From Schmidtea polychroa (Eukaryota): a stretch of DNA of 64,000 bases. Location: the NCBI GenBank assembly GCA_044892525.1, contig CM097885.1, positions 19,346,001-19,410,000 of the forward strand, given 5' to 3'. The notes under the pieces were generated by a model that was not told the DNA's origin, searched no databases, and worked only from the letters and a program-made list of their open reading frames with translations. Below are positions 1 through 64,000 of the stretch, piece after piece. The translations under genes were made by a program, and so were the position numbers. Each line of letters starts with the position of its first letter. Within the stretch, counting starts at the first letter, position 1.

Positions 1-1943
1 AAAGTGGTCATGATCAGGAACTTTTATGTCCTCAGGATTCTCAAATGGCTGTTTACACATCCAGCAAGTTGTTGTGTTTTTATATTCTTCCCATTGTTGG
101 TCTGAAAAATTTATTGGGTATTTTATTTTTAAGGTTTTAAAAAGTTTATGTTCTAAATCATTTATGTCTTTAGTAAAATGATTTAGAGTTTCTTCTTCTG
201 AGGATCCTCTATATGAAAATTCTTCTGATTTAATGAGGTTGGGGTAATTACTTTTAAAAAATAATTTATATGTTGATGCTACTTGTTTTGTCAGTTTTAC
301 TGTATAGGATTTATTATTTAATTTTAAAAAGTTTTTCATTGAGGTTCCTCCAGTCGTTTGGTTCCAAGAGTCTAATAAATTATTTTTTTCTATTATTTTT
401 AAATATTCTTGGTCCAAATCCTGTTTTATGTTAATTGCCTCAAAGTCTCCATATATTACTCCTAAAGATTGTAACAGGTTTGAAAAGTTTTTAAAATGCA
501 TGTTAGATTTTTCCTTGCTCGGCATTTTAATTAATGCTGGCAAGTTCTTACAACATAATCTTTCATGTTTAAATGCTGCAATGTCTGAAGCTGAATAATA
601 TAAACACCGTTTACATGTTGTTCCACCACTGTGGTGATTTTTCGATCTCATAAAGCTTTGAAAGTTTTTTATTGGAATATAATGTTGTTTCCCCTCATCT
701 TCTTCTTCAAGGTCTTCTTCTTGATCGTCTTCAATATTTAAATATTGTTCTTCCTCATCTAGATCATCATATTCCTTATAGACTTGTTCTCTTTTATGTT
801 CTTGTAATATTAAAAGATATATTTCTCTATTTCTATCTTGTTCTGATAATTCTCTATTTGAAACATGTATAGGAATAATATGTTTCCTATCACCCACCTG
901 GCAAATGTATTTATAAATGTTAAGTTTAATATTATTTAATTTTTCAAAAATTGGAATGTATTCAATCTTCATCGGGTGTTTAAATCCTTTTGGATATATT
1001 AATTCATTTTCATATTGCTTATATTTTGCAGGTCTTTCTTTATGATTTTCTTGAGGATGTAAGTGTGCAAGGATTGACCATTGGAAACATTTATTATCCT
1101 TATTTTGAACATTTATAATATGAATAGAAGTAAAGGGTGTAGGGATATATGATTTAGGATTTGGAGGTGCCCCTCTCCAATATTCAATTTCAAGTGATTG
1201 AAATGAAAGGAATTTTAGATTTGAGTCTCCTAATTCTTGTTCAACCACTCTATGCTCATCTCCAACTTTATGAATAATCTCTTTAATTGTTTTGTTAAAT
1301 CCTTTGGTTGAGAATAAATATTTATAAGATGTTTCAATTATAGCATTCAAGGGTGTTGTGTTTACATCTTCTCCTCTCCAATATCTTGAATGGATTCTAA
1401 TTTTATATTTAATAATATTAAATCTTGATTTACCAAATTTTTTTATAGCATCTTCCATTGATTTTTTTATGTTTTTTTTATTTTTATTTATATACTGTAA
1501 AGATGAGAAGAGGATATAAATGTTTGTTCAAATTTATCTACATGGTTAAAGTTATCCCAATTATATTTTTCTTTTTCAATCTCTTCTTCTTCATATTCTT
1601 CTTCTTCTTCTCTAACTTTTATATCTTCTTCAGAGTCTTCAGGATCTCTTTTAACAATAGCACATTCTTTTAAATGTTTTAAATAATAAGATTCTGTGGT
1701 GAATTTCAATCTACATATAGGACATTCAAATTTTTTTCTATTTCTTTTAATCCCAATACAGTTTTTAAAATGTTTATCATATCCTAAAAGTAAATATCTT
1801 TCTTTACATTTAAGACAAAGTTTTGAGTTTGAATCATTTAGTCCAACTGTCTTTAATAAATGCTCTTTAGATTTTTCGTGTGATATTAATGCTGTTCTAT
1901 TTTTAAATTTTTTATTGCATATGCCACAATTATAAATATTCAT
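1..1943 (-). pseudogene. Protein-primed family B DNA polymerase, N-terminal part, frameshifted
   Basis: ORF 1488-1943 (C2H2 fingers, KYNWDNFNHVD) aligns with ORF 25320-25928. Downstream frames give YLFSTKGFNKTIKEII, PPNPKSYIPTPF, NKCFQWSILAHLHP, YGDFE and VPDHDH, colinear with the pPolB at 25320-29636. Confidence 0.9.
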
Positions 1944-2232
1944 TTTTAAAAAAAATTATTTTATTGGGTATACAAACTGCGCAGCTTGCTAGTTTTTAAG
2001 ATTTAAAATTTTTATATTTTATATAGTAGTGGATGTATGGCCTTCACGGAGTAAACCTGGATCCTCGGTTCCTGTCAAGGGGATCAAGGATTTGGCTTGG
2101 TGAATTAGGGGTTTATATGAATAAAAGATGTAAAAATAAAGGGTTAAAAACATGAAAATGTTTAATTATTAGTAGTTTTTAAGCTGGACGGCTAGGGAGG
2201 GTTGGGTCCGTGAAGGCCATACATCCACTACT
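1..2232 (-). mobile_element. Polinton/Maverick, one end only (runs off the window start)
   Basis: Ends in ...CCACTACT at 2232 (AGTAGT read inward, followed by ACCCAACCC as in the TIR at 24289). Carries a pPolB 5' half paralogous to 25320-27150. Confidence 0.8.
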
Positions 2233-2269
2233 GTAACATGAATAAAATTAATATTCCATGAATTAAATT

Positions 2270-2600
2270 TACCTAAACCAAATTTGAGAATATCATATCC
2301 TTTCAAATTATGAAAAAACCTTTAGATCTATTGATATTAATATCATTATATTTTAAATAAATAAAATACTAAATACGAAGCATTGATCATTGGTTTTATA
2401 CTAACATTAACAGTACATGTTTTAGTTAATAATATTTCAGGTGCAGAAATATAACCATGACCCCTTAATCTGGTTATTTGAGAATATTTTGTTATTATAA
2501 AAAATATATATTCAATTTTATTTATGGACCAGTTCCTTCGTTTTTCATTTAATAAAGCAATACCATCTTCTAAGAAGGTTTCCCTCGTGGGTCATCTTTA
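2270..2600 (-). pseudogene. Very degenerate pPolB N-terminal fragment of an older Polinton
   Basis: Manual translation gives RLRGHGYISAPEILLTKTCTVNV then, after a frameshift, DQCFVFSIL; resembles the G.YI..P...NV.N.D..CF.WSIL motif. Confidence 0.4.
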
Positions 2601-3091
2601 ATTTTCATCAGAGTGTAAAATAACGATAAGATCTTTTTTATCAAATTTATAGGTTTTGGGATTTGGTAAATTAATTTTTCTTTTATTATTTTTTGAGAAT
2701 CATATTAATGGGAATGTTATTATTATTATTGGTATTTGTGGTAGCATTATTAATATTATTTATAGTGGGAATATTGATTCTGGTGGCGGGAAAATTATTT
2801 GAAGTGGGTATATTATTTTTTTAAAAATTTAACAAATCATTTTTAGATGAATTATAATGAGTAAAATGATGTTGATGTCGTTCATAAAACTCAATATATT
2901 TCATGGTATCACGGGTCTTAAATACAGGACAAATGAAAAAGGTGATCCAGTTATGGGCGTGTTTGTAATAATTTTCCATTATAAAATCACAATCATCATA
3001 TGAGGAACTATTGCAGTAATTTTGATATTCTGAGTCTGAAAAAATTCAAAGGTTTAAGATATTATTATTATTATTTCTAACATTATTATAA

Positions 3092-3197
<106 letters not shown>

Positions 3198-3354
3198 CAT
3201 CATATTTTAGTATTATTAATATTTCAATAAAAAACAATGTAAATATATTTTTATCAAAAAGGTAAATTGATTTTGATGTAACTATATTTAACCTAATTCA
3301 TAATATTTTAAACATAATTAATAAAAACTGAAAATAAATTCTTGAAAATTAATA

Positions 3355-4150
3355 AATTTCTTGAGTCATATCCAATATAGGCAATCAATTTCAGAGGCTT
3401 TCCTTCCAAATACTGTCTCAAGCACAAGTATTTTCTCTCGCTGGGTTCATCTGTGTCCTAGGTGCAGGCTCTCACAATTGCTCGCCATCTAGGATACTCC
3501 ATTACCCTTTCATTAAATTTCGGAAGCTGTAATAGCTTCAATCCCTTATTAACCTCGGTCTTTCATTAGGACCTTCACTCCTAAATGATTTTTCTGTGAC
3601 CTACAGCGATTCCACTTTAAAACTTTCTTCATTCTGTGTGAGGACCAGATCACCGATTCTGCTAAAATCCACTTCTAATCGTTTCAGATCTGCCTCAATT
3701 TCCTTCACTTCTTTCTCTCGTCCTAACTCCAGGGCATTATTCTTCAGCTGCTCAAATTCAGTCATTACTTCTTCATAATTGTCTTCGTATGCTTTCCTTC
3801 TCATTTGTTCTTCCACAGTGTCCAATCCATCTCCTAAAGCCCTGTCCCGTAAACACCTTAATGAAATCTTCAACCCTGTTCGTCTATTGTAACGTGCATC
3901 GAACTCAGTATCTGATACTGGACTTCCCCCTGCAAGACCCAAGACCAGATGTAGTGTTGATCCTTTCTTAATACCATATTCTGATAAAGTAAGACGGTCT
4001 TTTAATTCTTTACCAGCAAAATTAAGTCATTGCCGGCCTTGGGGTGTCCCTTCTTTTTCATGAATTTTAGCTTTTACATTTTCAATTGTGTCACTTGCTT
4101 TCTACCTCGATAGTAACAGTCTTTCCTGTTAAAGACCTTACAAATATTTG
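3355..4150 (-). pseudogene. Ubiquitin-like domain fused to BEL/Pao-type Gag (DUF1759-like), disrupted
   Basis: 4150-3925 reads [74 protein letters not shown] and runs in frame into ORF 3601-3942. After a stop and a frameshift: LKLLQLPKFNERVMEYPRWRAIVRACT*DTDEPSERKYLCLRQYLEGKPLKLI. Confidence 0.8.
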
Positions 4151-4249
4151 CCCTAACTTTCCCGATTCACCCTCATCACCCCTTTAATTTTTAAAAAGGG
4201 CAGGCCATAGGGGAAATGTTTTGTTAACACAGAAAAAATTACACATTCA

Positions 4250-4460
4250 AAAATTAAAATTTGAGCTTCATGAAGATCGCTATCAGTTAATTGCAATGAT
4301 GATATCGTGATAGATGAAGTTGTACCAGTACCGGATTCTGCTTGAGCATTTACATCACGACCTTTGACAATTTTATTTATAGCTTTAGCTTGAATGGCTG
4401 ATAACCTTTCAAATCCGCAAGCATAACTCCCTCTTAAAAGACCTTTGAGATTTGTTTTAA
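4250..4460 (-). pseudogene. eIF4A-like DEAD-box helicase N-terminal fragment
   Basis: [21 protein letters not shown]...[17 protein letters not shown] motif and motif I of eIF4A, with the Walker A Lys lost; the rest of the gene is absent. Confidence 0.8.
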
Positions 4461-4498
4461 AGATTTTAAAAATAAATTTTAAAAATACACAAAAATAC

Positions 4499-4501
<3 letters not shown>

Positions 4502-4558
<57 letters not shown>
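4502..4558. repeat. (AT)n microsatellite
   Basis: Direct reading. Confidence 0.95.
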
Positions 4559-4559
<1 letters not shown>

Positions 4560-4605
4560 CTTGTTTTTCCAATTTCAGCACTATTTCTTTTCATTGTATT
4601 TATTA

Positions 4606-4686
4606 AAAAGAGCTTGAAGACTATAAATCAGTAAATATGTCAAAAACATCGATATATTTACTGATTTATAGTCTTCAAGCTCTTTA
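4606..4686. repeat. Palindromic dispersed repeat (family also at 42119-42451 and 43810-43995)
   Basis: AAAGAGCTTGAAGACTATAAATCAGTAAATAT ... ATATTTACTGATTTATAGTCTTCAAGCTCTTT inverted repeat. Confidence 0.75.
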
Positions 4687-4809
4687 ATAATTATTTAATA
4701 ATTATTTCACCAGCATGATCATTATAACCATCAAAGTCAATAAAATAATGACATTTTTACTAATAACATTTATTAAACTACATTGTTTATACATAGAATT
4801 ACAACATTG

Positions 4810-5107
4810 AATTTAGCCATGCAAGGCAACTTGTTAACCACATTTTTGAGTCATTAGATTTTGATAACGAATTTTATTATACAGAAGGGGTTGACCAATT
4901 GTTTGCAGATATTTTTATCATTTTATCTGTATAATAATATCCTATCGGATCAAAAACATGTATTTTATCCGGCTTCACATATATTCTAATCCAAAGTTCT
5001 CCTCTAAGAGTTAATGATTGAGTATTGACGACAATAGTTTGGTTGGCATTCAGATAAGGGATTTTATCTAATGGAAATACTCCAGCAAACTGGTTCTCCA
5101 ACAGCAA
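4810..5107 (-). pseudogene. Polinton adenain-like cysteine protease fragment
   Basis: FAGVFPLD...VVNT...GELW (normally GEHW)...FDPIG. The catalytic His is lost and the C-terminus is frameshifted. Confidence 0.7.
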
Positions 5108-6031
5108 TTTTCCAATTCGATTAACCTTGACTTAACTTACTTGAAAATTAGACCTGGTCAGAAAAATCCTTATCATAATTTAGAAATAGAATTGCAAAAC
5201 ATTCCGAAATATGAGGTTTGAAGAATTATGAGGATTTTTCTGAAGAAGATGACATGTCTAATGACAAATTATTGTACATTTATATATATATTTATATATA
5301 AATATTTTAATTTATTTATTAATTTATTTAAATTAATTAAAATTAAAATAATAAGACTCCTTTGACTCCTGTAGCAATATAAAATTTGAATTTGATTTGA
5401 ATTCAAAATAATTATTAAATAAAATTATTAAAATTATTAAATGCTTCAAAATTAATTTTAAAATATTAAATTATAAATAATTGCTAATCTACATATTTTT
5501 GTAATTTCCCAAATGTTAAAATATAATTATATATTCTTACTGAGCTGATGAATTAATTATTTTAAGGAAAATATAAAATCATTTTCTCTAGATTTACGCA
5601 TAAATAAATTTAAAATAGGATAAATGGTAATTAGAGTGCAACAGAAATGTTTGTTAAGAGAATTTTTGGAAATATATAAAGTAAATATTTTTTTTCTAAC
5701 ATAAATGTGGATATACAGACGATTAAATCAACCTTTTCTGCATGAGTGAATTTTAATAAATATAAATAGTATAACAAAATGAAGTAATAATAATTTACCA
5801 TTTTGTTTAAATATTGTGAATAATTGTTCTTTTAATTATTATTTTTATTAAAATTATTTAAAAAAATCCAGTTTATTAACACATTGTTGACGGGCAGTTT
5901 GAAAGGTTGCATCAAAATAAGAGGTTGTAAAGTAATCAAGAATTAAACCCCTAACCCATAAGAAGTGTCATTAATTGATCGAAAACTAATTAATAGTAAA
6001 TGATTAAATTACAGACTGAAAAACAAACATA

Positions 6032-6575
6032 CCGTATTTCCCCTATAATAAGACCTACCTCGAAAATAAGACCTAGCATGAATTATTCGCCCACAAAAAA
6101 TATAAGACCTACCTTGAAAGATCTGTTTACTTATTTACATAACGAAAAAAATAGTAATTTTAATTCAAATTAGCCATAAATATATGCTTTAAAGTGTCAA
6201 ATACTGGCAAATCTGTTAGTTATTCAATCCCCAATCCAATGATCATGCAATCACGGATACGTCCATTGGTAACGCACTAAGAGCAGGATACTTGGATAAA
6301 AATTGCTCGTTTGAAGATAGCTATATTGCCAGGCATTCGAGATTTGGACCGATGATCTTGGATGAAATTGAATCACGGATGGGCAATATTGTAACCCCGA
6401 CTGACAGTAATGATGGTGATGTAAATGAGGTGGATGACATGATTATATTTGAATAAATGTCTAGTTTTTAAACGTAATAAATTTGTTTTGAAAATATGAC
6501 CCGAAAATAAGCCCTAGGTAGCTTTTTTTCTGAAAATTTGAAGTAAGGCAGTGTCTTATTTTCGGGGAAATACGG
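6032..6575. mobile_element. Non-autonomous Tc1/mariner (pogo/Tc2-like) element
   Basis: TIRs CCGTATTTCCCC / GGGGAAATACGG flanked by TA on both sides; subterminal AATAAGAC repeats. Confidence 0.8.
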
Positions 6576-7197
6576 TAGATTATAATTGAAAAACTAAATG
6601 CATATAAAATATTTTCAAATTAAAATTTACAAAAATGCAAACTAATTAATTAATTAAAAATTGATCAAGAAAACCAATTTTAATTTTCACAAACGTAGGA
6701 TGACAACGTGACTTATAAGATTAAATAAGATTAAATTGCGAAATTGAGCCTGTTTCCTTTAGGAAATACGAGAAAAAAGGTAAATTACCAATGATGATTT
6801 GCGGGCGAATAACTATATTTAAACTAATTAATTTTGAATTAAAAATTCCATTTAGATATTAAACGTCTATAATGATTGTTTTGGTTCTCATTTTTAGGTT
6901 GATACCAAACAATATGACATTTATTATTTTTATAAAAGTATAATAAAAATAAGTAGGGGCGATTTCGCGTCGAACTAAGTTGAAGAGTCCAGAATCTAAC
7001 AAGCAACCATTCGCAATGGATAAAATGAAGCTAGCCATTTTGGCCAAATAAATATTTATTTGAATTTTATATTAAATTTTATATTAAAATATATTAAATT
7101 AATTAAATTTAGTAATTTATTCCAGATATTAAATAGAAATTAGATTTATTATTATAATTTATTTATTTATTATGCTTTTCTTATTAATGTTATTATA

Positions 7198-7203
7198 ATT
7201 ATA

Positions 7204-7290
<87 letters not shown>
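7198..7290. repeat. (ATT)n microsatellite
   Basis: Direct reading. Confidence 0.95.
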
Positions 7291-7293
<3 letters not shown>

Positions 7294-8135
7294 TTCACCT
7301 TATTAATTTTATTATTACTTAATTTGAAATGAAATTTCAACGAAAATTTAATAAATTATTCATTCCTATGGTACAGGTGCTACATGTTTTCTGTGATTTC
7401 CAAATGTTATGCACCATGAATAATTGATGGAAATTTCTTTACACTTAATGGTAATTTATGAATGGTTTCTATGGTGCTTTTAAGAATTTGAAAACAAAAT
7501 TTCTCTTAATTAATTTAGTGAATTATTTGAATGTAAGTTGTTTGATAAATCTTAAATTATTGGAATATCAAATTTTGTTTTAAAAGAGATTTTCTCAGGA
7601 GCCATTTCATAAAATAATTTACATTATAAAGGTTCCTTGTCTCGTTTCGACCCTGAAAATTGATGGTTAACAATAAAATCGTTCATAAAGTTTTCTTTAG
7701 TAAATAAACCATACAAATTTTATCAAAATATCAAACTAAACATCTAAATAGAAAAAGGTTATTGCAGGTGAGCAGAAAGGGTAAAAGATGACTAATATCC
7801 CAATATTAAAGAATGATATAGAACCTCACCTTTTAAAATTGTGTATTATATTTATCAGGACTTGTGACAGAGGTCTTGATTAAATAATCATTTATATAAA
7901 GTTATCATTCATTTCTCCATCATACATATTTTCACTTTCTATATGAAATTTTTTGTATGAAATTTGTCCTTCCTCCTATAACGCTATCTAAAAATTGAAA
8001 CAATTCTTGTATAACACGGTACTATTTTTACACGATTTTCATAAAATTGAAATTCAAACTAGATTATAAATATTTATTTATCCATATAGTAATACATAAC
8101 AAATATATAGTAATTATATCATAAACATTAATTAA

Positions 8136-8217
8136 CCCTTTAATGGACAATGACGTGTATACACGTCATACCACTGCGTTCTGTAACAGCAACTAAAAAA
8201 GTGCGTCCGCGAAAGGG
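8136..8217. mobile_element. 82-bp piggyBac-like MITE
   Basis: TTAA|CCCTTT...AAAGGG|TTAA; internal palindrome TGACGTGTATACACGTCA. Confidence 0.65.
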
Positions 8218-9495
8218 TTAATATAAATTTTAATTATTAATACTGTATGATAATATTAATATATATTAATATATATAAATGATATTATTGGTAAGTTAAA
8301 TTATTATTAAATTATTAATTTCCTATTAAAAATTTCCAATTTGTGTATTAAGATAAATTAATTATTATTGTTAATTAAATAAATTAATAATTGTAATTGT
8401 AAAATATTTATTATTATTATTATTATAGATTAAATATTATTATTAGAAGAATTTCATTTCATGGGAATATAATAACCATAGAAAACAAATACACGTAGAA
8501 AATGTATACATACATATACAAGTATATATATACTGCCAATGCTGATGTCCTAAAGTCTAACCTAACTTCAAAGACAATTCAACCCAGGTTCAAACGATCG
8601 AGCTTCAGCTCATCGTTCAGAGAGAAATCAACAAAATATTTTTAGAATTTCTAAGGGTGAGAAATTATTGCCTTCGGCCTTGACCGGCCAGTTGGATTTT
8701 ACTGAAATAAAATTTTACATTGCAAAATACATATGCTAAAACGTTAATAGTGTAAAGTGAATAAGTAAAAATAACAATAAGTAAAAATAAATGTTATAAA
8801 TATCTTTTCAAAGACATTGTTATGTTCAGAATTTGTAATAATTTTTGTTATATCATAAATTTGTATTTTTATGTCAGAGATTTATAGAGAGGCCAGTACA
8901 GTTATAATTTTCTGTAGTTTACGTTTGTATTTGAATACAAAAGAAATTAAGCAACATTTTTCTACCAATTTCTATATTGTTATGATACAAATATGCAAAG
9001 TGTAAAATACATACTTGAAAAAAATATTAGGTAATATATTATATTAGTATTATATATATTATATTATATTAAGAAAAACTGAAAATAATGATTCAAAAAT
9101 AAATGAGACGCCTTAGGTCTTTTTCTCAAAAACATTTCAGTAGCCGATTTGTATTATGGGACTCCATAACGTAATTAACATTTTCTATATTCATAATAAT
9201 ACTTCTGAAAATTGTAAAAGTTGGATAACGCCCACCGCAATAATGATGATAATTAAAGTTTATTATCATAAAAGGTATGTATTACATTCAATTTTGTTAA
9301 TTATAATAATATAAACACTTTAATATTTATACAATATTTATACAATAGAAAATTAAAAGGTGTAAAACTTTTTTTATTTTGTCAAAAAATAATTATAAAA
9401 ATAAAAATATTTTATACACAAAAAAACTATTATATAGAAAAGAAAATTTTTAATATGGTATTGTTATTATTTAAAACAAGCAAATATAAAGTTGG

Positions 9496-9496
<1 letters not shown>

Positions 9497-9552
<56 letters not shown>

Positions 9553-9596
9553 GTTATTATTATTATTATTATTGTTATTATTATTATTATTATTAC
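9497..9596. repeat. (ATT)n microsatellite
   Basis: Direct reading. Confidence 0.95.
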
Positions 9597-11078
9597 GATT
9601 AATTAATTATTTATTTATTTGACGTGATATTTGAAAATTAATCATCTCATATACAACTATCATAAAGATCTTTATTTTAGCAATTGCTTAATGTGGAAAT
9701 TTATTTAATATGAAATAATCAGCAATTTTTATGAGTTCATCTCCGCCATTCAACGAAGAAGTTTCACTTTAATGAAGCGATACCAAAAGTATTTCATGGA
9801 TTTTGAATTTAATATTTATGTATTTTTTTAAGATTAAGAAAAGATAAAAACATTTAGCAAGCTTTCAAAAATTCAAAGACATATTTATAAAAAATAATAT
9901 TTATTAAATACTAATAAACAAAGTACTTTTGAAAAATGTTGCAACTATAGTTAAGCTGTTGAACGATTTTATATTAGATTACCAATTGTCAAATTTTGTA
10001 GTATTAATATATAATTATACAATAGCTTTGATGACAATAAATAAGGGCCTCAATAATGTAAAAAACTAACCAATAAAATATTTATGTGCCATTAATAAGT
10101 TTGGCGTTAAATATGAGTCTGTTTTATAGAAAGATGGAAATATTTAATGCAAGAAGTAAAAAAAATTCATACATCCGAGCATGTTGCATAAAACTTCTAT
10201 AATAATAAATATACATAGTTGAACAATAAATAAAGGACCCTGGAAAAAATAATAAGGGCCTCATTTTAATTTATAAAAAGGAATTGTAAATGTTTTCTAA
10301 GAAATCTTTCATGTTTCTATATCACTAACTATTTTATACAAACAAATATGTACGTTATTTTCGTTAATTTATGTTTTTTGAAAGATTTTGTGACAAGAAT
10401 TGCTGAATTCTTTTATACGTTTGAAATATCAGAAAAACTTATTTTAAATGAATATGAATATGAATATTATTTTTGTGTTAAGAAGAGAAAAAGTGATATT
10501 CCAGTAGTCAAAGACCTTTAGAACCCCTGGAATCTGAATTAAGTTTCCTGGAGATTAAGTAGTATATTGGATTGTGAATGCAATTCAGACCTAACTATTA
10601 CTCTAATATTCTTTTCTTTTGAAATTTTCTCGACTCCGTCGCAGAGAATAAAATCGTCAGCATCATCCCTTGCATAAAATGTCAATTGTAATATTTGGTC
10701 AATCTTGAATGAATGTAATGCTTATGGATGAATTTAATATAAATTATTTGACTGTAATGTGAAATTTCAGTTAGAGTTAAATAGTGTAACATTCCGTTTA
10801 ACGTTTTTTCACTAAAGCATTATCCAAATTTGAAATATTATTTTTATAAAAAGTTGATGTTAAAATATTTTTTTCGGCCAAATTCTGTTATTGAAATTAT
10901 TTTTATCAATCCCCAAATGGTGCGTGTACTTTTGAGAAATGTACTTTTATACTTTTATGTACTTTGTACTTTTATGAGATGCCGATTGTTTATCTATATT
11001 GGAAAACTACTTTTTGTTTAATTTTAACTCATTCTAAATTCAGTTTTTAAGGATGAGGTAATCATTTTTACGTGTTAA

Positions 11079-11160
11079 CACGTTGACGGACACTTGCGTC
11101 TATAGCCGTCATATAGTGTCAATTTTCAAATGTCACTTGTTTCTACTGTCCGTAAATGTG
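11079..11160. mobile_element. 82-bp piggyBac-like MITE
   Basis: TTAA|CACGTTGACGGACA...TGTCCGTAAATGTG|TTAA. Confidence 0.65.
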
Positions 11161-11722
11161 TTAAAAACTAAAGATAATATTGAAATATGTCAAGAATACG
11201 AAAGAATGTGGATAACATTTATAATAAAATAAAGTGATTGCTGCTCCAGTTAGAAAAAAGAATAAGGAAAAGAAAAATTCAGATGAACCGATGAGAATAA
11301 GACTTTCACATTTTACACTCATAATCATCATGATTGTTGCAGAAAATAATATAGCAGCTGCACAATCTACGACTGCTGCAGAAATTAATCGTATTGGTAA
11401 CACAAAAATAATCGAAATGGAACGAGCTTTAAACATGTGAATTGAAGATCAAAAATTATTATAGTTGTGAGGTATTCTAAAATATAAATTAAATTATTAA
11501 TGCATGCTGGCTGTATGTTGCAATCCTTACTTATGCATTAATTACTTTTATAGAAACTCCTCAAACAAATTATGATGTGATTTGTTTAAATACTATGGTG
11601 ATTAAATAATAAAATAAATAATAATAAATAATGGATCCAATTAACACCAGACGTTCTGTGGCTAACAATAGTATTAGAGTAGGTAGTTAGGAGCCCACTG
11701 CCGCAAACCCCCCCTCCCCCCT

Positions 11723-13390
11723 CAGTCCCGTACCGTGACACCTTTTGACGGGGGGCCAGACTTGCGTTTGGGGGGGGGGGCCAGTAATTCTCGTGTAAAC
11801 TAAGTATTTTATGAAAACAGACTAGTCACTACTCACACTTTGCACTCCGAAATGTTCAATTTAAAAAAAAGGAAAGCAAAATCGACATTTTGTCTGAGCA
11901 TTATTTTGCTACATTATTGCATATACTAGTATATAGTAAATGATTTTCGCACATTTTTTAGGAACAAACACAAAAAACAAATAGCTGCATGTATTTACAC
12001 GACGGACAATTGGACATACAAAGACAGCACACACAGTCACACAGATTTGAAAACTAAAGGTGAGTGCAATAGAAATTACACAGGAACTAGATCCAGAAAA
12101 AAGAAATTACGTGTGTGAGATATCGACATGACTCAAAATAGCTGCAGTCGACGATTTTTCATTTCATGAAACCGCCGAAGAAACTCATCAGATTTGATGT
12201 TATTACTGATGTCACTTTCAAATGAGAGCAATACAAGGTTGGCTTTACGAGAATGGCTCATCGACGTACGAAAGGGAGTTAAGACACGAGATAAAGTACT
12301 GAAAGTCGCCTCACATGTGGTAGTTGAAGCACCGATTGTCAGTGCAGAAGCTGCAAGACGATAGACAGATAGAAAAGCATCTCGGTATGAGTACAGTTCT
12401 TGCACTAACTGATGAACGTTTGTCACAGTACTGGCTCTCTTCAATAGGAAAACCTTTGCAGTTTCAAATTCATGTTGGGTTTCGCTTAGGTCCACGCCAG
12501 ACAGTGTCGCTAAAGTCTTTAGATCCTCAATATTCAAAAAGTTTGCGTGATCAGTCTTGAAACATGCAAGAGACTTATAAAGGCTTCTGTTGGTGACACC
12601 GAAGCGTTTTGTTAGTTCCTGCAGAGTCCTATCAACGACTTCGTAATACATCTGGCGATATGCGCATCTGATAGGCAAGGCCTGGTGTTCTGGCTGTCCC
12701 ACAGATCCGAACACAATGAAGTTGTCTTATTTTGAGTTCATCTGAGTTCTTCTTCTTATTGGTGTCTGTTCCATATCCATTTGACCTTCGAATTTCCCAA
12801 AAAGAACTTGGAATTCCTCTTCATTGCGTAGGCTGCGAATGCGCTCTATGACGGCATCCATAACATCACATGCTGAAGAAAGGTCCATTGCTTGACCCTG
12901 CAAGCTATTGTTGGCTGTTTCAAGGATAGTCAGCAATGAGAGCACCATGTGTGCAATGAACTGAAACTCCACTTCATTGACTCGATGCAAGAGTCCAGTA
13001 GCTTCCAATTGAATATCAATTGAAAACTGAGAATGTCTACTAGAACACATCTAAAGCAAATTCACAATTGTATCATAATTAGTTGTTATTGCCTGAGTCG
13101 TCTGCAAGTGTCCTGTCCAACGATGTTCCATGAGCCGTGTCAATTTATCGCCTTGATATATGGCCACAACCTTAGGATATGACAAAAATGTGTATAAGAT
13201 GGAACATCCTACCCCCGTCCACACTACATAAACCTCTACATGTGCAACTCATGCACACCCATGTCAATGCATGTGTGCACGATAGCAATTTTTCTTTTAT
13301 CAAACATATTGAATGTAATTTTTTATTCATGTCCGTTTTTTTATTTGGGGGGGGGGCAGACTTGCGTTTGGGGGGGCCTGCCCCCCTTGC
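11723..13390 (-). mobile_element. Deleted hAT transposon inserted in the left Polinton TIR
   Basis: Starts CAGTCCCGTACC inside the C-rich tract of the TIR and is absent from the right TIR. The far end GGGGGGCCTGCCCCCCTTGC fuses to TIR sequence without a terminal repeat. Confidence 0.8.
12133..13175 (-). pseudogene. hAT transposase, C-terminal half, in-frame stops
   Basis: RLMEHRWTGH (RW motif), ANNSLQG..MDL and the dimerisation motif STTTCEATFSTLSRV...RTSM; ORFs 12133-12714 and 12727-13050. Confidence 0.9.
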
Positions 13391-15197
13391 GGCAACTTTA
13401 TTTTTGCGGCAACTTTTTTATTACGCAATTGTTCCACACTATAGTGAGGTGGGTCTCGATTTTCAATACAAAAAAATTTTTTTCAATACAAAAACGATGG
13501 TCCTGGGATTTTCAATACAAAAAAATCTTTTTCAATACAAAAACGATGGTCCTGGGATTTTCAATACAAAAAAATTTTTTCAATACAAAAACGATGGTCC
13601 TGGGATTTTCAATACAAAATTTTTTTTTCAATACAAAAAGGCGGTCTCAATAAAAAAGCATGGAATTTTCACACTATAGCGAGGGGGTCTCGATGGTCCT
13701 GGGATTTTCAATACAAAAAAAATTTTTTCAATACAAAAAGGTGGTCTACACTAAAAAAGCATGGTAATTTAAGGTCTCAGGATATTTTCAATACAAAAAG
13801 CTCGTCTACACTAAAAAAGCATGGTAATTTAAGGTCTCAGGATATTTTCAAGACAAAAAGCTCGTCTACACTAAAAAAGCGTGGTAAATTTTTAAAATAA
13901 AGTAAATAATAGGTCTAAAAATTGAATTACAGTAAATTATGGGCTCAGATTTTTTAAATAAGTAAATTATGGTCCAAATTTTTAAATTAAAGTAAATTAT
14001 GGTCCTAAAAAATTAAATTACAGTAAATTATGGTTCTAAAAAATTAAATTACAGTAAATAATGGTCCAAATTTTTGAAATAAAGTAAATTTAGGTTCTAA
14101 AAAATTAAATTAAAGTTAATTAAGGTCCAAATTTTTGAATTAAAGTAAATTTAGGTTCTAAAAAATTAAATTAAAGTTAATTAAGTTTCAAATTTTAAAA
14201 TTAAGTAATCAATGGTAAAAAATTTTAAATAAGTAAATTAAAGTAATAATTTTTAAATAAGTAAATTAAAGTAATGTAATAAGTAAATTAAAGTAAGATT
14301 TTTAAATTTAATTACAAAATAATAGAAGGTGTTTGAGAATTGAAATTTTTTAATTTAAATTTTTATGGAATAATTTTTTAAGTAATTTTTAATGGAAATT
14401 TTTATGAAATAATTTTCAAAGACAAATTTTAATAATAATTCAACAACAAATCAACAACTTAGTACCAACAACCAGTAACTTACGAACATGTATTAACAAC
14501 CAGATACCTACAACCAGTTACCTGATACCAAGTACCAACAACCAAAAACATGCAACCAACTAGGTACCAAGTACTAACAACTAGTTACCTGATACCAAGT
14601 ACTAACAACCCACAACAATTAGCTAACAACTAGCTACCACCTACCAAGTACTCACAACCAACTACTAAGTACTAACAACCAAATACAACCAACTAGGTAC
14701 TAGATACCAAGTACTTACAACAAACATCAACCAAGTACCTACAACCACCTACCAAGTACTTACAACTAGTTACTAACAATCAGTTACCTGCTACCAAGTA
14801 CTTACAACTAGTTACTAACAACCAATTACCTGCTACCGAGTACTTACAACTAGATATCACGTACTAACTAACTTTCAACCCCCACCTACCCATTAACTAG
14901 CCACTAAGTACTAACAACCAGCTAACAACTAGATACCATGTACTAACAACCGTCAACAACCAGGTACCTACAACCTACAACTAGTTACTAACAACCAGTT
15001 ACCTGATACCAAGTACATACAACCAAGTACTAAGCATTATTAAACAACTACCAAGTACCTACAACTAGTTACCTGATACCAACTACTCACAACCAACAAC
15101 AACCAGTTACTAAGCATTATTAACCAACTACTAAGTACCTACAACCACCTACCAAGTACCTACAACCAACAACAACCAAGTACTCGGTATGAGGTTA

Positions 15198-15772
15198 TCA
15201 AAGGAATAAACCATTACTCAGTATTTTCTCAGTTCAAAGCTGCTCATGTAGAACGATTTAATCGAACTTTAAGAGAACGTTTGAAAAAATATTTTGTATA
15301 TCAAGATAATAAAACTTGGATAAATGTTTTGCCAAAAATTATTTTCAGTTACAATCATTCACCACACAGAGGATTAAAAGGACAAACGCCTGCTGATTTT
15401 ACTAAAAATCAAACAAAGTTAGAAAAAATCAATAAACCGAAATACAAGGTTGGTGATCATGTAAGAATTAGTAAAATCAATTCTTCAATATTCATCAAAA
15501 GCTTTGATAATAATTGGAGTGATGAAGTATATCAAATTTTTAAAATCGATACAAAACAGAATCCTGTCATGTATGTGATAGTTAATCATGAAAACAAACC
15601 AATCACTGGTAAATTCTATGAACAAGAACTCCAAGTAATTCCTGCTCCTACAATATTTAGAATTCAAAAGATTTTAAAAACCAAAAAAGATGGTAAATAT
15701 AAACAATACTATGTTAAATGGCATGGATATGAAACTCGATCTTGGATATCCGAAAATCAATTGATTAAATAA
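15198..15772 (+). pseudogene. Polinton RVE integrase C-terminal part with chromodomain
   Basis: KAAHVERFNRTLRER, YNHSPHR, KYKVGDHVRIS, GKFYEQEL, YYVKWHGY..SWI; the N-terminus is deleted. Confidence 0.92.
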
Positions 15773-15777
15773 ATATT

Positions 15778-16802
15778 ATGAAAGATTTTTATATTATTTT
15801 ACCTTCTAATAGTTGTCCTCTTATTTTCCCTGATAATGAAGCTAGTAAATTTAATGTCGAATTTCAAAATCCTATTTACTTGGATGGTGAATAAGAAGTA
15901 GCTCTCATGGACTTTACCTTTGTGTATAATACTTTTCCTTATTACAGTAATTCATTTATACAATATGAAAAAGTAAAGATGGATGAAGAAATTAAATATT
16001 TTAGAATAAATAATTCAAATCGAACCTTTGAAGTAATAAATCCTAAAAATACTCCTGAAGTTGACATGTTCATTGAAAGATATGAGAATTTGGTTGTTGT
16101 TTGTCCACATGTTCAATTTAAAATAACCTTTCCAGATTTTGAACATGCTAATAAATTTGGATTAAAATCAGTATCGGTTATTAGTGATAGTGATCATTTG
16201 CGAATTAAATTACCAAAATTTACAGAAGATAAAACAATTGATCAATTTGGTATAATTATAAGCGTTGTTGAAAAAACAAAATTTGAACATTATTTCGAAG
16301 ATGAACTATACATCAATACTTTATCTGAAATACATGGTCAGTTAATGACAATTAATCCGTCTCCCTTTAAAGATTTAAAAATACAAAATAATGAATTGGT
16401 TAAAATAAGTCTTGCTGATAACATTTCATCAATAACCTTTGATAAAAATTCAACAAAAACATTGGGATTAAAGAAACAAACATTTACAGAGAAAGAAATT
16501 ATTGGAACAAAATTCCAAAATTATTTAATCATCATCAACAAATGTTTATTTACTCAAATATTATCGAATCATTGACTGTTGGAGATGTAAGAGTTCCGTT
16601 ATTGAAATCTATTTGGATAAAAAAATATGAACAAGGAGAAATTGTGCAACTAGAAATGAAGAATCCAATGTATCTACCAATTTCTAATTCTTCTATAAAC
16701 AACATTGAAATCAATATACGAGATGATAGTGGAAAATTAATAAAATTTAGTAGAGATACAAAAACACACTTGACATTACATTTTCGTAAAATAAATGATT
16801 AA
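15778..16802 (+). pseudogene. PX / minor capsid (penton) copy 1
   Basis: MKDFYIILPSNS...LDGE*EVALM (TAA at 15892 where copy 2 has TGG); frameshift near 16520; C-terminus MFIYSNIIE...VGD..VPLL...PMYLP..IEINIRDDSG..LHFRK. Confidence 0.85.
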
Positions 16803-17847
16803 AAAAGATTTTTATGTGAATTTACCTTCTAATAGTTGTCCTCAGACTCATCCAAATAATGAAGCAGGTAAATTTAATGTCGAATTTCAAAATCCTATTT
16901 ACTTGGATGGTGAATGGGAAGTAGCTCTCATGGACTTTACCTTTGTGTATAATTTAAATTTTTACAACAATTCAAATGTCAAATATAGTAAAAGTGTATT
17001 ACATACAAGTTATGAATACTTTTACTTTAACCAAGAGAAAAATGAATATACAATCAGTCACGACTCTCCATTTTATTTAATATATATTGATGGAAATACA
17101 TTGAACATTAATTGTAAATATTTTCCTTTTAAAGTAGAATTCGATAGTATTAAAGAAGCACAAAAATTGGGATTTTCAGAAAAAGAAATAAATTTTAAAC
17201 AAACAATGAACAAAATCACTATTCCTCCAAATAATCGAAAAATAAAGTTTGATACAATTCGATTCACTATACAATATTATTACGATGTCGAGTTTACAGA
17301 TACATTCGAAGAAAATATCATAACAGATCTTTCACAAATAAATGACCTTTTATCCTCGTCCATTTAAATCTGTTAATATTCAAAAAGGAAAAATCGTTAA
17401 AATTGTAATGGATGATGATGTCAGTTAAGTTCAATTTAGTAAATTTTTAGCCAATAGTTTAGGATTACTAGAAGAAGCATATACTGACAAACTTATTATT
17501 GGTTTTAAAGAACCTGAAGTATTACAACGCAATCAACAATTGATGATCTATACAAATATTATCGAACCAATTATTGTTGGTGATACATTGGTCCCTCTTT
17601 TGAAATGTATTTGGGTGGAAAAACATAAAAAAGATGGGGTATACTAACAAAGATCTTACGAGAAAAACATGGATTGAAAAATCAAAATTTAGTACAAATA
17701 ATTGAAAAGAATCCAATGTACTTACCTGTATCGTCTTCATATATAAACAATATAGAAATCAATATACGAGATGATAGTGGAAAATATATATTTGGAAAAG
17801 AAGATAAAACATACTTGACATTGCATTTTCGTAAAATAAATGAGTAA
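16795..17847 (+). pseudogene. PX / minor capsid (penton) copy 2
   Basis: KDFYVNLPSNS...LDGEWEVALM; frameshift near 17360; C-terminus IYTNIIEPIIVGDTLVPLL...NPMYLP...LHFRKINE. Confidence 0.85.
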
Positions 17848-18238
17848 TCCTGACATAATACATTTTTATAGTAGTAACCAATCGGGTGGTGATTTACCAT
17901 ATTTTGTTGGTAAACAATATGGAACCGGTTGGTTGAAGACAATAGGTAGATTTGCACTCCCAATTCTTAGACGAATAGGAAATTTTGGTATGAAAACAGC
18001 TAATGACGTAATAAATAACAATGCAAATATCTTGCCTGCTTTAAAATCAAATGCAATTTCTGAAATTAAAGAATCATTACCAGCTGTGATGCAACATTTG
18101 CCTGAAGTAATTAATAAAGTATCCGATGTATTTAAAAATGATAAAGAACAAAAAGGCGGAATACTTAAACGCCGAAAAATTATGAAGAAACATATAAACA
18201 AAAGAATGAAAGGATATGGTACCATCTTTGAAAAATGA
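17840..18238 (+). CDS. Polinton PW-like basic core protein
   Basis: YSSNQSGGDLPYFVGKQYGTGWLKTIGRFALPIL; basic C-terminus; lies between PX and PY. Confidence 0.75.
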   Translation: MSNPDIIHFYSSNQSGGDLPYFVGKQYGTGWLKTIGRFALPILRRIGNFGMKTANDVINNNANILPALKSNAISEIKESLPAVMQHLPEVINKVSDVFKNDKEQKGGILKRRKIMKKHINKRMKGYGTIFEK

Positions 18239-19392
18239 TTAGTGCTAAATCAGAATTATGTCTTTTTGATAGACCTTCTCCCCAAGCAGTGATTGAACAT
18301 GGAGCATTTGAAGATATTTACCCAAGAAATTCAATTACAGATGCTGGTTCTTCTTCGATTCAATTTTACATAAATGGATCGCAGACTGAATATTTAGATT
18401 TGAATGATACTTTGTTATATATTCAATTGAAAGTTAGTAATAATTTAGGTGAGAATTTAGGCGAATCAGAAGTAATTCCAAATAATTTCTTCTTCCAAAC
18501 CCTTTTTAAAGATGTTGAATTAATTTTTAATTCAATCAAAGTTGAAGGATCAAATGATAGATTTGCCCACAAAGCATTAATTGAAACACTTATAAATTAT
18601 GACGGAGATACTAAACGAACATCTTTAGGTGGAATGGGGTATACTAACAAAGATCTTACGAGAAAAACATGGATTGAAAAATCAAAATCCTTTTCTTTAT
18701 GTTCCCCACTTCAATTTGATTTCTTTGATCAACCTAAATATTTACTACCAGGTGTTAGTGTTCAAATTAAATTAACAAGATCAAATCCAACACTTAGTTT
18801 AACTTGTGCGAAAATTGAACCGAAAATTTTATTATTAGACGCAAAATTAATGGTTAGAAGAGTTCGTGTTGAACCATCGGTTTTGGCAGGACATCAAATT
18901 GGTCTGTCTACCAAAAATGCAATTTATCCTTTAAGAAGCAAAGAAGTTGTTGATTTCTCATTACCTATTGGTTCTTCCTCTTTTTATAAAGAACAAATAT
19001 TTGGAGATAGACGACTACCTAATTTTATTCTTGTTGCATTTCAATCTAGTAAAAGATTTAGTGGATCGTTTTCAGAATTATTTTCTATATTTGATCACTT
19101 TAATGTCAAGTCCATAACTTTAAGTAAAGGAAGTGATTATCGCGAAAAATACAGTCAAGATTTTGAGAATGATGATTATAGTACAAGTTATATGCAATCG
19201 ATTATTAGAAATATGGGTTATCTAAATAAAAATATGAATTGTGGTATCACCATGTCTGATTTTAAGAGCAAGTATCCATTCTTTACATTCGTATTGGCAC
19301 CAGATTTTGATCTTCATCAAAGTCAGTTACCACAAAGTGGAAATTTGCGATTAGATATTAAATTCGCATCTTCACGGAAGAACCTTATTTAA
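18235..19392 (+). pseudogene. PY / double jelly-roll major capsid protein, C-terminally truncated
   Basis: KSELCLF start, EYLDLNDTLLY, DFFDQPKYLLPGV, GNLRLDIKF then an abrupt end. Confidence 0.88.
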
Positions 19393-19448
19393 TGCTATAT
19401 CCTCTATAGCACTTAAAAAACTCTCGACGCAATCTAAACCTATGAACT

Positions 19449-22098
19449 GTCCCATTGAAAGATTAAATTTATCCATTCAATAAAATATATTTCTTCAAAT
19501 GATCATTTTTACCGATATTCAACCGATCTAATTACTAATTAAAATCACCCGATAAATTTCTTCGATTAAAGATCAATTTTCTTTAGTAGATGTTTTAAGT
19601 CCATATTTCTCAACTTTTGTCATTCTCCGTCTAAATAAAGATAAAAATAAATTAAAGTTGATATCGATCCCAATTATCTGTAAAGTTTTCATTGTCAAAA
19701 CCAAGTAAATCGATCATTATCCCTACTTAATAAAACATTGTTCTAAAACATAAATCTAAATTAATATACAATGAATTAATCACAACCTAATAAAATGATA
19801 TAATTTCACATTATTATTGATTCATAACTGACTAATTGCAATTTCCCTTAAAACATTGATATTTTACCAACATCATACTTAAAAAATCATATATTCCCAT
19901 CTTAACCCATCCTTCATTAAATTAAATCGACTATATCTCCCTTATAATGATATATTCCCATCTTAACCCATCACTCATTAAATTTAACCGACTATATTCC
20001 CATCTTAATCCTTCCCTCATTAAAAGCAACCGACTATATCTTTCTTAAAATGAAATATTTCCCATATTAACCGACTATATCCCCATTAAAAAATCATATA
20101 TTTCCATCTTATCTGATCTCTCATTAAATCTAACCGACTATATCCCCTTAAAAAATCATATATTCCCACCTTATCTAATCTCTCATTAAATCTCACCGAC
20201 AATATCCCATCTTAACCGATCTCTCACCAAATATTTCTACCCTTTTAAACATCTATCCGATTATATCCCTTATTTTCCCTAAAGATTCCGCCCACTTGAG
20301 CCCTTTAATATATATCAATCCTCTTAAAATCCTCAGAGAACTTCCAAAATATGACTTTTAATTAATTGTTATAGAACCAGACAAATAATAAGAGCCCATT
20401 AAAAGATCAAAATTCACTAAATTTTCTACAAATATTTACCATCAAATACTGGAGATGATATATATTGTTTGATCATAATTCTTCATCGATTCAGCCAATC
20501 ATTTTCAAGCAATAACAGCAAACTAAATTTCTGTATATCCTACAATAATTATCAAGTAAATTTAAAGTCATTGATAAAGTTGGTTTCTTAGCTTAGGTTT
20601 TAAAAGTTCATCAATGAGTAAATATTTTTAGAAAATTATTGAAAAAAATTATCTAGTCAAATATATTACAAAGTTATCATCAAAAATTTATTCTATCACT
20701 TAATTATTAACCTAATTGTCAATGAAATTAATTTTTTATTTAAAACCTATTCAATAAAATACAACTAATTATCAGGAAATTAATTAAATTTATCAATTAA
20801 ATTTATCAGTCAACATGAAATTCTTAGAAAATTGTTCAATATCCTCATAAAAATTTATCCTATCACTTGATTATTGTACAAACTCTAATTATTAACCTCA
20901 TTGAAAATAATTTTTATTTAAAATTAAAAATACATCCAATTATCAAGAAATTAATTAAATTTATCTTAGAACTAACTTTAAATTATTAAATATTCATTCA
21001 ATAAACATGAAATTTGCAAAAATGTTAGAAATCCACAAAAATAATAGAAATTTACAAAAATAAAAGAAATTCACAAAAATGATAAAAATTCACGAAAATG
21101 ATAGATATCCACAAAAATTACAGATATTCACAAAAATAATGGAAATCCACAAAAAATTCACAAAAATGATAGAAATTCATAAAAATGATAGAAATTTACT
21201 TGAATAAAACCATCAACTCTAAAAATTATCAATACCTTAAACATCAAATTTGCCTAAATAATCATTCAAATAAAAGCATTAAATGATCAGTACCCTTGCG
21301 ACATGTTGATTGTGAGTAGTACCCTTGTGAGCAATACCCATAGGGGGACAGAATATTTTGTCGGATAAACTCAGAGTATATATTAATTAACTCATTCAAA
21401 TTTATCATTGAATTAGTCAAATTATCGTAAATTTCGATAAAAAATCTAAAGTGGTAAGCAATGTAAAGAGAAATATTCTTTAAACTTTGATAAAATTAAC
21501 AATGAAGGTGGTAAGAATCTTCATTAAAGTGAGGAAGGGTTAAGATGGGAAATATTTCATTTTAAGAAAGATATAGTCGGTTGCTTTTAATGAGGGAAGG
21601 GTTTCGATGGGAATCTTTTGAATATTTACATGAGTAATGTTGGTAAAATATCAATGTTTTAAGGGAAATTGCAATTAGTCAGTTATGAATCACTAATAAT
21701 GTGAAATTATATCGTTTTATTAGGTTGTGATTAATTCATTGTATATTAATTTAGATTTATGTTTTAGAACAATGTTTTATTAAATTTTCTATTAATTATC
21801 CAGGGTTTTATTACGTAGTGTTAATGACCGATTTACTTGGTTTTGACAATGAAATCTTTACAGATAAATGGGATTGATATCAACTTTAAATTATTTTTAT
21901 CTTTATTTAAGCGAAGAATGACAAAAGTTGAGAAATATGGACTTAAAACATCGACAAACACTAAATAAAATTGATCTTTATTTGAAGAAAGCTATCGATT
22001 GATTTTAATTAGTAATTAAATCGGTTGAATATCGGTAAAAATGATCATTTGAAGAAATATATTTTATTGAATGGATAAATTTAATCTTTCAATGGGAC
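19449..22098. repeat. Non-coding foldback segment with ~600-bp imperfect inverted arms
   Basis: GTCCCATTGAAAGATTAAATTTATCC... (19449-~20070) is the reverse complement of ~21535-22098; internal tandem arrays at 19880-20220 and 21010-21200; no TSD found. Confidence 0.8.
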
Positions 22099-22229
22099 CT
22101 AGTCAGTTATATTGTACAGTAATAATTATTTTAAATTTCAAATAGAGTGATTTATTTTTAGAATAAAAATTTAATTATAACTGGTTTTATCAATAGTGAA
22201 ATACGTATGATAATAGGAATTAAAGTTAG

Positions 22230-22535
22230 AATTATAGTCATTTAAAAGGATTTTAAGCAATTTTATTAGTCTGAGGTGAATATATGATCTTTAACAAGTA
22301 CTTATCATTAAAATATCAATCTTAAAAGATATAGTTATTTCAATGAAATTTGATGCTTTTTAGATGATATTTGTAATAATATGAATTAAGGGTTGAAATA
22401 TAGTCATTTAAGGGATTTTAAGGAATCTTGTTAGTTTGAGGTGAATATATGATCTTTAACAAGTACTTATCGATAAGATACTAATCTTAAAAGATATAGA
22501 TATTTCAGGGAAATTTGATGCTTTTTAAATGATTT
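22230..22535. repeat. Diverged tandem duplication, period ~167 bp
   Basis: TGAGGTGAATATATGATCTTTAACAAGTACTTATC occurs twice. Confidence 0.7.
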
Positions 22536-23417
22536 TATTAGAGAATTCACTTGGATATACCAATTATTGTTATTTAAATGAATTTACTGGTTTGTTAGAT
22601 GTTATCATTAGCTATCTAGTCTCTTTTGGAATTTAATGATAATTATTTTTATTGTAGATTGCTGACTTTGATAATTGTAATGAATTTATACTGATTTTTT
22701 GAATATATTGAGAAATAAGTCAATCAATTTGAGTACTTTTAAAAAAAATACTTAAAATTAATTTTATTTCAATTAATTTATTCAATCTAAATCAATTATC
22801 TACTAGATCTTATTTTAAAATTTTTATTAATTTATTATCTTAGTTGATTCATATTAACTTGAATGATCAAGTATTTGGTACTTATTTGTTAGCACCTAGT
22901 TAAAAAATTTTAGTAACCGATTGTTGGTAAATGTTTAATTATTATTATAATTATTATTAATTTTATTATTATTATTATAATTATTATTATTATTATTATT
23001 ATTATTCCATTTAAATTTTCATTAAAAATTACATTTCTCAAAAAAGTTGGTGGTTATTCAATCTTTTGATAATAAATTTAAAAATCTTAGTTTTTTTACT
23101 TATTACATTACTTTAATTTACTCATTTAGCTTTAATTTAAAATTTAAAGCATTGTTTTCTTTAATTTACTTATCCTTAATTTACCTATTTATCCTTTATT
23201 TCTTAATTTAACAACTAAATATAATCCTTATTTTCATATTTAACTAATAATTTCATGTGGTCATTGATTAATTGACGAAGATTTGCATCTAAAATTAACA
23301 TTGAAAATCCCAGAAAACTTTCATCTTAAATTGACTTTAATATTTTAGACCATTAATTAGTTAATTTAAAAATTAAATATTAATTTACTTATTTAACCAA
23401 TAATTTCATGTGGTCAT

Positions 23418-24288
23418 CTGGTTGGTATCTAGTTGACAATGCTTAGTACTAGGTATCTAGTTGTTAGCTGGTTGTTAGTACTTAGTTGTTGGTTGTAAGT
23501 AGTTGGTATCTGGTAGTTAGTTGTTAGCTGGTTGTTGGTTGTTAGTACTTGGTAGTTGGTAGCTAGTTGTTAGCTGGTTGTAGCTAGTTAATGGGTAGGT
23601 GGTTGTAGGTACTTGGTAACTGGTTGTTAGTATCTAGTTGTAGGTATCTGGTTGATGTTGGTTGTATGTACTTGGTAGGTACTTAGTAGTTGGTAATTAA
23701 TGCTTAGTACCTGGTTGATGTTGGTTGTCAGTGCTTGGTATCTAGTTGACAGTGCTTAGTACTTGGTATCTTGTAAGTACTTGGTAGCAGGTAACTGGTT
23801 GTTAGTAACTAGTTGTAAGTAGTTGGTTGTTAGTAACTAGTTATAAGTACTTGGTATCAGGTATCTGGTTGTTAGTAACTAGTTGTAAGTACTAGGTAGC
23901 AGGTAACTGATTGTTAGTAACTAGTTGTAAGTGTTTGGTATCTGGTAACATATTGTTAGTATCTAGTTGTAGGTACTTGGTATCAGGTATCTGGTTGTTA
24001 GTAACTAGTTGTAGGTATCTGGTTGTTAATACATGTTCGTAAGTTACTGGTTGTTGGTACTAAGTTGTTGGTTTGTTGTTGAATTATTATTAAAATTTGT
24101 CTTTGAAAAATATTTCATAAAAATTTCCATTAAAAATTACCATTGAAAAATAATTCATTAAAGTTTCTATTAAAAATTACTTAAAAATTATTTCATAAAA
24201 ATTTTCATTAAAAAATTTCAATTCTCAAACACCTTCTATTATTTTGTAATTAAATTTTAAAATCTTACTTTAATTTACTTTAATTTAC
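23418..24288. repeat. Inner part of the right TIR of the outer Polinton
   Basis: Reverse complement of the repeat blocks at 14280-15185. Confidence 0.85.
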
Positions 24289-25239
24289 AGTAGTGTGTAT
24301 ATATACCCAACCCAAACAGCCCTCCCAACAAAAACATACCTCCATTACGCTTAAACCATTAGAAAAACAACATAAAACCTATGCTTTTATAGTATTTTAA
24401 CCCCATATTTTAAACAACAACCACCCTTAATCTTTAAAGCCTCAAACTCAAAAGCTTCAAACTAAAAAGTGAATAGAAAAGAAAATGGCATTATGAAAAG
24501 GTTAGAGGGCTATTTGGGATCAATCAAACTCCGGAGTTGATCTTTATCAGATTATTGATTTTAAATTATATAAATTAAAAAATAAATGAAAAATAGTAAA
24601 ACTGCTCTGAGAGGACAGTGGTATTTTTGTTTTTTTTCACTGTCCTCTCAACAGTTTTTGATCCGGATATTTTTTTTATTTATCAACCTCTTTCGTTTAT
24701 CAAATCTCTTCCAATATACAAGCTGGCCAGACTCATACATCAGAATCAATTCGATAATAGCAGCACACCTTATTATTCGCTTCTCGCTCGAATACGATTT
24801 CATCGGCGTTTTAAGCGTGCTGCTCGAAAGTACAAATGAATTCGAAAGTGAATCCGAAAGAGGTCCGAAAACAACTGAGAAATAAATGTGCACATTAAAG
24901 AATCGATCCGGGGGTGTTCGAAAGACAGGTGGCGATAATTACCGGTTCGCCACCATCACCCGTTTCAATAAGTTTTTTTTCATATTTATGTTTAAAAATA
25001 AAATAATTAATAAAATAAATAAAATAAATAAAATAAATAAAATAAATAAAATAAAATAAAATAAAAATAAATAAAATAAAACATAAATCTAAGATACCCA
25101 CACTATTATTTTCAAATTTTTAATATTATTTTATGTTGAAAAAAAACTAACCACAGTTAGGATTTGAACCACCATCCATTTGAACCACTGTGCCAGTCTA
25201 GCCCACTGCGCTATCTAGGTTTGGATTTTTGTTATTTTT
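24289..25239. repeat. Left TIR of inner Polinton
   Basis: Reverse complement of 38310-39336; they differ mainly in length of the (AATAAAATA)n tract. Confidence 0.95.
25149..25220 (-). ncRNA. tRNA-like Pol III unit in left TIR
   Basis: Mirror copy of 38329-38400: A-box TAGCGCAGTGG, B-box GGTTCAAATCC, oligo-T. Confidence 0.55.
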
Positions 25240-25295
25240 TATACTGTCACATTATGAAAATAAATATAAAAACATAAAAAATCAAAACAGGATAT

Positions 25296-25322
25296 CCAAT
25301 AAAAAATTTTTTTCTAAAAATG
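25296..25322 (+). promoter_or_regulatory. CCAATAAAA-ATG motif (19 nt from CCAAT to ATG)
   Basis: Same spacing at 38062-38088 (+) and 1967-1941 (-). Confidence 0.55.
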
Positions 25323-28300
25323 AATTGTAATATTTGTAATAAAGTTTTTAAAAATAAAACTGGATTAATTTCTCACTTAAAATCGAAAGCTCATTTATTA
25401 AAAGAAAACAATCTTAATGATACAAATTCAAAAGTTTGTCCTAAATGTAAAGGAAGATTTTTACATTCTGGATATAATAAACATTTTGAAAATTGTATCG
25501 GGAAAAATAGAGAAATATTTACATGTTCTCACTGTAACTTTTCAACAAAAGTAAATTTCTATTATTTAGAACATATAAAAGAATGTAAAAATAAAAAACA
25601 AAATTCTGACGATGAGGAATGTCATTCAGAAGGAGAACCTGATCATGTTGAAAGAGAAAAATATAACTGGGATGATTTTAATCATGTAGATGAATTTCAA
25701 TTAGAAATCAATGGACCTATAACTCCTGGAGAATATATAAATAAAAATAAAAAAAATATTAAAAATTCTTTCACTGAAGCTTTAAAAAATTATAACCCGA
25801 CAAGGTATAATGTTATAAAATATAAAATTATAATCAAAGCAAAATACTGGCGAGGAGCAGAAGAAAAGACAACACCTTTAGATGTTGAAATTGGAATACC
25901 CTTTAAATATTTATTTTCAACTAAATGATTTGATAAAACCATCAAAGAAATAATTCAAGCAGTAGAAACAAAACAAGAAGAGGTTGAAAATGAATTAGGA
26001 GATTCAAACTTAGTATTCAACTCTTTCCAAACTTTAGTGATTGATTATTGGAGAGGATTACCACCTAATCCTAAATCTTATATTCCTACACCCTTTAAAT
26101 CTAAAAATGTTATAAACATACAGAATAATGATAACAAATGTTTCGTCTGGTCAATACTTGCACATTTACACCCTCGAGAATCAAACCCTCAAAGAGTTTC
26201 AAAATACAAACAATATGAAAATGAATTAATATTTCCCAAAGGATTCAAACATCCAATGAAACTAGAAGACATTCCAAAATTTGAAAGTTTAAATAATCTT
26301 AAAATTAATATTTATGAACGTGTTAAAGGGAAACATGTTAATAGCAGAGAAATTATTCCAATTTATATTTCAGATTATGAAGTTAGAGATAATGAACCCC
26401 AGGATAACACTAGGGAGATATATCTTTTAATCTTGGAACAACAAAATAATCAACATTATGTTTTAATAAAAAACTTTCAAGCTTTTACATCACCAGAGAA
26501 TCCAATTAGTGGAGGAGGAACATGTAAAAGATGTCTTCATTATTCAACAACTAAAAACTCTATGATTAAACATACAAGATTTTGTGAAAAAGATGATCCA
26601 GCTTTAATTAAAATGCCTAATAATCCCAAGATGTATTTTAAAAACTTTTCAAATTTACTACAAACAGTAGGAGTGCTTTATGGGGACTTTGAATCTATAA
26701 ATCGTAAACAAGATTTGGTTAAACAATATTTAAAAATAATAGAAAAAAATAAACTCATGGATTCCTGGAACTCCCCAGGAGAGAAGATGAAACCAGAGAG
26801 GATGAAAGCCTTTCTAAGAAAAAGGAATAAACCTAATAGTGTTAAAAAAACTAAACAATTACCATCTGCTTATAAATTATTATTTAAAAGTAATTATCCT
26901 GAACTCATAGAATCTAGAGAATAAACATTTCAAGGAATTTCAGAAACAGAAGTCTTGAATCATTTTACTAAAAGTATAAATGATCTAGAACATGAAATAT
27001 TTAAAGTATTAAAAACAAACTATCCTCAAAATATTTCTAATCAACAACAACAAGAATATGAAAACACTTCCAACTGTTGGATGTGTAAACAACCATTTGA
27101 AGAGTCTCCGAATATAAAAGTCCTCGATCATGATCATTTAAAAAAGGAAAATAATTATCGAGGAGCAGCTCATAAAAATTGTAATCTTAATTGTCATACT
27201 CCTAAATTTGTACCTGTTATATTTCATAATCTTTTTGGTTATGACATACATCTATTTATTAAACATTTAGCAGCAAATGCTAAAAACTCTTTCAAAGTTA
27301 TAGGACTTACAAAGGAAAAATATAAATCAGTTGAATATGGAAAATTAAAATTTATAGACTCGTTAAACTTTCTTCAAATGTCTCTAGATGGAATAGCTAA
27401 AACAATGAAACCAGAAGATTTTAAAATCACTCGAGAATTCTTGGAAAAAAGTAATATTCCTCTAGAAGAATATCCTACATGTTTAGCAAAAGGAATATAT
27501 CCTTATGACTATGTTGACTCGTTTGAAAGATATAATGAAACAAGTCTTCCTAGCCAAGAAGATTTCTATTCACAACTTCAAAAAAATCATATTACAAATC
27601 AAGAATATTCTCGAGCAAATAAAATGTGGGAATTATTCAAGTGTAAAACTTTAGGAGAATATACAAGTATGTATTTATCCTTGGATGTTTATATTCTAGC
27701 AGATTGCTTTGAAGAATTTACAAAATCTTTTGTTCTTAAACCTTACAATTATATAACAGCACCCTCTTTAGCTTGGGATACTTTATTATATACCATTTGG
27801 ACTTCAAATATAGAAGAAGCTGATAAAATTATAGATCTTTTAACTAACCTCAGTATGTTTAATCTAATTAAAACAAACATTAGAGGAGGAGTCTCTTCAG
27901 TAATGGGGAATAGAGAAATAAAAGCTAGAAATGAAATAACTACTAGCAGAATGCTTTCAAAGACCTCTGATCCATATATAAAAATTAACAATGAGGAATT
28001 AAAAGAAATATTAGAAACAATGAAAAATCCTATATTTATACTTTATATAGATGCAACAGCTTTATATTCAGGAATTATGACTCAATATTTACCAATAGGT
28101 GATTTCATTGAAATAGAATCATCAAAAGATCTTATAAAAGAAATACTTTCAACACCTAAAGATTCTCCAATAGGTTACTTTGTAGAATGTGACTTATTAT
28201 ATCCAGATGATATAAAATCAGGAACAAGATATTTCCCATTAGCTCCTGTAAGAAGAAAGATTGATATCAACGAACTTTCTGAATGGCAAATCTCACAAGA

Positions 28301-29636
28301 TAAACCTCCAACAATGAAACTTCTTTGTGATCAAACAGATCGAAGGTTTTATCTTTGTCACTATAGACTCCTCCAATTTTATCTTTCACGAGGTATGATA
28401 TTAAAAAAAGTTCATAGTGTCATAAGATTTAAACAGAGGCCATTCATGAAAGCTTTTATCGAGGAGAACATTAGATGTCGAAACATTGCAAAAAGAGAAG
28501 GTAACCTTTTTAAAGATAATAATTATAAACTTTTAAACAATTCAGTCTTTGGGAAGACAATGGAGAATGTTGATAAATATACTCATATTGAACTCCTAAC
28601 TAATACTGCCAAAGATATTAAGCGTTATAATCGTATGCTAGGAAAGCCTACATTTAAAAACGCACAAGTATTTTCTGAAAGTCTTACTGCAATAGAACTA
28701 AAGAGTTTTGAGAAAACATACAACAAACCAATATTTATAGGGTTTTCAATTTTAGAACTTTCAAAATTACAAATGTATGAAACATATTATAACATCTTAC
28801 AACCTATATATGGTTCTAATATATCAATGCATGCAATGGATACAGATTCAATGTTTTTAACAATAAGAACTCATGATTTACAAAGAGATATAGCTGAAAA
28901 TCCTATACTTTCAAATTTAATAAATTCAACTGGAGAATTATTTTCATTTAAAGATGAAAAACCTTTTACTCCTATAGAAAATGGAATATTTATTCGTGCT
29001 AAACAATATTCATACGAAACATTTAAAAACCCTGAATTTATAACCCGAGAAATTATATTTAAAACCCCAGAAAAAGAGGAAATTATTTCATTTAAATATC
29101 CTATATTCCCTAAAGGACCAGAGGGACAAGAAGAAAAACCTGTAAAGGATAACAGATGTAAAGGAATACAGAAATCCGTTGCAAAGAATCTTTCTCATCA
29201 AGATTATATAGATACATTGAATCCAAATCATAAAGATAAAATTGATGAAGTGGATCAGATTAAAAGCGAAAACCATGATATTCACTTGATAGAATCTCAA
29301 AAAGTATCATTATCAAATTATGATGATAAGAGATTCATCCTAAGTGATTTAAAGACAACTCTTCCTATAGGAAATAATTTAATACTGATAATAAAAAATC
29401 TTGCTAGTTTGAATAAGTTATATGATACAAAGATTACTGATCTTGATATTTATAATGTTGAAATCATTTATCCCGAGAGAGAAATCGAGAAGCCTTTATA
29501 TTCTCAAGTTTTTAATCCTATACGTATGGAACTTAAATATTTTAATACTGATCCTGAATATATAAAAGGTCTAAGTGATAAAGAATTTAAAGATCATAAA
29601 TTAATGATTCAAAGGTTGGCTTTCAACGATATTTAA
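25320..29636 (+). pseudogene. Protein-primed DNA polymerase B (~1438 codons, two in-frame stops) with N-terminal C2H2 fingers and an HNH/endonuclease VII-type insert
   Basis: ORFs 25320, 26037 and 26955 share one frame (TGA 25926, TAA 26922). Motifs YGDFES, CWMC..DHDH..YRGAAH..CN, FHNLFGYD, KGIYPYDY, YIDATALY, KLLNNSVFGK, MDTDS, YDDKR. Confidence 0.95.
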
Positions 29637-29714
29637 TTTTTTAATAATAAAATGTCGACAATTAATTTAAGCAACTATAGCAACCTGATCTACTTTTTTA
29701 AAAATACACCCATT

Positions 29715-30323
29715 TTATAAATAAGAATTCTTTAACCATTTCTCCCGTTTAATTTTTTTAGAATATTCATTAGTTATAACATTAGCACTTTTTAATCTAT
29801 TAATATTATTTTTAATATCTTGTATTATTTGATTTGATTTCATTATTTCATCATCAGTTAAGATTCCATCTTCCAAAGCTTTTAATTGAAATAAAAATAA
29901 TTTAGAGATTCCTAATTCTATTGACAAACAAACTTCACGATATAAACTTTTCTTTTTTGAAGTATAAGATAATGAAACTATTTCAGTTAAGAAACCATCA
30001 GCTACAGAAATACTTCCAAGTATTACTGGCGCAAGTGTTAAAACTGGTAAAGTTATAGGTAAAATAACTGTTAATATTGCAGATGCAAATCCTAAAGAAT
30101 AACCTATAACTTTTAAAACTGTATTCCCTTTATTCCATCTATTTTTAATTTTTTTATAATGCTTTAATAAATCTTGTAAATGTAAGGTTTCTGATTTAAA
30201 TTCTTTTACTCTCATAATTTCAAGTTCTGTGGGAGCTGAAGGTCCCGAAGGTCCCGAAGGTTTGGGGGAATAATATCCTGATGACAATTCTGGGTAAACT
30301 TTTTCTTCTCTTACTTCTTCCAT
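29715..30323 (-). CDS. Polinton membrane protein (coiled coil plus hydrophobic hairpin)
   Basis: Intact 202-aa ORF; VIGYSLGFASAILTVILPITLPVLTLAPVILGSISVA. Confidence 0.7.
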   Translation of the reverse strand: MEEVREEKVYPELSSGYYSPKPSGPSGPSAPTELEIMRVKEFKSETLHLQDLLKHYKKIKNRWNKGNTVLKVIGYSLGFASAILTVILPITLPVLTLAPVILGSISVADGFLTEIVSLSYTSKKKSLYREVCLSIELGISKLFLFQLKALEDGILTDDEIMKSNQIIQDIKNNINRLKSANVITNEYSKKIKREKWLKNSYL

Positions 30324-30331
30324 TTTAATAA

Positions 30332-31309
30332 TTAAAAAAATAAGATTTTATTATCTGGTACCAATACTCGGATATCATAAGAGACTCTTGTTGAGAGAAT
30401 GTCTTTATACAATTCCATCAATGTTTTACGAACTTCATCAACATCAACCTTTTTTTCATAAAATATTAAATCTATATATTGTACAAGTGTGCTTTTAAAA
30501 ATAATATTCTTACTTTTAACTTTATGTGTTTTATGTGAATCAGTTTTATCATGCCAATATCCATGTGTTAAATCATAACCACTTATTATAACATCACCCT
30601 TTTCAAACTTACTATTATAATCACATTTCACAAACCATTTCATTCTTTCATTATCATCATCAAATAAAAAGAAATAAGGATCAATAATCTTTACAACCAT
30701 AAAAACACTCCATTCTTTACTATTTGTTGTTATTAAACTTGGTTCTATAAAATGTTTATATGTATGGGGTAATAATGTTTTATTCTGTTCTAATTCAGCA
30801 GCTCTTTTTCTAATACTATGTGTGGTGTTAATGTGTGTTGTATGAGATTCTAAATTTGAAAGTCATTTATTAAATGATGTAATCATCTCATTTATTATAT
30901 TATATATTGTATTAAATTTAGTATTCATAATTTGTTTATCTTTAGAATTTAATATACTAGTATTTAACTTTACAACTTGTTCAGTTAACAGACTTTGTAA
31001 CTTGTCAAATTTATCATTAAATCGTTGTTCGATATTATTAAGCTTTGATTCCATTGAATCAATTTTTGTTGTTAATGAACTTTCAATTCTTGTTGTTGTT
31101 AAATCAGTATAATTTTTATTAGCAGCATCACCTTCATCAATTGGTAAAGATAAATCTTTTATCTTGTGTCCATTTAAATTTAAAACTCCCTTCATTGAAT
31201 CACCTCTTTCATTAATATATTTATTTTCTGTTAAAGTTAATATTTCTTCTGTATTAAACCCTGTTTTTATTGTTCCACCACCTCTATTACAAGGAATATA
31301 AGAACTCAT
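30332..31309 (-). pseudogene. Putative fiber/spike protein with one in-frame stop
   Basis: ORFs 30863-31309 and 30332-30700 are in one frame with an open linker after the TGA. GDSMKGVLNLNGHKIKDLSLPIDEGDAANKNYTD is a tail-fiber-type motif followed by a coiled coil. Confidence 0.6.
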
Positions 31310-31349
31310 TTATTAATAATTTAAAATGGACGGAGTCCCCTGAGAGGAA

Positions 31350-32087
31350 CTAAACCTGTTTCAAATGTAAATACATTGAAATCTCTTCTCCATTAAAATC
31401 AATCAATTCTCCTTCTTGATTAAGAATTTTAAAATTAATATCCATTATATATTTTCTACATAAAGGTAAATAATTTGGAGGATTCATTCTTTCAACTATT
31501 TTATATCCCATAGGAACTGTGTTTGAGGGAAAGGAATATAAAATATTACTTTGTTTACCATTATTATAAGAACCTGTTATACAATCGCAATGAATATTTA
31601 TTGTGTTTGTATTTATTATTTTTATAATATTTTCTGATGTAACTTCAGGTGTGGTATAATGGTTTTGTGTAAATCCTAAAATTGTTCTAAAGAAACTATT
31701 ATTTTGAAACCTAAGTCCTATATTCTTTCAAGTCATTATACATTTTGAAGTTGGTAAATCTATTTTAATTTCAATAGCTCCATTTGTTTTTTTAGAAAGT
31801 ATATTATTTAAATCTTATATCTTATAAGCCCCGGGTTCTATTATTATTATGTTATACTCCGTTTTTGGGGGGCTTACATAACTAAATGTGTTAATATCTT
31901 TAGTTATATTAAAAATAGTATTATAAGCACAAAACCATAATAGACCTAATTCATAATTTAAATTTTGATCTAATTTTATTGAATCTTCAAAATTTATAGT
32001 AAAGTCTGATTCTTTTGAATTTATAGATAAAGTTCTTGAATATTTATCTGACATTATGTTTACCATTTTTTTAAAATTATCTTCCAT
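31350..32087 (-). pseudogene. Minor capsid protein (penton), disrupted
   Basis: YNTIFNI...IEPGAY, then past stops ILGF, INIHCDCITGSYNNGKQSNILYSF, GYKIVE..PPNYLP, NQEGELIDFNGEEISMYLHLK. Confidence 0.85.
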
Positions 32088-32090
32088 TTC

Positions 32091-32576
32091 TTATAGTAGA
32101 GATTTTAAATCATTATAAATTTCTTGGATTAAGGAAGTGAAACAGTAGTCCCCTTTGGACAGAGTCCCTTGAGATTTATTCAATCTATACAAAACATATA
32201 AGCTTAAAATACCACATATTTTAGTATTATTAGGTTGAACTTGTAAAGAATTAAAAGTATAGTCTCTCTTCGAGCTTACTCCGGACAGATAGTCTTCAAC
32301 TTCTTTAGTGGGTTTAATCCCAAAAGAATCAAAGTAGATTGGGACTTCGTCCATATATATACAAACCCAATGAGATCCTTTTTCATTTGAATTTTGATAA
32401 TTGATTATTATATTCTTTGGAGTGACCCTTTGACCTTTGACCTTCGGACCTTTCAATTCATTATTCATTAATATTTTTATTTTTAAATTTAAATAATCTG
32501 CATAATCTTTTAAATCAAAATTTGTTTTTGCATTTATTCCAAATGTTTTTAAAAAATCTAATATTGAAGGAGTCAT
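32091..32576 (-). CDS. Adenain-like cysteine maturation protease
   Basis: IIN...GSHWV, YFDSFG, Q....ICG; intact ORF. Confidence 0.9.
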   Translation of the reverse strand: MTPSILDFLKTFGINAKTNFDLKDYADYLNLKIKILMNNELKGPKVKGQRVTPKNIIINYQNSNEKGSHWVCIYMDEVPIYFDSFGIKPTKEVEDYLSGVSSKRDYTFNSLQVQPNNTKICGILSLYVLYRLNKSQGTLSKGDYCFTSLIQEIYNDLKSLL

Positions 32577-33418
32577 TTTATATACTTATTAAATTTATCT
32601 TTTGAAATTATTCCTTGTTTTAACAAATCTTTAGAAATCTTTAAAATATCAGAATCTAAATTATTATGTCCTGCTTTTTTAGCTGCTAATAGTTTTCTTA
32701 ATTCAATAAAAAGATTGATTGGGTTTGCAGCCACAGGCATCCCCTTACCCTCTGTAACAACATAACCCCTTTCATTTTTATTTAAATAATTCTTTAAATC
32801 TTGAATATGTTTTGCTTTAGAACTACCATGTATTAATTTTATTAAGTTTAAAAATTTATCAATTTCTTCTTTCTTAACATCATCTGGAAGATATCCAGAA
32901 ATTAATCCATGAAAACCATCTGAAAGTTCAATGTCTACACGCTCTCTATTCATAAAAGTATTTGTTGAAATAATCGCTGGATTATTTTTTGAATTTAAAT
33001 ATATATAAAATTTTTGATTATTAATTGTTATTGTTTGAAAACCTCTAGGATCATAACCTATAGTAGGTATAATTGATTTAGCTAGTGATGTATTAATTTT
33101 AAAATTAACTGGAGTCTTAAGAGGTGTTAATCTTGAAAGAAATTCATCTTCTTCTAAATCAATAGTATTTCTACGTTTTCTTAAACCCATTAATCTTGAT
33201 AATTCCTTTTCAGAAGGTTCTATAGCTTTAAGTTCAGGGGTTAGAGGAGTTTCTATAGTTTTAAGTCCCTCTATAGCTTTAATTGTTGGCCCCTGTTGTT
33301 GTGTTATTACCTCATTTAATATTATAGATTCAGCATGTTGAGTTGTATCTTTTTTATTATATTTATCTTGTTCTGATTGTAATTTTTTTAAAAGTGCTAA
33401 TCTTTCTTCATATACCAT
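32573..33418 (-). CDS. Conserved Polinton protein of unknown function (possible core protein)
   Basis: Intact 281-aa ORF; C-terminal GKG...LRKLLAAKKAGHNN motif typical of this gene slot. Confidence 0.65.
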   Translation of the reverse strand: MVYEERLALLKKLQSEQDKYNKKDTTQHAESIILNEVITQQQGPTIKAIEGLKTIETPLTPELKAIEPSEKELSRLMGLRKRRNTIDLEEDEFLSRLTPLKTPVNFKINTSLAKSIIPTIGYDPRGFQTITINNQKFYIYLNSKNNPAIISTNTFMNRERVDIELSDGFHGLISGYLPDDVKKEEIDKFLNLIKLIHGSSKAKHIQDLKNYLNKNERGYVVTEGKGMPVAANPINLFIELRKLLAAKKAGHNNLDSDILKISKDLLKQGIISKDKFNKYIK

Positions 33419-33440
33419 TTTTATGGTATTAAAAATGGTA

Positions 33441-34052
33441 TCAATGGGGTTCGAAGGGCTTCAAGTATAAACCTTTACCATTTTTAGTTTTACAAAGGCA
33501 TCCATTCTTTAAAGATTTACATATTTTTTTTAAATCATCTTTATCTTTTGAAGATAAAGATTCAGATGTAGAAATTTGATTTTTTAAGAAATCATTTAAA
33601 CCTCTACCTTTATAAGGATCAAGATAGAGACCCTTTCCCTTGGACAGAGTCCCCTGAGACTTTTGACCTTCAGACAGAGTCCCCTCATATGGATTAAGAT
33701 AGAGGCCTTTTCCCTTAGCTTGCCCTACCTTCTTCATTGAATCGATTTCAGTTTGTAGTTTTTCTTTTTCTAGGTCTGTCTTTTGAGATTCTTTATCTTT
33801 TTGAACTGTAGTTGCAATTCCTCCAGCTATTCCAGCAGCACCTGATAAACCAGCAATGATTGCAGGTATTAAAGCAGCTAATGGAAGAATGCCGCCTTCT
33901 TTAGTCGAAGAGCCCTTCAGCTTCGCTCTAACTTGTTCTTTTACATGTTTTCCAATAAAATATTTTTTACCATCAATTACTACTGATTTATTTTTATTTG
34001 AATTTATTAATTCTTGCAAAGATTCTTCAGTAGAGGAACTCTTCGAGGTCAT
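33441..34052 (-). CDS. Adenovirus pX-like core protein
   Basis: EGGILPLAALIPAIIAGLSGAAGIAGG resembles the adenovirus pX GG-cleavage/hydrophobic helix; repeated GKGLYL.P motifs. Confidence 0.65.
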   Translation of the reverse strand: MTSKSSSTEESLQELINSNKNKSVVIDGKKYFIGKHVKEQVRAKLKGSSTKEGGILPLAALIPAIIAGLSGAAGIAGGIATTVQKDKESQKTDLEKEKLQTEIDSMKKVGQAKGKGLYLNPYEGTLSEGQKSQGTLSKGKGLYLDPYKGRGLNDFLKNQISTSESLSSKDKDDLKKICKSLKNGCLCKTKNGKGLYLKPFEPH

Positions 34053-34067
34053 TTTACAATAAATAAA

Positions 34068-34880
34068 ATGGATGTACGAAGTCCAAAAATTTGGAAACCA
34101 ATTTTAAATAGACATAAATCTAAATTTAATAATAAAGTATTTCCTGATAATTTTAGATTATTAATTGTTGGATCTTCTGGATGTGGAAAGAATGTACTTG
34201 TTTTGAAAATGTTACTTGAAGATGGTTTTTTAGATTATAATAATTTAATCTTTTATTCTACAACCATAAATCAACCAGAATTACAACTTTTGAAATGTGG
34301 ATTTGAAAATAAATTAACTAAAAAAGCTATAATTGATATTTTTAAAAATCAACATAGATGTCCTGAAGAGGTTTTTCAACCTTGTGATATGGTTGATTGG
34401 TATAAGGAAAAGATTTTAGAATCAGATATTAGTAATAAAAATGATTACATCTGTGAAGATGAGGGGCAGGCAGAGGCGATTCAAGTTTTATTCTCTAATA
34501 AACCTGAAGATGTTTTACATTGTGATTTACTTCCTAAAGATAAAAAGAATCTAGTTATATTTGATGATGTTGTTAACATGAAAAATCAAGAGATTCAAAA
34601 GAGTTACTTTACAAGAGGAAGACATAATAATTGTAATGTTATTTATATATCTCAAACTTATTATGCTTTAGATAAAAACTCTATAAGAAATAATTCTAAT
34701 TGTTTTAAATTTTTTAAATTAGATCGCCGTGATAAGAATATGATTTATAATGATTTATTTTCAAATGTTGAACCTGATAAGAATATGTTTGATATGTTTG
34801 TTGATAATCATTGGAGAGAAAAATATAATTATATTTATTTGGATAGAGAAGAAGCTGAAATATGGAAAAGTGTTTTTTAG
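34068..34880 (+). CDS. A32/FtsK-like genome packaging ATPase
   Basis: Walker A GSSGCGKN, Walker B VIFDD, RGRH, ISQ, IRNN; start placed at MDVRS after AAAATG. Confidence 0.92.
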   Translation: MDVRSPKIWKPILNRHKSKFNNKVFPDNFRLLIVGSSGCGKNVLVLKMLLEDGFLDYNNLIFYSTTINQPELQLLKCGFENKLTKKAIIDIFKNQHRCPEEVFQPCDMVDWYKEKILESDISNKNDYICEDEGQAEAIQVLFSNKPEDVLHCDLLPKDKKNLVIFDDVVNMKNQEIQKSYFTRGRHNNCNVIYISQTYYALDKNSIRNNSNCFKFFKLDRRDKNMIYNDLFSNVEPDKNMFDMFVDNHWREKYNYIYLDREEAEIWKSVF

Positions 34881-35670
34881 AAATCTGTTTTCTGTAACTC
34901 ATTATTATAAAATCTACCTAATATTTTTTCATTATTTAAATCAATAATGCTATATTGTATAATTTATTTTATTTATAATAAAAATTTCATTTGTCCATTT
35001 TGCTGTGAATCCTTTTTCAAATTTATTTTTATATTTAAATATTCTTACTCGGTCACCAATTTTAAACTTTGGTTTTTCAATAACATCATTTTCAATATTT
35101 ACCACTTTAATGGTTTCAGGATTTATGGAAGCATTTAAAGGTGTTGATTTTATAGAACTATGTACATCATTATTATATTCATTTACAATCTTTTGTAACA
35201 ATTCATTGTTCCATTTTTGTTTTCCAATAGCCGTAAAATATTTCCACATTTTATTTTTTAATGTTCTATTTAATCTTTCAACCACAACTGCTTTTCCTTC
35301 GTTTTCTGTTGAATATAATTTAATATCATTTTCATTTAAAAACTTTGTAAAAACTTTGTTATAAAATTCTGTTCCTTTATCACACCATAAATATTTTGGA
35401 ATTCTTTGATGTTCTTCAAATATATTTTCAAATGCTTCTGTAATTGAATATCCTGTTTTGGTTTCTAAACGTCTTGCAAAAGCAAATCTCGTATATAAAT
35501 CTATTACTGTTAAAATTATTTTATATTTTTCAGGGTCTGATGATTTGGTTGGCATAAAGACTAAATCTGCATGTTTGATCTTTTTCATGTACTTGAACTT
35601 TTAAATATTTTTTATTTTTTCTAAATTCATGGTGTAATTCGTTGGCATATTTTTTTTGTGATTCTGTTGG
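34878..35670 (-). pseudogene. RVE integrase (frameshifted, no chromodomain)
   Basis: YANELHHEFRK, ADLVFM, LTVIDLYTRFAF, WCDKGTEF, VVERLNRTLK, KFKIGDRVRI, then frameshifted GRFYNNELQK. Confidence 0.92.
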
Positions 35671-36239
35671 GGTAATAAACTAGTCTTGGATATATTCTCG
35701 AGGGATCTTTCAGCATCTGCTTGTTCAATAATCTTTTTATTAGCAACATCTTTTGCCATCCTTGGTAAACTAGCACCTATGAAAATCTTACCTTTCATTG
35801 CTAATTTAACTAGAGCTCTTTGAATCTTTTCTTGGGTTGATGGATTTTGGATACTATTTAAATCATGTATTAAATTAACATCTGCAACATGTCTATCTCT
35901 AAGATCTTCTGAATTGTAAGCAATATCATGTTTTAAAGCTGCTTGGTCGATTCTATTTATTGGTTCTTCTCCTTGTTTGGGATTATTATTTTCATCTAAT
36001 CTAATATCTAATCTTGTTCCTGGTCCGGTATAGTTGTGTTTAAATAAATGTCTTTCACCTGGATATTTTTCTGTAGTAAAAGGTTTTAATATTGAAGATG
36101 TCACTTTTGAAGATTGTAGGTCGCCTCCGGCTCGTGGAATCATGTCGCCTCCTATATGTTTTTTAGTTTTTAGATGACTTGCTTTATGATGTCTTGTAAC
36201 TTGACAATTACAACTTTCATATCTCCAATAGAGAGACAT
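35601..36239 (-). CDS. Parvovirus-type phospholipase A2 domain protein (probably the N-terminus of a PLA2-integrase fusion)
   Basis: HNYTGPGT (Ca-binding loop) and NRIDQAALKHDIAY (catalytic HD); N-terminal C-x-C...H...H finger. Confidence 0.85.
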   Translation of the reverse strand: MSLYWRYESCNCQVTRHHKASHLKTKKHIGGDMIPRAGGDLQSSKVTSSILKPFTTEKYPGERHLFKHNYTGPGTRLDIRLDENNNPKQGEEPINRIDQAALKHDIAYNSEDLRDRHVADVNLIHDLNSIQNPSTQEKIQRALVKLAMKGKIFIGASLPRMAKDVANKKIIEQADAERSLENISKTSLLPQQNHKKNMPTNYTMNLEKIKNI

Positions 36240-36256
36240 TTTAAAATGTTAAAATA

Positions 36257-37548
36257 TTAAGAATCTCCCCTAACATTTTCGATTATTGAAATCTTTCCAC
36301 CATATAATTTCATTTCTATTTTCTTTTCTTTTCTTCTAATATTAATGTATATACTTTAGCTTTAAAATTAGAATCCTTTGTTACATGAAGTGTAACATCA
36401 ACATTATTTATGGCTAGGCGATCATCTTGGTCTGAAACATTTATACAAAATATAGAATATAAATTTTTGAAATCTTCTAAACTTAATTGCGGTTCAACTT
36501 TGAAATCATAACATGTTTCAATATAATTTAGATATGGGAATATGTTTTCATTATTTTCAATATTAAATTCCATTCTATTTATTGGATAATAAGAACTATT
36601 TAATTGAATTTGGATTGTTTTTAAATTATCAACTCCAATCTTTTGAATAAACAAGTTGTTATTTTTTTGGAAAGATGAATCTACTTCTTTGAATCCAATC
36701 AAGATATATCTTGGTCGGTATGCTAAATTTGCTACCTTTATAGAATATGTTGAACCCTCTGTCATACTAAATTCACTACAGATTCTATTTAAATAATTTA
36801 CATTTATAGACTTGTTGGAATTTAATCTTTCAAGGAGTTTGATTTCAGAATGTGGATTTAATGTCCATTCAGGTATATGCAATTCAAGTGTTGATATTTT
36901 TAATTTAGCTGTTGTATCCTTATCTCCATAGAACAATCTTTTATCACCTTCTACTCTATTACAAACTAATTCTATAAAAACATTATTAAGTATACGATTA
37001 TAGTTTTGAAGGAATCCAAACTAGTGTTTTAATTCAAAATAACCTTCAAATTTTTTAGATTTATAAAGTTCAGCTCTTTTATAGTAACCATAATTTATAT
37101 CTAAACCATCTTTTTCTAAATCTCCTTTATTAACATCAGGAATCCAGCCTGTTAATTCACCATATTCATTTTTATAATCACAACCAGTCAAAATAAAATT
37201 TAACATTGTAGAATATACTCCGGGATGCAAAACAGTTTCAATTTCTGATGATCCTAGTTTTAATCTCATGTTGGAGAATAAATTTGGAAAGAAATTATTT
37301 TCTAGGGTTAGATCTTTGTTTGCTTCAATTTCTAATTCGATTTTATAATATAATTTGGCATTACAAATATCTATAGGGTTTGATGTTTGAAGAGATTGAA
37401 AAACTATATCACCCCTACGATTTAAGTTTGCAATAGATCCTGAAGTTGGTGAGATTTTAAGTACATCATTTTTCTTGATTTCATGAGTAAATTCTTTATT
37501 ATAATCAAGATTTAATTTATTTTTTTCTTGAATTTTTATATTATTCAT
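36257..37548 (-). pseudogene. Major capsid protein (double jelly-roll), one stop plus C-terminal frameshift
   Basis: ORFs 37021-37548 and 36316-36936 are in one frame; NLNRRGDIVF, NNFFPNLFSNMRL, RPRYILIGF, LNSSYYP, YSIFCINVSDQ. Confidence 0.8.
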
Positions 37549-37604
37549 TTTTATATATTAAAATTTACACACACAAAATAGGATTAATTAAATATATTAT
37601 GTAA

Positions 37605-37677
37605 GCCATTATAGCGGAGTGGGAATAGGCTTCAATTTTATCACCGGAGTACCGGGTTCAATTTTCGATTTTGGTCA
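37605..37677 (+). ncRNA. tRNA-like Pol III unit 1
   Basis: A-box TAGCGGAGTGG at 37612, B-box-like GGTTCAATTTTC, GCCA/TGGT end pairing, T7 run just downstream. Confidence 0.45.
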
Positions 37678-37848
37678 ATTTTTTTCGATATTTTCTTTTT
37701 CAACGGAATTTGATTCAGCGTACTGATTTTAGTATATATTTAAATTTTCAGATGGATCTGAGTGGAAGTTGTCGAGAAAATGAATAATTAATTATTAATT
37801 TCATCAATAAATAGTCACACATTAACAACTTATTTTATATTGAGTATA

Positions 37849-37920
37849 GCTCTAATAGCTTAGTGGTAATAGCACTGGACTGCATTGCCAATACCAATGG
37901 GTTCAAATCCCATTTCGGTC
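37849..37920 (+). ncRNA. tRNA-like Pol III unit 2 (Cys-GCA-like)
   Basis: A-box TAGCTTAGTGG, D-stem GCT/AGC, TGGA-CTGCATT-GCCA arm, perfect T-arm ATGGG-TTCAAAT-CCCAT, TTTT downstream; weak acceptor stem. Confidence 0.6.
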
Positions 37921-38085
37921 ATTTTCTTTCAAATCTTTTTTAACGAAATATTGATCAGCATACTCGATTTAGTACTTGTACAAATTTTTAAGGAGATTGG
38001 TCAACGGCAACTCTTGGAAATTTAAGATCAAAAACGTTTTAACTACCAAAAATTAATATATCCAATAAAAAAAATATTTATAAAA

Positions 38086-38351
38086 ATGGATGAGTTAAAA
38101 GAATGAGAAATGAATTGAATGAAGTTAAACATAAGAGAATGAAAAGAAGAGAAGAAGAACCATTAGAATACATCAAAGAGTTGATGGTAGATAATGAAAA
38201 GTATCGACATTTTTATATGAAGGCTGTAGATGTTGCTGATATAAGATTGAAGAAAATGAAACAATTACAGGAAAGAGTTAAAGAACTTGAATCGATTATT
38301 TATAGTCTAAAAAATAACAATAATCCAAACCTAGATAGCGCAGTGGGCTAG
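38086..38351 (+). pseudogene. Small coiled-coil protein, 1-nt frameshift after MDELK
   Basis: ATG 38086 follows the CCAAT-N19 motif; ORF 38103-38351 continues in a shifted frame. Confidence 0.5.
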
Positions 38352-39336
38352 ACTGGCACAGTGGTTCAAATGGATGGTGGTTCAAATCCTAACTGTGGTT
38401 AGTTTTTTTTCAACATAAAATAATATTAAAAATTTGAAAATAATAGTGTGGGTATCTTAGATTTATATTTTATTTTATTTTTTTTTATTTTATTTTATTT
38501 TATTTTATTTATTTTATTTATTTTATTTATTTTATTTATTTTATTTATTTTATTTATTTTATTTATTTTATTTATTTTATTTATTTTATTTATTTTATTT
38601 ATTTTATTTATTTTATTTATTTTATTAATTATTTTATATTTAAACATAAATATGAAAAAAAACTTATTGAAACGGGTGATGGTGGCGAACCGGTAATTAT
38701 CGCCACCTGTCTTTCGAACACCCCCGGATCGATTCTTTAATGTGCACATTTATTTCTCAGTTGTTTTCGGACCTCTTTCGGATTCACTTTCGAATTCATT
38801 TGTACTTTCGAGCAGCACGCTTAAAACGCCGATGAAATCGTATTCGAGCGAGAAGCGAATAATAAGGTGTGCTGCTATTATCGAATTGATTCTGATGTAT
38901 GAGTCTGGCCAGCTTGTATATTGGAAGAGATTTGATAAACGAAAGAGGTTGATAAATAAAAAAAATATCCGGATCAAAAACTGTTGAGAGGACAGTGAAA
39001 AAAAACAAAAATACCACTGTCCTCTCAGAGCAGTTTTACTATTTTTCATTTATTTTTTAATTTATATAATTTAAAATCAATAATCTGATAAAGATCAACT
39101 CCGGAGTTTGATTGATCCCAAATAGCCCTCTAACTTTTTCATAATGCCATTTTCTTTTCTATTCACTTTTTAGTTTGAAGCTTTTGAGTTTGAGGCTTTA
39201 AAGATTAAGGGTGGTTGTTGTTTAAAATATGGGGTTAAAATACTATAAAAGCATAGGTTTTATGTTGTTTTTCTAATGGTTTAAGCGTAATGTAGGTATG
39301 TTTTTGTTGGGAGGGCTGTTTGGGTTGGGTATATAT
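38310..39336. repeat. Right TIR of inner Polinton (last 10 bp missing)
   Basis: Ends GGGTATATAT; ACACACTACT is absent. Confidence 0.93.
38329..38400 (+). ncRNA. tRNA-like Pol III unit 3 in right TIR
   Basis: A-box TAGCGCAGTGG (38336), B-box GGTTCAAATCC (38379), ACC/GGT ends, T8 at 38403. Confidence 0.55.
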
Positions 39337-41057
39337 GTTAATACATGTTCGTAAGTTACTGGTTGTTGGTACTAAGTTGTTGGTTTGTTGTTGAATTATT
39401 ATTAAAATTTGTCTTTGAAAAATATTTCATAAAAATTTCAATTAAAAATTACCATTGAAAAATAATTCATTAAAATTTCTATTAAAAATTACTTAAAAAT
39501 TATTTCATAAAAATTTTCATTAAAAATTTTCAATTCTCAAACACCTTCTATTATTTTATAATTAAATTTTAAAATCTTACTTTAATTTACTTTAATTTAC
39601 TTATTTAAAATTTTTTACCATTGATTACTTAATTTAAAAATTATTACTTTAATTTACTTATTTAAAATTTTTTACCTTTGATTACTTAATTTAAAATTTG
39701 GACCTTAATTAACTTTAATTTAATTTTTAGAACCTTAATTTACTTTAATTTAAAAATTTGGACCATTATTTACTGTAATTTAATTTTTAAGAACCATAAT
39801 TTACTGTAATTGAAAAATTTGAGCCATAATTTACTGTAATTTAAAAATTTGAGCCATAATTTACTGTAATTTAATTTTTTAGAACCATAATTTACTGTAA
39901 TTTAATTTTTTAGGACCATAATTAACTGTAATTTAATTTTTAGACCCATTACTTACTGTAATTGAAAAATTTGAACCATAATTTACTGTAATTCAAAATT
40001 TTTGACCATAATTTACTGTAATTTAATTTTTTAGAACCATTATTTACTATAATTGAAAAATTTGGACCATAATTTACTGTAATTCAAAATTTTTGACCAT
40101 AATTTACTGTAATTTAATTTTTAAGAACCATTATTTACTGTAATTCAAAAATTTGAGCCATAATTTACTGTAATTCAAAAATTTTGACCATAATTTACTT
40201 TAATTGAAAAATTTACCACGTTTTTTAGTGTATACCCCTTTTTCTCAGGACCAAGGAGACCCACCTTAATTTAATTCGAAAAATCCATGCTTTTTTATTG
40301 ATAGTCGGATTTTTGTATTGAAAATATCCTGAGACCTTAAATTACCATGCTTTTTTATTGAAGACCGCCTTTTTGTATTGAAAAAATCCTGAGACCTTAA
40401 ATTACCATGCTTTTTTATTGAAGACCGCCTTTTTCTATTGAAAATCCCAGGACCAAGGAGACCCCCTCACTATAGTCAGAATAATCCATGCTTTTTTATT
40501 GAAGACCGCCTTTTTCTATTGAAATTCTCAGGACCAAGGAGACCCACCTCACTATAGTCTGAAAAATTCCATACTTTTTTAGTGGTAGTCGGATTTTTGT
40601 ATTGAAATTCTCAGGACCAAGGAGACCCCCTCACTATAGTGTGAAAATTCTATGCTTCTTTAGTGGTAGTCGGATTTTTGTATAGAAAAAATTTTTTTTG
40701 TATTGAAAATCCCAGGACCATCGAGACCTCCTCACTATAGTCTGAAAATTCCATGCTTTTTTAGTGGTAGTCTGATTTTTGTATTGAAAAAAATTTTTTG
40801 TATTGAAAATCCCAGGACCATCGTTTTTGTATTGAAAAAATTTTTTTTTGTATTGAAAATCCCAGGACCATCGTTTTTGTATTGAAAAAAATTTTTTTGT
40901 ATTGAAAATCCCAGGACCATCGAGACCCTCTCACTATAGTGTGGAACAATTGCGTAATAAAACAGTTGCCGCAAAAAAAAAGTTGCCGCAAAGAAAAAGT
41001 TGCCGCAGGGGGTGGGAGGGGGGGGGGTTTGCGGCAGTGGGCTCCTAACTACCTACT
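39337..41057. repeat. Outer part of the right TIR of the outer Polinton
   Basis: Reverse complement of 11678-11720 plus 13390-14500 with different repeat copy numbers. Confidence 0.9.
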
Positions 41058-41630
41058 TATTAGCTAAAAGTATACTAAATAAAATGTATTTATTTTTCAC
41101 CGAAATTTTTCCATAGAATTCGAATCACGTTTAGCCTTATTTCGCTTAGCGTTATGAAAACTTGGAACACATGTTTCACGGTAAGTAAGATATTAGATAT
41201 TACTCTACGCTTCTAGCTAACATGCTTAATTAATTAATAAAAGCATTTTCCGTGAGTATTTTCATACATTAAAAAGGTTTTCTTGATCTAAAAATGTTCC
41301 AGTACCTCTTGCTTAGAAAATTCTGAGATAATAACTGAAATACATAAATTTAAATAATTGAATAAATATTAAATATCCTTGTTCCTATTTTCATGTTCAC
41401 AGTTTTATTTTAAATTGCTGTTTAAAATATTTCTTACTAATTCCAAGCTAAATGAAAGAATAATAATATATTATATTGTATATAACAATTGTTTGCCAAA
41501 ATTATGCAAATATTTTGGTCGAGAATGTGTCAGAAAATAACACGCAAAGATAACCGTAAGTTTTGAAAGAGTTTTCTAAAGCAGCAGACTGCGCAACTAA
41601 CAAAAATTTAAAAATATATTTATAATGATA

Positions 41631-41829
<199 letters not shown>

Positions 41830-42118
41830 TGATTTCACATTATATTGTCGGTGCTTTTAATTTGTTTTATTTGAATTATTTCTATTGTCATTGTTAAAAT
41901 AATTTGTCATTTTAGAGTAATGATTTAAGGAAATTTTAATAAAATTAATCTCCAGGAAATTCCCTCAGAGAATTAATTTAATTTAATTTAAGGTGCTCTC
42001 TAACATAGATAAAACGTTATAAAATCATCGAATTAAATATCTATCTAAATGAGTTCCATGTTTGTTTTAATTATTTTGAATTTTATAAATTTATAAAGAT
42101 TTTTATAAAAAATATAAA

Positions 42119-42451
42119 TTATAAGAACTTTTTTCAATTTTCACCAGTGATTTCTTTTCAATTGACATTGTATTTATTATCAAAATCTTTCTGGATCAAA
42201 ATAACTTGAAAAGGCAGTGCCGAAAATTTGTGAATATCAAAAAAACATCGATATATTTACTGATTCACAGTCAAGCTATTTATTAAATACAAAAAATATA
42301 AAGTTTCTAGTGGAAGAAGCCAAATTCGTGCCGAAAATTCGTAAACATCAAAAAAACGTCGCTATCTTTACTGATTCACAGCCAATTTTTTAATAAATAC
42401 AATGACAATTGAAAAGAAATCAGAGGTGAAAATTGAAAGAAGTTCTTATAA
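42119..42451. repeat. Palindromic MITE-like repeat
   Basis: TTATAAGAACTT.TTTCAATTTTCACC...GGTGAAAATTGAAAGAAGTTCTTATAA; related to 4556-4690 and 43810-43995. Confidence 0.65.
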
Positions 42452-44320
42452 CACTATCTTAATGTTTTATATTTAATTAATTTAATTTTAATTATTAACC
42501 AAAAAAATCAATTTTTAATATTTTTTTTGTTTTATTTATTGAAACAAGTGTATTTAATGATTATATATATATATATATTTAATGATTCTGAAATTATTTT
42601 GTTTATAATTTCAGACATCATGTTTATGGTAAAGAATGACCACATAACCCTACGAAAATTAATTATACAGAATTCAATAGGCGCTACGAGATATTGAAGA
42701 AAGAACTATGTTGAATAATATTTTACAAATATTACAATTAAACTATTTACATTAACAGGATTCTGTATTTACCAATTCATATTTAAATGTGAACTTTGAT
42801 TAAAAGGTCTCTCCTGTTACAATCCCTAAATACCTTCTAAATAATTTCAAACCGAAGTTATCAAAACTTCTTTCTTTCTTTCGATCTGCAGTAACCTTTT
42901 CTATAAACATCGCTTAACCATTTACTAGAAAAATACTTACTTTATGGTTTCTTAAAATTTCTCAAATATTTTCTAAACCGATTTCAAAGATTTATAGCTT
43001 ATTCGATTAGCAACAATCTCTTCTACAAATTCATACTAACAATTTTTCTAAAATAAGAAATTAATTAGTTAATAAAATTGCATTTAAAAACAATTTTTTA
43101 TTCGTATAAATTTCCTCCACAGATTTTATTCAATTCCTCTACTAATTGATACTTTTTCTCAATGTTTCATAAATGTTTCCGGTGGATTTCATTCGATCCG
43201 TAACAATTATTATAATTAATAGAAAAATCAACAAATTTTATAATAAGACGACACCTCAACTTTCCTGTGTTAAAAATCTTATGACACTGGATAACACCTT
43301 TATTATAAGATTCTGACTTGATCAGAGAAATATTTTCTCTTCCACGAAATTCCTTTAATAAAAACCCTACCAAATAGTTATCATAAAATTGAGTTTAATA
43401 CTGGGCCGTTTTAAGAAATTCCGCGCCCGTGGGCTGCAAAATTATTGTTCCCCTCTTTGTAAAAAAATTCACAGAATAACAAACGGTAGCAAAACAGCAG
43501 CAAAGTTATACAAAAATATCAGAACTAAAAATATCAATTTATTACCTATATACAAAACAAAAACACAAAATTTAATTAAATAAAAGAACAAAAACTAACC
43601 TTAATGCAAACAAGAAACAAAAGTAACTTATCTATTTATTTTCCTAACTTTTTCTTTGGCAAACTGATCAATAATATCCCTCGTATTTATATGAGATATA
43701 TTGAATTACTAGATTTAATAAAAGTTCAACATTTTATAAATGGGCAATTGAAAAATATTACATATTAATTAATTTTTTATATATTTATCATTATATTTAT
43801 ATTTATATATTGAATTAAAAAGAGAGCTTGAAGACTATAAATCAGTAATATATCGATGTTTGTTGAAACTCACGAATTTTCAGCACTGCCTTTTACAAGT
43901 GAATTTTCAAGTGATTTATAGTCTTCAAACTCTCTTTTTAATTCAATGGATAAAAAATTCAGTGGTGAAATTGGAAGAAATAAAAGTTCTTATAATAATA
44001 TTTATATATATTTATCATTATTAATTAATTTCACGCTAACATGTATGTCAAAGGAAAAGCACTTACCTTAGGAATATAATAATATAATTTAATAATTTCA
44101 CTTAATTCTCAACTTCCAATTCACCTTACTCAGTCGAATAATACTAAAATTATATCAACTTTATTTTCGGCGATTAATCTTTATTTGGGTATGCATCCGT
44201 AACTTGGTCCTATCTCGTAGTAGGATTATTAAGATAATACAAATTACGTTTAGATAAAGAAATAAATCTGCGCGGCGAGTATATATAGGTGGTCAACTCA
44301 TATTTAAGTCGTCCATCAAA

Positions 44321-45367
44321 AGTAGGTAGTTAGGAGCGTACTGCAGCAATGACCCCCGGGGGGGGGGGGGGGGGGGGTTGCTGAAACTTTTTTTTCTGCT
44401 GCAACTTTTGATTACGCAATTGCTGCAACTCACATTTTTTGTGTCCAGGGATTTTTGGTCCAAACTTTTTTTTTCAATACAAAAACGATGGTTCTGGGAT
44501 TTTCAATACAAAATTTTTTTTCAATACAAAAAGGCGGTCTCAATAAAAAGCATGGAATTTTCACACTATAGTGAGGGGGTCTCGATGGTCCTGGGATTTT
44601 CAATACAAAATTTTTTTTTCAATACAAAAATCCGACTATCACTAAAAAAGCATGGTAATTTAAGGTCTCAGGATATTTTCAATACAAATAGGTGGTCTAC
44701 AATGATTCTGCAATGATTCGAGATAATTTATTAGATACTTCCAATTACAATAGTTGTCATTCCTTATATAGTAAGAACCTTGATTCAGTCATTGGAAAGT
44801 TCAAAGACGAGAATAAAGGTCTTAAATATAAGGAGTGGGTTTTTCTTAGACCTAAATGTTATAGCTTGTTGGGTGATGAGGAAACAAAAAAGGCTAAAGG
44901 TGTAACATTGAAAGGTAGTGACATAAAACATCAGTCATACCTGGATTGTTATAACACTAACCAGATTTTATCGGTTCCTCAGACTAAAATAACAAGCAAA
45001 AATCATCAAATTTTTACAATTAAAAACACAAAAATAGCACTTACTAACAAAGATGACAAAAGGGTTTGGGTGAGGAAAAATACTAGTCTTGCATATGGGC
45101 ATGTAAGATTAAGTGAATTAAATTTTGGAGAAAATGTTGGAGAAATTGTTGGAGAAGATGAGGAAGAATTTAATGAAGAAGATTTGGAGAAGATGATATA
45201 GATGACGTTATTTGTCCGATGAGGACTAATTTTATTGAATAAATTTTATATCTTTACATTTGTTATTTGTTTTGTAAATGTTTATGTTTGTTATGTGTCT
45301 AGTTCATTTTTATGTGTTTATATGTTTTGTTATGTGTCTAGTTCATTTTTTATGTATTTGGTCGATA

Positions 45368-45435
<68 letters not shown>

Positions 45436-46670
45436 CATTAAAATTTCCATTAAAAATTACCATTGAAAAATATTTCATTAAAATTTACATTAAAAAATTT
45501 CATAAAAATTTTCATTAAAAAATTTCAATTCTCAAACACCTTCAACTTTTTGTTAATAAATTTTAAAATCTTACTTTAATTTACTTATTTAAAATTTTTT
45601 ACCATTGATTACTTAATTTAAAAATTATTACTTTAATTTACTTATTTAAAATTTTTTACCATTGATTACTTAATTTTAAAATTTGGACCATTATTTACTT
45701 TAATTTAATTTTTAGAACCTAAATTTACTTTAATTTTAAAATTTGAACCATAATTTACTTTAATTTAATTTTTAGAACCAAAATTTACTTTAATTTAATT
45801 TTTAGGATCATAATTTACTGTATTTGAAAAATTTGGACCTTAATTAACTTTAATTTAATTTTTAGGACTATAATTTACTTTAATTTAATTTTTAGAACCA
45901 TAATTTACTGTATTTGAAAAATTTGGACCAGATTTTCTATAATTTAAAAATTTGGACCTTAATTAACTTTAATTTAATTTATTTTGGACCATAATTACCT
46001 TATTTGAAAAATTTGAACCATTATTTACTTTAATTTAATTTTAAGACCCATAATTTACTTTAATTTTAAAATTTGGACCATAATTTACTTTAATCTAATT
46101 TTTAGGACCATTATTTACTTTAATTTAAATTTTAGGACCATTATTTACTGTAATTTAATTTTTAGGACCATTATTTACTGTAATTTAATTTTTTTAGGAC
46201 CATTATTTACTGTAATTTAATTTTTTTAGGACCATTATTTACTTTAATTGAAAAATTTACCACGTTTTTTAGTGTAGACCACCTATTTGTATTGAAAATA
46301 TATCCTGAGACCTTAAATTACCATGCTTTTTTAGTGGTAGTCGGATTTTTGTATTGAAAATATCTTGAGACCTTAAATTACCATGCTTTTTTTAGTGTAG
46401 ACCACCTATTTGTATTGAAAATATCCTGAGACCTTAAATTACCATGCTTTTTTAGTGATAGTCGGATTTTTGTATTGAAAATCCCAGGACCATCGTTTTT
46501 GTATTGAAAAAAAAAATTTGGACCAAAAATCCCTGAACGCAAAAAATGTGAGTTGCAGCAATTGCGTAATCAAAAGTTGCAGCAGAAAAAAAAGTTGCAG
46601 CAAAAAAAAAGTTGCAGCAGACCCCACCCCCGGGGGGGTCATTGCTGCAGTACGCTCCTAACTACCTACT
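44321..46670 (+). mobile_element. 2.35-kb mini-Polinton related to the outer element
   Basis: Termini AGTAGGTAGTTAGGAGCGTACTGCAGC / GCTGCAGTACGCTCCTAACTACCTACT; 6-bp TSD ATCAAA; same TIR repeat blocks. Confidence 0.93.
44710..45201 (+). pseudogene. pPolB C-terminal fragment
   Basis: LDTSNY, IGKFKDE, LRPKCYS, KAKGV, KIALTNKDDKR. Confidence 0.9.
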
Positions 46671-47249
46671 ATCAAAATTTATGGCATCACAAATTATTGT
46701 AATATCATTTGTCATATCAGAACATTTGAATATTAAAATCGATTAAAAATTTTAAGAAATTGTTTTAATTTAAAAATACTTGAAAATTAATAAAATGAAA
46801 AATGAATTTTTATAAAACTAATAACTAAATAACTAATAATTACAAAAAAACATATACATCGCAAATAAAAATTGACGCCGCAAAAAGCTTGCACCCTGTG
46901 GCTAAAGCCTATTTAACCCTGTAGTTAGGACAGCCCTGGTTTAATAGCACAAAATCTTTATATTGAAATTTTCTTTTAAGATAATAAATATTGAAATTAT
47001 ATTTTGGTTATTAAAAAACTTTTTTTATTTTATCATTTACTAATAATATTCTTACTTAATTCATGATTTTATAAAATCCCAATTCATTGAAATTCATCGA
47101 CAAAAAGCATGTAAAATAATTTTCGTTAGAAAGTCAATAATTAATTACATTAAAATTGATAAATAAGAATTAGTTAATGGCCAATGTATATAATGGCATG
47201 TTCTACAAGTTATATATAATTGTTATTTGACAGATTTTCAATAAAACAA

Positions 47250-47410
<161 letters not shown>

Positions 47411-47622
47411 CTAGTTACTAAAGATATAGTTAGATCTCTCAATCTTTTCTCTGTTTTCTACATTGGTTATCTATGTTCAATCTCGCATTTTTAAGCTATT
47501 TTTATTCTAGCTATTAATGAAAAATTCTTGTCATATATCAATTCTGTATTGTTAGTGAATTTATTTTTAAATGTTTTTATTTTAGTAAATTAAAGCTTCA
47601 GCAAGTAGACGTTAATCAAATT

Positions 47623-47780
<158 letters not shown>

Positions 47781-48201
47781 CCTAATTATTCACGGATGCT
47801 CTGTATAAACTCAAATATTTGCAAGAAATCTCTAATTGACATTCTTAATTTATGTGAAATACTAATTTGTTCAATTACTAAAATCTTTGCTTTCAATTTA
47901 GGTAATTATTTTTAATTACTTTTCTGCAAACTTTTCCATAATCTCCGAACAAATCAAAATTTTCACTTTATTTCCAGATTTTAATTGGGAATTGTTCTTA
48001 AGAATTGACATTTTTTGTATTTTTTTAAACATTTTGACAATGTCTTTATATAAATTATTGATAGGTTATACGGAAAATAAATTTTATTCTGACTCGGTGT
48101 CTTTTGAATGAAAACAACGAGACCCAACAACAATAAGTTTTTTTTACAAATTATTACAAAATGAGCATGACCCTGATGTTTATTACACTTGACAATAATA
48201 G

Positions 48202-48521
48202 TGTAGTGAGCCATTACACGGCCTTAACAATATCTATATACCTATTATACTATATTATATTATATTATATTACATTATATTATATATATATATATATATA
48301 TATAAATGCGCGGTCACCAACGAACAAGGACCAATCAGAACACAATTATAGTCAATCAAAAGTCGTGCGATCAGCTAATACTTCTACTTATCAATCAGGC
48401 TCTATTAATCAATCTCAGACGAGTAAAGCAAATTCGATGCCATGTTATCATTATCAAGATAAACTGTATTCGGCTCCCAATAGTTTTAGTGTTGGCTCTC
48501 ATAGACCAACACTCTCATCCA
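48202..48521 (+). repeat. 5' LTR (last bases and PBS deleted)
   Basis: Begins TGTAGTGAGCC; matches 52744-53049 up to CTCATCCA, then runs directly into gag. Confidence 0.9.
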
Positions 48522-49229
48522 GAACCTACAGCTGCCGTCTTCACTAAATACTTTAAGACGCAAACTTTGGGCAGCAGAAAACCATCACAGTTCTTGCAAC
48601 ACGCTATGGCGGAACGAACGCAAATACATCCGGAGGCTGCGGCGGATCAAAAACTCTTGAGGCATTTTTTTCTGTCTGCTTTACCGCCACACGCACAACA
48701 AATTTTAGCGCTTTCGTCAAGAGCAGACGTGGTAGAGCTAGCAAAGATGGCCGACAAGATTAACGAAGTCGTGCCACTTGGTCCGCAACCAACTTGCTCT
48801 GTGCAGTTAAGTAGCAGTACTAACCCCGAAATTTTACCTTCTTCTTCTTCTTCTTTAAAACCTTCGACCGAAGAAGCCTTACTTTGCGCTATTACAGGCC
48901 TCACTAAACGCATCAGCGAGCTTGAGAATAGCATGTCCACCAGGCGGACAAATGACGACAGGCAATATGCCCAAAAATCACACTTTGTGCAAAATACTCT
49001 TCAACGTTCACCTTTCCCTGCAACCAGGAACCTGTGCCGTTTCCATTTTAAGTTTCGTAACAAGGCACGGTTCTGCCATCTAGGTTGCAATTGGCGAGAT
49101 AAAGCACCATCCTGTCAGATACTTGACAAATGTATATACCACGACAGGTTTGGAGATAAAGCCTTAAAATGCTTCGAAGGCTGCTCCAATTACAAAAAAC
49201 CTAAAGCAAGCAATCAAAAAAACTTCTAA
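48522..49229 (+). pseudogene. Gypsy Gag, N-terminus deleted
   Basis: LGSRKPSQFL, LAKMADKI, two C..H..F...A..C...C boxes. The N-terminal part of the predicted ORF 48306 is LTR sequence. Confidence 0.85.
49217..49223 (+). promoter_or_regulatory. -1 ribosomal frameshift slippery site A AAA AAC
   Basis: In gag frame two codons before the TAA; pol lies in the -1 frame. Confidence 0.7.
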
Positions 49230-52200
49230 TGCCACCACTTCTAGCGGCAGAGGTGGGAGGCAAAATTTCATCAAAATCAGATTTATTTTTAATAGAAGTA
49301 CAGTCAAACGCTTTTAATATATTGTCATCTCCTTCCAACAGACTAAAATTCCTCGTCAACACTGGCTCCAGCTTGTCGATCTTACCTAAAGTGTACCTTC
49401 CAGACCTCAACACTGTCGATATTTCTTTGAAGGCCGCAAACGGTAGTGTTGTTGAGACTTTAGGTTCAAAGACAATTGCTTTCTCGTTGCCATTTCTGTC
49501 CGACCAATTATTTGAGTGGAAATTTTATATAGCAGAGGTTATTATCCCCATATTAGGATCTGATTTTTTAAGCGCTAACGAACTACTCGTCGATTGCCGT
49601 GGACGCACTTTAAGGATAAATAACCAATTAAACTGCAGCACTATTCCCTCAAACATCTTTGAAGATCCACAACGGATAGGAACGGACGATATAAATACTA
49701 CTCCGTCGAAAACGGTTATAACAATCGAACACCCAAAAATAGCCGTAGATATTATTAATCGGTGTTTTAACACGCCAATAAGTGACGTTTCGAAGCCGCT
49801 TTACTGCCACACGATCGACACAACTTCATCTTTACCAGTTAGATGCAAAATTAGACCACTGTCGAATGAAAAACTCGAATTTGTACGTTCCGAGTTCACT
49901 AACCTCTTACATGAGGGTACCATTCGGAGATCTAAATCTCCATGGTCATCGCCATTGCACCTGGTCCCAAAAAAAGATGGCACTTTCCGTCCGTGTGGCG
50001 ACTATAGAAACCTTAATGCTATTACGGTACATGATTCCTATAGCATGCCGCTTGTTAGTGATATCCTTCACCGTCTTTCAAAGGCAAAGATTTTCTCCAC
50101 AATCGACCTCGTGAAGGCGTACCATCAGATACCCGTGCGAGAGTCTGACATAGAAAAAACAGCCGTAATAACTCCGATCGGACTTTTCGAGTACGTGCAT
50201 ATGCCATTTGGCCTTCGGAATAATGCACAGACCTTTCAAAGGTATATTGATCAAGTTTTAATGGACCTGCCTTTCGCAGTTCCATATATAGACGACATTT
50301 TAATCGGATCACCTGACTTAGAGACGCATATAACCCATCTAACAAGAACTTTAACAGCACTGCGGCAATACAACCTTAAGGTAAACGTCGATAAGTGTAC
50401 CTTCTTCCAACACGAGACTCGTTTCCTGGGACATTTAATTTCCGGAGATGGAATCCGACCTCCTCCGGATAGACTAGATACTATAGCCAAATTCCCACTT
50501 CCAAAAACAGTTTCACAACTGAGAAGTTTTTTGGGAACGATAAACTATTGTCATCGTTTTATTCCAGGGGTTTCTGACATTTTGTCACCTCTTTCAGGTC
50601 TTGTTTCAAAACCAAAAAAGTCTTTAGTGTCATGGAGCGATACCACACTCAGTGCATTTGAAAACGCTAAGTCGGCACTTTCGAAAATTCAAACACTCCA
50701 TTTTCCCAATGCTGATTTACCTTGGAGTCTGACCACTGATGCATCAAACGTTGCTATTGGTGCAGTATTACACCAATTACATAATGACATTTCTGAACCC
50801 TTAGAGTTTTTCTCAAAGAAACTTTCTTCCGCACAACGGAAATATTCGGCTTTCGACCGAGAACTCTTAGGCATATATCTTTCAATCAAACATTTCAAGC
50901 ACTTGCTTGAAGCTCGTCCTTTTGTCATCTACACTGACCACAAACCGCTAACTTATCTTTTTGGAATGAAAGACCCATCTCCACGACAACAGAGGCAAAT
51001 CAGTTATATTTCAGAATTTTCTTGCGAAATACGCCACATTGCCGGCAAAGAAAACGTTATTGCAGACTGTCTTTCCCGCAGTACCAACGCTATATGGCAC
51101 GATCCGATATTTCCAGTACAGTGCCTCCGCGACAATCCACCTTCGACAAAAGATCTAGCTGCTTTTGGCGATAAGCTTAAAATCGTGGACGGAGTACACT
51201 TTGACTCGTCTTTATCAGGTGTTTTAAGACCGATTTTGCACGATTCCTTACGGAAATTAGCTTTCCACTCCATTCACGACTTACATCATCCAGGTTCGTC
51301 GGCTACCTTCAACCTATTGCATTCACATGTGGTTTGGCCAGCAATGAGGCACGATATTAAATTGTGGGTGAGTCAGTGCATCGGTTGTCAACAACACAAG
51401 ATCACTAGACACACTAAGCCACTGATGATTCACTATCCGACCGGAAATAGGTTCGAAATTCTTCACATCGACCTGGTCGGCCCCTTGCCTTCTGATCGCG
51501 GTTTTTCTTACTTATTAACCATGATTGACCGGAAAACGCGTTGGTTTGAGGTTATTCCTCTAAAAAACATTTCTGCTGAAATTGTAGCAAATTCAATTTT
51601 GCAACATTGGATTTCTAGATACGGTGTTCCGAAATCAATAATCACAGACAGGGGAACTCAGTTTGAATCCCAGTTATTTCAACAACTAACTGAAAAGCTC
51701 GGTATACAACACCTCCGTTCAACTGCTTACCATCCTCAGACAAACGGCATGATCGAAAGATTTCACCGTACTTTGAAGACTTCTCTAGGAATACTTTCAT
51801 CGAGACTTAATTGGACTAAAGCTTTACCTTTTGTCCTTCTTGGTTGGCGTAACACACCCTCCAGGACTACCGGAACTACACCGGCACAGTTACTTTTCGG
51901 TTCTTCAACATCGTTACCTAACGAATTAGTTGATTTCGATAACGCTCCTACCTTTGAGGAATTAGATATGGCTAGAGATCATTTTCTTTCGATCGATAGC
52001 AACCCACAGTTTTCTTATGCTTCCTCATATACACCGTACGTCCCAAAGTCCTTCAAGGACGCAACTCACGTTTATCTTCGTAATATTAGGGATTCAGGTC
52101 TCAAACCGAGATATTCGGGCCTTACAAATTGATCGACATTAAGGATAACAATGCTCACATCGTTATTAACGGTGTTACCCAAAATATAAATTTGTGCCGA

Positions 52201-52593
52201 CTTAAACCGGCTTTTATGATTTCTGATGACGTGGACGAAGACAAACTTCACTCTGATTTAGAGAAAGTCTCAGTCGAACCCATTTCAACTACGTCGAACG
52301 AAAACCTTTCAGTAGAACCTGCCATGGACTCAAACGAAATCGCGCGTACCATGATCACAAACTACCAACGCGATGAAAATTTAGCTACAGAGAATACACA
52401 TTCAGCAACAACAAATTCACTAAATCTTCGCTCAATTGTTTCGAAACCCGACAAGCAGCGAACCGCGAAAAATGTGAAACATAGTGATAAGATTTGGGTG
52501 CGCCAAATTGGTGAAGACATTTCCAAACCTCCTAGACTTGCCAGAGTCTATTCCAATGAAAACTTGACACATCTGATGCTGAAATTCACTTAA
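49229..52593 (+). pseudogene. Gypsy Pol (protease, RT, RNase H, integrase)
   Basis: FLVNTGS (catalytic D replaced by N), YIDD, TTDAS, HIDLVGP, TDRG, IERFHR; frameshift at the GPY motif near 52120. Confidence 0.93.
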
Positions 52594-52743
52594 CTTTATT
52601 CCATATAATCAAATTCCTTTGTAGACACTATCCACCTTTGATAAATTGTCACTACTCTTCGACTTACATCTTGTTTCTGGTAGATCTTTCATCAACCTCT
52701 ATTCTTGAGTCCCTGTGCGCTCCGCGACTTCCCGTGGGGCTGA

Positions 52744-53054
52744 TGTAGTGAGCCGTTACACGGCCTTAACAATATCTATATACCTATTATACTATATTAT
52801 ATTATATTATATTACATTATATTATATATATAAATGCGCGGTCACCAACGAACAAGGACCAATCAGAACACAATTATAGTCAATCAAAAGTCGTGCGATC
52901 AGCTAATACTTCTACTTATCAATCAGGCTCTATTAATCAATCTCAGACGAGTAAAGCAAATTCGATGCCATGTTATCATTATCAAGATAAACTATATTCG
53001 GCTCTCAATAGTTTTAGTGTTGGCTCTCATAGACCAACACCCTCATCCATTACA
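52744..53054 (+). repeat. 3' LTR
   Basis: TGTAGTG...CATTACA, preceded by G-rich GTGGGG. Confidence 0.9.
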
Positions 53055-53497
53055 ATTCGCGAAATACGTAACAAATCCTAACAATAATATGAACCCGAAT
53101 AGATCTTTTTATCAAACCACCACACGTTTTTACAAATTCTGATCAATGTGATTATGCAAAAAAGGATCAGAGCGGCAAAGGATATACATTTCCTCAAATA
53201 GTGTATGCGAATGACAATGGTCAAATTGGTTCATGGACAAATCGGCAGGCTGTAAAATCTTTAGAAATAATCGGACTATATGAAATTATTATATTTAGTT
53301 AACATTTTGTAAATGAGAAATGGCTGTTGAATATGTTTATCTGGTCTGATTATATTTACATTTTTTATGTAGTTTCTATTATATATTTTTGTTTGACTGA
53401 TATGTGTAAATTTTGGAATTCAAATTAAAAACTTTGTAATTTAAAATAAAAACTTGTAGTAGATTAATTCAAATTATTATTTACATTTAATTAATCC

Positions 53498-53645
53498 ATG
53501 AATAAAATTGGGAAAATTGCATTGAAGAATTCATCATTATTTTTGTGTGATATGCAAGAAAAGTTTGCGGGTTCAATAACATATTTTAATGAAATTGTTC
53601 CTGTTTCTAATCGAATGTTAAAAGCTGCTAAATTACCTGTTACAA
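53498..53645 (+). pseudogene. Isochorismatase-domain (ISOC1/2-like) N-terminal fragment
   Basis: IGKIALKNSSLFLCDMQEKFAGSITYFNEIVPVSNRMLKAAK; the rest of ORF 53498-53857 lacks the TEQYP/LG motifs. Confidence 0.7.
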
Positions 53646-54688
53646 TTTTAAATGCCGTATGTAGCGAAAAAGCTGTGAATCCACAGTCAAATCCCAATGT
53701 GGATATAATAAAGCCGAATACACCAACTGATGGTGATACTCCTTTAGACAATGCCATTATCCCTGGTACTAAACGAAGTCATTTAGATTCTCTGACAGAT
53801 TTTTCTAATGATTGCAACAAGGATATTCCAATCAAGAAATCTAAATTAACTATATAAACTATTCAAAAAGAAAACATCACAAATTTGATTACCCCAACCA
53901 CAACAAATAGTTTAAACTATGGATCATATAGTCTGATGGAAAACCACCTCAAACTGTTCTCATGTGAATCCGTTAAGGAGTAATCAAAAATTATCTACAC
54001 TGTGTAATTGGCTGAGTAATCTGTTACAATCACTGACATTAAACACTGCGAAATTTTTGGTTAATCTTTTTTATCTTAAATGAAAAATTTTTATTGATTT
54101 ACCTTATCTTATATAGGATCAACCCAAAATTTATAAAAATCCTCTGCATGTCTTGCGGCTATTTTCTATCTAATTACGCAAAATACATTTAAAGTATTTT
54201 TCCGCCAATTAAGAAGGGATTTACTTACTAAAATGAATATCAACAAAATTTTAATTAATTAGTTAATTAGTTTGTATTTTGTATTGACGTTACCTACGGA
54301 CATAAATCGATTTATGATTATTATATTCGTATTTAACTTTTAGTTAGCTATTCGCTCATACATTCGCTTCAAGAGAATGATTAATTTTACGAATTTGGAA
54401 ATTTTCAATTAATTTTTGTATTAAAATTTGTTTTATGGATTTTAATTACTATTTATTCCTATTCAATATTTTTTTTGTATTTAATACGTCCATATTTAAT
54501 TATCTAATAATTATTTAATACGTCAAATCTTATTAAAATTCCCAAAACCTTGTATCACAGATATCCAACTGACGGCTTGAAGTCCTTAACTCCCACAGTC
54601 CTCGTCGACTCTCACTGGACCACACATTTTCCTCGATTCTCGGATTACGGCTCTTGTTAACTTTCATTATTTAATTAATCATCTAAGT

Positions 54689-56330
54689 CAGGGGTAGGCA
54701 ACCTATGACCCGTGGGTCACCGAGTGACCCATTTGATAATTTCAAGTAGTTCCGAAAATAAAGTATAAGATATACATACATTTTTTACTTTTTCCCAAAA
54801 TATTTTTGTCGCAAAGTTATGAACGTACCAAATTTGAATCCAGTATAACATATAAAAATATCACTTAAAGCCCCACCCCCGCCTGACTGGATATAAAATC
54901 GGCCGATAGTATGCGGAATGCGGCAACATGTCCGAACAAATAGTACCATTCATGTACACGCGCGACGTTTTATCAGTTGTATGTCAGTTATATTTATAGC
55001 ACGTGTAGTACAGTATTATTTAAAAAATTACCATGAACAAACAAAAAGCAAAATAGAGATTATTTCAAGATGTGTGGACAGAAAAGTATTGGTGTATCGA
55101 TAATGGTGACAAATTGCTATGTACTTTATGTACAGATATAATTACCGCCAGGACTTATAATATTGAGCGACACTTTTCTTCAAAACATAAAGATGTGAGT
55201 GAAATGGAAAATGAAGATAAATCTGAATACTTTACTAAACGTGTATTAAATTTTGGAAAACCAAATAAATTCTTAAAGAGTTTTGTTACCAGCAACACTC
55301 ACGCAACGTCTGCCAGGTTTATTGCAGCTCTTAGCATGGGTACCATCGAAAATCATTTACAGACGGGGAGTTTTTGAAAAACGCATTCATAAATTGTTCT
55401 GAATACTTATTTAATGACTTCGCAAATAAAAAACAAATAATTGGGAGAATCAAAGAAATGCCATTATCAGCTAGAACAGTCCAGTGTCGCGTTGAAGATA
55501 TGGCCAAGAATATGATTTGTTATCTTGTGACATAATTAGTTTTGCAGTTGACGAAAGTACCGACATAAATAGTATTGGTAGGCTTGCAATAATTATTAGA
55601 TTTGCATCAATAAATAGCTCAAATGTCAATGAAAAACTATGCGTTCTTGCTTTAATGAATGACACCACCAAAGGTACTGATATTTTTCGTCAAGTACAAG
55701 AGTTTACAAATTTCAAAAATGGGCATATATTGGATTTAAAGAGTAAATTGTTTTCCATAACAACCGACCGCGCTCCAAGTATGAGAGGAAAAACTGTTGG
55801 ATTTGTAAAACTAATGGAAAATTAACTTGGCCGTTCACTTTTATCGTTTCATTGTATCATACATCAAGAAAGTTTATTTGCAAAGGCATCTACACAAAAA
55901 CTTAAGGATGTAATGGAAAAAGTTGTTAAGATCGTAAACATGATAATAACACGATCAGCATTAATACACAGGCGCTTTAAAGCTTTTTTTGGAGGAAATT
56001 GAATCGAAATATGGAGATTTGTTATTAAATTCTGAAATACAATGGTTGAGTCGGGGTAAAGTTCTTAATAGATTTGTAGAGTGTTTTGATGATATACAAA
56101 TATTTCTTCACGAAATGGTCACAAGTTCAACATCAGAGGAGCCATTGATATCGTAGAGAAAGTTTATAAAGTTTATTCAACTATGTTTGTAATTATTTTC
56201 TTAATAAAATATATCTTATTATTCACTAAAATGCTGTTTTAATACGAAAATATCTCTGACCCAAACGTCTCTTTAATACTCGTATTTTTATTAATTTTGA
56301 CCCGTGGCCAAAAAAGGTTGCCGACCCCTG
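54689..56330 (+). mobile_element. hAT Buster/Charlie-family transposon, internally deleted
   Basis: TIRs CAGGGGTAGGCAACCT / AGGTTGCCGACCCCTG; 8-bp TSD ATCTAAGT with central TA. Confidence 0.93.
55033..56120 (+). pseudogene. Buster-type transposase fragments
   Basis: CTLC...NIERHF..KH (BED finger), AVDESTD, TTDRAPSM, HCIIHQE, WLSRGKVL. Confidence 0.9.
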
Positions 56331-57233
56331 ATCTAAGTCATTAAAAAAATAAAAATGACGACCGACCTCTTCATGAAAAAGTATGTTATGTAATGAAATC
56401 AAGTGATTATGTAATATTGTATATGATAACGTCACAATTTCTGGTGTTCCTAGGATTGTGTAAACACATGGGTGGCAGTTAGTTTGGAACACTCAAAATA
56501 CCCTAATTGTGTGCTATTTTTGTATATATATTGTATTTTTTATAATAAAAGAGTATTTTTGAAAACAAAAGTTTTCCCTAGTAAGATTGTTTTGTGAAAT
56601 ATAAAGTTTCATTGTTGTTAGATTTTTGTCATTTGATTTAAAATCAGAATTAAATCTCGCTCTTTTATAAAAGTTATAAATCCAACAAAATGAAAAGAAA
56701 AAATAATATGTTTGTAATTATTTTCTTAATAAAATATATCTTATTATTCACTAAAATGCTGTTTTAATACGAAAATATCTCTGACCCAAACGTCTCTTTA
56801 ATACTCGTATTTTTATTAATTTTGACCCGTGGCCAAAAAAGGTTGCCGACCCCTGATCTAAGTCATTAAAAAAATAAAAATGACGACCGACCTCTTCATG
56901 AAAAAGTATGTTATGTAATGAAATCAAGTGATTATGTAATATTGTATATGATAACGTCACAATTTCTGGTGTTCCTAGGATTGTGTAAACACATGGGTGG
57001 CAGTTAGTTTGGAACACTCAAAATACCCTAATTGTGTGCTATTTTTGTATATATATTGTATTTTTTATAATAAAAGAGTATTTTTGAAAACAAAAGTTTT
57101 CCCTAGTAAGATTGTTTTGTGAAATATAAAGTTTCATTGTTGTTAGATTTTTGTCATTTGATTTAAAATCAGAATTAAATCTCGTTCTTTTATAAAAGTT
57201 ATAAATCCAACAAAATGAAAAGAAAAAATAATA
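56182..57233. repeat. 525-bp tandem duplication including the right hAT end and its TSD
   Basis: Identical ORFs at 56226 and 56751; near-identical units. Confidence 0.92.
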
Positions 57234-57759
57234 ATAAAATTTAGTGATTAGGAAGAGATGTTTGCAAATTTGCAGATGTTTTTTCTGAGATTTAGCTAAT
57301 TTTCAAGTGGTGTGATTTCCAGTGTACCGGGTAAAGAATGCAATAGAGTTGAAACAGCAATATTGTATACTTACCTGGCTCGAAGAGAAAATGTCAGATT
57401 TGCTAATTATAATCTTGCGTTTGACTACTTTGAGTATAATATCAAGTAAATCATCGACAACAATTAGGAAAAGAGTGTAAAATAGTCATTCTTTTCATGC
57501 TCGGTGCCTTTAACAATGTATTAAAAAATGGAAAACTACGATGATTTTTTACTGTTTTTACTTGTTTAGGGTTTTTGATTGGTTTAGGTTTTGGATTTTT
57601 TGAGATGAGATCCATTGATGGAAATTTTCTGTAACAAGTATTTTAGGAGGTGTATAACTCGTTTTTGGTGGAACTTTAATTTTTTCTTATTCAGTACCTT
57701 TTCCAAAATTGGTAACTCTAGCTCTCAAAAACATGATCAGTTAAACATGTTTTCAACTT

Positions 57760-58379
57760 TGTTTAGAAACCATTGACTCTTCTTTATTGAAAATATCGGT
57801 TCTCACTCGTAAATCATCAGGTCATTGTTGAGTGAAATCAAGAAATAAATATCCATGAGGTTGTTTTGTAGCATCTTGAAATGCACTGATAAGAAAATTA
57901 CGATTATTTGGATACGCCTGTCTTGCAAGAAAATCAATAACTTTTGCATCTCTAGAGTTTTTAAAATCGACCAAATATTGAACAATTAAATTACGAGTTC
58001 TATGTGCACCGCACTGATGAAATAAATTTTGAGTTATAAAAATAATCGTTACACCTACGTGTCTACTGATTTTGGTAAATAAATTATTGAAATTCTTTTC
58101 TTTATCAGCTTCTCGATACAAATCATCAATAATTATGACATCTCCCATCTTTAGTCTACTGCACCACTTTTTATCAAATGCCTTTACTATTTTCGTATTT
58201 TTTAATTTACAGAAAATATCGTGAGTCAATCCGTGTTCTTCATCAGCACCTCTATGCCAATAAATTTTGTTAAATTTTGATTTGAATAAATGTGATTTTA
58301 TTAATTTGCAAACAAACAAAGTTTTTCCACTACCACTTGGTCCGACTATTTGATAAACAGCATCATTTCTTAGTTCCAT
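57760..58379 (-). pseudogene. Polinton packaging ATPase (premature stop near C-terminus)
   Basis: GPSGSGKT, IIIDD, LFTKISRH, ITQNLF, FKNSRD, LARQAYP, DATKQPHGYLFLD. Confidence 0.9.
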
Positions 58380-58487
58380 TTTAATATGTATATTTAAAAT
58401 TTGATATTGTTTATATCGTAAAGGAAAGAATGTTTTAATTATACTATTATAATATATATACTCGATTTTTATAAATATTCACTAGAT

Positions 58488-58999
58488 ATGTTGACAAATA
58501 TTAATTATAAGGGTCGTGAGTCTTTGGAAACTATTGGTATGATGAATTCCCTAAGTGTAAACCACAACAATATGTTGACAAAACTGGAAAATATACTATT
58601 ATATTTTTCAAAAACGGTAAATGTCGTATAATGGGTTGTAAGAAACCTATCGAATTCGAGAATTTACAATATAATATCAAAGATATTCAAGTTCAAAGTC
58701 TTACTATACCTACCAAGGTTGAACAATCTATTAATTTGAATAATTTAGCAAAGTTATTAGATGGAGATTGTATATATGAACCTGAATTATTCTCCGCTCT
58801 GCGTTATACAAAATATAACCCACTGTGTGTAAATATTTTTTCGAGTGGTAAAATAATAGTACTAGGTATTAAAAATTTAGATTTTCATACTATTGTTGAA
58901 GAAATTATAAACGATGTAAAGGATTTGATTGGATCTTTAACAATTTCTACAAGTATAAGTAACGAGGATTTGCTTGAATATTTATTCAACAATGACTGA
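58488..58999 (+). pseudogene. TATA-binding-protein-like gene, one frameshift near the 5' end
   Basis: Repeat 1 TIIFFKNGKCRIMGCK (in frame upstream of ATG 58631); repeat 2 INLNNLA...YEPELFSALRY...VNIFSSGKIIVLG; ATG 58488 gives MLTNINYKGR in another frame. Confidence 0.8.
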
Positions 59000-59096
59000 A
59001 CATGATGGTAGCTGTTTTTTATTTTGAATTTGTTGATTTTTGTTTAGAAACTATATTAAAAACTTTGATTGATAAAATTTTGATTTTTATCCGAAT

Positions 59097-59399
59097 TTGA
59101 ACAATTCCATAATGTATTGTGCTCCAGAAGTCTTATTTTATGAAATCTATGAAAAAACTGGAATAAATGTCATGAAATTAATTCATATGGATCATTCTAC
59201 GATTACGTGCTATACTGATGATGTTGAAAATTGTGATTTTTGTAAAAATTATATATGTAATACTTGTGGGGATGATAGTTGTACGTGTTTTGTGAATCTA
59301 CAGAAAAGAGAAATAATTCATGCATTACTTGTGGAATTGCAAAAAATGTATTGTTGTAAGAAAATATTAAATATACATGTAATTATATTTGTTTTGTGA
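59097..59399 (+). CDS. Cys-rich small protein, possibly a fragment
   Basis: CDFC...CNTC...CTC; start uncertain. Confidence 0.35.
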   Translation: MNNSIMYCAPEVLFYEIYEKTGINVMKLIHMDHSTITCYTDDVENCDFCKNYICNTCGDDSCTCFVNLQKREIIHALLVELQKMYCCKKILNIHVIIFVL

Positions 59400-59941
59400 T
59401 AATATTACCTTAATTAACCTATAACATTTAAAATTCATTTCTTTGTATATCATAAATCATTTCAGACTTTGTTAATTAGCATAAAATGGATCACGTTTTG
59501 GTCATGTCTGTCTGTCACTTGAAACTTTGTTTACAATGAAATTATTATAAATATCTGTTTCAATTCATTAAATATTACAACTACAAATGGACCATCATTT
59601 TACAGGTTTGTTGTCATTTGCAAATATTCCATTTAATAGTTTTTAAATTTAGGAGTATTGAAGAGAAAAATACAGATGCCGCTCAGGAATTCGGAAAATG
59701 GAAATTTAAAAAATTGACATTATCCCTGGAAACCTTGCTCAATTTTCGAGTGGATACAAAAAAGTCAGTAGAATTCTTGCAATACAAACTAAATTATTTG
59801 TATTGTCCAATTTCTTATATATTTAAGGTAAGTTTGTATCAATTATTTTGGATTTTATTATTTATTTATTGTTAGGAACCAGCAACTTTAGAAAAATGTT
59901 TCTACAATGTTCGATTTTCCAAAATCAAGGTCAATGATAAG

Positions 59942-60217
59942 ATGATATTAGTACAATTATATCAGAGAATGAACGAAAATATTGAATTTAATGACGAAGA
60001 TATGTTTATTAAATGCGATTTGGATATGATTCTCAATGGCGATAAGATGAGTAAAATAACCGGCATGATAACCGTATTAATTCAAGGACATAATGTAAGC
60101 AGAGACCAAACCAAGCCAATTTGGAAAATTATAAAAGCCGAAGAAACGGTTGACGATGAACATTGTATATATTTTAAATTTTTAAATACATCTTTATTAG
60201 TGTTTGGTTGTTTTTAA
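59942..60217 (+). CDS. Hypothetical protein or exon
   Basis: Protein-like composition only. Confidence 0.25.
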   Translation: MILVQLYQRMNENIEFNDEDMFIKCDLDMILNGDKMSKITGMITVLIQGHNVSRDQTKPIWKIIKAEETVDDEHCIYFKFLNTSLLVFGCF

Positions 60218-60255
60218 ATAATAATATAATAAAATAATTAGAGTTCTAAAATTTA

Positions 60256-60450
60256 TTAATCATCATATTGATTTTTACAATCTCTTTTCATTATATTTTG
60301 AACAATATGATCAACACAATTAGGAAAATCATTAGATTCATCTTCTTGTTTATTTGATGATGTATCAGTTGTAGAATTCTCTATACATGACTTAATTTCT
60401 TCACTTTTCAGATTCATCAGTATATGACATATTTTCTTCGTTAATTTCAT
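60256..60450 (-). CDS. Hypothetical small protein
   Basis: Protein-like composition only. Confidence 0.25.
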   Translation of the reverse strand: MKLTKKICHILMNLKSEEIKSCIENSTTDTSSNKQEDESNDFPNCVDHIVQNIMKRDCKNQYDD

Positions 60451-63400
60451 CGTCAGAATATGGCCATTTTAATTTGGGGCTGACTGTGACAATTTACAAA
60501 CTACAGCGCCTGCCCCTTTGAGGCGGCGACGGGTGGCGTGAGGCGAGCGGAAGGGCGTGCGGGCGTGTAGGTTGTTGATTTTAATTTTTTATTTGAATAA
60601 CTTGGACATGCATGTTTTGTGTATGATTTTAAAAAAATAGACTTTAATTTTGGGACTTTTTAAAATTTGGGAAATTTTTGAGTAGGGGAAATTTGGGAAA
60701 TTTTTTTTTTGGGACTTTTTAAATTTTGGGAAATTTTTGAGTCGGGAAATTTATTTTGGGGATCTTGTGATTTGGAAATATTTTGTAAATATTCCATATG
60801 ATTTTTTCTAGTAATTTGTTGATTTTTTCCAAGTATTTTTATATAAAAAATTTCTAAGGGTTGTGAATTAAAAATTTTCAAATTTATCCAGGCATTTTTA
60901 TTTTTCAAATTTTTTCTATATCAAGTGGTGTAACCTTCACTTTAAAGTACTTTCATATTTTTTAAAATATTTTTCTAAGTATTTTATTAAAGCTTTTGTT
61001 CATTGTCCCACACTGTGTTGAAGAATATGATTTTATTTCTATAATATAAAATTTTCTATGTTTGATAATATATGAATGATATTAAATTATGGTATTTGAT
61101 GTTGAAGTTTGAGACTTTGGAGCTCATTTTCCATAGAAACTATACATTTTTACTATATATAGATTATATAATTTTATGATCCTTATAAAATTCCGAGTTT
61201 AAAAAAAAATTCTCCAGGGGGGGGGGGGGGGGGGGTAGTGGTGTGGATGGGACATGGTGTGGAAGGGACATATCCATCTACTTCTGACAACTTAGAAATT
61301 CTGAAATGGAGCATTTCTTTTCTCTATAATTCAACTGATTTAACCTTCATAGAGTCTTGTGGTCATTTTTGACCAAAAACATAAACCTAATATTGTAAAA
61401 TTTATTACTTTTATTCTTGTTTTGTAGTTTTAGGAAACTAAAATATAAATGTTAAAAAGTAAAAATACATTTTATGAACTTTTATTAAATAAACTAGATA
61501 TTTGTCAGAAATTACCGTTAAACGTTTTGTCAAACTTTTGTTTACTTGCTCAATTTGAGTAATATATGTTTATATTAGATAATGTTGTTTTCGCAACACA
61601 CAAATCTTTATAAATTATATTTATTGGTTCTCTTTGATCCATTCTTTTTAATGCTTTTCATATTTACCAATTACCTTTTTCATCTTTCTTTTGCCGTCCA
61701 ATAAAACAAAAAAATAAAAATATATATCATTACAATTAATTTGAAAATTTAAGGTGAAATTTGTGTATTAAATTCCATTTATTGTAAAATAAAATTCGGA
61801 TAATTATTATAATCCAAAAGATAATTAAATAGAATTATCTCTGTCAAAAAAAAGTATCCAAAACAATTTCTTTTATTTAAAGAATTTATTTTATTCTAAA
61901 TTCAAGAATTTATAATTGTCTTAAATGGGAACTTATTCTAAGATTCAAGAGAAATTCAAATCGAAAAGGAAACTTGGTTTCCGCCTACGTAATTAAATTC
62001 AAAAAAAATAAAATTTTATTATTTATGAAGAAAATAAATAAATATTTAATAAGACGTTTATCAAGAAATAGTATTTTTATTCTATTTGATCAATGAAAAC
62101 AAAACAAATCTTTTACTTTTTGTTTTGTCTCACAAAATAATTAGGAAAATAATAACAATAATTTAAATATAAATTAATGTACTATTATGTGAATTTATTT
62201 ATTAAATTTGGAAAAAGTCAATTAATTATTTATTAATTATTTAAAAATTAAATAACATAAATATAATTTAAAATGTAACTCCGGATTTAGGAAGGAACTT
62301 AAAATATTTATAAATAAGAGCAAATGTTCAACTTTATTTTATTTTCATTAATTTACATCGAAAAAAATTTCTATAAAATAATATTAATGATTTAAAAATA
62401 ATTTTATTTATGATAATAATAATTATTCGATAAGTAAAAATTATTCACATTTATGATATTGTTTTTACTAAGTGATGCATGGTAATGTAATTACTAATTT
62501 TAATCTTCAATATTCTCCCTTACGTTGGTGATATTTGTAACTTAGAACTTTACTTTCGATGGTATTACACAACAGATACACAAAGATTTGCGACTATGAA
62601 ACCTTAACAATCCTTAGGTTTTGAGAAAATTCAAAAAGAAATCTTTGAAAAAAAAATGAGGCATGCATTCTAGAGCACTGTGAGTTTTACCACGAGTCAT
62701 TAAAAATCATGGCGCTTTAAATAAATAACTGCTAACTCCTGGTGCATCAAATGATTCATGCTTTCCATTAGTCACTCAGAATCAAATGTGTGTTCACATT
62801 TTTTATTTTGCAAAAGCAGTTGGTGTTCTTTGTTTATCTTTCTCTAAGGACTCTTAATTGATTTGATATTATTATTTTATTTGTATTCGTCTCATAATTT
62901 TTACCCCCCCCCCCCACATACCCGTTGTTCATGAATCAAGTCCATTTTTGATTTTTTAAAGGATTTGAAATTTTATCGATTTCCATATTATAGCCGTTTA
63001 TTTTTGAAAGTGACTTAAGTCCATTTATCTTAAAATTATGAAATATTTTGTCATTGTATTAACCAATTAATTTTCGTTTTAAAAAATCCTAGTGATTTTA
63101 AATATATAATTTACCTCAAAATGAAAAGGTTACGTAAAAATGATATTATTTAGATAGCTAACTTTATTCTTTTGATAAATGGACTTAGGCCACTTTCATA
63201 ATAAACGATTTATTTAAATTTCTTTGTATATTTAAGTTTTTTTCGCCATATTCAGAATAAGAAACTCAATACAATAAGTTTTATTTGTACCTCAAAATCA
63301 CAACTGTTTTGAATTACTTTTAGAAAATAAAATGCTTTCGTTTAATACAATGGACAAGTCACACTATGAGACAACAACTCTAGCAGAATGAATCTGATTT

Positions 63401-64000
63401 AGCGAATAAAAATCTCATCTCGCAATGCCGTTTCTTTTAATTTTCCTTTTATAGGGCTACTCTTCTCATCAATCATATACAAATTAAATTATGCGTTACT
63501 GATAAGCTGGAAAAATTTAAAAAAACACGGTACCACTTGTCAAAGTCGGAAAATTCTAGAAGGTTCCTTATTAGCTCACAACAATTAATTAATAAAAATG
63601 TAAGTTACTTATAAAATACCCTGTACTTACTGATTAATTTATAAAAACAAAAATAAATTTAATTAATAAATAAAATCCCCAAGTTAAATGAATATATAAA
63701 CAAGGCAAATTTTACCTGCTTGTTGTGTTCATTATTTCAAATAAATTATATTTTAGTAATGACCATAACATCCTTCAAATACAAAATGTTCATTATAAAA
63801 TATAATTACGCTAACATCGAAAGTTAAACTGCATTTCTGCGACAATTAAATAAAGGCGCAATTTAAATGTTCAGGATTTTGGATAAACCGTTCAGTAATT
63901 GGATTAAAATGTTCAGTATTTATATACTCAGTAAAATAGATTAAATGTTCTTTATTTTGAAAAAATTTTCAGTAATTAAAATAAATTTTCAGTAATGTTC

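Follow-up and report, generated by a model that had tools for sequence, protein, structure and literature searches.

Pol III RNAs of DNA viruses and the Polinton cassette

RNA polymerase III (Pol III) transcripts that act in counter-defence are a hallmark of infectious DNA viruses, as in the VA RNAs (about 160 nt long), EBERs and TMERs. SINEs derived from tRNAs have a tRNA-like head with A and B boxes and a T-rich end. The VA RNAs of adenoviruses are described as having an internal A-box/B-box promoter and as acting mainly on PKR (PMC3643585), which is reported to be limited to vertebrates and absent in invertebrates (PMC5666893). The tRNA-miRNA-encoded RNAs (TMERs) of murine gammaherpesvirus 68 (PMC8223928) are reported as a cluster of eight at a genome end, with non-aminoacylated tRNA-like heads, an alternative terminator and downstream stem-loops (PMC4337559). 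Genes for tRNAs are known from polinton-like viruses (PLVs) of protists, where they are read as a codon supply (PMC12220804), and have been flagged in non-PolB MELD viruses (PMC8502044). In a literature search covering titles and abstract openings, with Repbase, subscription papers and supplements outside its scope, we found no paper describing Pol III RNAs from animal Polintons. The first-pass annotation of this locus knew of no description of such RNAs in Polintons. For animal Polintons this agrees with the literature searched, but it has to make room for the tRNA genes of the protist viruses.

The locus is a Polinton/Maverick of the adintovirus type, with a PLA2 domain, at positions 24289..39336 (unstranded) of the window, by which we mean the whole 64-kb stretch of DNA analysed (GC content about 27%). 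It was recognized by its Pfam domains, inverted repeats and ends. Among the 16 ORFs scanned in this interval we found pPolB, A32 ATPase, rve integrase, PLA2-like and DJR capsid domains, but no TBP domain; the genes that define a Polinton (PF03175, PF00665, PF04665 and PF21738) are all present in this copy, several of them in broken frames. The terminal inverted repeats (TIRs) are about 1 kb long and include a 790-nt inverted repeat of 98% identity. The family has the long TIRs beginning AGT and the 6-bp target duplications of Polintons, the duplications being seen by eye at two end pairs (L163/L164 and L169/L170). In place of a 6-bp target duplication, the window copy has a 264-bp direct duplication on its flanks (24025-24288 and 39337-39600; 260 of 264 positions identical). 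The last few terminal bases present at its left end are absent from the right.

The family is young and very abundant. In the genome searched (781 Mb, four large contigs), all 40 of the matches listed for 37560-38420 are 97-100% identical to it, the 150 capsid matches listed are all 97-100% identical to the capsid query, and there are more than 1,000 copies. An ATPase search of viral contigs found no relatives outside this genome, and neither the exact long-unit head nor the unit-3 pattern (both described below) matched any viral contig. A capsid search of metagenomes gave one short, weak MCP locus, and ATPase homologues of up to 92% were found on short contigs. A second, diverged Polinton (70-90% nucleotide identity; also L052, L051 and L072), interrupted by insertions, runs leftwards out of the window at 1-1971, and its capsid end is without tRNA-like units. 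Further integrase-like matches and a 967-aa ORF, at 15206-15550 and 48306-52132, probably belong to other mobile elements.

Head-to-head with the major capsid protein gene (36316..37548, minus strand; two open frames in the window copy) lies a cassette of three short units, numbered 1 to 3, and an adjacent long unit, which is the outermost. The feature is real and borne by the element, and it is a putative cluster of Pol III non-coding RNAs of a viral type. Its three short units are the weaker part, and the long unit is the more interesting one. With adenovirus VA RNAI and VA RNAII the cassette shares the internal A/B-box promoter, the setting of a pPolB-lineage virus and, in the long unit only, a structured RNA that could load Dicer. 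It differs from them in size, the short units being about half as long and the long unit more than twice as long, and in position, since VA genes are mid-genome whereas unit 3 and the long unit are in the TIRs. The proposal that the three 72-nt units are VA RNA analogues is not supported by this comparison: their size and fold are wrong, the VA model (terminal stem, central domain, apical stem) gave no Rfam VA hit up to E = 10 on 37560-39100, and the main target of VA RNA, PKR, is reported to be vertebrate-only and absent in invertebrates.

In layout the cassette appears closest to the gammaherpesvirus TMERs, which it resembles more than it does VA RNA. Both are clusters of tRNA-like type-2 Pol III units at a genome end, and the long unit is TMER-like in its tRNA-like head, weak terminator and long stem-loops, with heads that do not look chargeable. 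As a sequence layout, this combination of head, downstream stem-loops and alternative terminator is seen in the long unit and not in units 1-3. The Polinton units differ in being integrated in an invertebrate-type genome and in having no sequence relation to TMERs; moreover, downstream hairpins occur in one of the four Polinton unit types, and its head is refolded into an 8-bp hairpin instead of a cloverleaf. The long unit would nevertheless be a much better VA/TMER-like candidate than the three short units.

Anatomy and conservation of the short units

Using a generic A-box plus B-box pattern we found exactly four sites in the window: 37612-37661, 37856-37906 and 38336-38385 on the plus strand, and 25164-25213 on the minus strand. 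The pattern was absent from all 500 dinucleotide-shuffled versions of the element, and 100 shuffles of the window contained it 0.02 times on average. These sites bear out the three units of about 72-73 nt that had been annotated at 37605, 37849 and 38329, together with the mirrored unit 3 of the left TIR (the minus-strand site). The diverged tandem duplication said to contain units 1 and 2 is also present and measures 244 bp.

The layout of a type-2 Pol III gene (A-box, B-box at tRNA spacing, oligo-T) is clear for units 2 and 3. Unit 1 (37605..37685, plus strand) has an A-box at 37612-37622, a degenerate B-box from 37655 and a T7 run at 37679; it is doubtful as an RNA gene because there are T4 runs within it (at 37636, 37662 and 37669) and its B-box lacks the conserved C. 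Unit 2 (37849..37925, plus strand) is like a tRNA pseudogene, resembling tRNA-Cys(GCA) from the D loop to the anticodon; pairing is complete in its T arm (5/5) and partial in the acceptor (5/7) and anticodon (3/5) stems, and it has U at position 37. Unit 3 (38329..38410, plus strand, in the right TIR) has an A-box at 38336, two GGTTCAAA cores (38363 and 38379) and a T8 run at 38403, and the second, internal GGTTCAAA occupies the place of the anticodon arm. Its mirror in the left TIR, identified from the inverted repeat and the A/B pattern, is at 25140..25220 (minus strand). Fold z-scores for units 1, 2 and 3 are 0.49, -2.15 and 0.13, so two of the three fold no better than shuffles. An 82-aa ORF at 38103..38351 (plus strand), which at the right end runs into the first bases of unit 3 with its final codons, has no Pfam hit; it has homologues in L056, L059, L060 and L068, and the one in L059, a locus without units, is broken.

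Checking the units against tRNA models, as the first-pass annotation had suggested, gave a divided answer: unit 2 scores 38.3 bits on the Rfam tRNA model (gathering threshold 29), but the other units have no Rfam tRNA hit at E ≤ 10, and ARAGORN calls no tRNA in the 64-kb window. We regard it as very improbable that the units are functional tRNA genes with a role in codon supply, the role proposed in the PLVs of protists. The Rfam score of unit 2 and the existence of tRNAs in PLVs (PMC12220804) would fit that explanation, and both cases are tRNA-derived cargo in a Polinton-type element. However, an intact cloverleaf and a purine at position 37 are missing (unit 2 has 2/7 acceptor and 2/5 anticodon-stem pairs broken, and U37), and the host already has about 1,000 tRNA-Cys-pattern and 1,700 tRNA-Asp-pattern matches. 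PLV tRNAs are reported as tRNAs, whereas the Polinton units are decayed, fail ARAGORN and lie in or beside the TIRs.

The host tRNA-Cys and tRNA-Asp genes sit in tandem arrays. We located host tRNA arrays at C1:269.25 Mb (L075-L084), C1:157.9 Mb (L176-L179), C4:76.66 Mb (L021-L043) and on C140/C333 (L044-L050). The arrays are very large–the Cys array has a 281-bp period and 997 pattern matches, and the Asp plus Gly array has a 398-bp period and 1,733 matches, the tRNA-Asp matches coming from a looser, window-derived pattern because two first patterns gave none. There are further arrays of tRNA-Lys (424 bp) and tRNA-Arg (278 bp). When the units were compared to host tRNAs of these four isotypes (Cys, Asp, Lys and Arg), the previously noted likeness of unit 2 to tRNA-Cys(GCA) held for the stretch from D loop to anticodon (and for the T loop), but not for the whole unit, where tRNA-Lys scores 50 and tRNA-Cys 49-52. 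We rejected capture of the spacer of the host tRNA-Cys array as a source, because the spacer in its 281-bp repeat is no more like the flanks of units 1-3 than shuffles are.

The units are found throughout the family. There are 1,228 exact matches to a unit-2 34-mer in the genome, and 3,103 matches to the unit-3 pattern. For each pattern we checked the 30 loci that come first on contig C1, a sample that may miss rare free copies in other places, and found a Polinton context at all 30 unit-2 loci and all 30 unit-3 loci, some of which are deletion derivatives. Unit 3 is also present on 28 of 30 ends chosen by their terminal motif alone (one of them the window's own), and a strict pattern applied to the 20 closest copies detects units 1, 2 and 3 in 16, 19 and 17 of them, respectively. 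The attribution of the units to the Polinton is thus upheld, and extends beyond this copy. The objection that the first-pass annotation raised against its own claim, that the units are the heads of a dispersed host tRNA-SINE inserted only in this copy, has almost no probability left. Their tRNA-like head with A/B boxes followed by a T-rich end is as in SINEs, but they are copied only with the Polinton: none of the 60 loci is free-standing with target duplications of its own, and unit 3 is in both TIRs.

We examined variation in unit 3 among 75 copies that were chosen without use of the unit-3 pattern, defining a shared change as one seen in three or more copies. Shared changes fall at 2 of the 22 box positions and at 19 of the 51 others (P = 0.022, a recount with corrected box limits; the first test, with the B-box window one base off, gave 3/22 versus 18/51, P = 0.09). 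There is no shared change in either GGTTCAAA core or in the T run. A search for cloverleaf covariation in unit 3 found 5' and 3' end variants in mixed combinations, and because these variants mix freely we conclude that no acceptor stem or cloverleaf is maintained. The promoter and terminator of unit 3 are preserved from lineage to lineage, but its stems are not, and to this extent the claim that the boxes are kept was correct. In the mechanism proposed below, unit 3 would be a maintained promoter-terminator module with an accessory role.

A pattern of kept boxes and drifting stems, with two invariant GGTTCAAA cores, could also mean that occupancy by TFIIIC and Pol III at both ends is itself the function, forming a chromatin barrier or positioning signal that shields the copies, with any RNAs as by-products. 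We consider this explanation unlikely, although several observations suit it: unit 3 is at both ends and is doubled in tandem in 6 of the 8 carriers among ATPase-picked loci (see below). Planarian Polintons are reported to be repressed by PIWI at the chromatin level (PMC8532177), and the present host is probably a planarian too, to judge by its genome size, four large contigs and low GC content. TFIIIC sites are reported to act in fission yeast boundaries (PMC4502379). Like TFIIIC-bound B-box boundary elements, the Polinton has a cluster of B-boxes at the edge of a silenced domain, but its units are complete (A-box, B-box and terminator) and are on a mobile element. Against a barrier, the T8 terminator of unit 3 is as invariant as its boxes and would be needless in a pure binding site, and the conserved G-U-rich stems of the long unit are left unexplained. 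Furthermore, piRNA silencing nucleates within the element, where barriers at its ends are of no help.

The long unit in the terminal inverted repeats

The units named in the first-pass annotation were all found, but that annotation overlooked a longer unit in the same orientation, at 38675..39046 (plus strand) in the right TIR. Its mirror in the left TIR is at about 24589..24960 (minus strand), as placed by the symmetry of the 790-nt inverted repeat. The unit consists of a tRNA-Asp-like head followed by long hairpins. In the head there is an A-box at 38683-38693, a variant B-box at 38726-38735 (A at 54) and an 8-bp hairpin at 38681-38707, all on the plus strand, and a weak T4 run follows at 38764. 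Three long hairpins are predicted at 38811-38876, 38878-38938 and 38977-39037 (plus strand), and T4, T5 and T6 runs lie at 39034-39058. The head is closest to tRNA-Asp, scoring 39 (39 of 76 positions identical) as against 19-21 for host tRNA-Cys, -Lys and -Arg, and it has GTC in the anticodon register.

The fold z-score is -7.78 for the long unit and -3.07 when the opposite strand is folded. No Rfam family corresponds to the long unit, and the Rfam miRNA hits are at chance level, far below cut-off. A search for antisense targets of the long RNA within the element gave only A-rich or 10-11-nt chance matches.

For a pairing test, the fold predicted from the window copy alone was applied to 94 copies. 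Four main stems were picked after viewing the alignment, namely the 8-bp head hairpin and the three long hairpins. In these stems the pair is kept in all 10 changes shared by at least three copies but in only 6 of 34 private changes (P = 3 x 10−6); two-copy changes keep the pair in 1 case of 7. Taking all predicted pairs of the long unit, 13 of 16 shared changes keep the pair versus 16 of 55 private ones (P = 3 x 10−4). The minus-strand control also has an excess, partly due to indel artefacts (11/18 versus 14/53, P = 0.011). A G-U state is involved in 9 of the 10 pair-keeping shared changes, and therefore the plus strand is favoured. We conclude that conservation of the main stems among replicating lineages is shown statistically. 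Two-sided covariation was seen at one pair only, in an alignment of 24 representatives of 91 distinct copies, and 357 of 500 shuffles reach that number.

The position of the hairpins inside the TIR allows another explanation: they may act as single-stranded DNA, in strand-displacement replication, packaging or integration, with the tRNA-like heads incidental. The sole fully compensated pair is part of a near-perfect inverted repeat that DNA template switching could maintain as well, and the minus strand also folds better than shuffles. We nonetheless judge this role to be quite improbable, because sister lineages without units replicate with much shorter ends that lack the long-unit hairpins, and because the structure starts at the A-box, stops at the T runs and is spanned by presumed RNA contigs.

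These contigs come from sequencing runs that we presume to be RNA, and they show neither strand, ends nor level. Those from two studies (runs X1 and X2; runs X7 and X8) cover 38680-39045, and in run X8 the sole contig on 37560-39200 spans 38728-39011, inside the long unit. Contigs pile up near 38690-39020 in presumed RNA runs, while a probable DNA run is flat. The 5' edge of the long-unit cover abuts a skipped repeat, and loose A tails on some contigs may be variants of a genomic A-run. Taken together, this is a weak hint that the long unit is transcribed. Runs X1 and X2 also cover unit 3 (38330-38439), perhaps in part from mRNA of the 82-aa ORF. Over units 1 and 2 the contig cover is thin, which is not evidence of silence, and none of the 13 contigs of run X10 could be placed.

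Distribution among lineages and a proposed mechanism

We surveyed the distribution of the cassette in 20 stretches of the genome, comprising 19 around ATPase matches of a diverged query and the window's left neighbour. Unit 3 is present in 8 of them, as a tandem pair in 6 of the 8, and 2 of the 8 have units 1 and 2 too. In another 7 the capsid gene is present but the end has no unit of any kind, and the remaining 5 are uninformative, so the cassette is missing from 7 of the 15 informative ATPase-picked loci. In a capsid tree of 29 of the 60 available sequences, the unit-less L064 and L072 nest among carriers, and L072 is the sister of carrier L138 (support 100/99). Given seven unit-less lineages, two of them nested among carriers, we infer that ends have been swapped or lost as modules and that the cassette is dispensable.

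Dispensability is what would be expected if the units were neutral passengers, that is, captured tRNA pseudogenes that hitchhike on the element, are homogenised by conversion between TIRs and have leaky A/B-box transcription in 1,000 or more copies. Units 1 and 2 (45 and 39 copies) each have shared changes at 0 of 73 positions inside and 5 of 168 in the flanks, and because they are young with no shared variation within them, selection on them cannot be judged. They are probably recent duplicates that are decaying, and with the internal T4 runs and broken B-box of unit 1, and the thin contig cover of both, neutrality is most likely the best reading for units 1 and 2 alone. Extended to the cassette as a whole, it is an unlikely one. 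The conservation of unit 3 is biased towards its boxes, the long unit combines a z-score of -7.8 with lineage changes that preserve its stems, and hairpins this long are not left-overs of tRNAs.

The explanation that we prefer, tentatively and with a little less than even confidence, is that the Polinton has a Pol III cassette of tRNA origin, and that the long multi-hairpin RNA is its working product and acts on dsRNA or RNAi factors. Its starting point is that the units are borne by the element, all face outward and are carried by one lineage group. They would derive from host tRNA genes, as suggested by the partial likeness of the long-unit head to tRNA-Asp and of unit 2 to tRNA-Cys and tRNA-Lys, with the cloverleaf since lost. 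The A and B boxes would be bound by TFIIIC, which would recruit host Pol III. If Pol III stopped at the T8 run after unit 3, the RNA would have about 80 nt plus a leader; on the long unit Pol III may stop either at the weak T4 run (about 95 nt) or past the hairpins (about 370 nt), as in TMERs. The main stems of the longer product are those whose conservation has statistical support, and this product, predicted to be the main one and about 370 nt long, would serve as a decoy or a small-RNA precursor for the host dsRNA/RNAi machinery. A bolder version, which we find somewhat unlikely, is that an animal Polinton independently evolved a TMER/VA-like arsenal, in which captured tRNA genes became Pol III promoters at its ends and an abundant 370-nt multi-hairpin RNA driven by one of them jams or feeds the Dicer/Argonaute or PIWI defence and so helps the element to exceed 1,000 copies.

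If true, a 'transposon' would encode a counter-defence RNA and would offer a living model for the origin of adenovirus VA RNAs from tRNA. To find such a cassette, apparently under selection, in an integrated animal Polinton would strengthen the case that Polintons have a viral way of life, and the change from captured tRNA gene to regulatory RNA could be seen under way. The idea can be put to a direct test, since the genome contains sister lineages both with the cassette and without it, and RNAi tools are likely to exist for this type of host.

The ends of the unit-less lineages have a structure of their own. In L054, L055, L058, L059, L064 and L072 there is an end block of 200-300 bp just past the capsid start, bounded by AGTAGT...ACTACT, and with its own inverted terminal motif it resembles a small self-contained element. 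An inner motif near position 38444 of the window resembles this AGTAGT...ACTACT end motif.

Follow-up and report, generated by a model that had tools for sequence, protein, structure and literature searches.

Polintons (Mavericks, adintoviruses), as presented in the parts of PMC8502044 covered here, are the closest described counterparts of the element reported in this work, which shares with them the terminal inverted repeats (TIRs), a putative PolB-like gene, an rve integrase, an adenain protease, an A32/FtsK-type ATPase and a double-jelly-roll capsid. The TATA-binding protein (TBP) is not among the core adintovirus genes given there (Starrett et al. 2021), which agrees with the statement of the first-pass annotation of our locus that TBP does not belong to the standard Polinton gene set. 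The label "TBP" does occur in the legend of Fig. 5 of the same paper, the text sections of which do not discuss TBP where they deal with the elements, and one of its supplementary files gave no TBP match; a figure label in PMC8502044 has therefore already flagged, in print, a TBP-like gene for some element of this kind. This label was the only relevant item in the searched literature on polinton/maverick and TBP, and within the same scope we found no published description of the TBP clade reported here, of its rewired surface or of its promoters; subscription papers, Repbase reports, figures and bioRxiv supplements lie outside that scope and may name the gene.

Most nucleocytoviruses and mirusviruses with TBP-like proteins encode their own RNA polymerase. 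These proteins provide the best viral structural matches to the Polinton protein (hereafter mini-TBP), with Foldseek E-values of 2.7e-8 for the TBP of Heterosigma akashiwo virus and 5.8e-5 for the asfarvirus B263R homolog, yet the named ones are 7–18% identical to it in sequence. The other group of interest comprises the herpesvirus TBP mimics that serve TATT late promoters, i.e. KSHV ORF24, EBV BcRF1 and HCMV UL87, as described in part of PMC12529657. With them mini-TBP shares the TBP fold, a polar DNA-binding face at V122, V161 and L205 (yeast numbering; ORF24 has polar residues at these positions according to Table 1 of that paper), a virus that lacks its own RNA polymerase and a variant TATA box ahead of late genes, although here "late" is judged by position only (60/90 genes vs 0/62, see below). 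ORF24 is a protein of 752 aa with extra domains that depends on partner proteins; F99 is present in it, but the acidic residues that contact TFIIB are not (PMC12529657, in the part covered), whereas the Polinton protein is a bare core of 150–170 aa in which the stirrup is kept. As the structural likeness to BcRF1 is weak (Foldseek E-value 0.011), the herpesvirus mimics are a parallel, and mini-TBP, which as proposed works like them, is not a member of their group.

The locus and its state

The window analyzed is a stretch of 64,000 nt from Schmidtea polychroa (contig CM097885.1). The first-pass annotation described in it an intronless TBP-like gene of about 170 codons with both TBP repeats, facing a packaging ATPase gene on the opposite strand. 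This arrangement is borne out: the ATG of the TBP gene (58488..58999, + strand) is at 58488, that of the ATPase gene (57822..58379, – strand) at 58379–58377, the divergent spacer between them (58380..58487) measures 108 bp and carries both types of candidate promoter discussed below, and both quoted repeat motifs are found in the TBP gene, the first repeat being trimmed. The assignment to TBP also stands, but the length of 170 codons applies to intact copies elsewhere, and the copy in the window is frameshifted near its 5' end, as judged from the frames, the Pfam match and the other copies. The frame opened by the ATG at 58488 closes with a stop that ends at 58631; most of the coding sequence is found in another frame, 58520–58999, therefore the frameshift must fall within the first 20 codons. 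The Pfam TBP profile (PF00352) matches 58520–58996 (E-value 8e-16; 58.1 bits for the window frame and 62.5 for an intact copy, at a cut-off of 22.9), the match being to the C-terminal repeat only. The ATPase, of the A32/FtsK type, is matched by the Pox_A32 profile (E-value 9.5e-6) and ends early, after 185 codons vs 208 in most other copies.

In the spacer, a candidate late promoter box, TATAAACA (58408..58415, – strand; variants named alongside it for comparison: CATAAACA, TATAAAAG and TATAAATA), is supported by the motif count over relatives, and its ATAAAC core begins 35 nt upstream of the start codon of the ATPase. On the other strand, the canonical-type TATA sequence TATATATA (58453..58460, +), 35 nt before the TBP ATG, is a candidate early promoter that the host would read; it belongs to a class enriched in the relatives, as does the initiator-like TCACT (58479..58483, +), although at this single AT-rich site TATATATA may be due to chance.

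Comparison with other copies identified the rest of the element: a decayed basic ORF of 177 codons downstream of the ATPase (57397..57800, –), at the left break of the remnant (about 57395); a broken Cys-rich ORF (58992..59399, +; 122 aa in other copies), which overlaps the TBP stop; remnants of two small right-arm ORFs of 77 aa (+) and 87 aa (–, acidic) within 59876..60468; and the decayed right TIR (60491..61282), of which 60491–60785 matches the other copies at 75–84% and the end near 61282 looks family-like by eye only. In total, the remnant covers 57392/57397–60475 at 85–87% identity to other copies, together with the parts of the right TIR at 75–84%. Thus, the TBP gene in the window is broken and the element is a dead remnant. 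To its left lie a Gypsy-type retrotransposon (48295–53049; 227-nt direct repeats at 99%, an open pol frame of 975 aa) and a decayed SPIN-DOC/hAT-like element (55057–56156). Elsewhere in the window (15077–19392), decayed integrase, penton-like, ORF120 and capsid genes show 69–73% DNA identity to the TBP-bearing family; ATAAAC precedes the capsid gene and no TBP remains nearby.

The element family in the source genome

Searching the 781-Mb genome gave 3978 first-look candidates, 150 of which were scored. The 149 scored copies other than that in the window are about 95% identical, and a single one has an internal stop; an exact 24-mer of the TBP gene occurs 303 times in the genome, its reversed control not once. 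Of the 29 best-scoring other copies, 27 have the full frame of 170 codons, although intact copies are over-represented in this set. Six copies, read as separate stretches, revealed an element of about 16 kb with TIRs of about 1.2 kb at 92–95% identity; four of them exhibit AGTAGT...ACTACT ends with a 6-bp target duplication, while in the remaining two the longest inverted match lies away from the terminus.

The element encodes a RING protein, a polymerase-like protein of 1300 aa, a C5 protease, the capsid protein, a penton-like ORF, an rve integrase and the ATPase, with the TBP gene and the Cys-rich ORF on the other strand. Profile matches were obtained for Peptidase_C5 (E-value 7e-7), Pox_A32 (7e-7) and rve (2e-5, below the cut-off). 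The 1300-aa ORF exhibits an exonuclease-type HN..YD motif and a K...N...G motif and matches the polymerase of a neighboring Polinton (E-value 1e-73), but gave no Pfam PolB match and left two motif patterns unmatched, so that it is labeled polymerase-like, indirectly. The capsid was assigned through a model of the L052 homolog (57% identical to the window family), which matches the iridovirus, PBCV-1 and mavirus capsids (E-value 7e-15), i.e. the double jelly roll. The 355-aa ORF, which gave no Pfam or NCBIfam match, we take to be penton-like (the single-jelly-roll minor capsid type) from its position and its resemblance. The C3HC4 RING gene lies at the left end of the element (L041:3458-4015), with its 3' end inside the TIR, and the integrase gene of family A (L042:2438-3610) contains a variable (ATT)n tract that preserves the reading frame in several copies and may represent either an intron or an insert read in frame. 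Poly(A)-like loose ends of single contigs near positions 4153, 6640 and 7030 of L042 were considered as transcript evidence and set aside, two of them being at genomic A-runs.

Four TBP-bearing families are present in this genome, the TBPs of the three others being 54–60% identical to that of the first, and in all 13 TBP-bearing stretches taken from them the TBP and ATPase genes are head-to-head. The ATPases of the families are 83–94% identical and the box is unchanged, while the TBPs are at 54–60%. In family C (L142, L143, L154), the ATPase and the capsid are 91–94% and 90–91% identical to those of family A (L042), and the TBP just 57–58%; TBP at this level beside ATPase and capsid at 90–94% suggests that the right arm was exchanged between the two families.

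Relatives outside the genome

A word-based search returned 107 protein homologs among 153 candidates, most of them of 144–165 aa, and a HMMER search gathered 127 clusters at E ≤1e-10, in which the Polinton TBP family is mixed with cellular TBPs; the atlas search with mini-TBP returned TBP clusters only. In metagenomes a relative is encoded in 182 of the 375 candidate stretches. The metagenome set comprises the best 80 of these 182 loci, with 10 of the 80 TBP frames dropped for stops or a length below 125 aa; as many loci come from few samples, they are not independent. Of the 80 loci, 38 hold a Polinton hallmark gene beside TBP; when only the 35 contigs of at least 3 kb are counted, 26 do. The distant elements of the clade retain 32–33% identity in the polymerase, 26% in the capsid and 36–40% in the ATPase.

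The first-pass annotation had allowed for the TBP–ATPase adjacency being peculiar to one locus. It is not, as both genes occur in 13/13 genome stretches and in 27 metagenome loci, but the head-to-head order is local to the families of this genome: among the 27 loci, TBP is upstream in tandem in 24, head-to-head at a gap of up to 400 bp in one, opposite and distant in one, and downstream of the cassette in one. Head-to-head order was thus rejected as the key feature. The position of the TBP gene varies among loci, including placement after the protease gene, and the other flanking ORFs vary by lineage.

Among the more unusual finds, the TBP alignment search of viral_contigs retrieved one giant-virus-like TBP (L049), a family member (P0197) carries an additional repeat resembling the C-lobe, and two TBP loci fall in prokaryote bins. 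One of the latter, L167 (JANOGQ010000345.1), belongs to a bacterial metagenome bin and contains an entire Polinton cassette in which the TBP gene follows that of the protease; it is probably a binning contaminant.

Structure and conserved residues of mini-TBP

The structure of mini-TBP was predicted with high confidence (pLDDT 96), and residues 1–152 of the model align to residues 66–240 of yeast TBP (1ytb) over 150 residues with a Z-score of 12.9 and rmsd of 2.8, as anticipated if the protein had the two-lobed saddle of TBP. Comparison with cellular TBPs (PF00352; yeast 1ytb, human 1cdw) was extended to 72 family sequences, with yeast residue numbers assigned via an offset to the canonical sequence that is consistent with the structural alignment; the list of DNA-contacting residues agrees with Table 1 of PMC12529657. 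Common to both are the saddle fold and N69 (68/72), P191 (65/72) and the intercalating phenylalanines F116, F190 and F207 (72/72 each), as well as the acidic stirrup, E186 (71/72) and E188 (72/72), which is predicted to contact TFIIB; a TFIIB role of stirrup glutamates is established, with E184 and E188 named in the covered part of PMC12529657.

On the other hand, mini-TBP has about 150 core residues and a shorter N-lobe, and constitutes a separate clade with a long stem branch. No conserved phenylalanine corresponds to yeast F99 (5/72 sequences have a Phe somewhere in this stretch, where the alignment is ambiguous), which leaves DNA kinking at this end in doubt. The DNA-binding face differs from the cellular one by the invariant replacements V122R, T124M and L205N (72/72 each) and the near-fixed V71N (67/72), N159S (66/72), V161T (67/72), I194R (62/72) and V203C (53/72), so that of the canonical minor-groove set N69 is kept, V213 is kept in 47/72 and T215 in 8/72 sequences, and V71, V122, T124, N159 and V161 are replaced. 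By profile and fold mini-TBP is a TBP-family protein, though it departs from the canonical members in two features, the set of four intercalating phenylalanines and the minor-groove residues. I194, V203 and L205 are the positions altered in the altered-specificity mutant TBPm3, and the TBP N-lobe contacts the 3' half of the box (both from the covered part of PMC1636458). A face that is fixed, yet different, points to a different target sequence.

The C-lobe is of normal length and only the N-lobe is trimmed. Between N69 and F116, cellular TBPs have a median span of 48 residues, against 37 in the near and 45 in the distant clade, and the helix-2 region counts 35, 21 and 30 residues, respectively; with the distant-clade values lying between the other two, the loss within the N-lobe appears to have been gradual within the clade.

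Two classes of promoter motifs

Upstream regions, 287 in number, were thinned to 161 non-redundant ones; as they derive from related elements and few samples, the counts below are not independent. In an unbiased count of all 6-mers over 84 non-redundant regions upstream of cassette genes, the top rank went to ATAAAC, at 53 of 84 vs 4.9 expected. Within 80 nt of the start it was found in 28/29 ATPase, 10/11 capsid, 8/10 penton-like, 6/6 ORF76, 4/5 ORF177 and 2/3 protease genes, in 8/18 integrase, 2/8 ORF120 and 1/3 polymerase genes, and in 4/62 TBP genes. The ATPase boxes start mostly at –45 to –31, and the box persists in the distant clade, where the ATPases are 36–40% identical. The extended form YATAAACR precedes 60 of 90 virion-cassette genes (shuffled mean 1.9, maximum 5) and none of 62 TBP genes, and the last base of the core across the 90 cassette genes is strongly skewed (ATAAAC 54, ATAAAT 9, ATAAAA 1). 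In five cassettes, the gene strand carries 9–14 boxes vs 3–5 expected, and the other strand is without excess.

The TBP genes exhibit the opposite pattern: canonical TATAWAWR lies upstream of 30/62 (shuffled mean 7.3, maximum 12), initiator-like TCAYW upstream of 38/62 (mean 9.1) and CCAAT upstream of 11/62 (mean 2.8). In 18 of 25 cases TATA and initiator are 30–32 nt apart. Cassette genes show no enrichment of canonical TATA (13/90, mean 7.9) and no clear excess of the initiator or CCAAT over shuffles. The contrast is also present in metagenome loci alone, although canonical TATA before TBP genes is rarer in the distant clade (5/19 vs 25/43).

A TBP-less Polinton in the window (24299–39336), unrelated to the TBP family (790-nt inverted repeats at 98%; an ATPase with at least 142 near-identical genome matches), served as control. 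It gave no TBP profile match, ATAAAC precedes 1 of its 12 ORFs, and neither strand shows an excess over the shuffles (2 vs 8.0 and 6 vs 4.2 expected). The control represents a single family; two scans of viral_contigs with ATPases yielded no further TBP-less loci, and those from the same genome were near-identical copies of one control family only.

Proposed function of mini-TBP

Combination of the residue survey and the promoter counts suggests that mini-TBP is probably the element's own late-gene initiation factor, which would read YATAAACR and thus provide a one-protein switch from early to late expression. Host TBP and Pol II would transcribe the TBP gene of the element early. The polar, rewired DNA face of its product would then bind YATAAACR, so that the altered N-lobe would sit on the 3' half of the box, the half with the non-canonical C, and the retained E-P-E stirrup would recruit host TFIIB and Pol II to the virion genes. 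In cellular TBP, the helices of the N-lobe dock partners such as TFIIA, TAF1, Mot1 and Brf1; their loss would remove these docking sites and may let the element escape host control. The stronger version, in which mini-TBP alone reads YATAAACR and recruits TFIIB and Pol II, making this the smallest known viral late-transcription system in a broad Polinton clade, we regard as standing slightly above an even chance. Several observations count against the late-factor reading: the box is weak before the integrase (8/18) and ORF120 (2/8), the TBPs of the genome families have diverged to 54–60% while the box stayed the same, the F99 phenylalanine is missing, canonical TATA is scarcer in the distant clade, and the control comprises one family.

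Perhaps the box is read by host TBP or a paralog, and the element's protein acts as a decoy or repressor, dampening host or early transcription through its binding to TFIIB or DNA? Wild-type TBP has been crystallized on a C(-25) variant of the AdMLP TATA box (PDB 1qn3, as stated in its title), and since it thus binds C at this position in vitro, host TBP is still a candidate reader; the host also has at least six further TBP-like loci, and a protein that retains the TFIIB stirrup while having lost F99 and the N-lobe helices might serve as a decoy. However, the DNA face of mini-TBP is not decayed but fixed in new residues (72/72 at three positions), the base that is A or T in host boxes is C in this one (ATAAAC 54/90 vs ATAAAT 9 and ATAAAA 1), the same elements place canonical TATA before the TBP gene itself, and box and protein stay paired across widely differing hosts. 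A decoy is therefore unlikely in our estimate, and between the two options offered by the first-pass annotation, a basal transcription factor of the element's own and a decoy, the former is better supported because a promoter box to match it exists.

Somewhat less probable is that mini-TBP reads the box only in complex with further proteins of the element, in the way that ORF24 requires its partners (PMC12529657, covered part). The candidate partner would be the Cys-rich ORF, which overlaps the TBP stop and is present in three of the four genome families, but it is missing from family C, was detected in none of the 80 metagenome loci, and its atlas matches all score below 0.9; the other flanking ORFs differ between lineages, and mini-TBP, unlike ORF24, retains the acidic TFIIB stirrup. 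A non-transcriptional role in DNA binding, e.g. bending during replication, integration or packaging, with the box read by something else, is quite improbable: the TBP gene is usually near the packaging ATPase and the TBP fold occurs also in rolling-circle initiators (weak matches), but the gene changes position, including placement after the protease gene, the stirrup glutamates are conserved (E186 71/72, E188 72/72), and the box precedes start codons, mostly at –45 to –31.

As regards the basal factors of the host, the search for TFIIB found a Brf1-like protein as the best TFIIB-family match and a canonical-looking TFIIB split by introns. There are also intronless, divergent TFIIB-like genes of about 301 aa (L163:4575-5477, L164:4585-5487), with 13 similar matches clustered on C1 and C3, i.e. 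the set of basal-factor paralogs is expanded by TFIIB-like genes.

Origin of the gene

The TBP of the host is intron-bearing and 74% identical to the canonical one; the host also has at least six divergent TBP-like loci (L130–L135, L137), some of them intronless over the core. A tree of 77 rows places 29 loci with Polinton context together with 16 relatives that lack such context in a single clade (SH-aLRT 99, stem 0.93), separate from the host, eukaryotic and archaeal TBPs, and in a tree of 26 rows the 12 Polinton rows are grouped with support of 100/100. The AU test on the 26 rows rejected a topology in which two genome families were forced together with 7 host and eukaryotic rows (p=1e-37). 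The giant-virus-like TBP (L049) falls outside the Polinton clade, its placement being unstable between the trees.

The mini-TBP gene is under purifying selection, with dN/dS mostly 0.1–0.3: 0.19–0.36 between genome families (six pairs), 0.12 for the window copy against its own family, and, among 19 non-overlapping metagenome pairs, 0.11–0.23 in 15, with 0.38 and 0.46 in two others, 1.07 in a near-identical pair and one pair saturated. The phylogeny and dN/dS proposed by the first-pass annotation thus both speak against a decayed host retrocopy, and its own counter-explanation, a decayed retrocopy of host TBP or TRF2 with an ATPase link unique to the locus, failed on both counts. Capture of a decayed host TBP or TRF retrocopy, which would suit an intronless gene that is broken in the window, is practically negligible in view of the 303 exact 24-mer copies, the four families in the genome, the 107 homologs elsewhere, the AU rejection of a clade with host TBPs and the dN/dS of 0.12 between the window copy and its family. 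The gene is not a host retrocopy but a module conserved throughout a broad clade of Polintons.

Conclusions

It has long been asked whether the Polintons of animals are genuine viruses whose life cycle is staged, and by what means their capsid genes are switched on when the elements have no RNA polymerase of their own. A TBP under a host-type promoter, with a variant box before the virion genes, supplies a concrete mechanism made of one small protein and one 8-bp site. The system is real, general and mechanistically suggestive. For work on DNA recognition by TBP, it provides a naturally occurring TBP of putatively altered specificity, which differs from the cellular protein at the three positions that were mutated in the laboratory variant TBPm3. 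If the proposed mechanism is true, mini-TBP would have arrived independently, as a second case, at the solution used by herpesviruses, but by a path that runs through TFIIB instead of bypassing it, and with its box it would form an orthogonal TBP–promoter pair; it would be direct evidence that these endogenous elements keep a staged virion program, and it would put the capsid and packaging genes beyond the reach of the host's TBP regulators.
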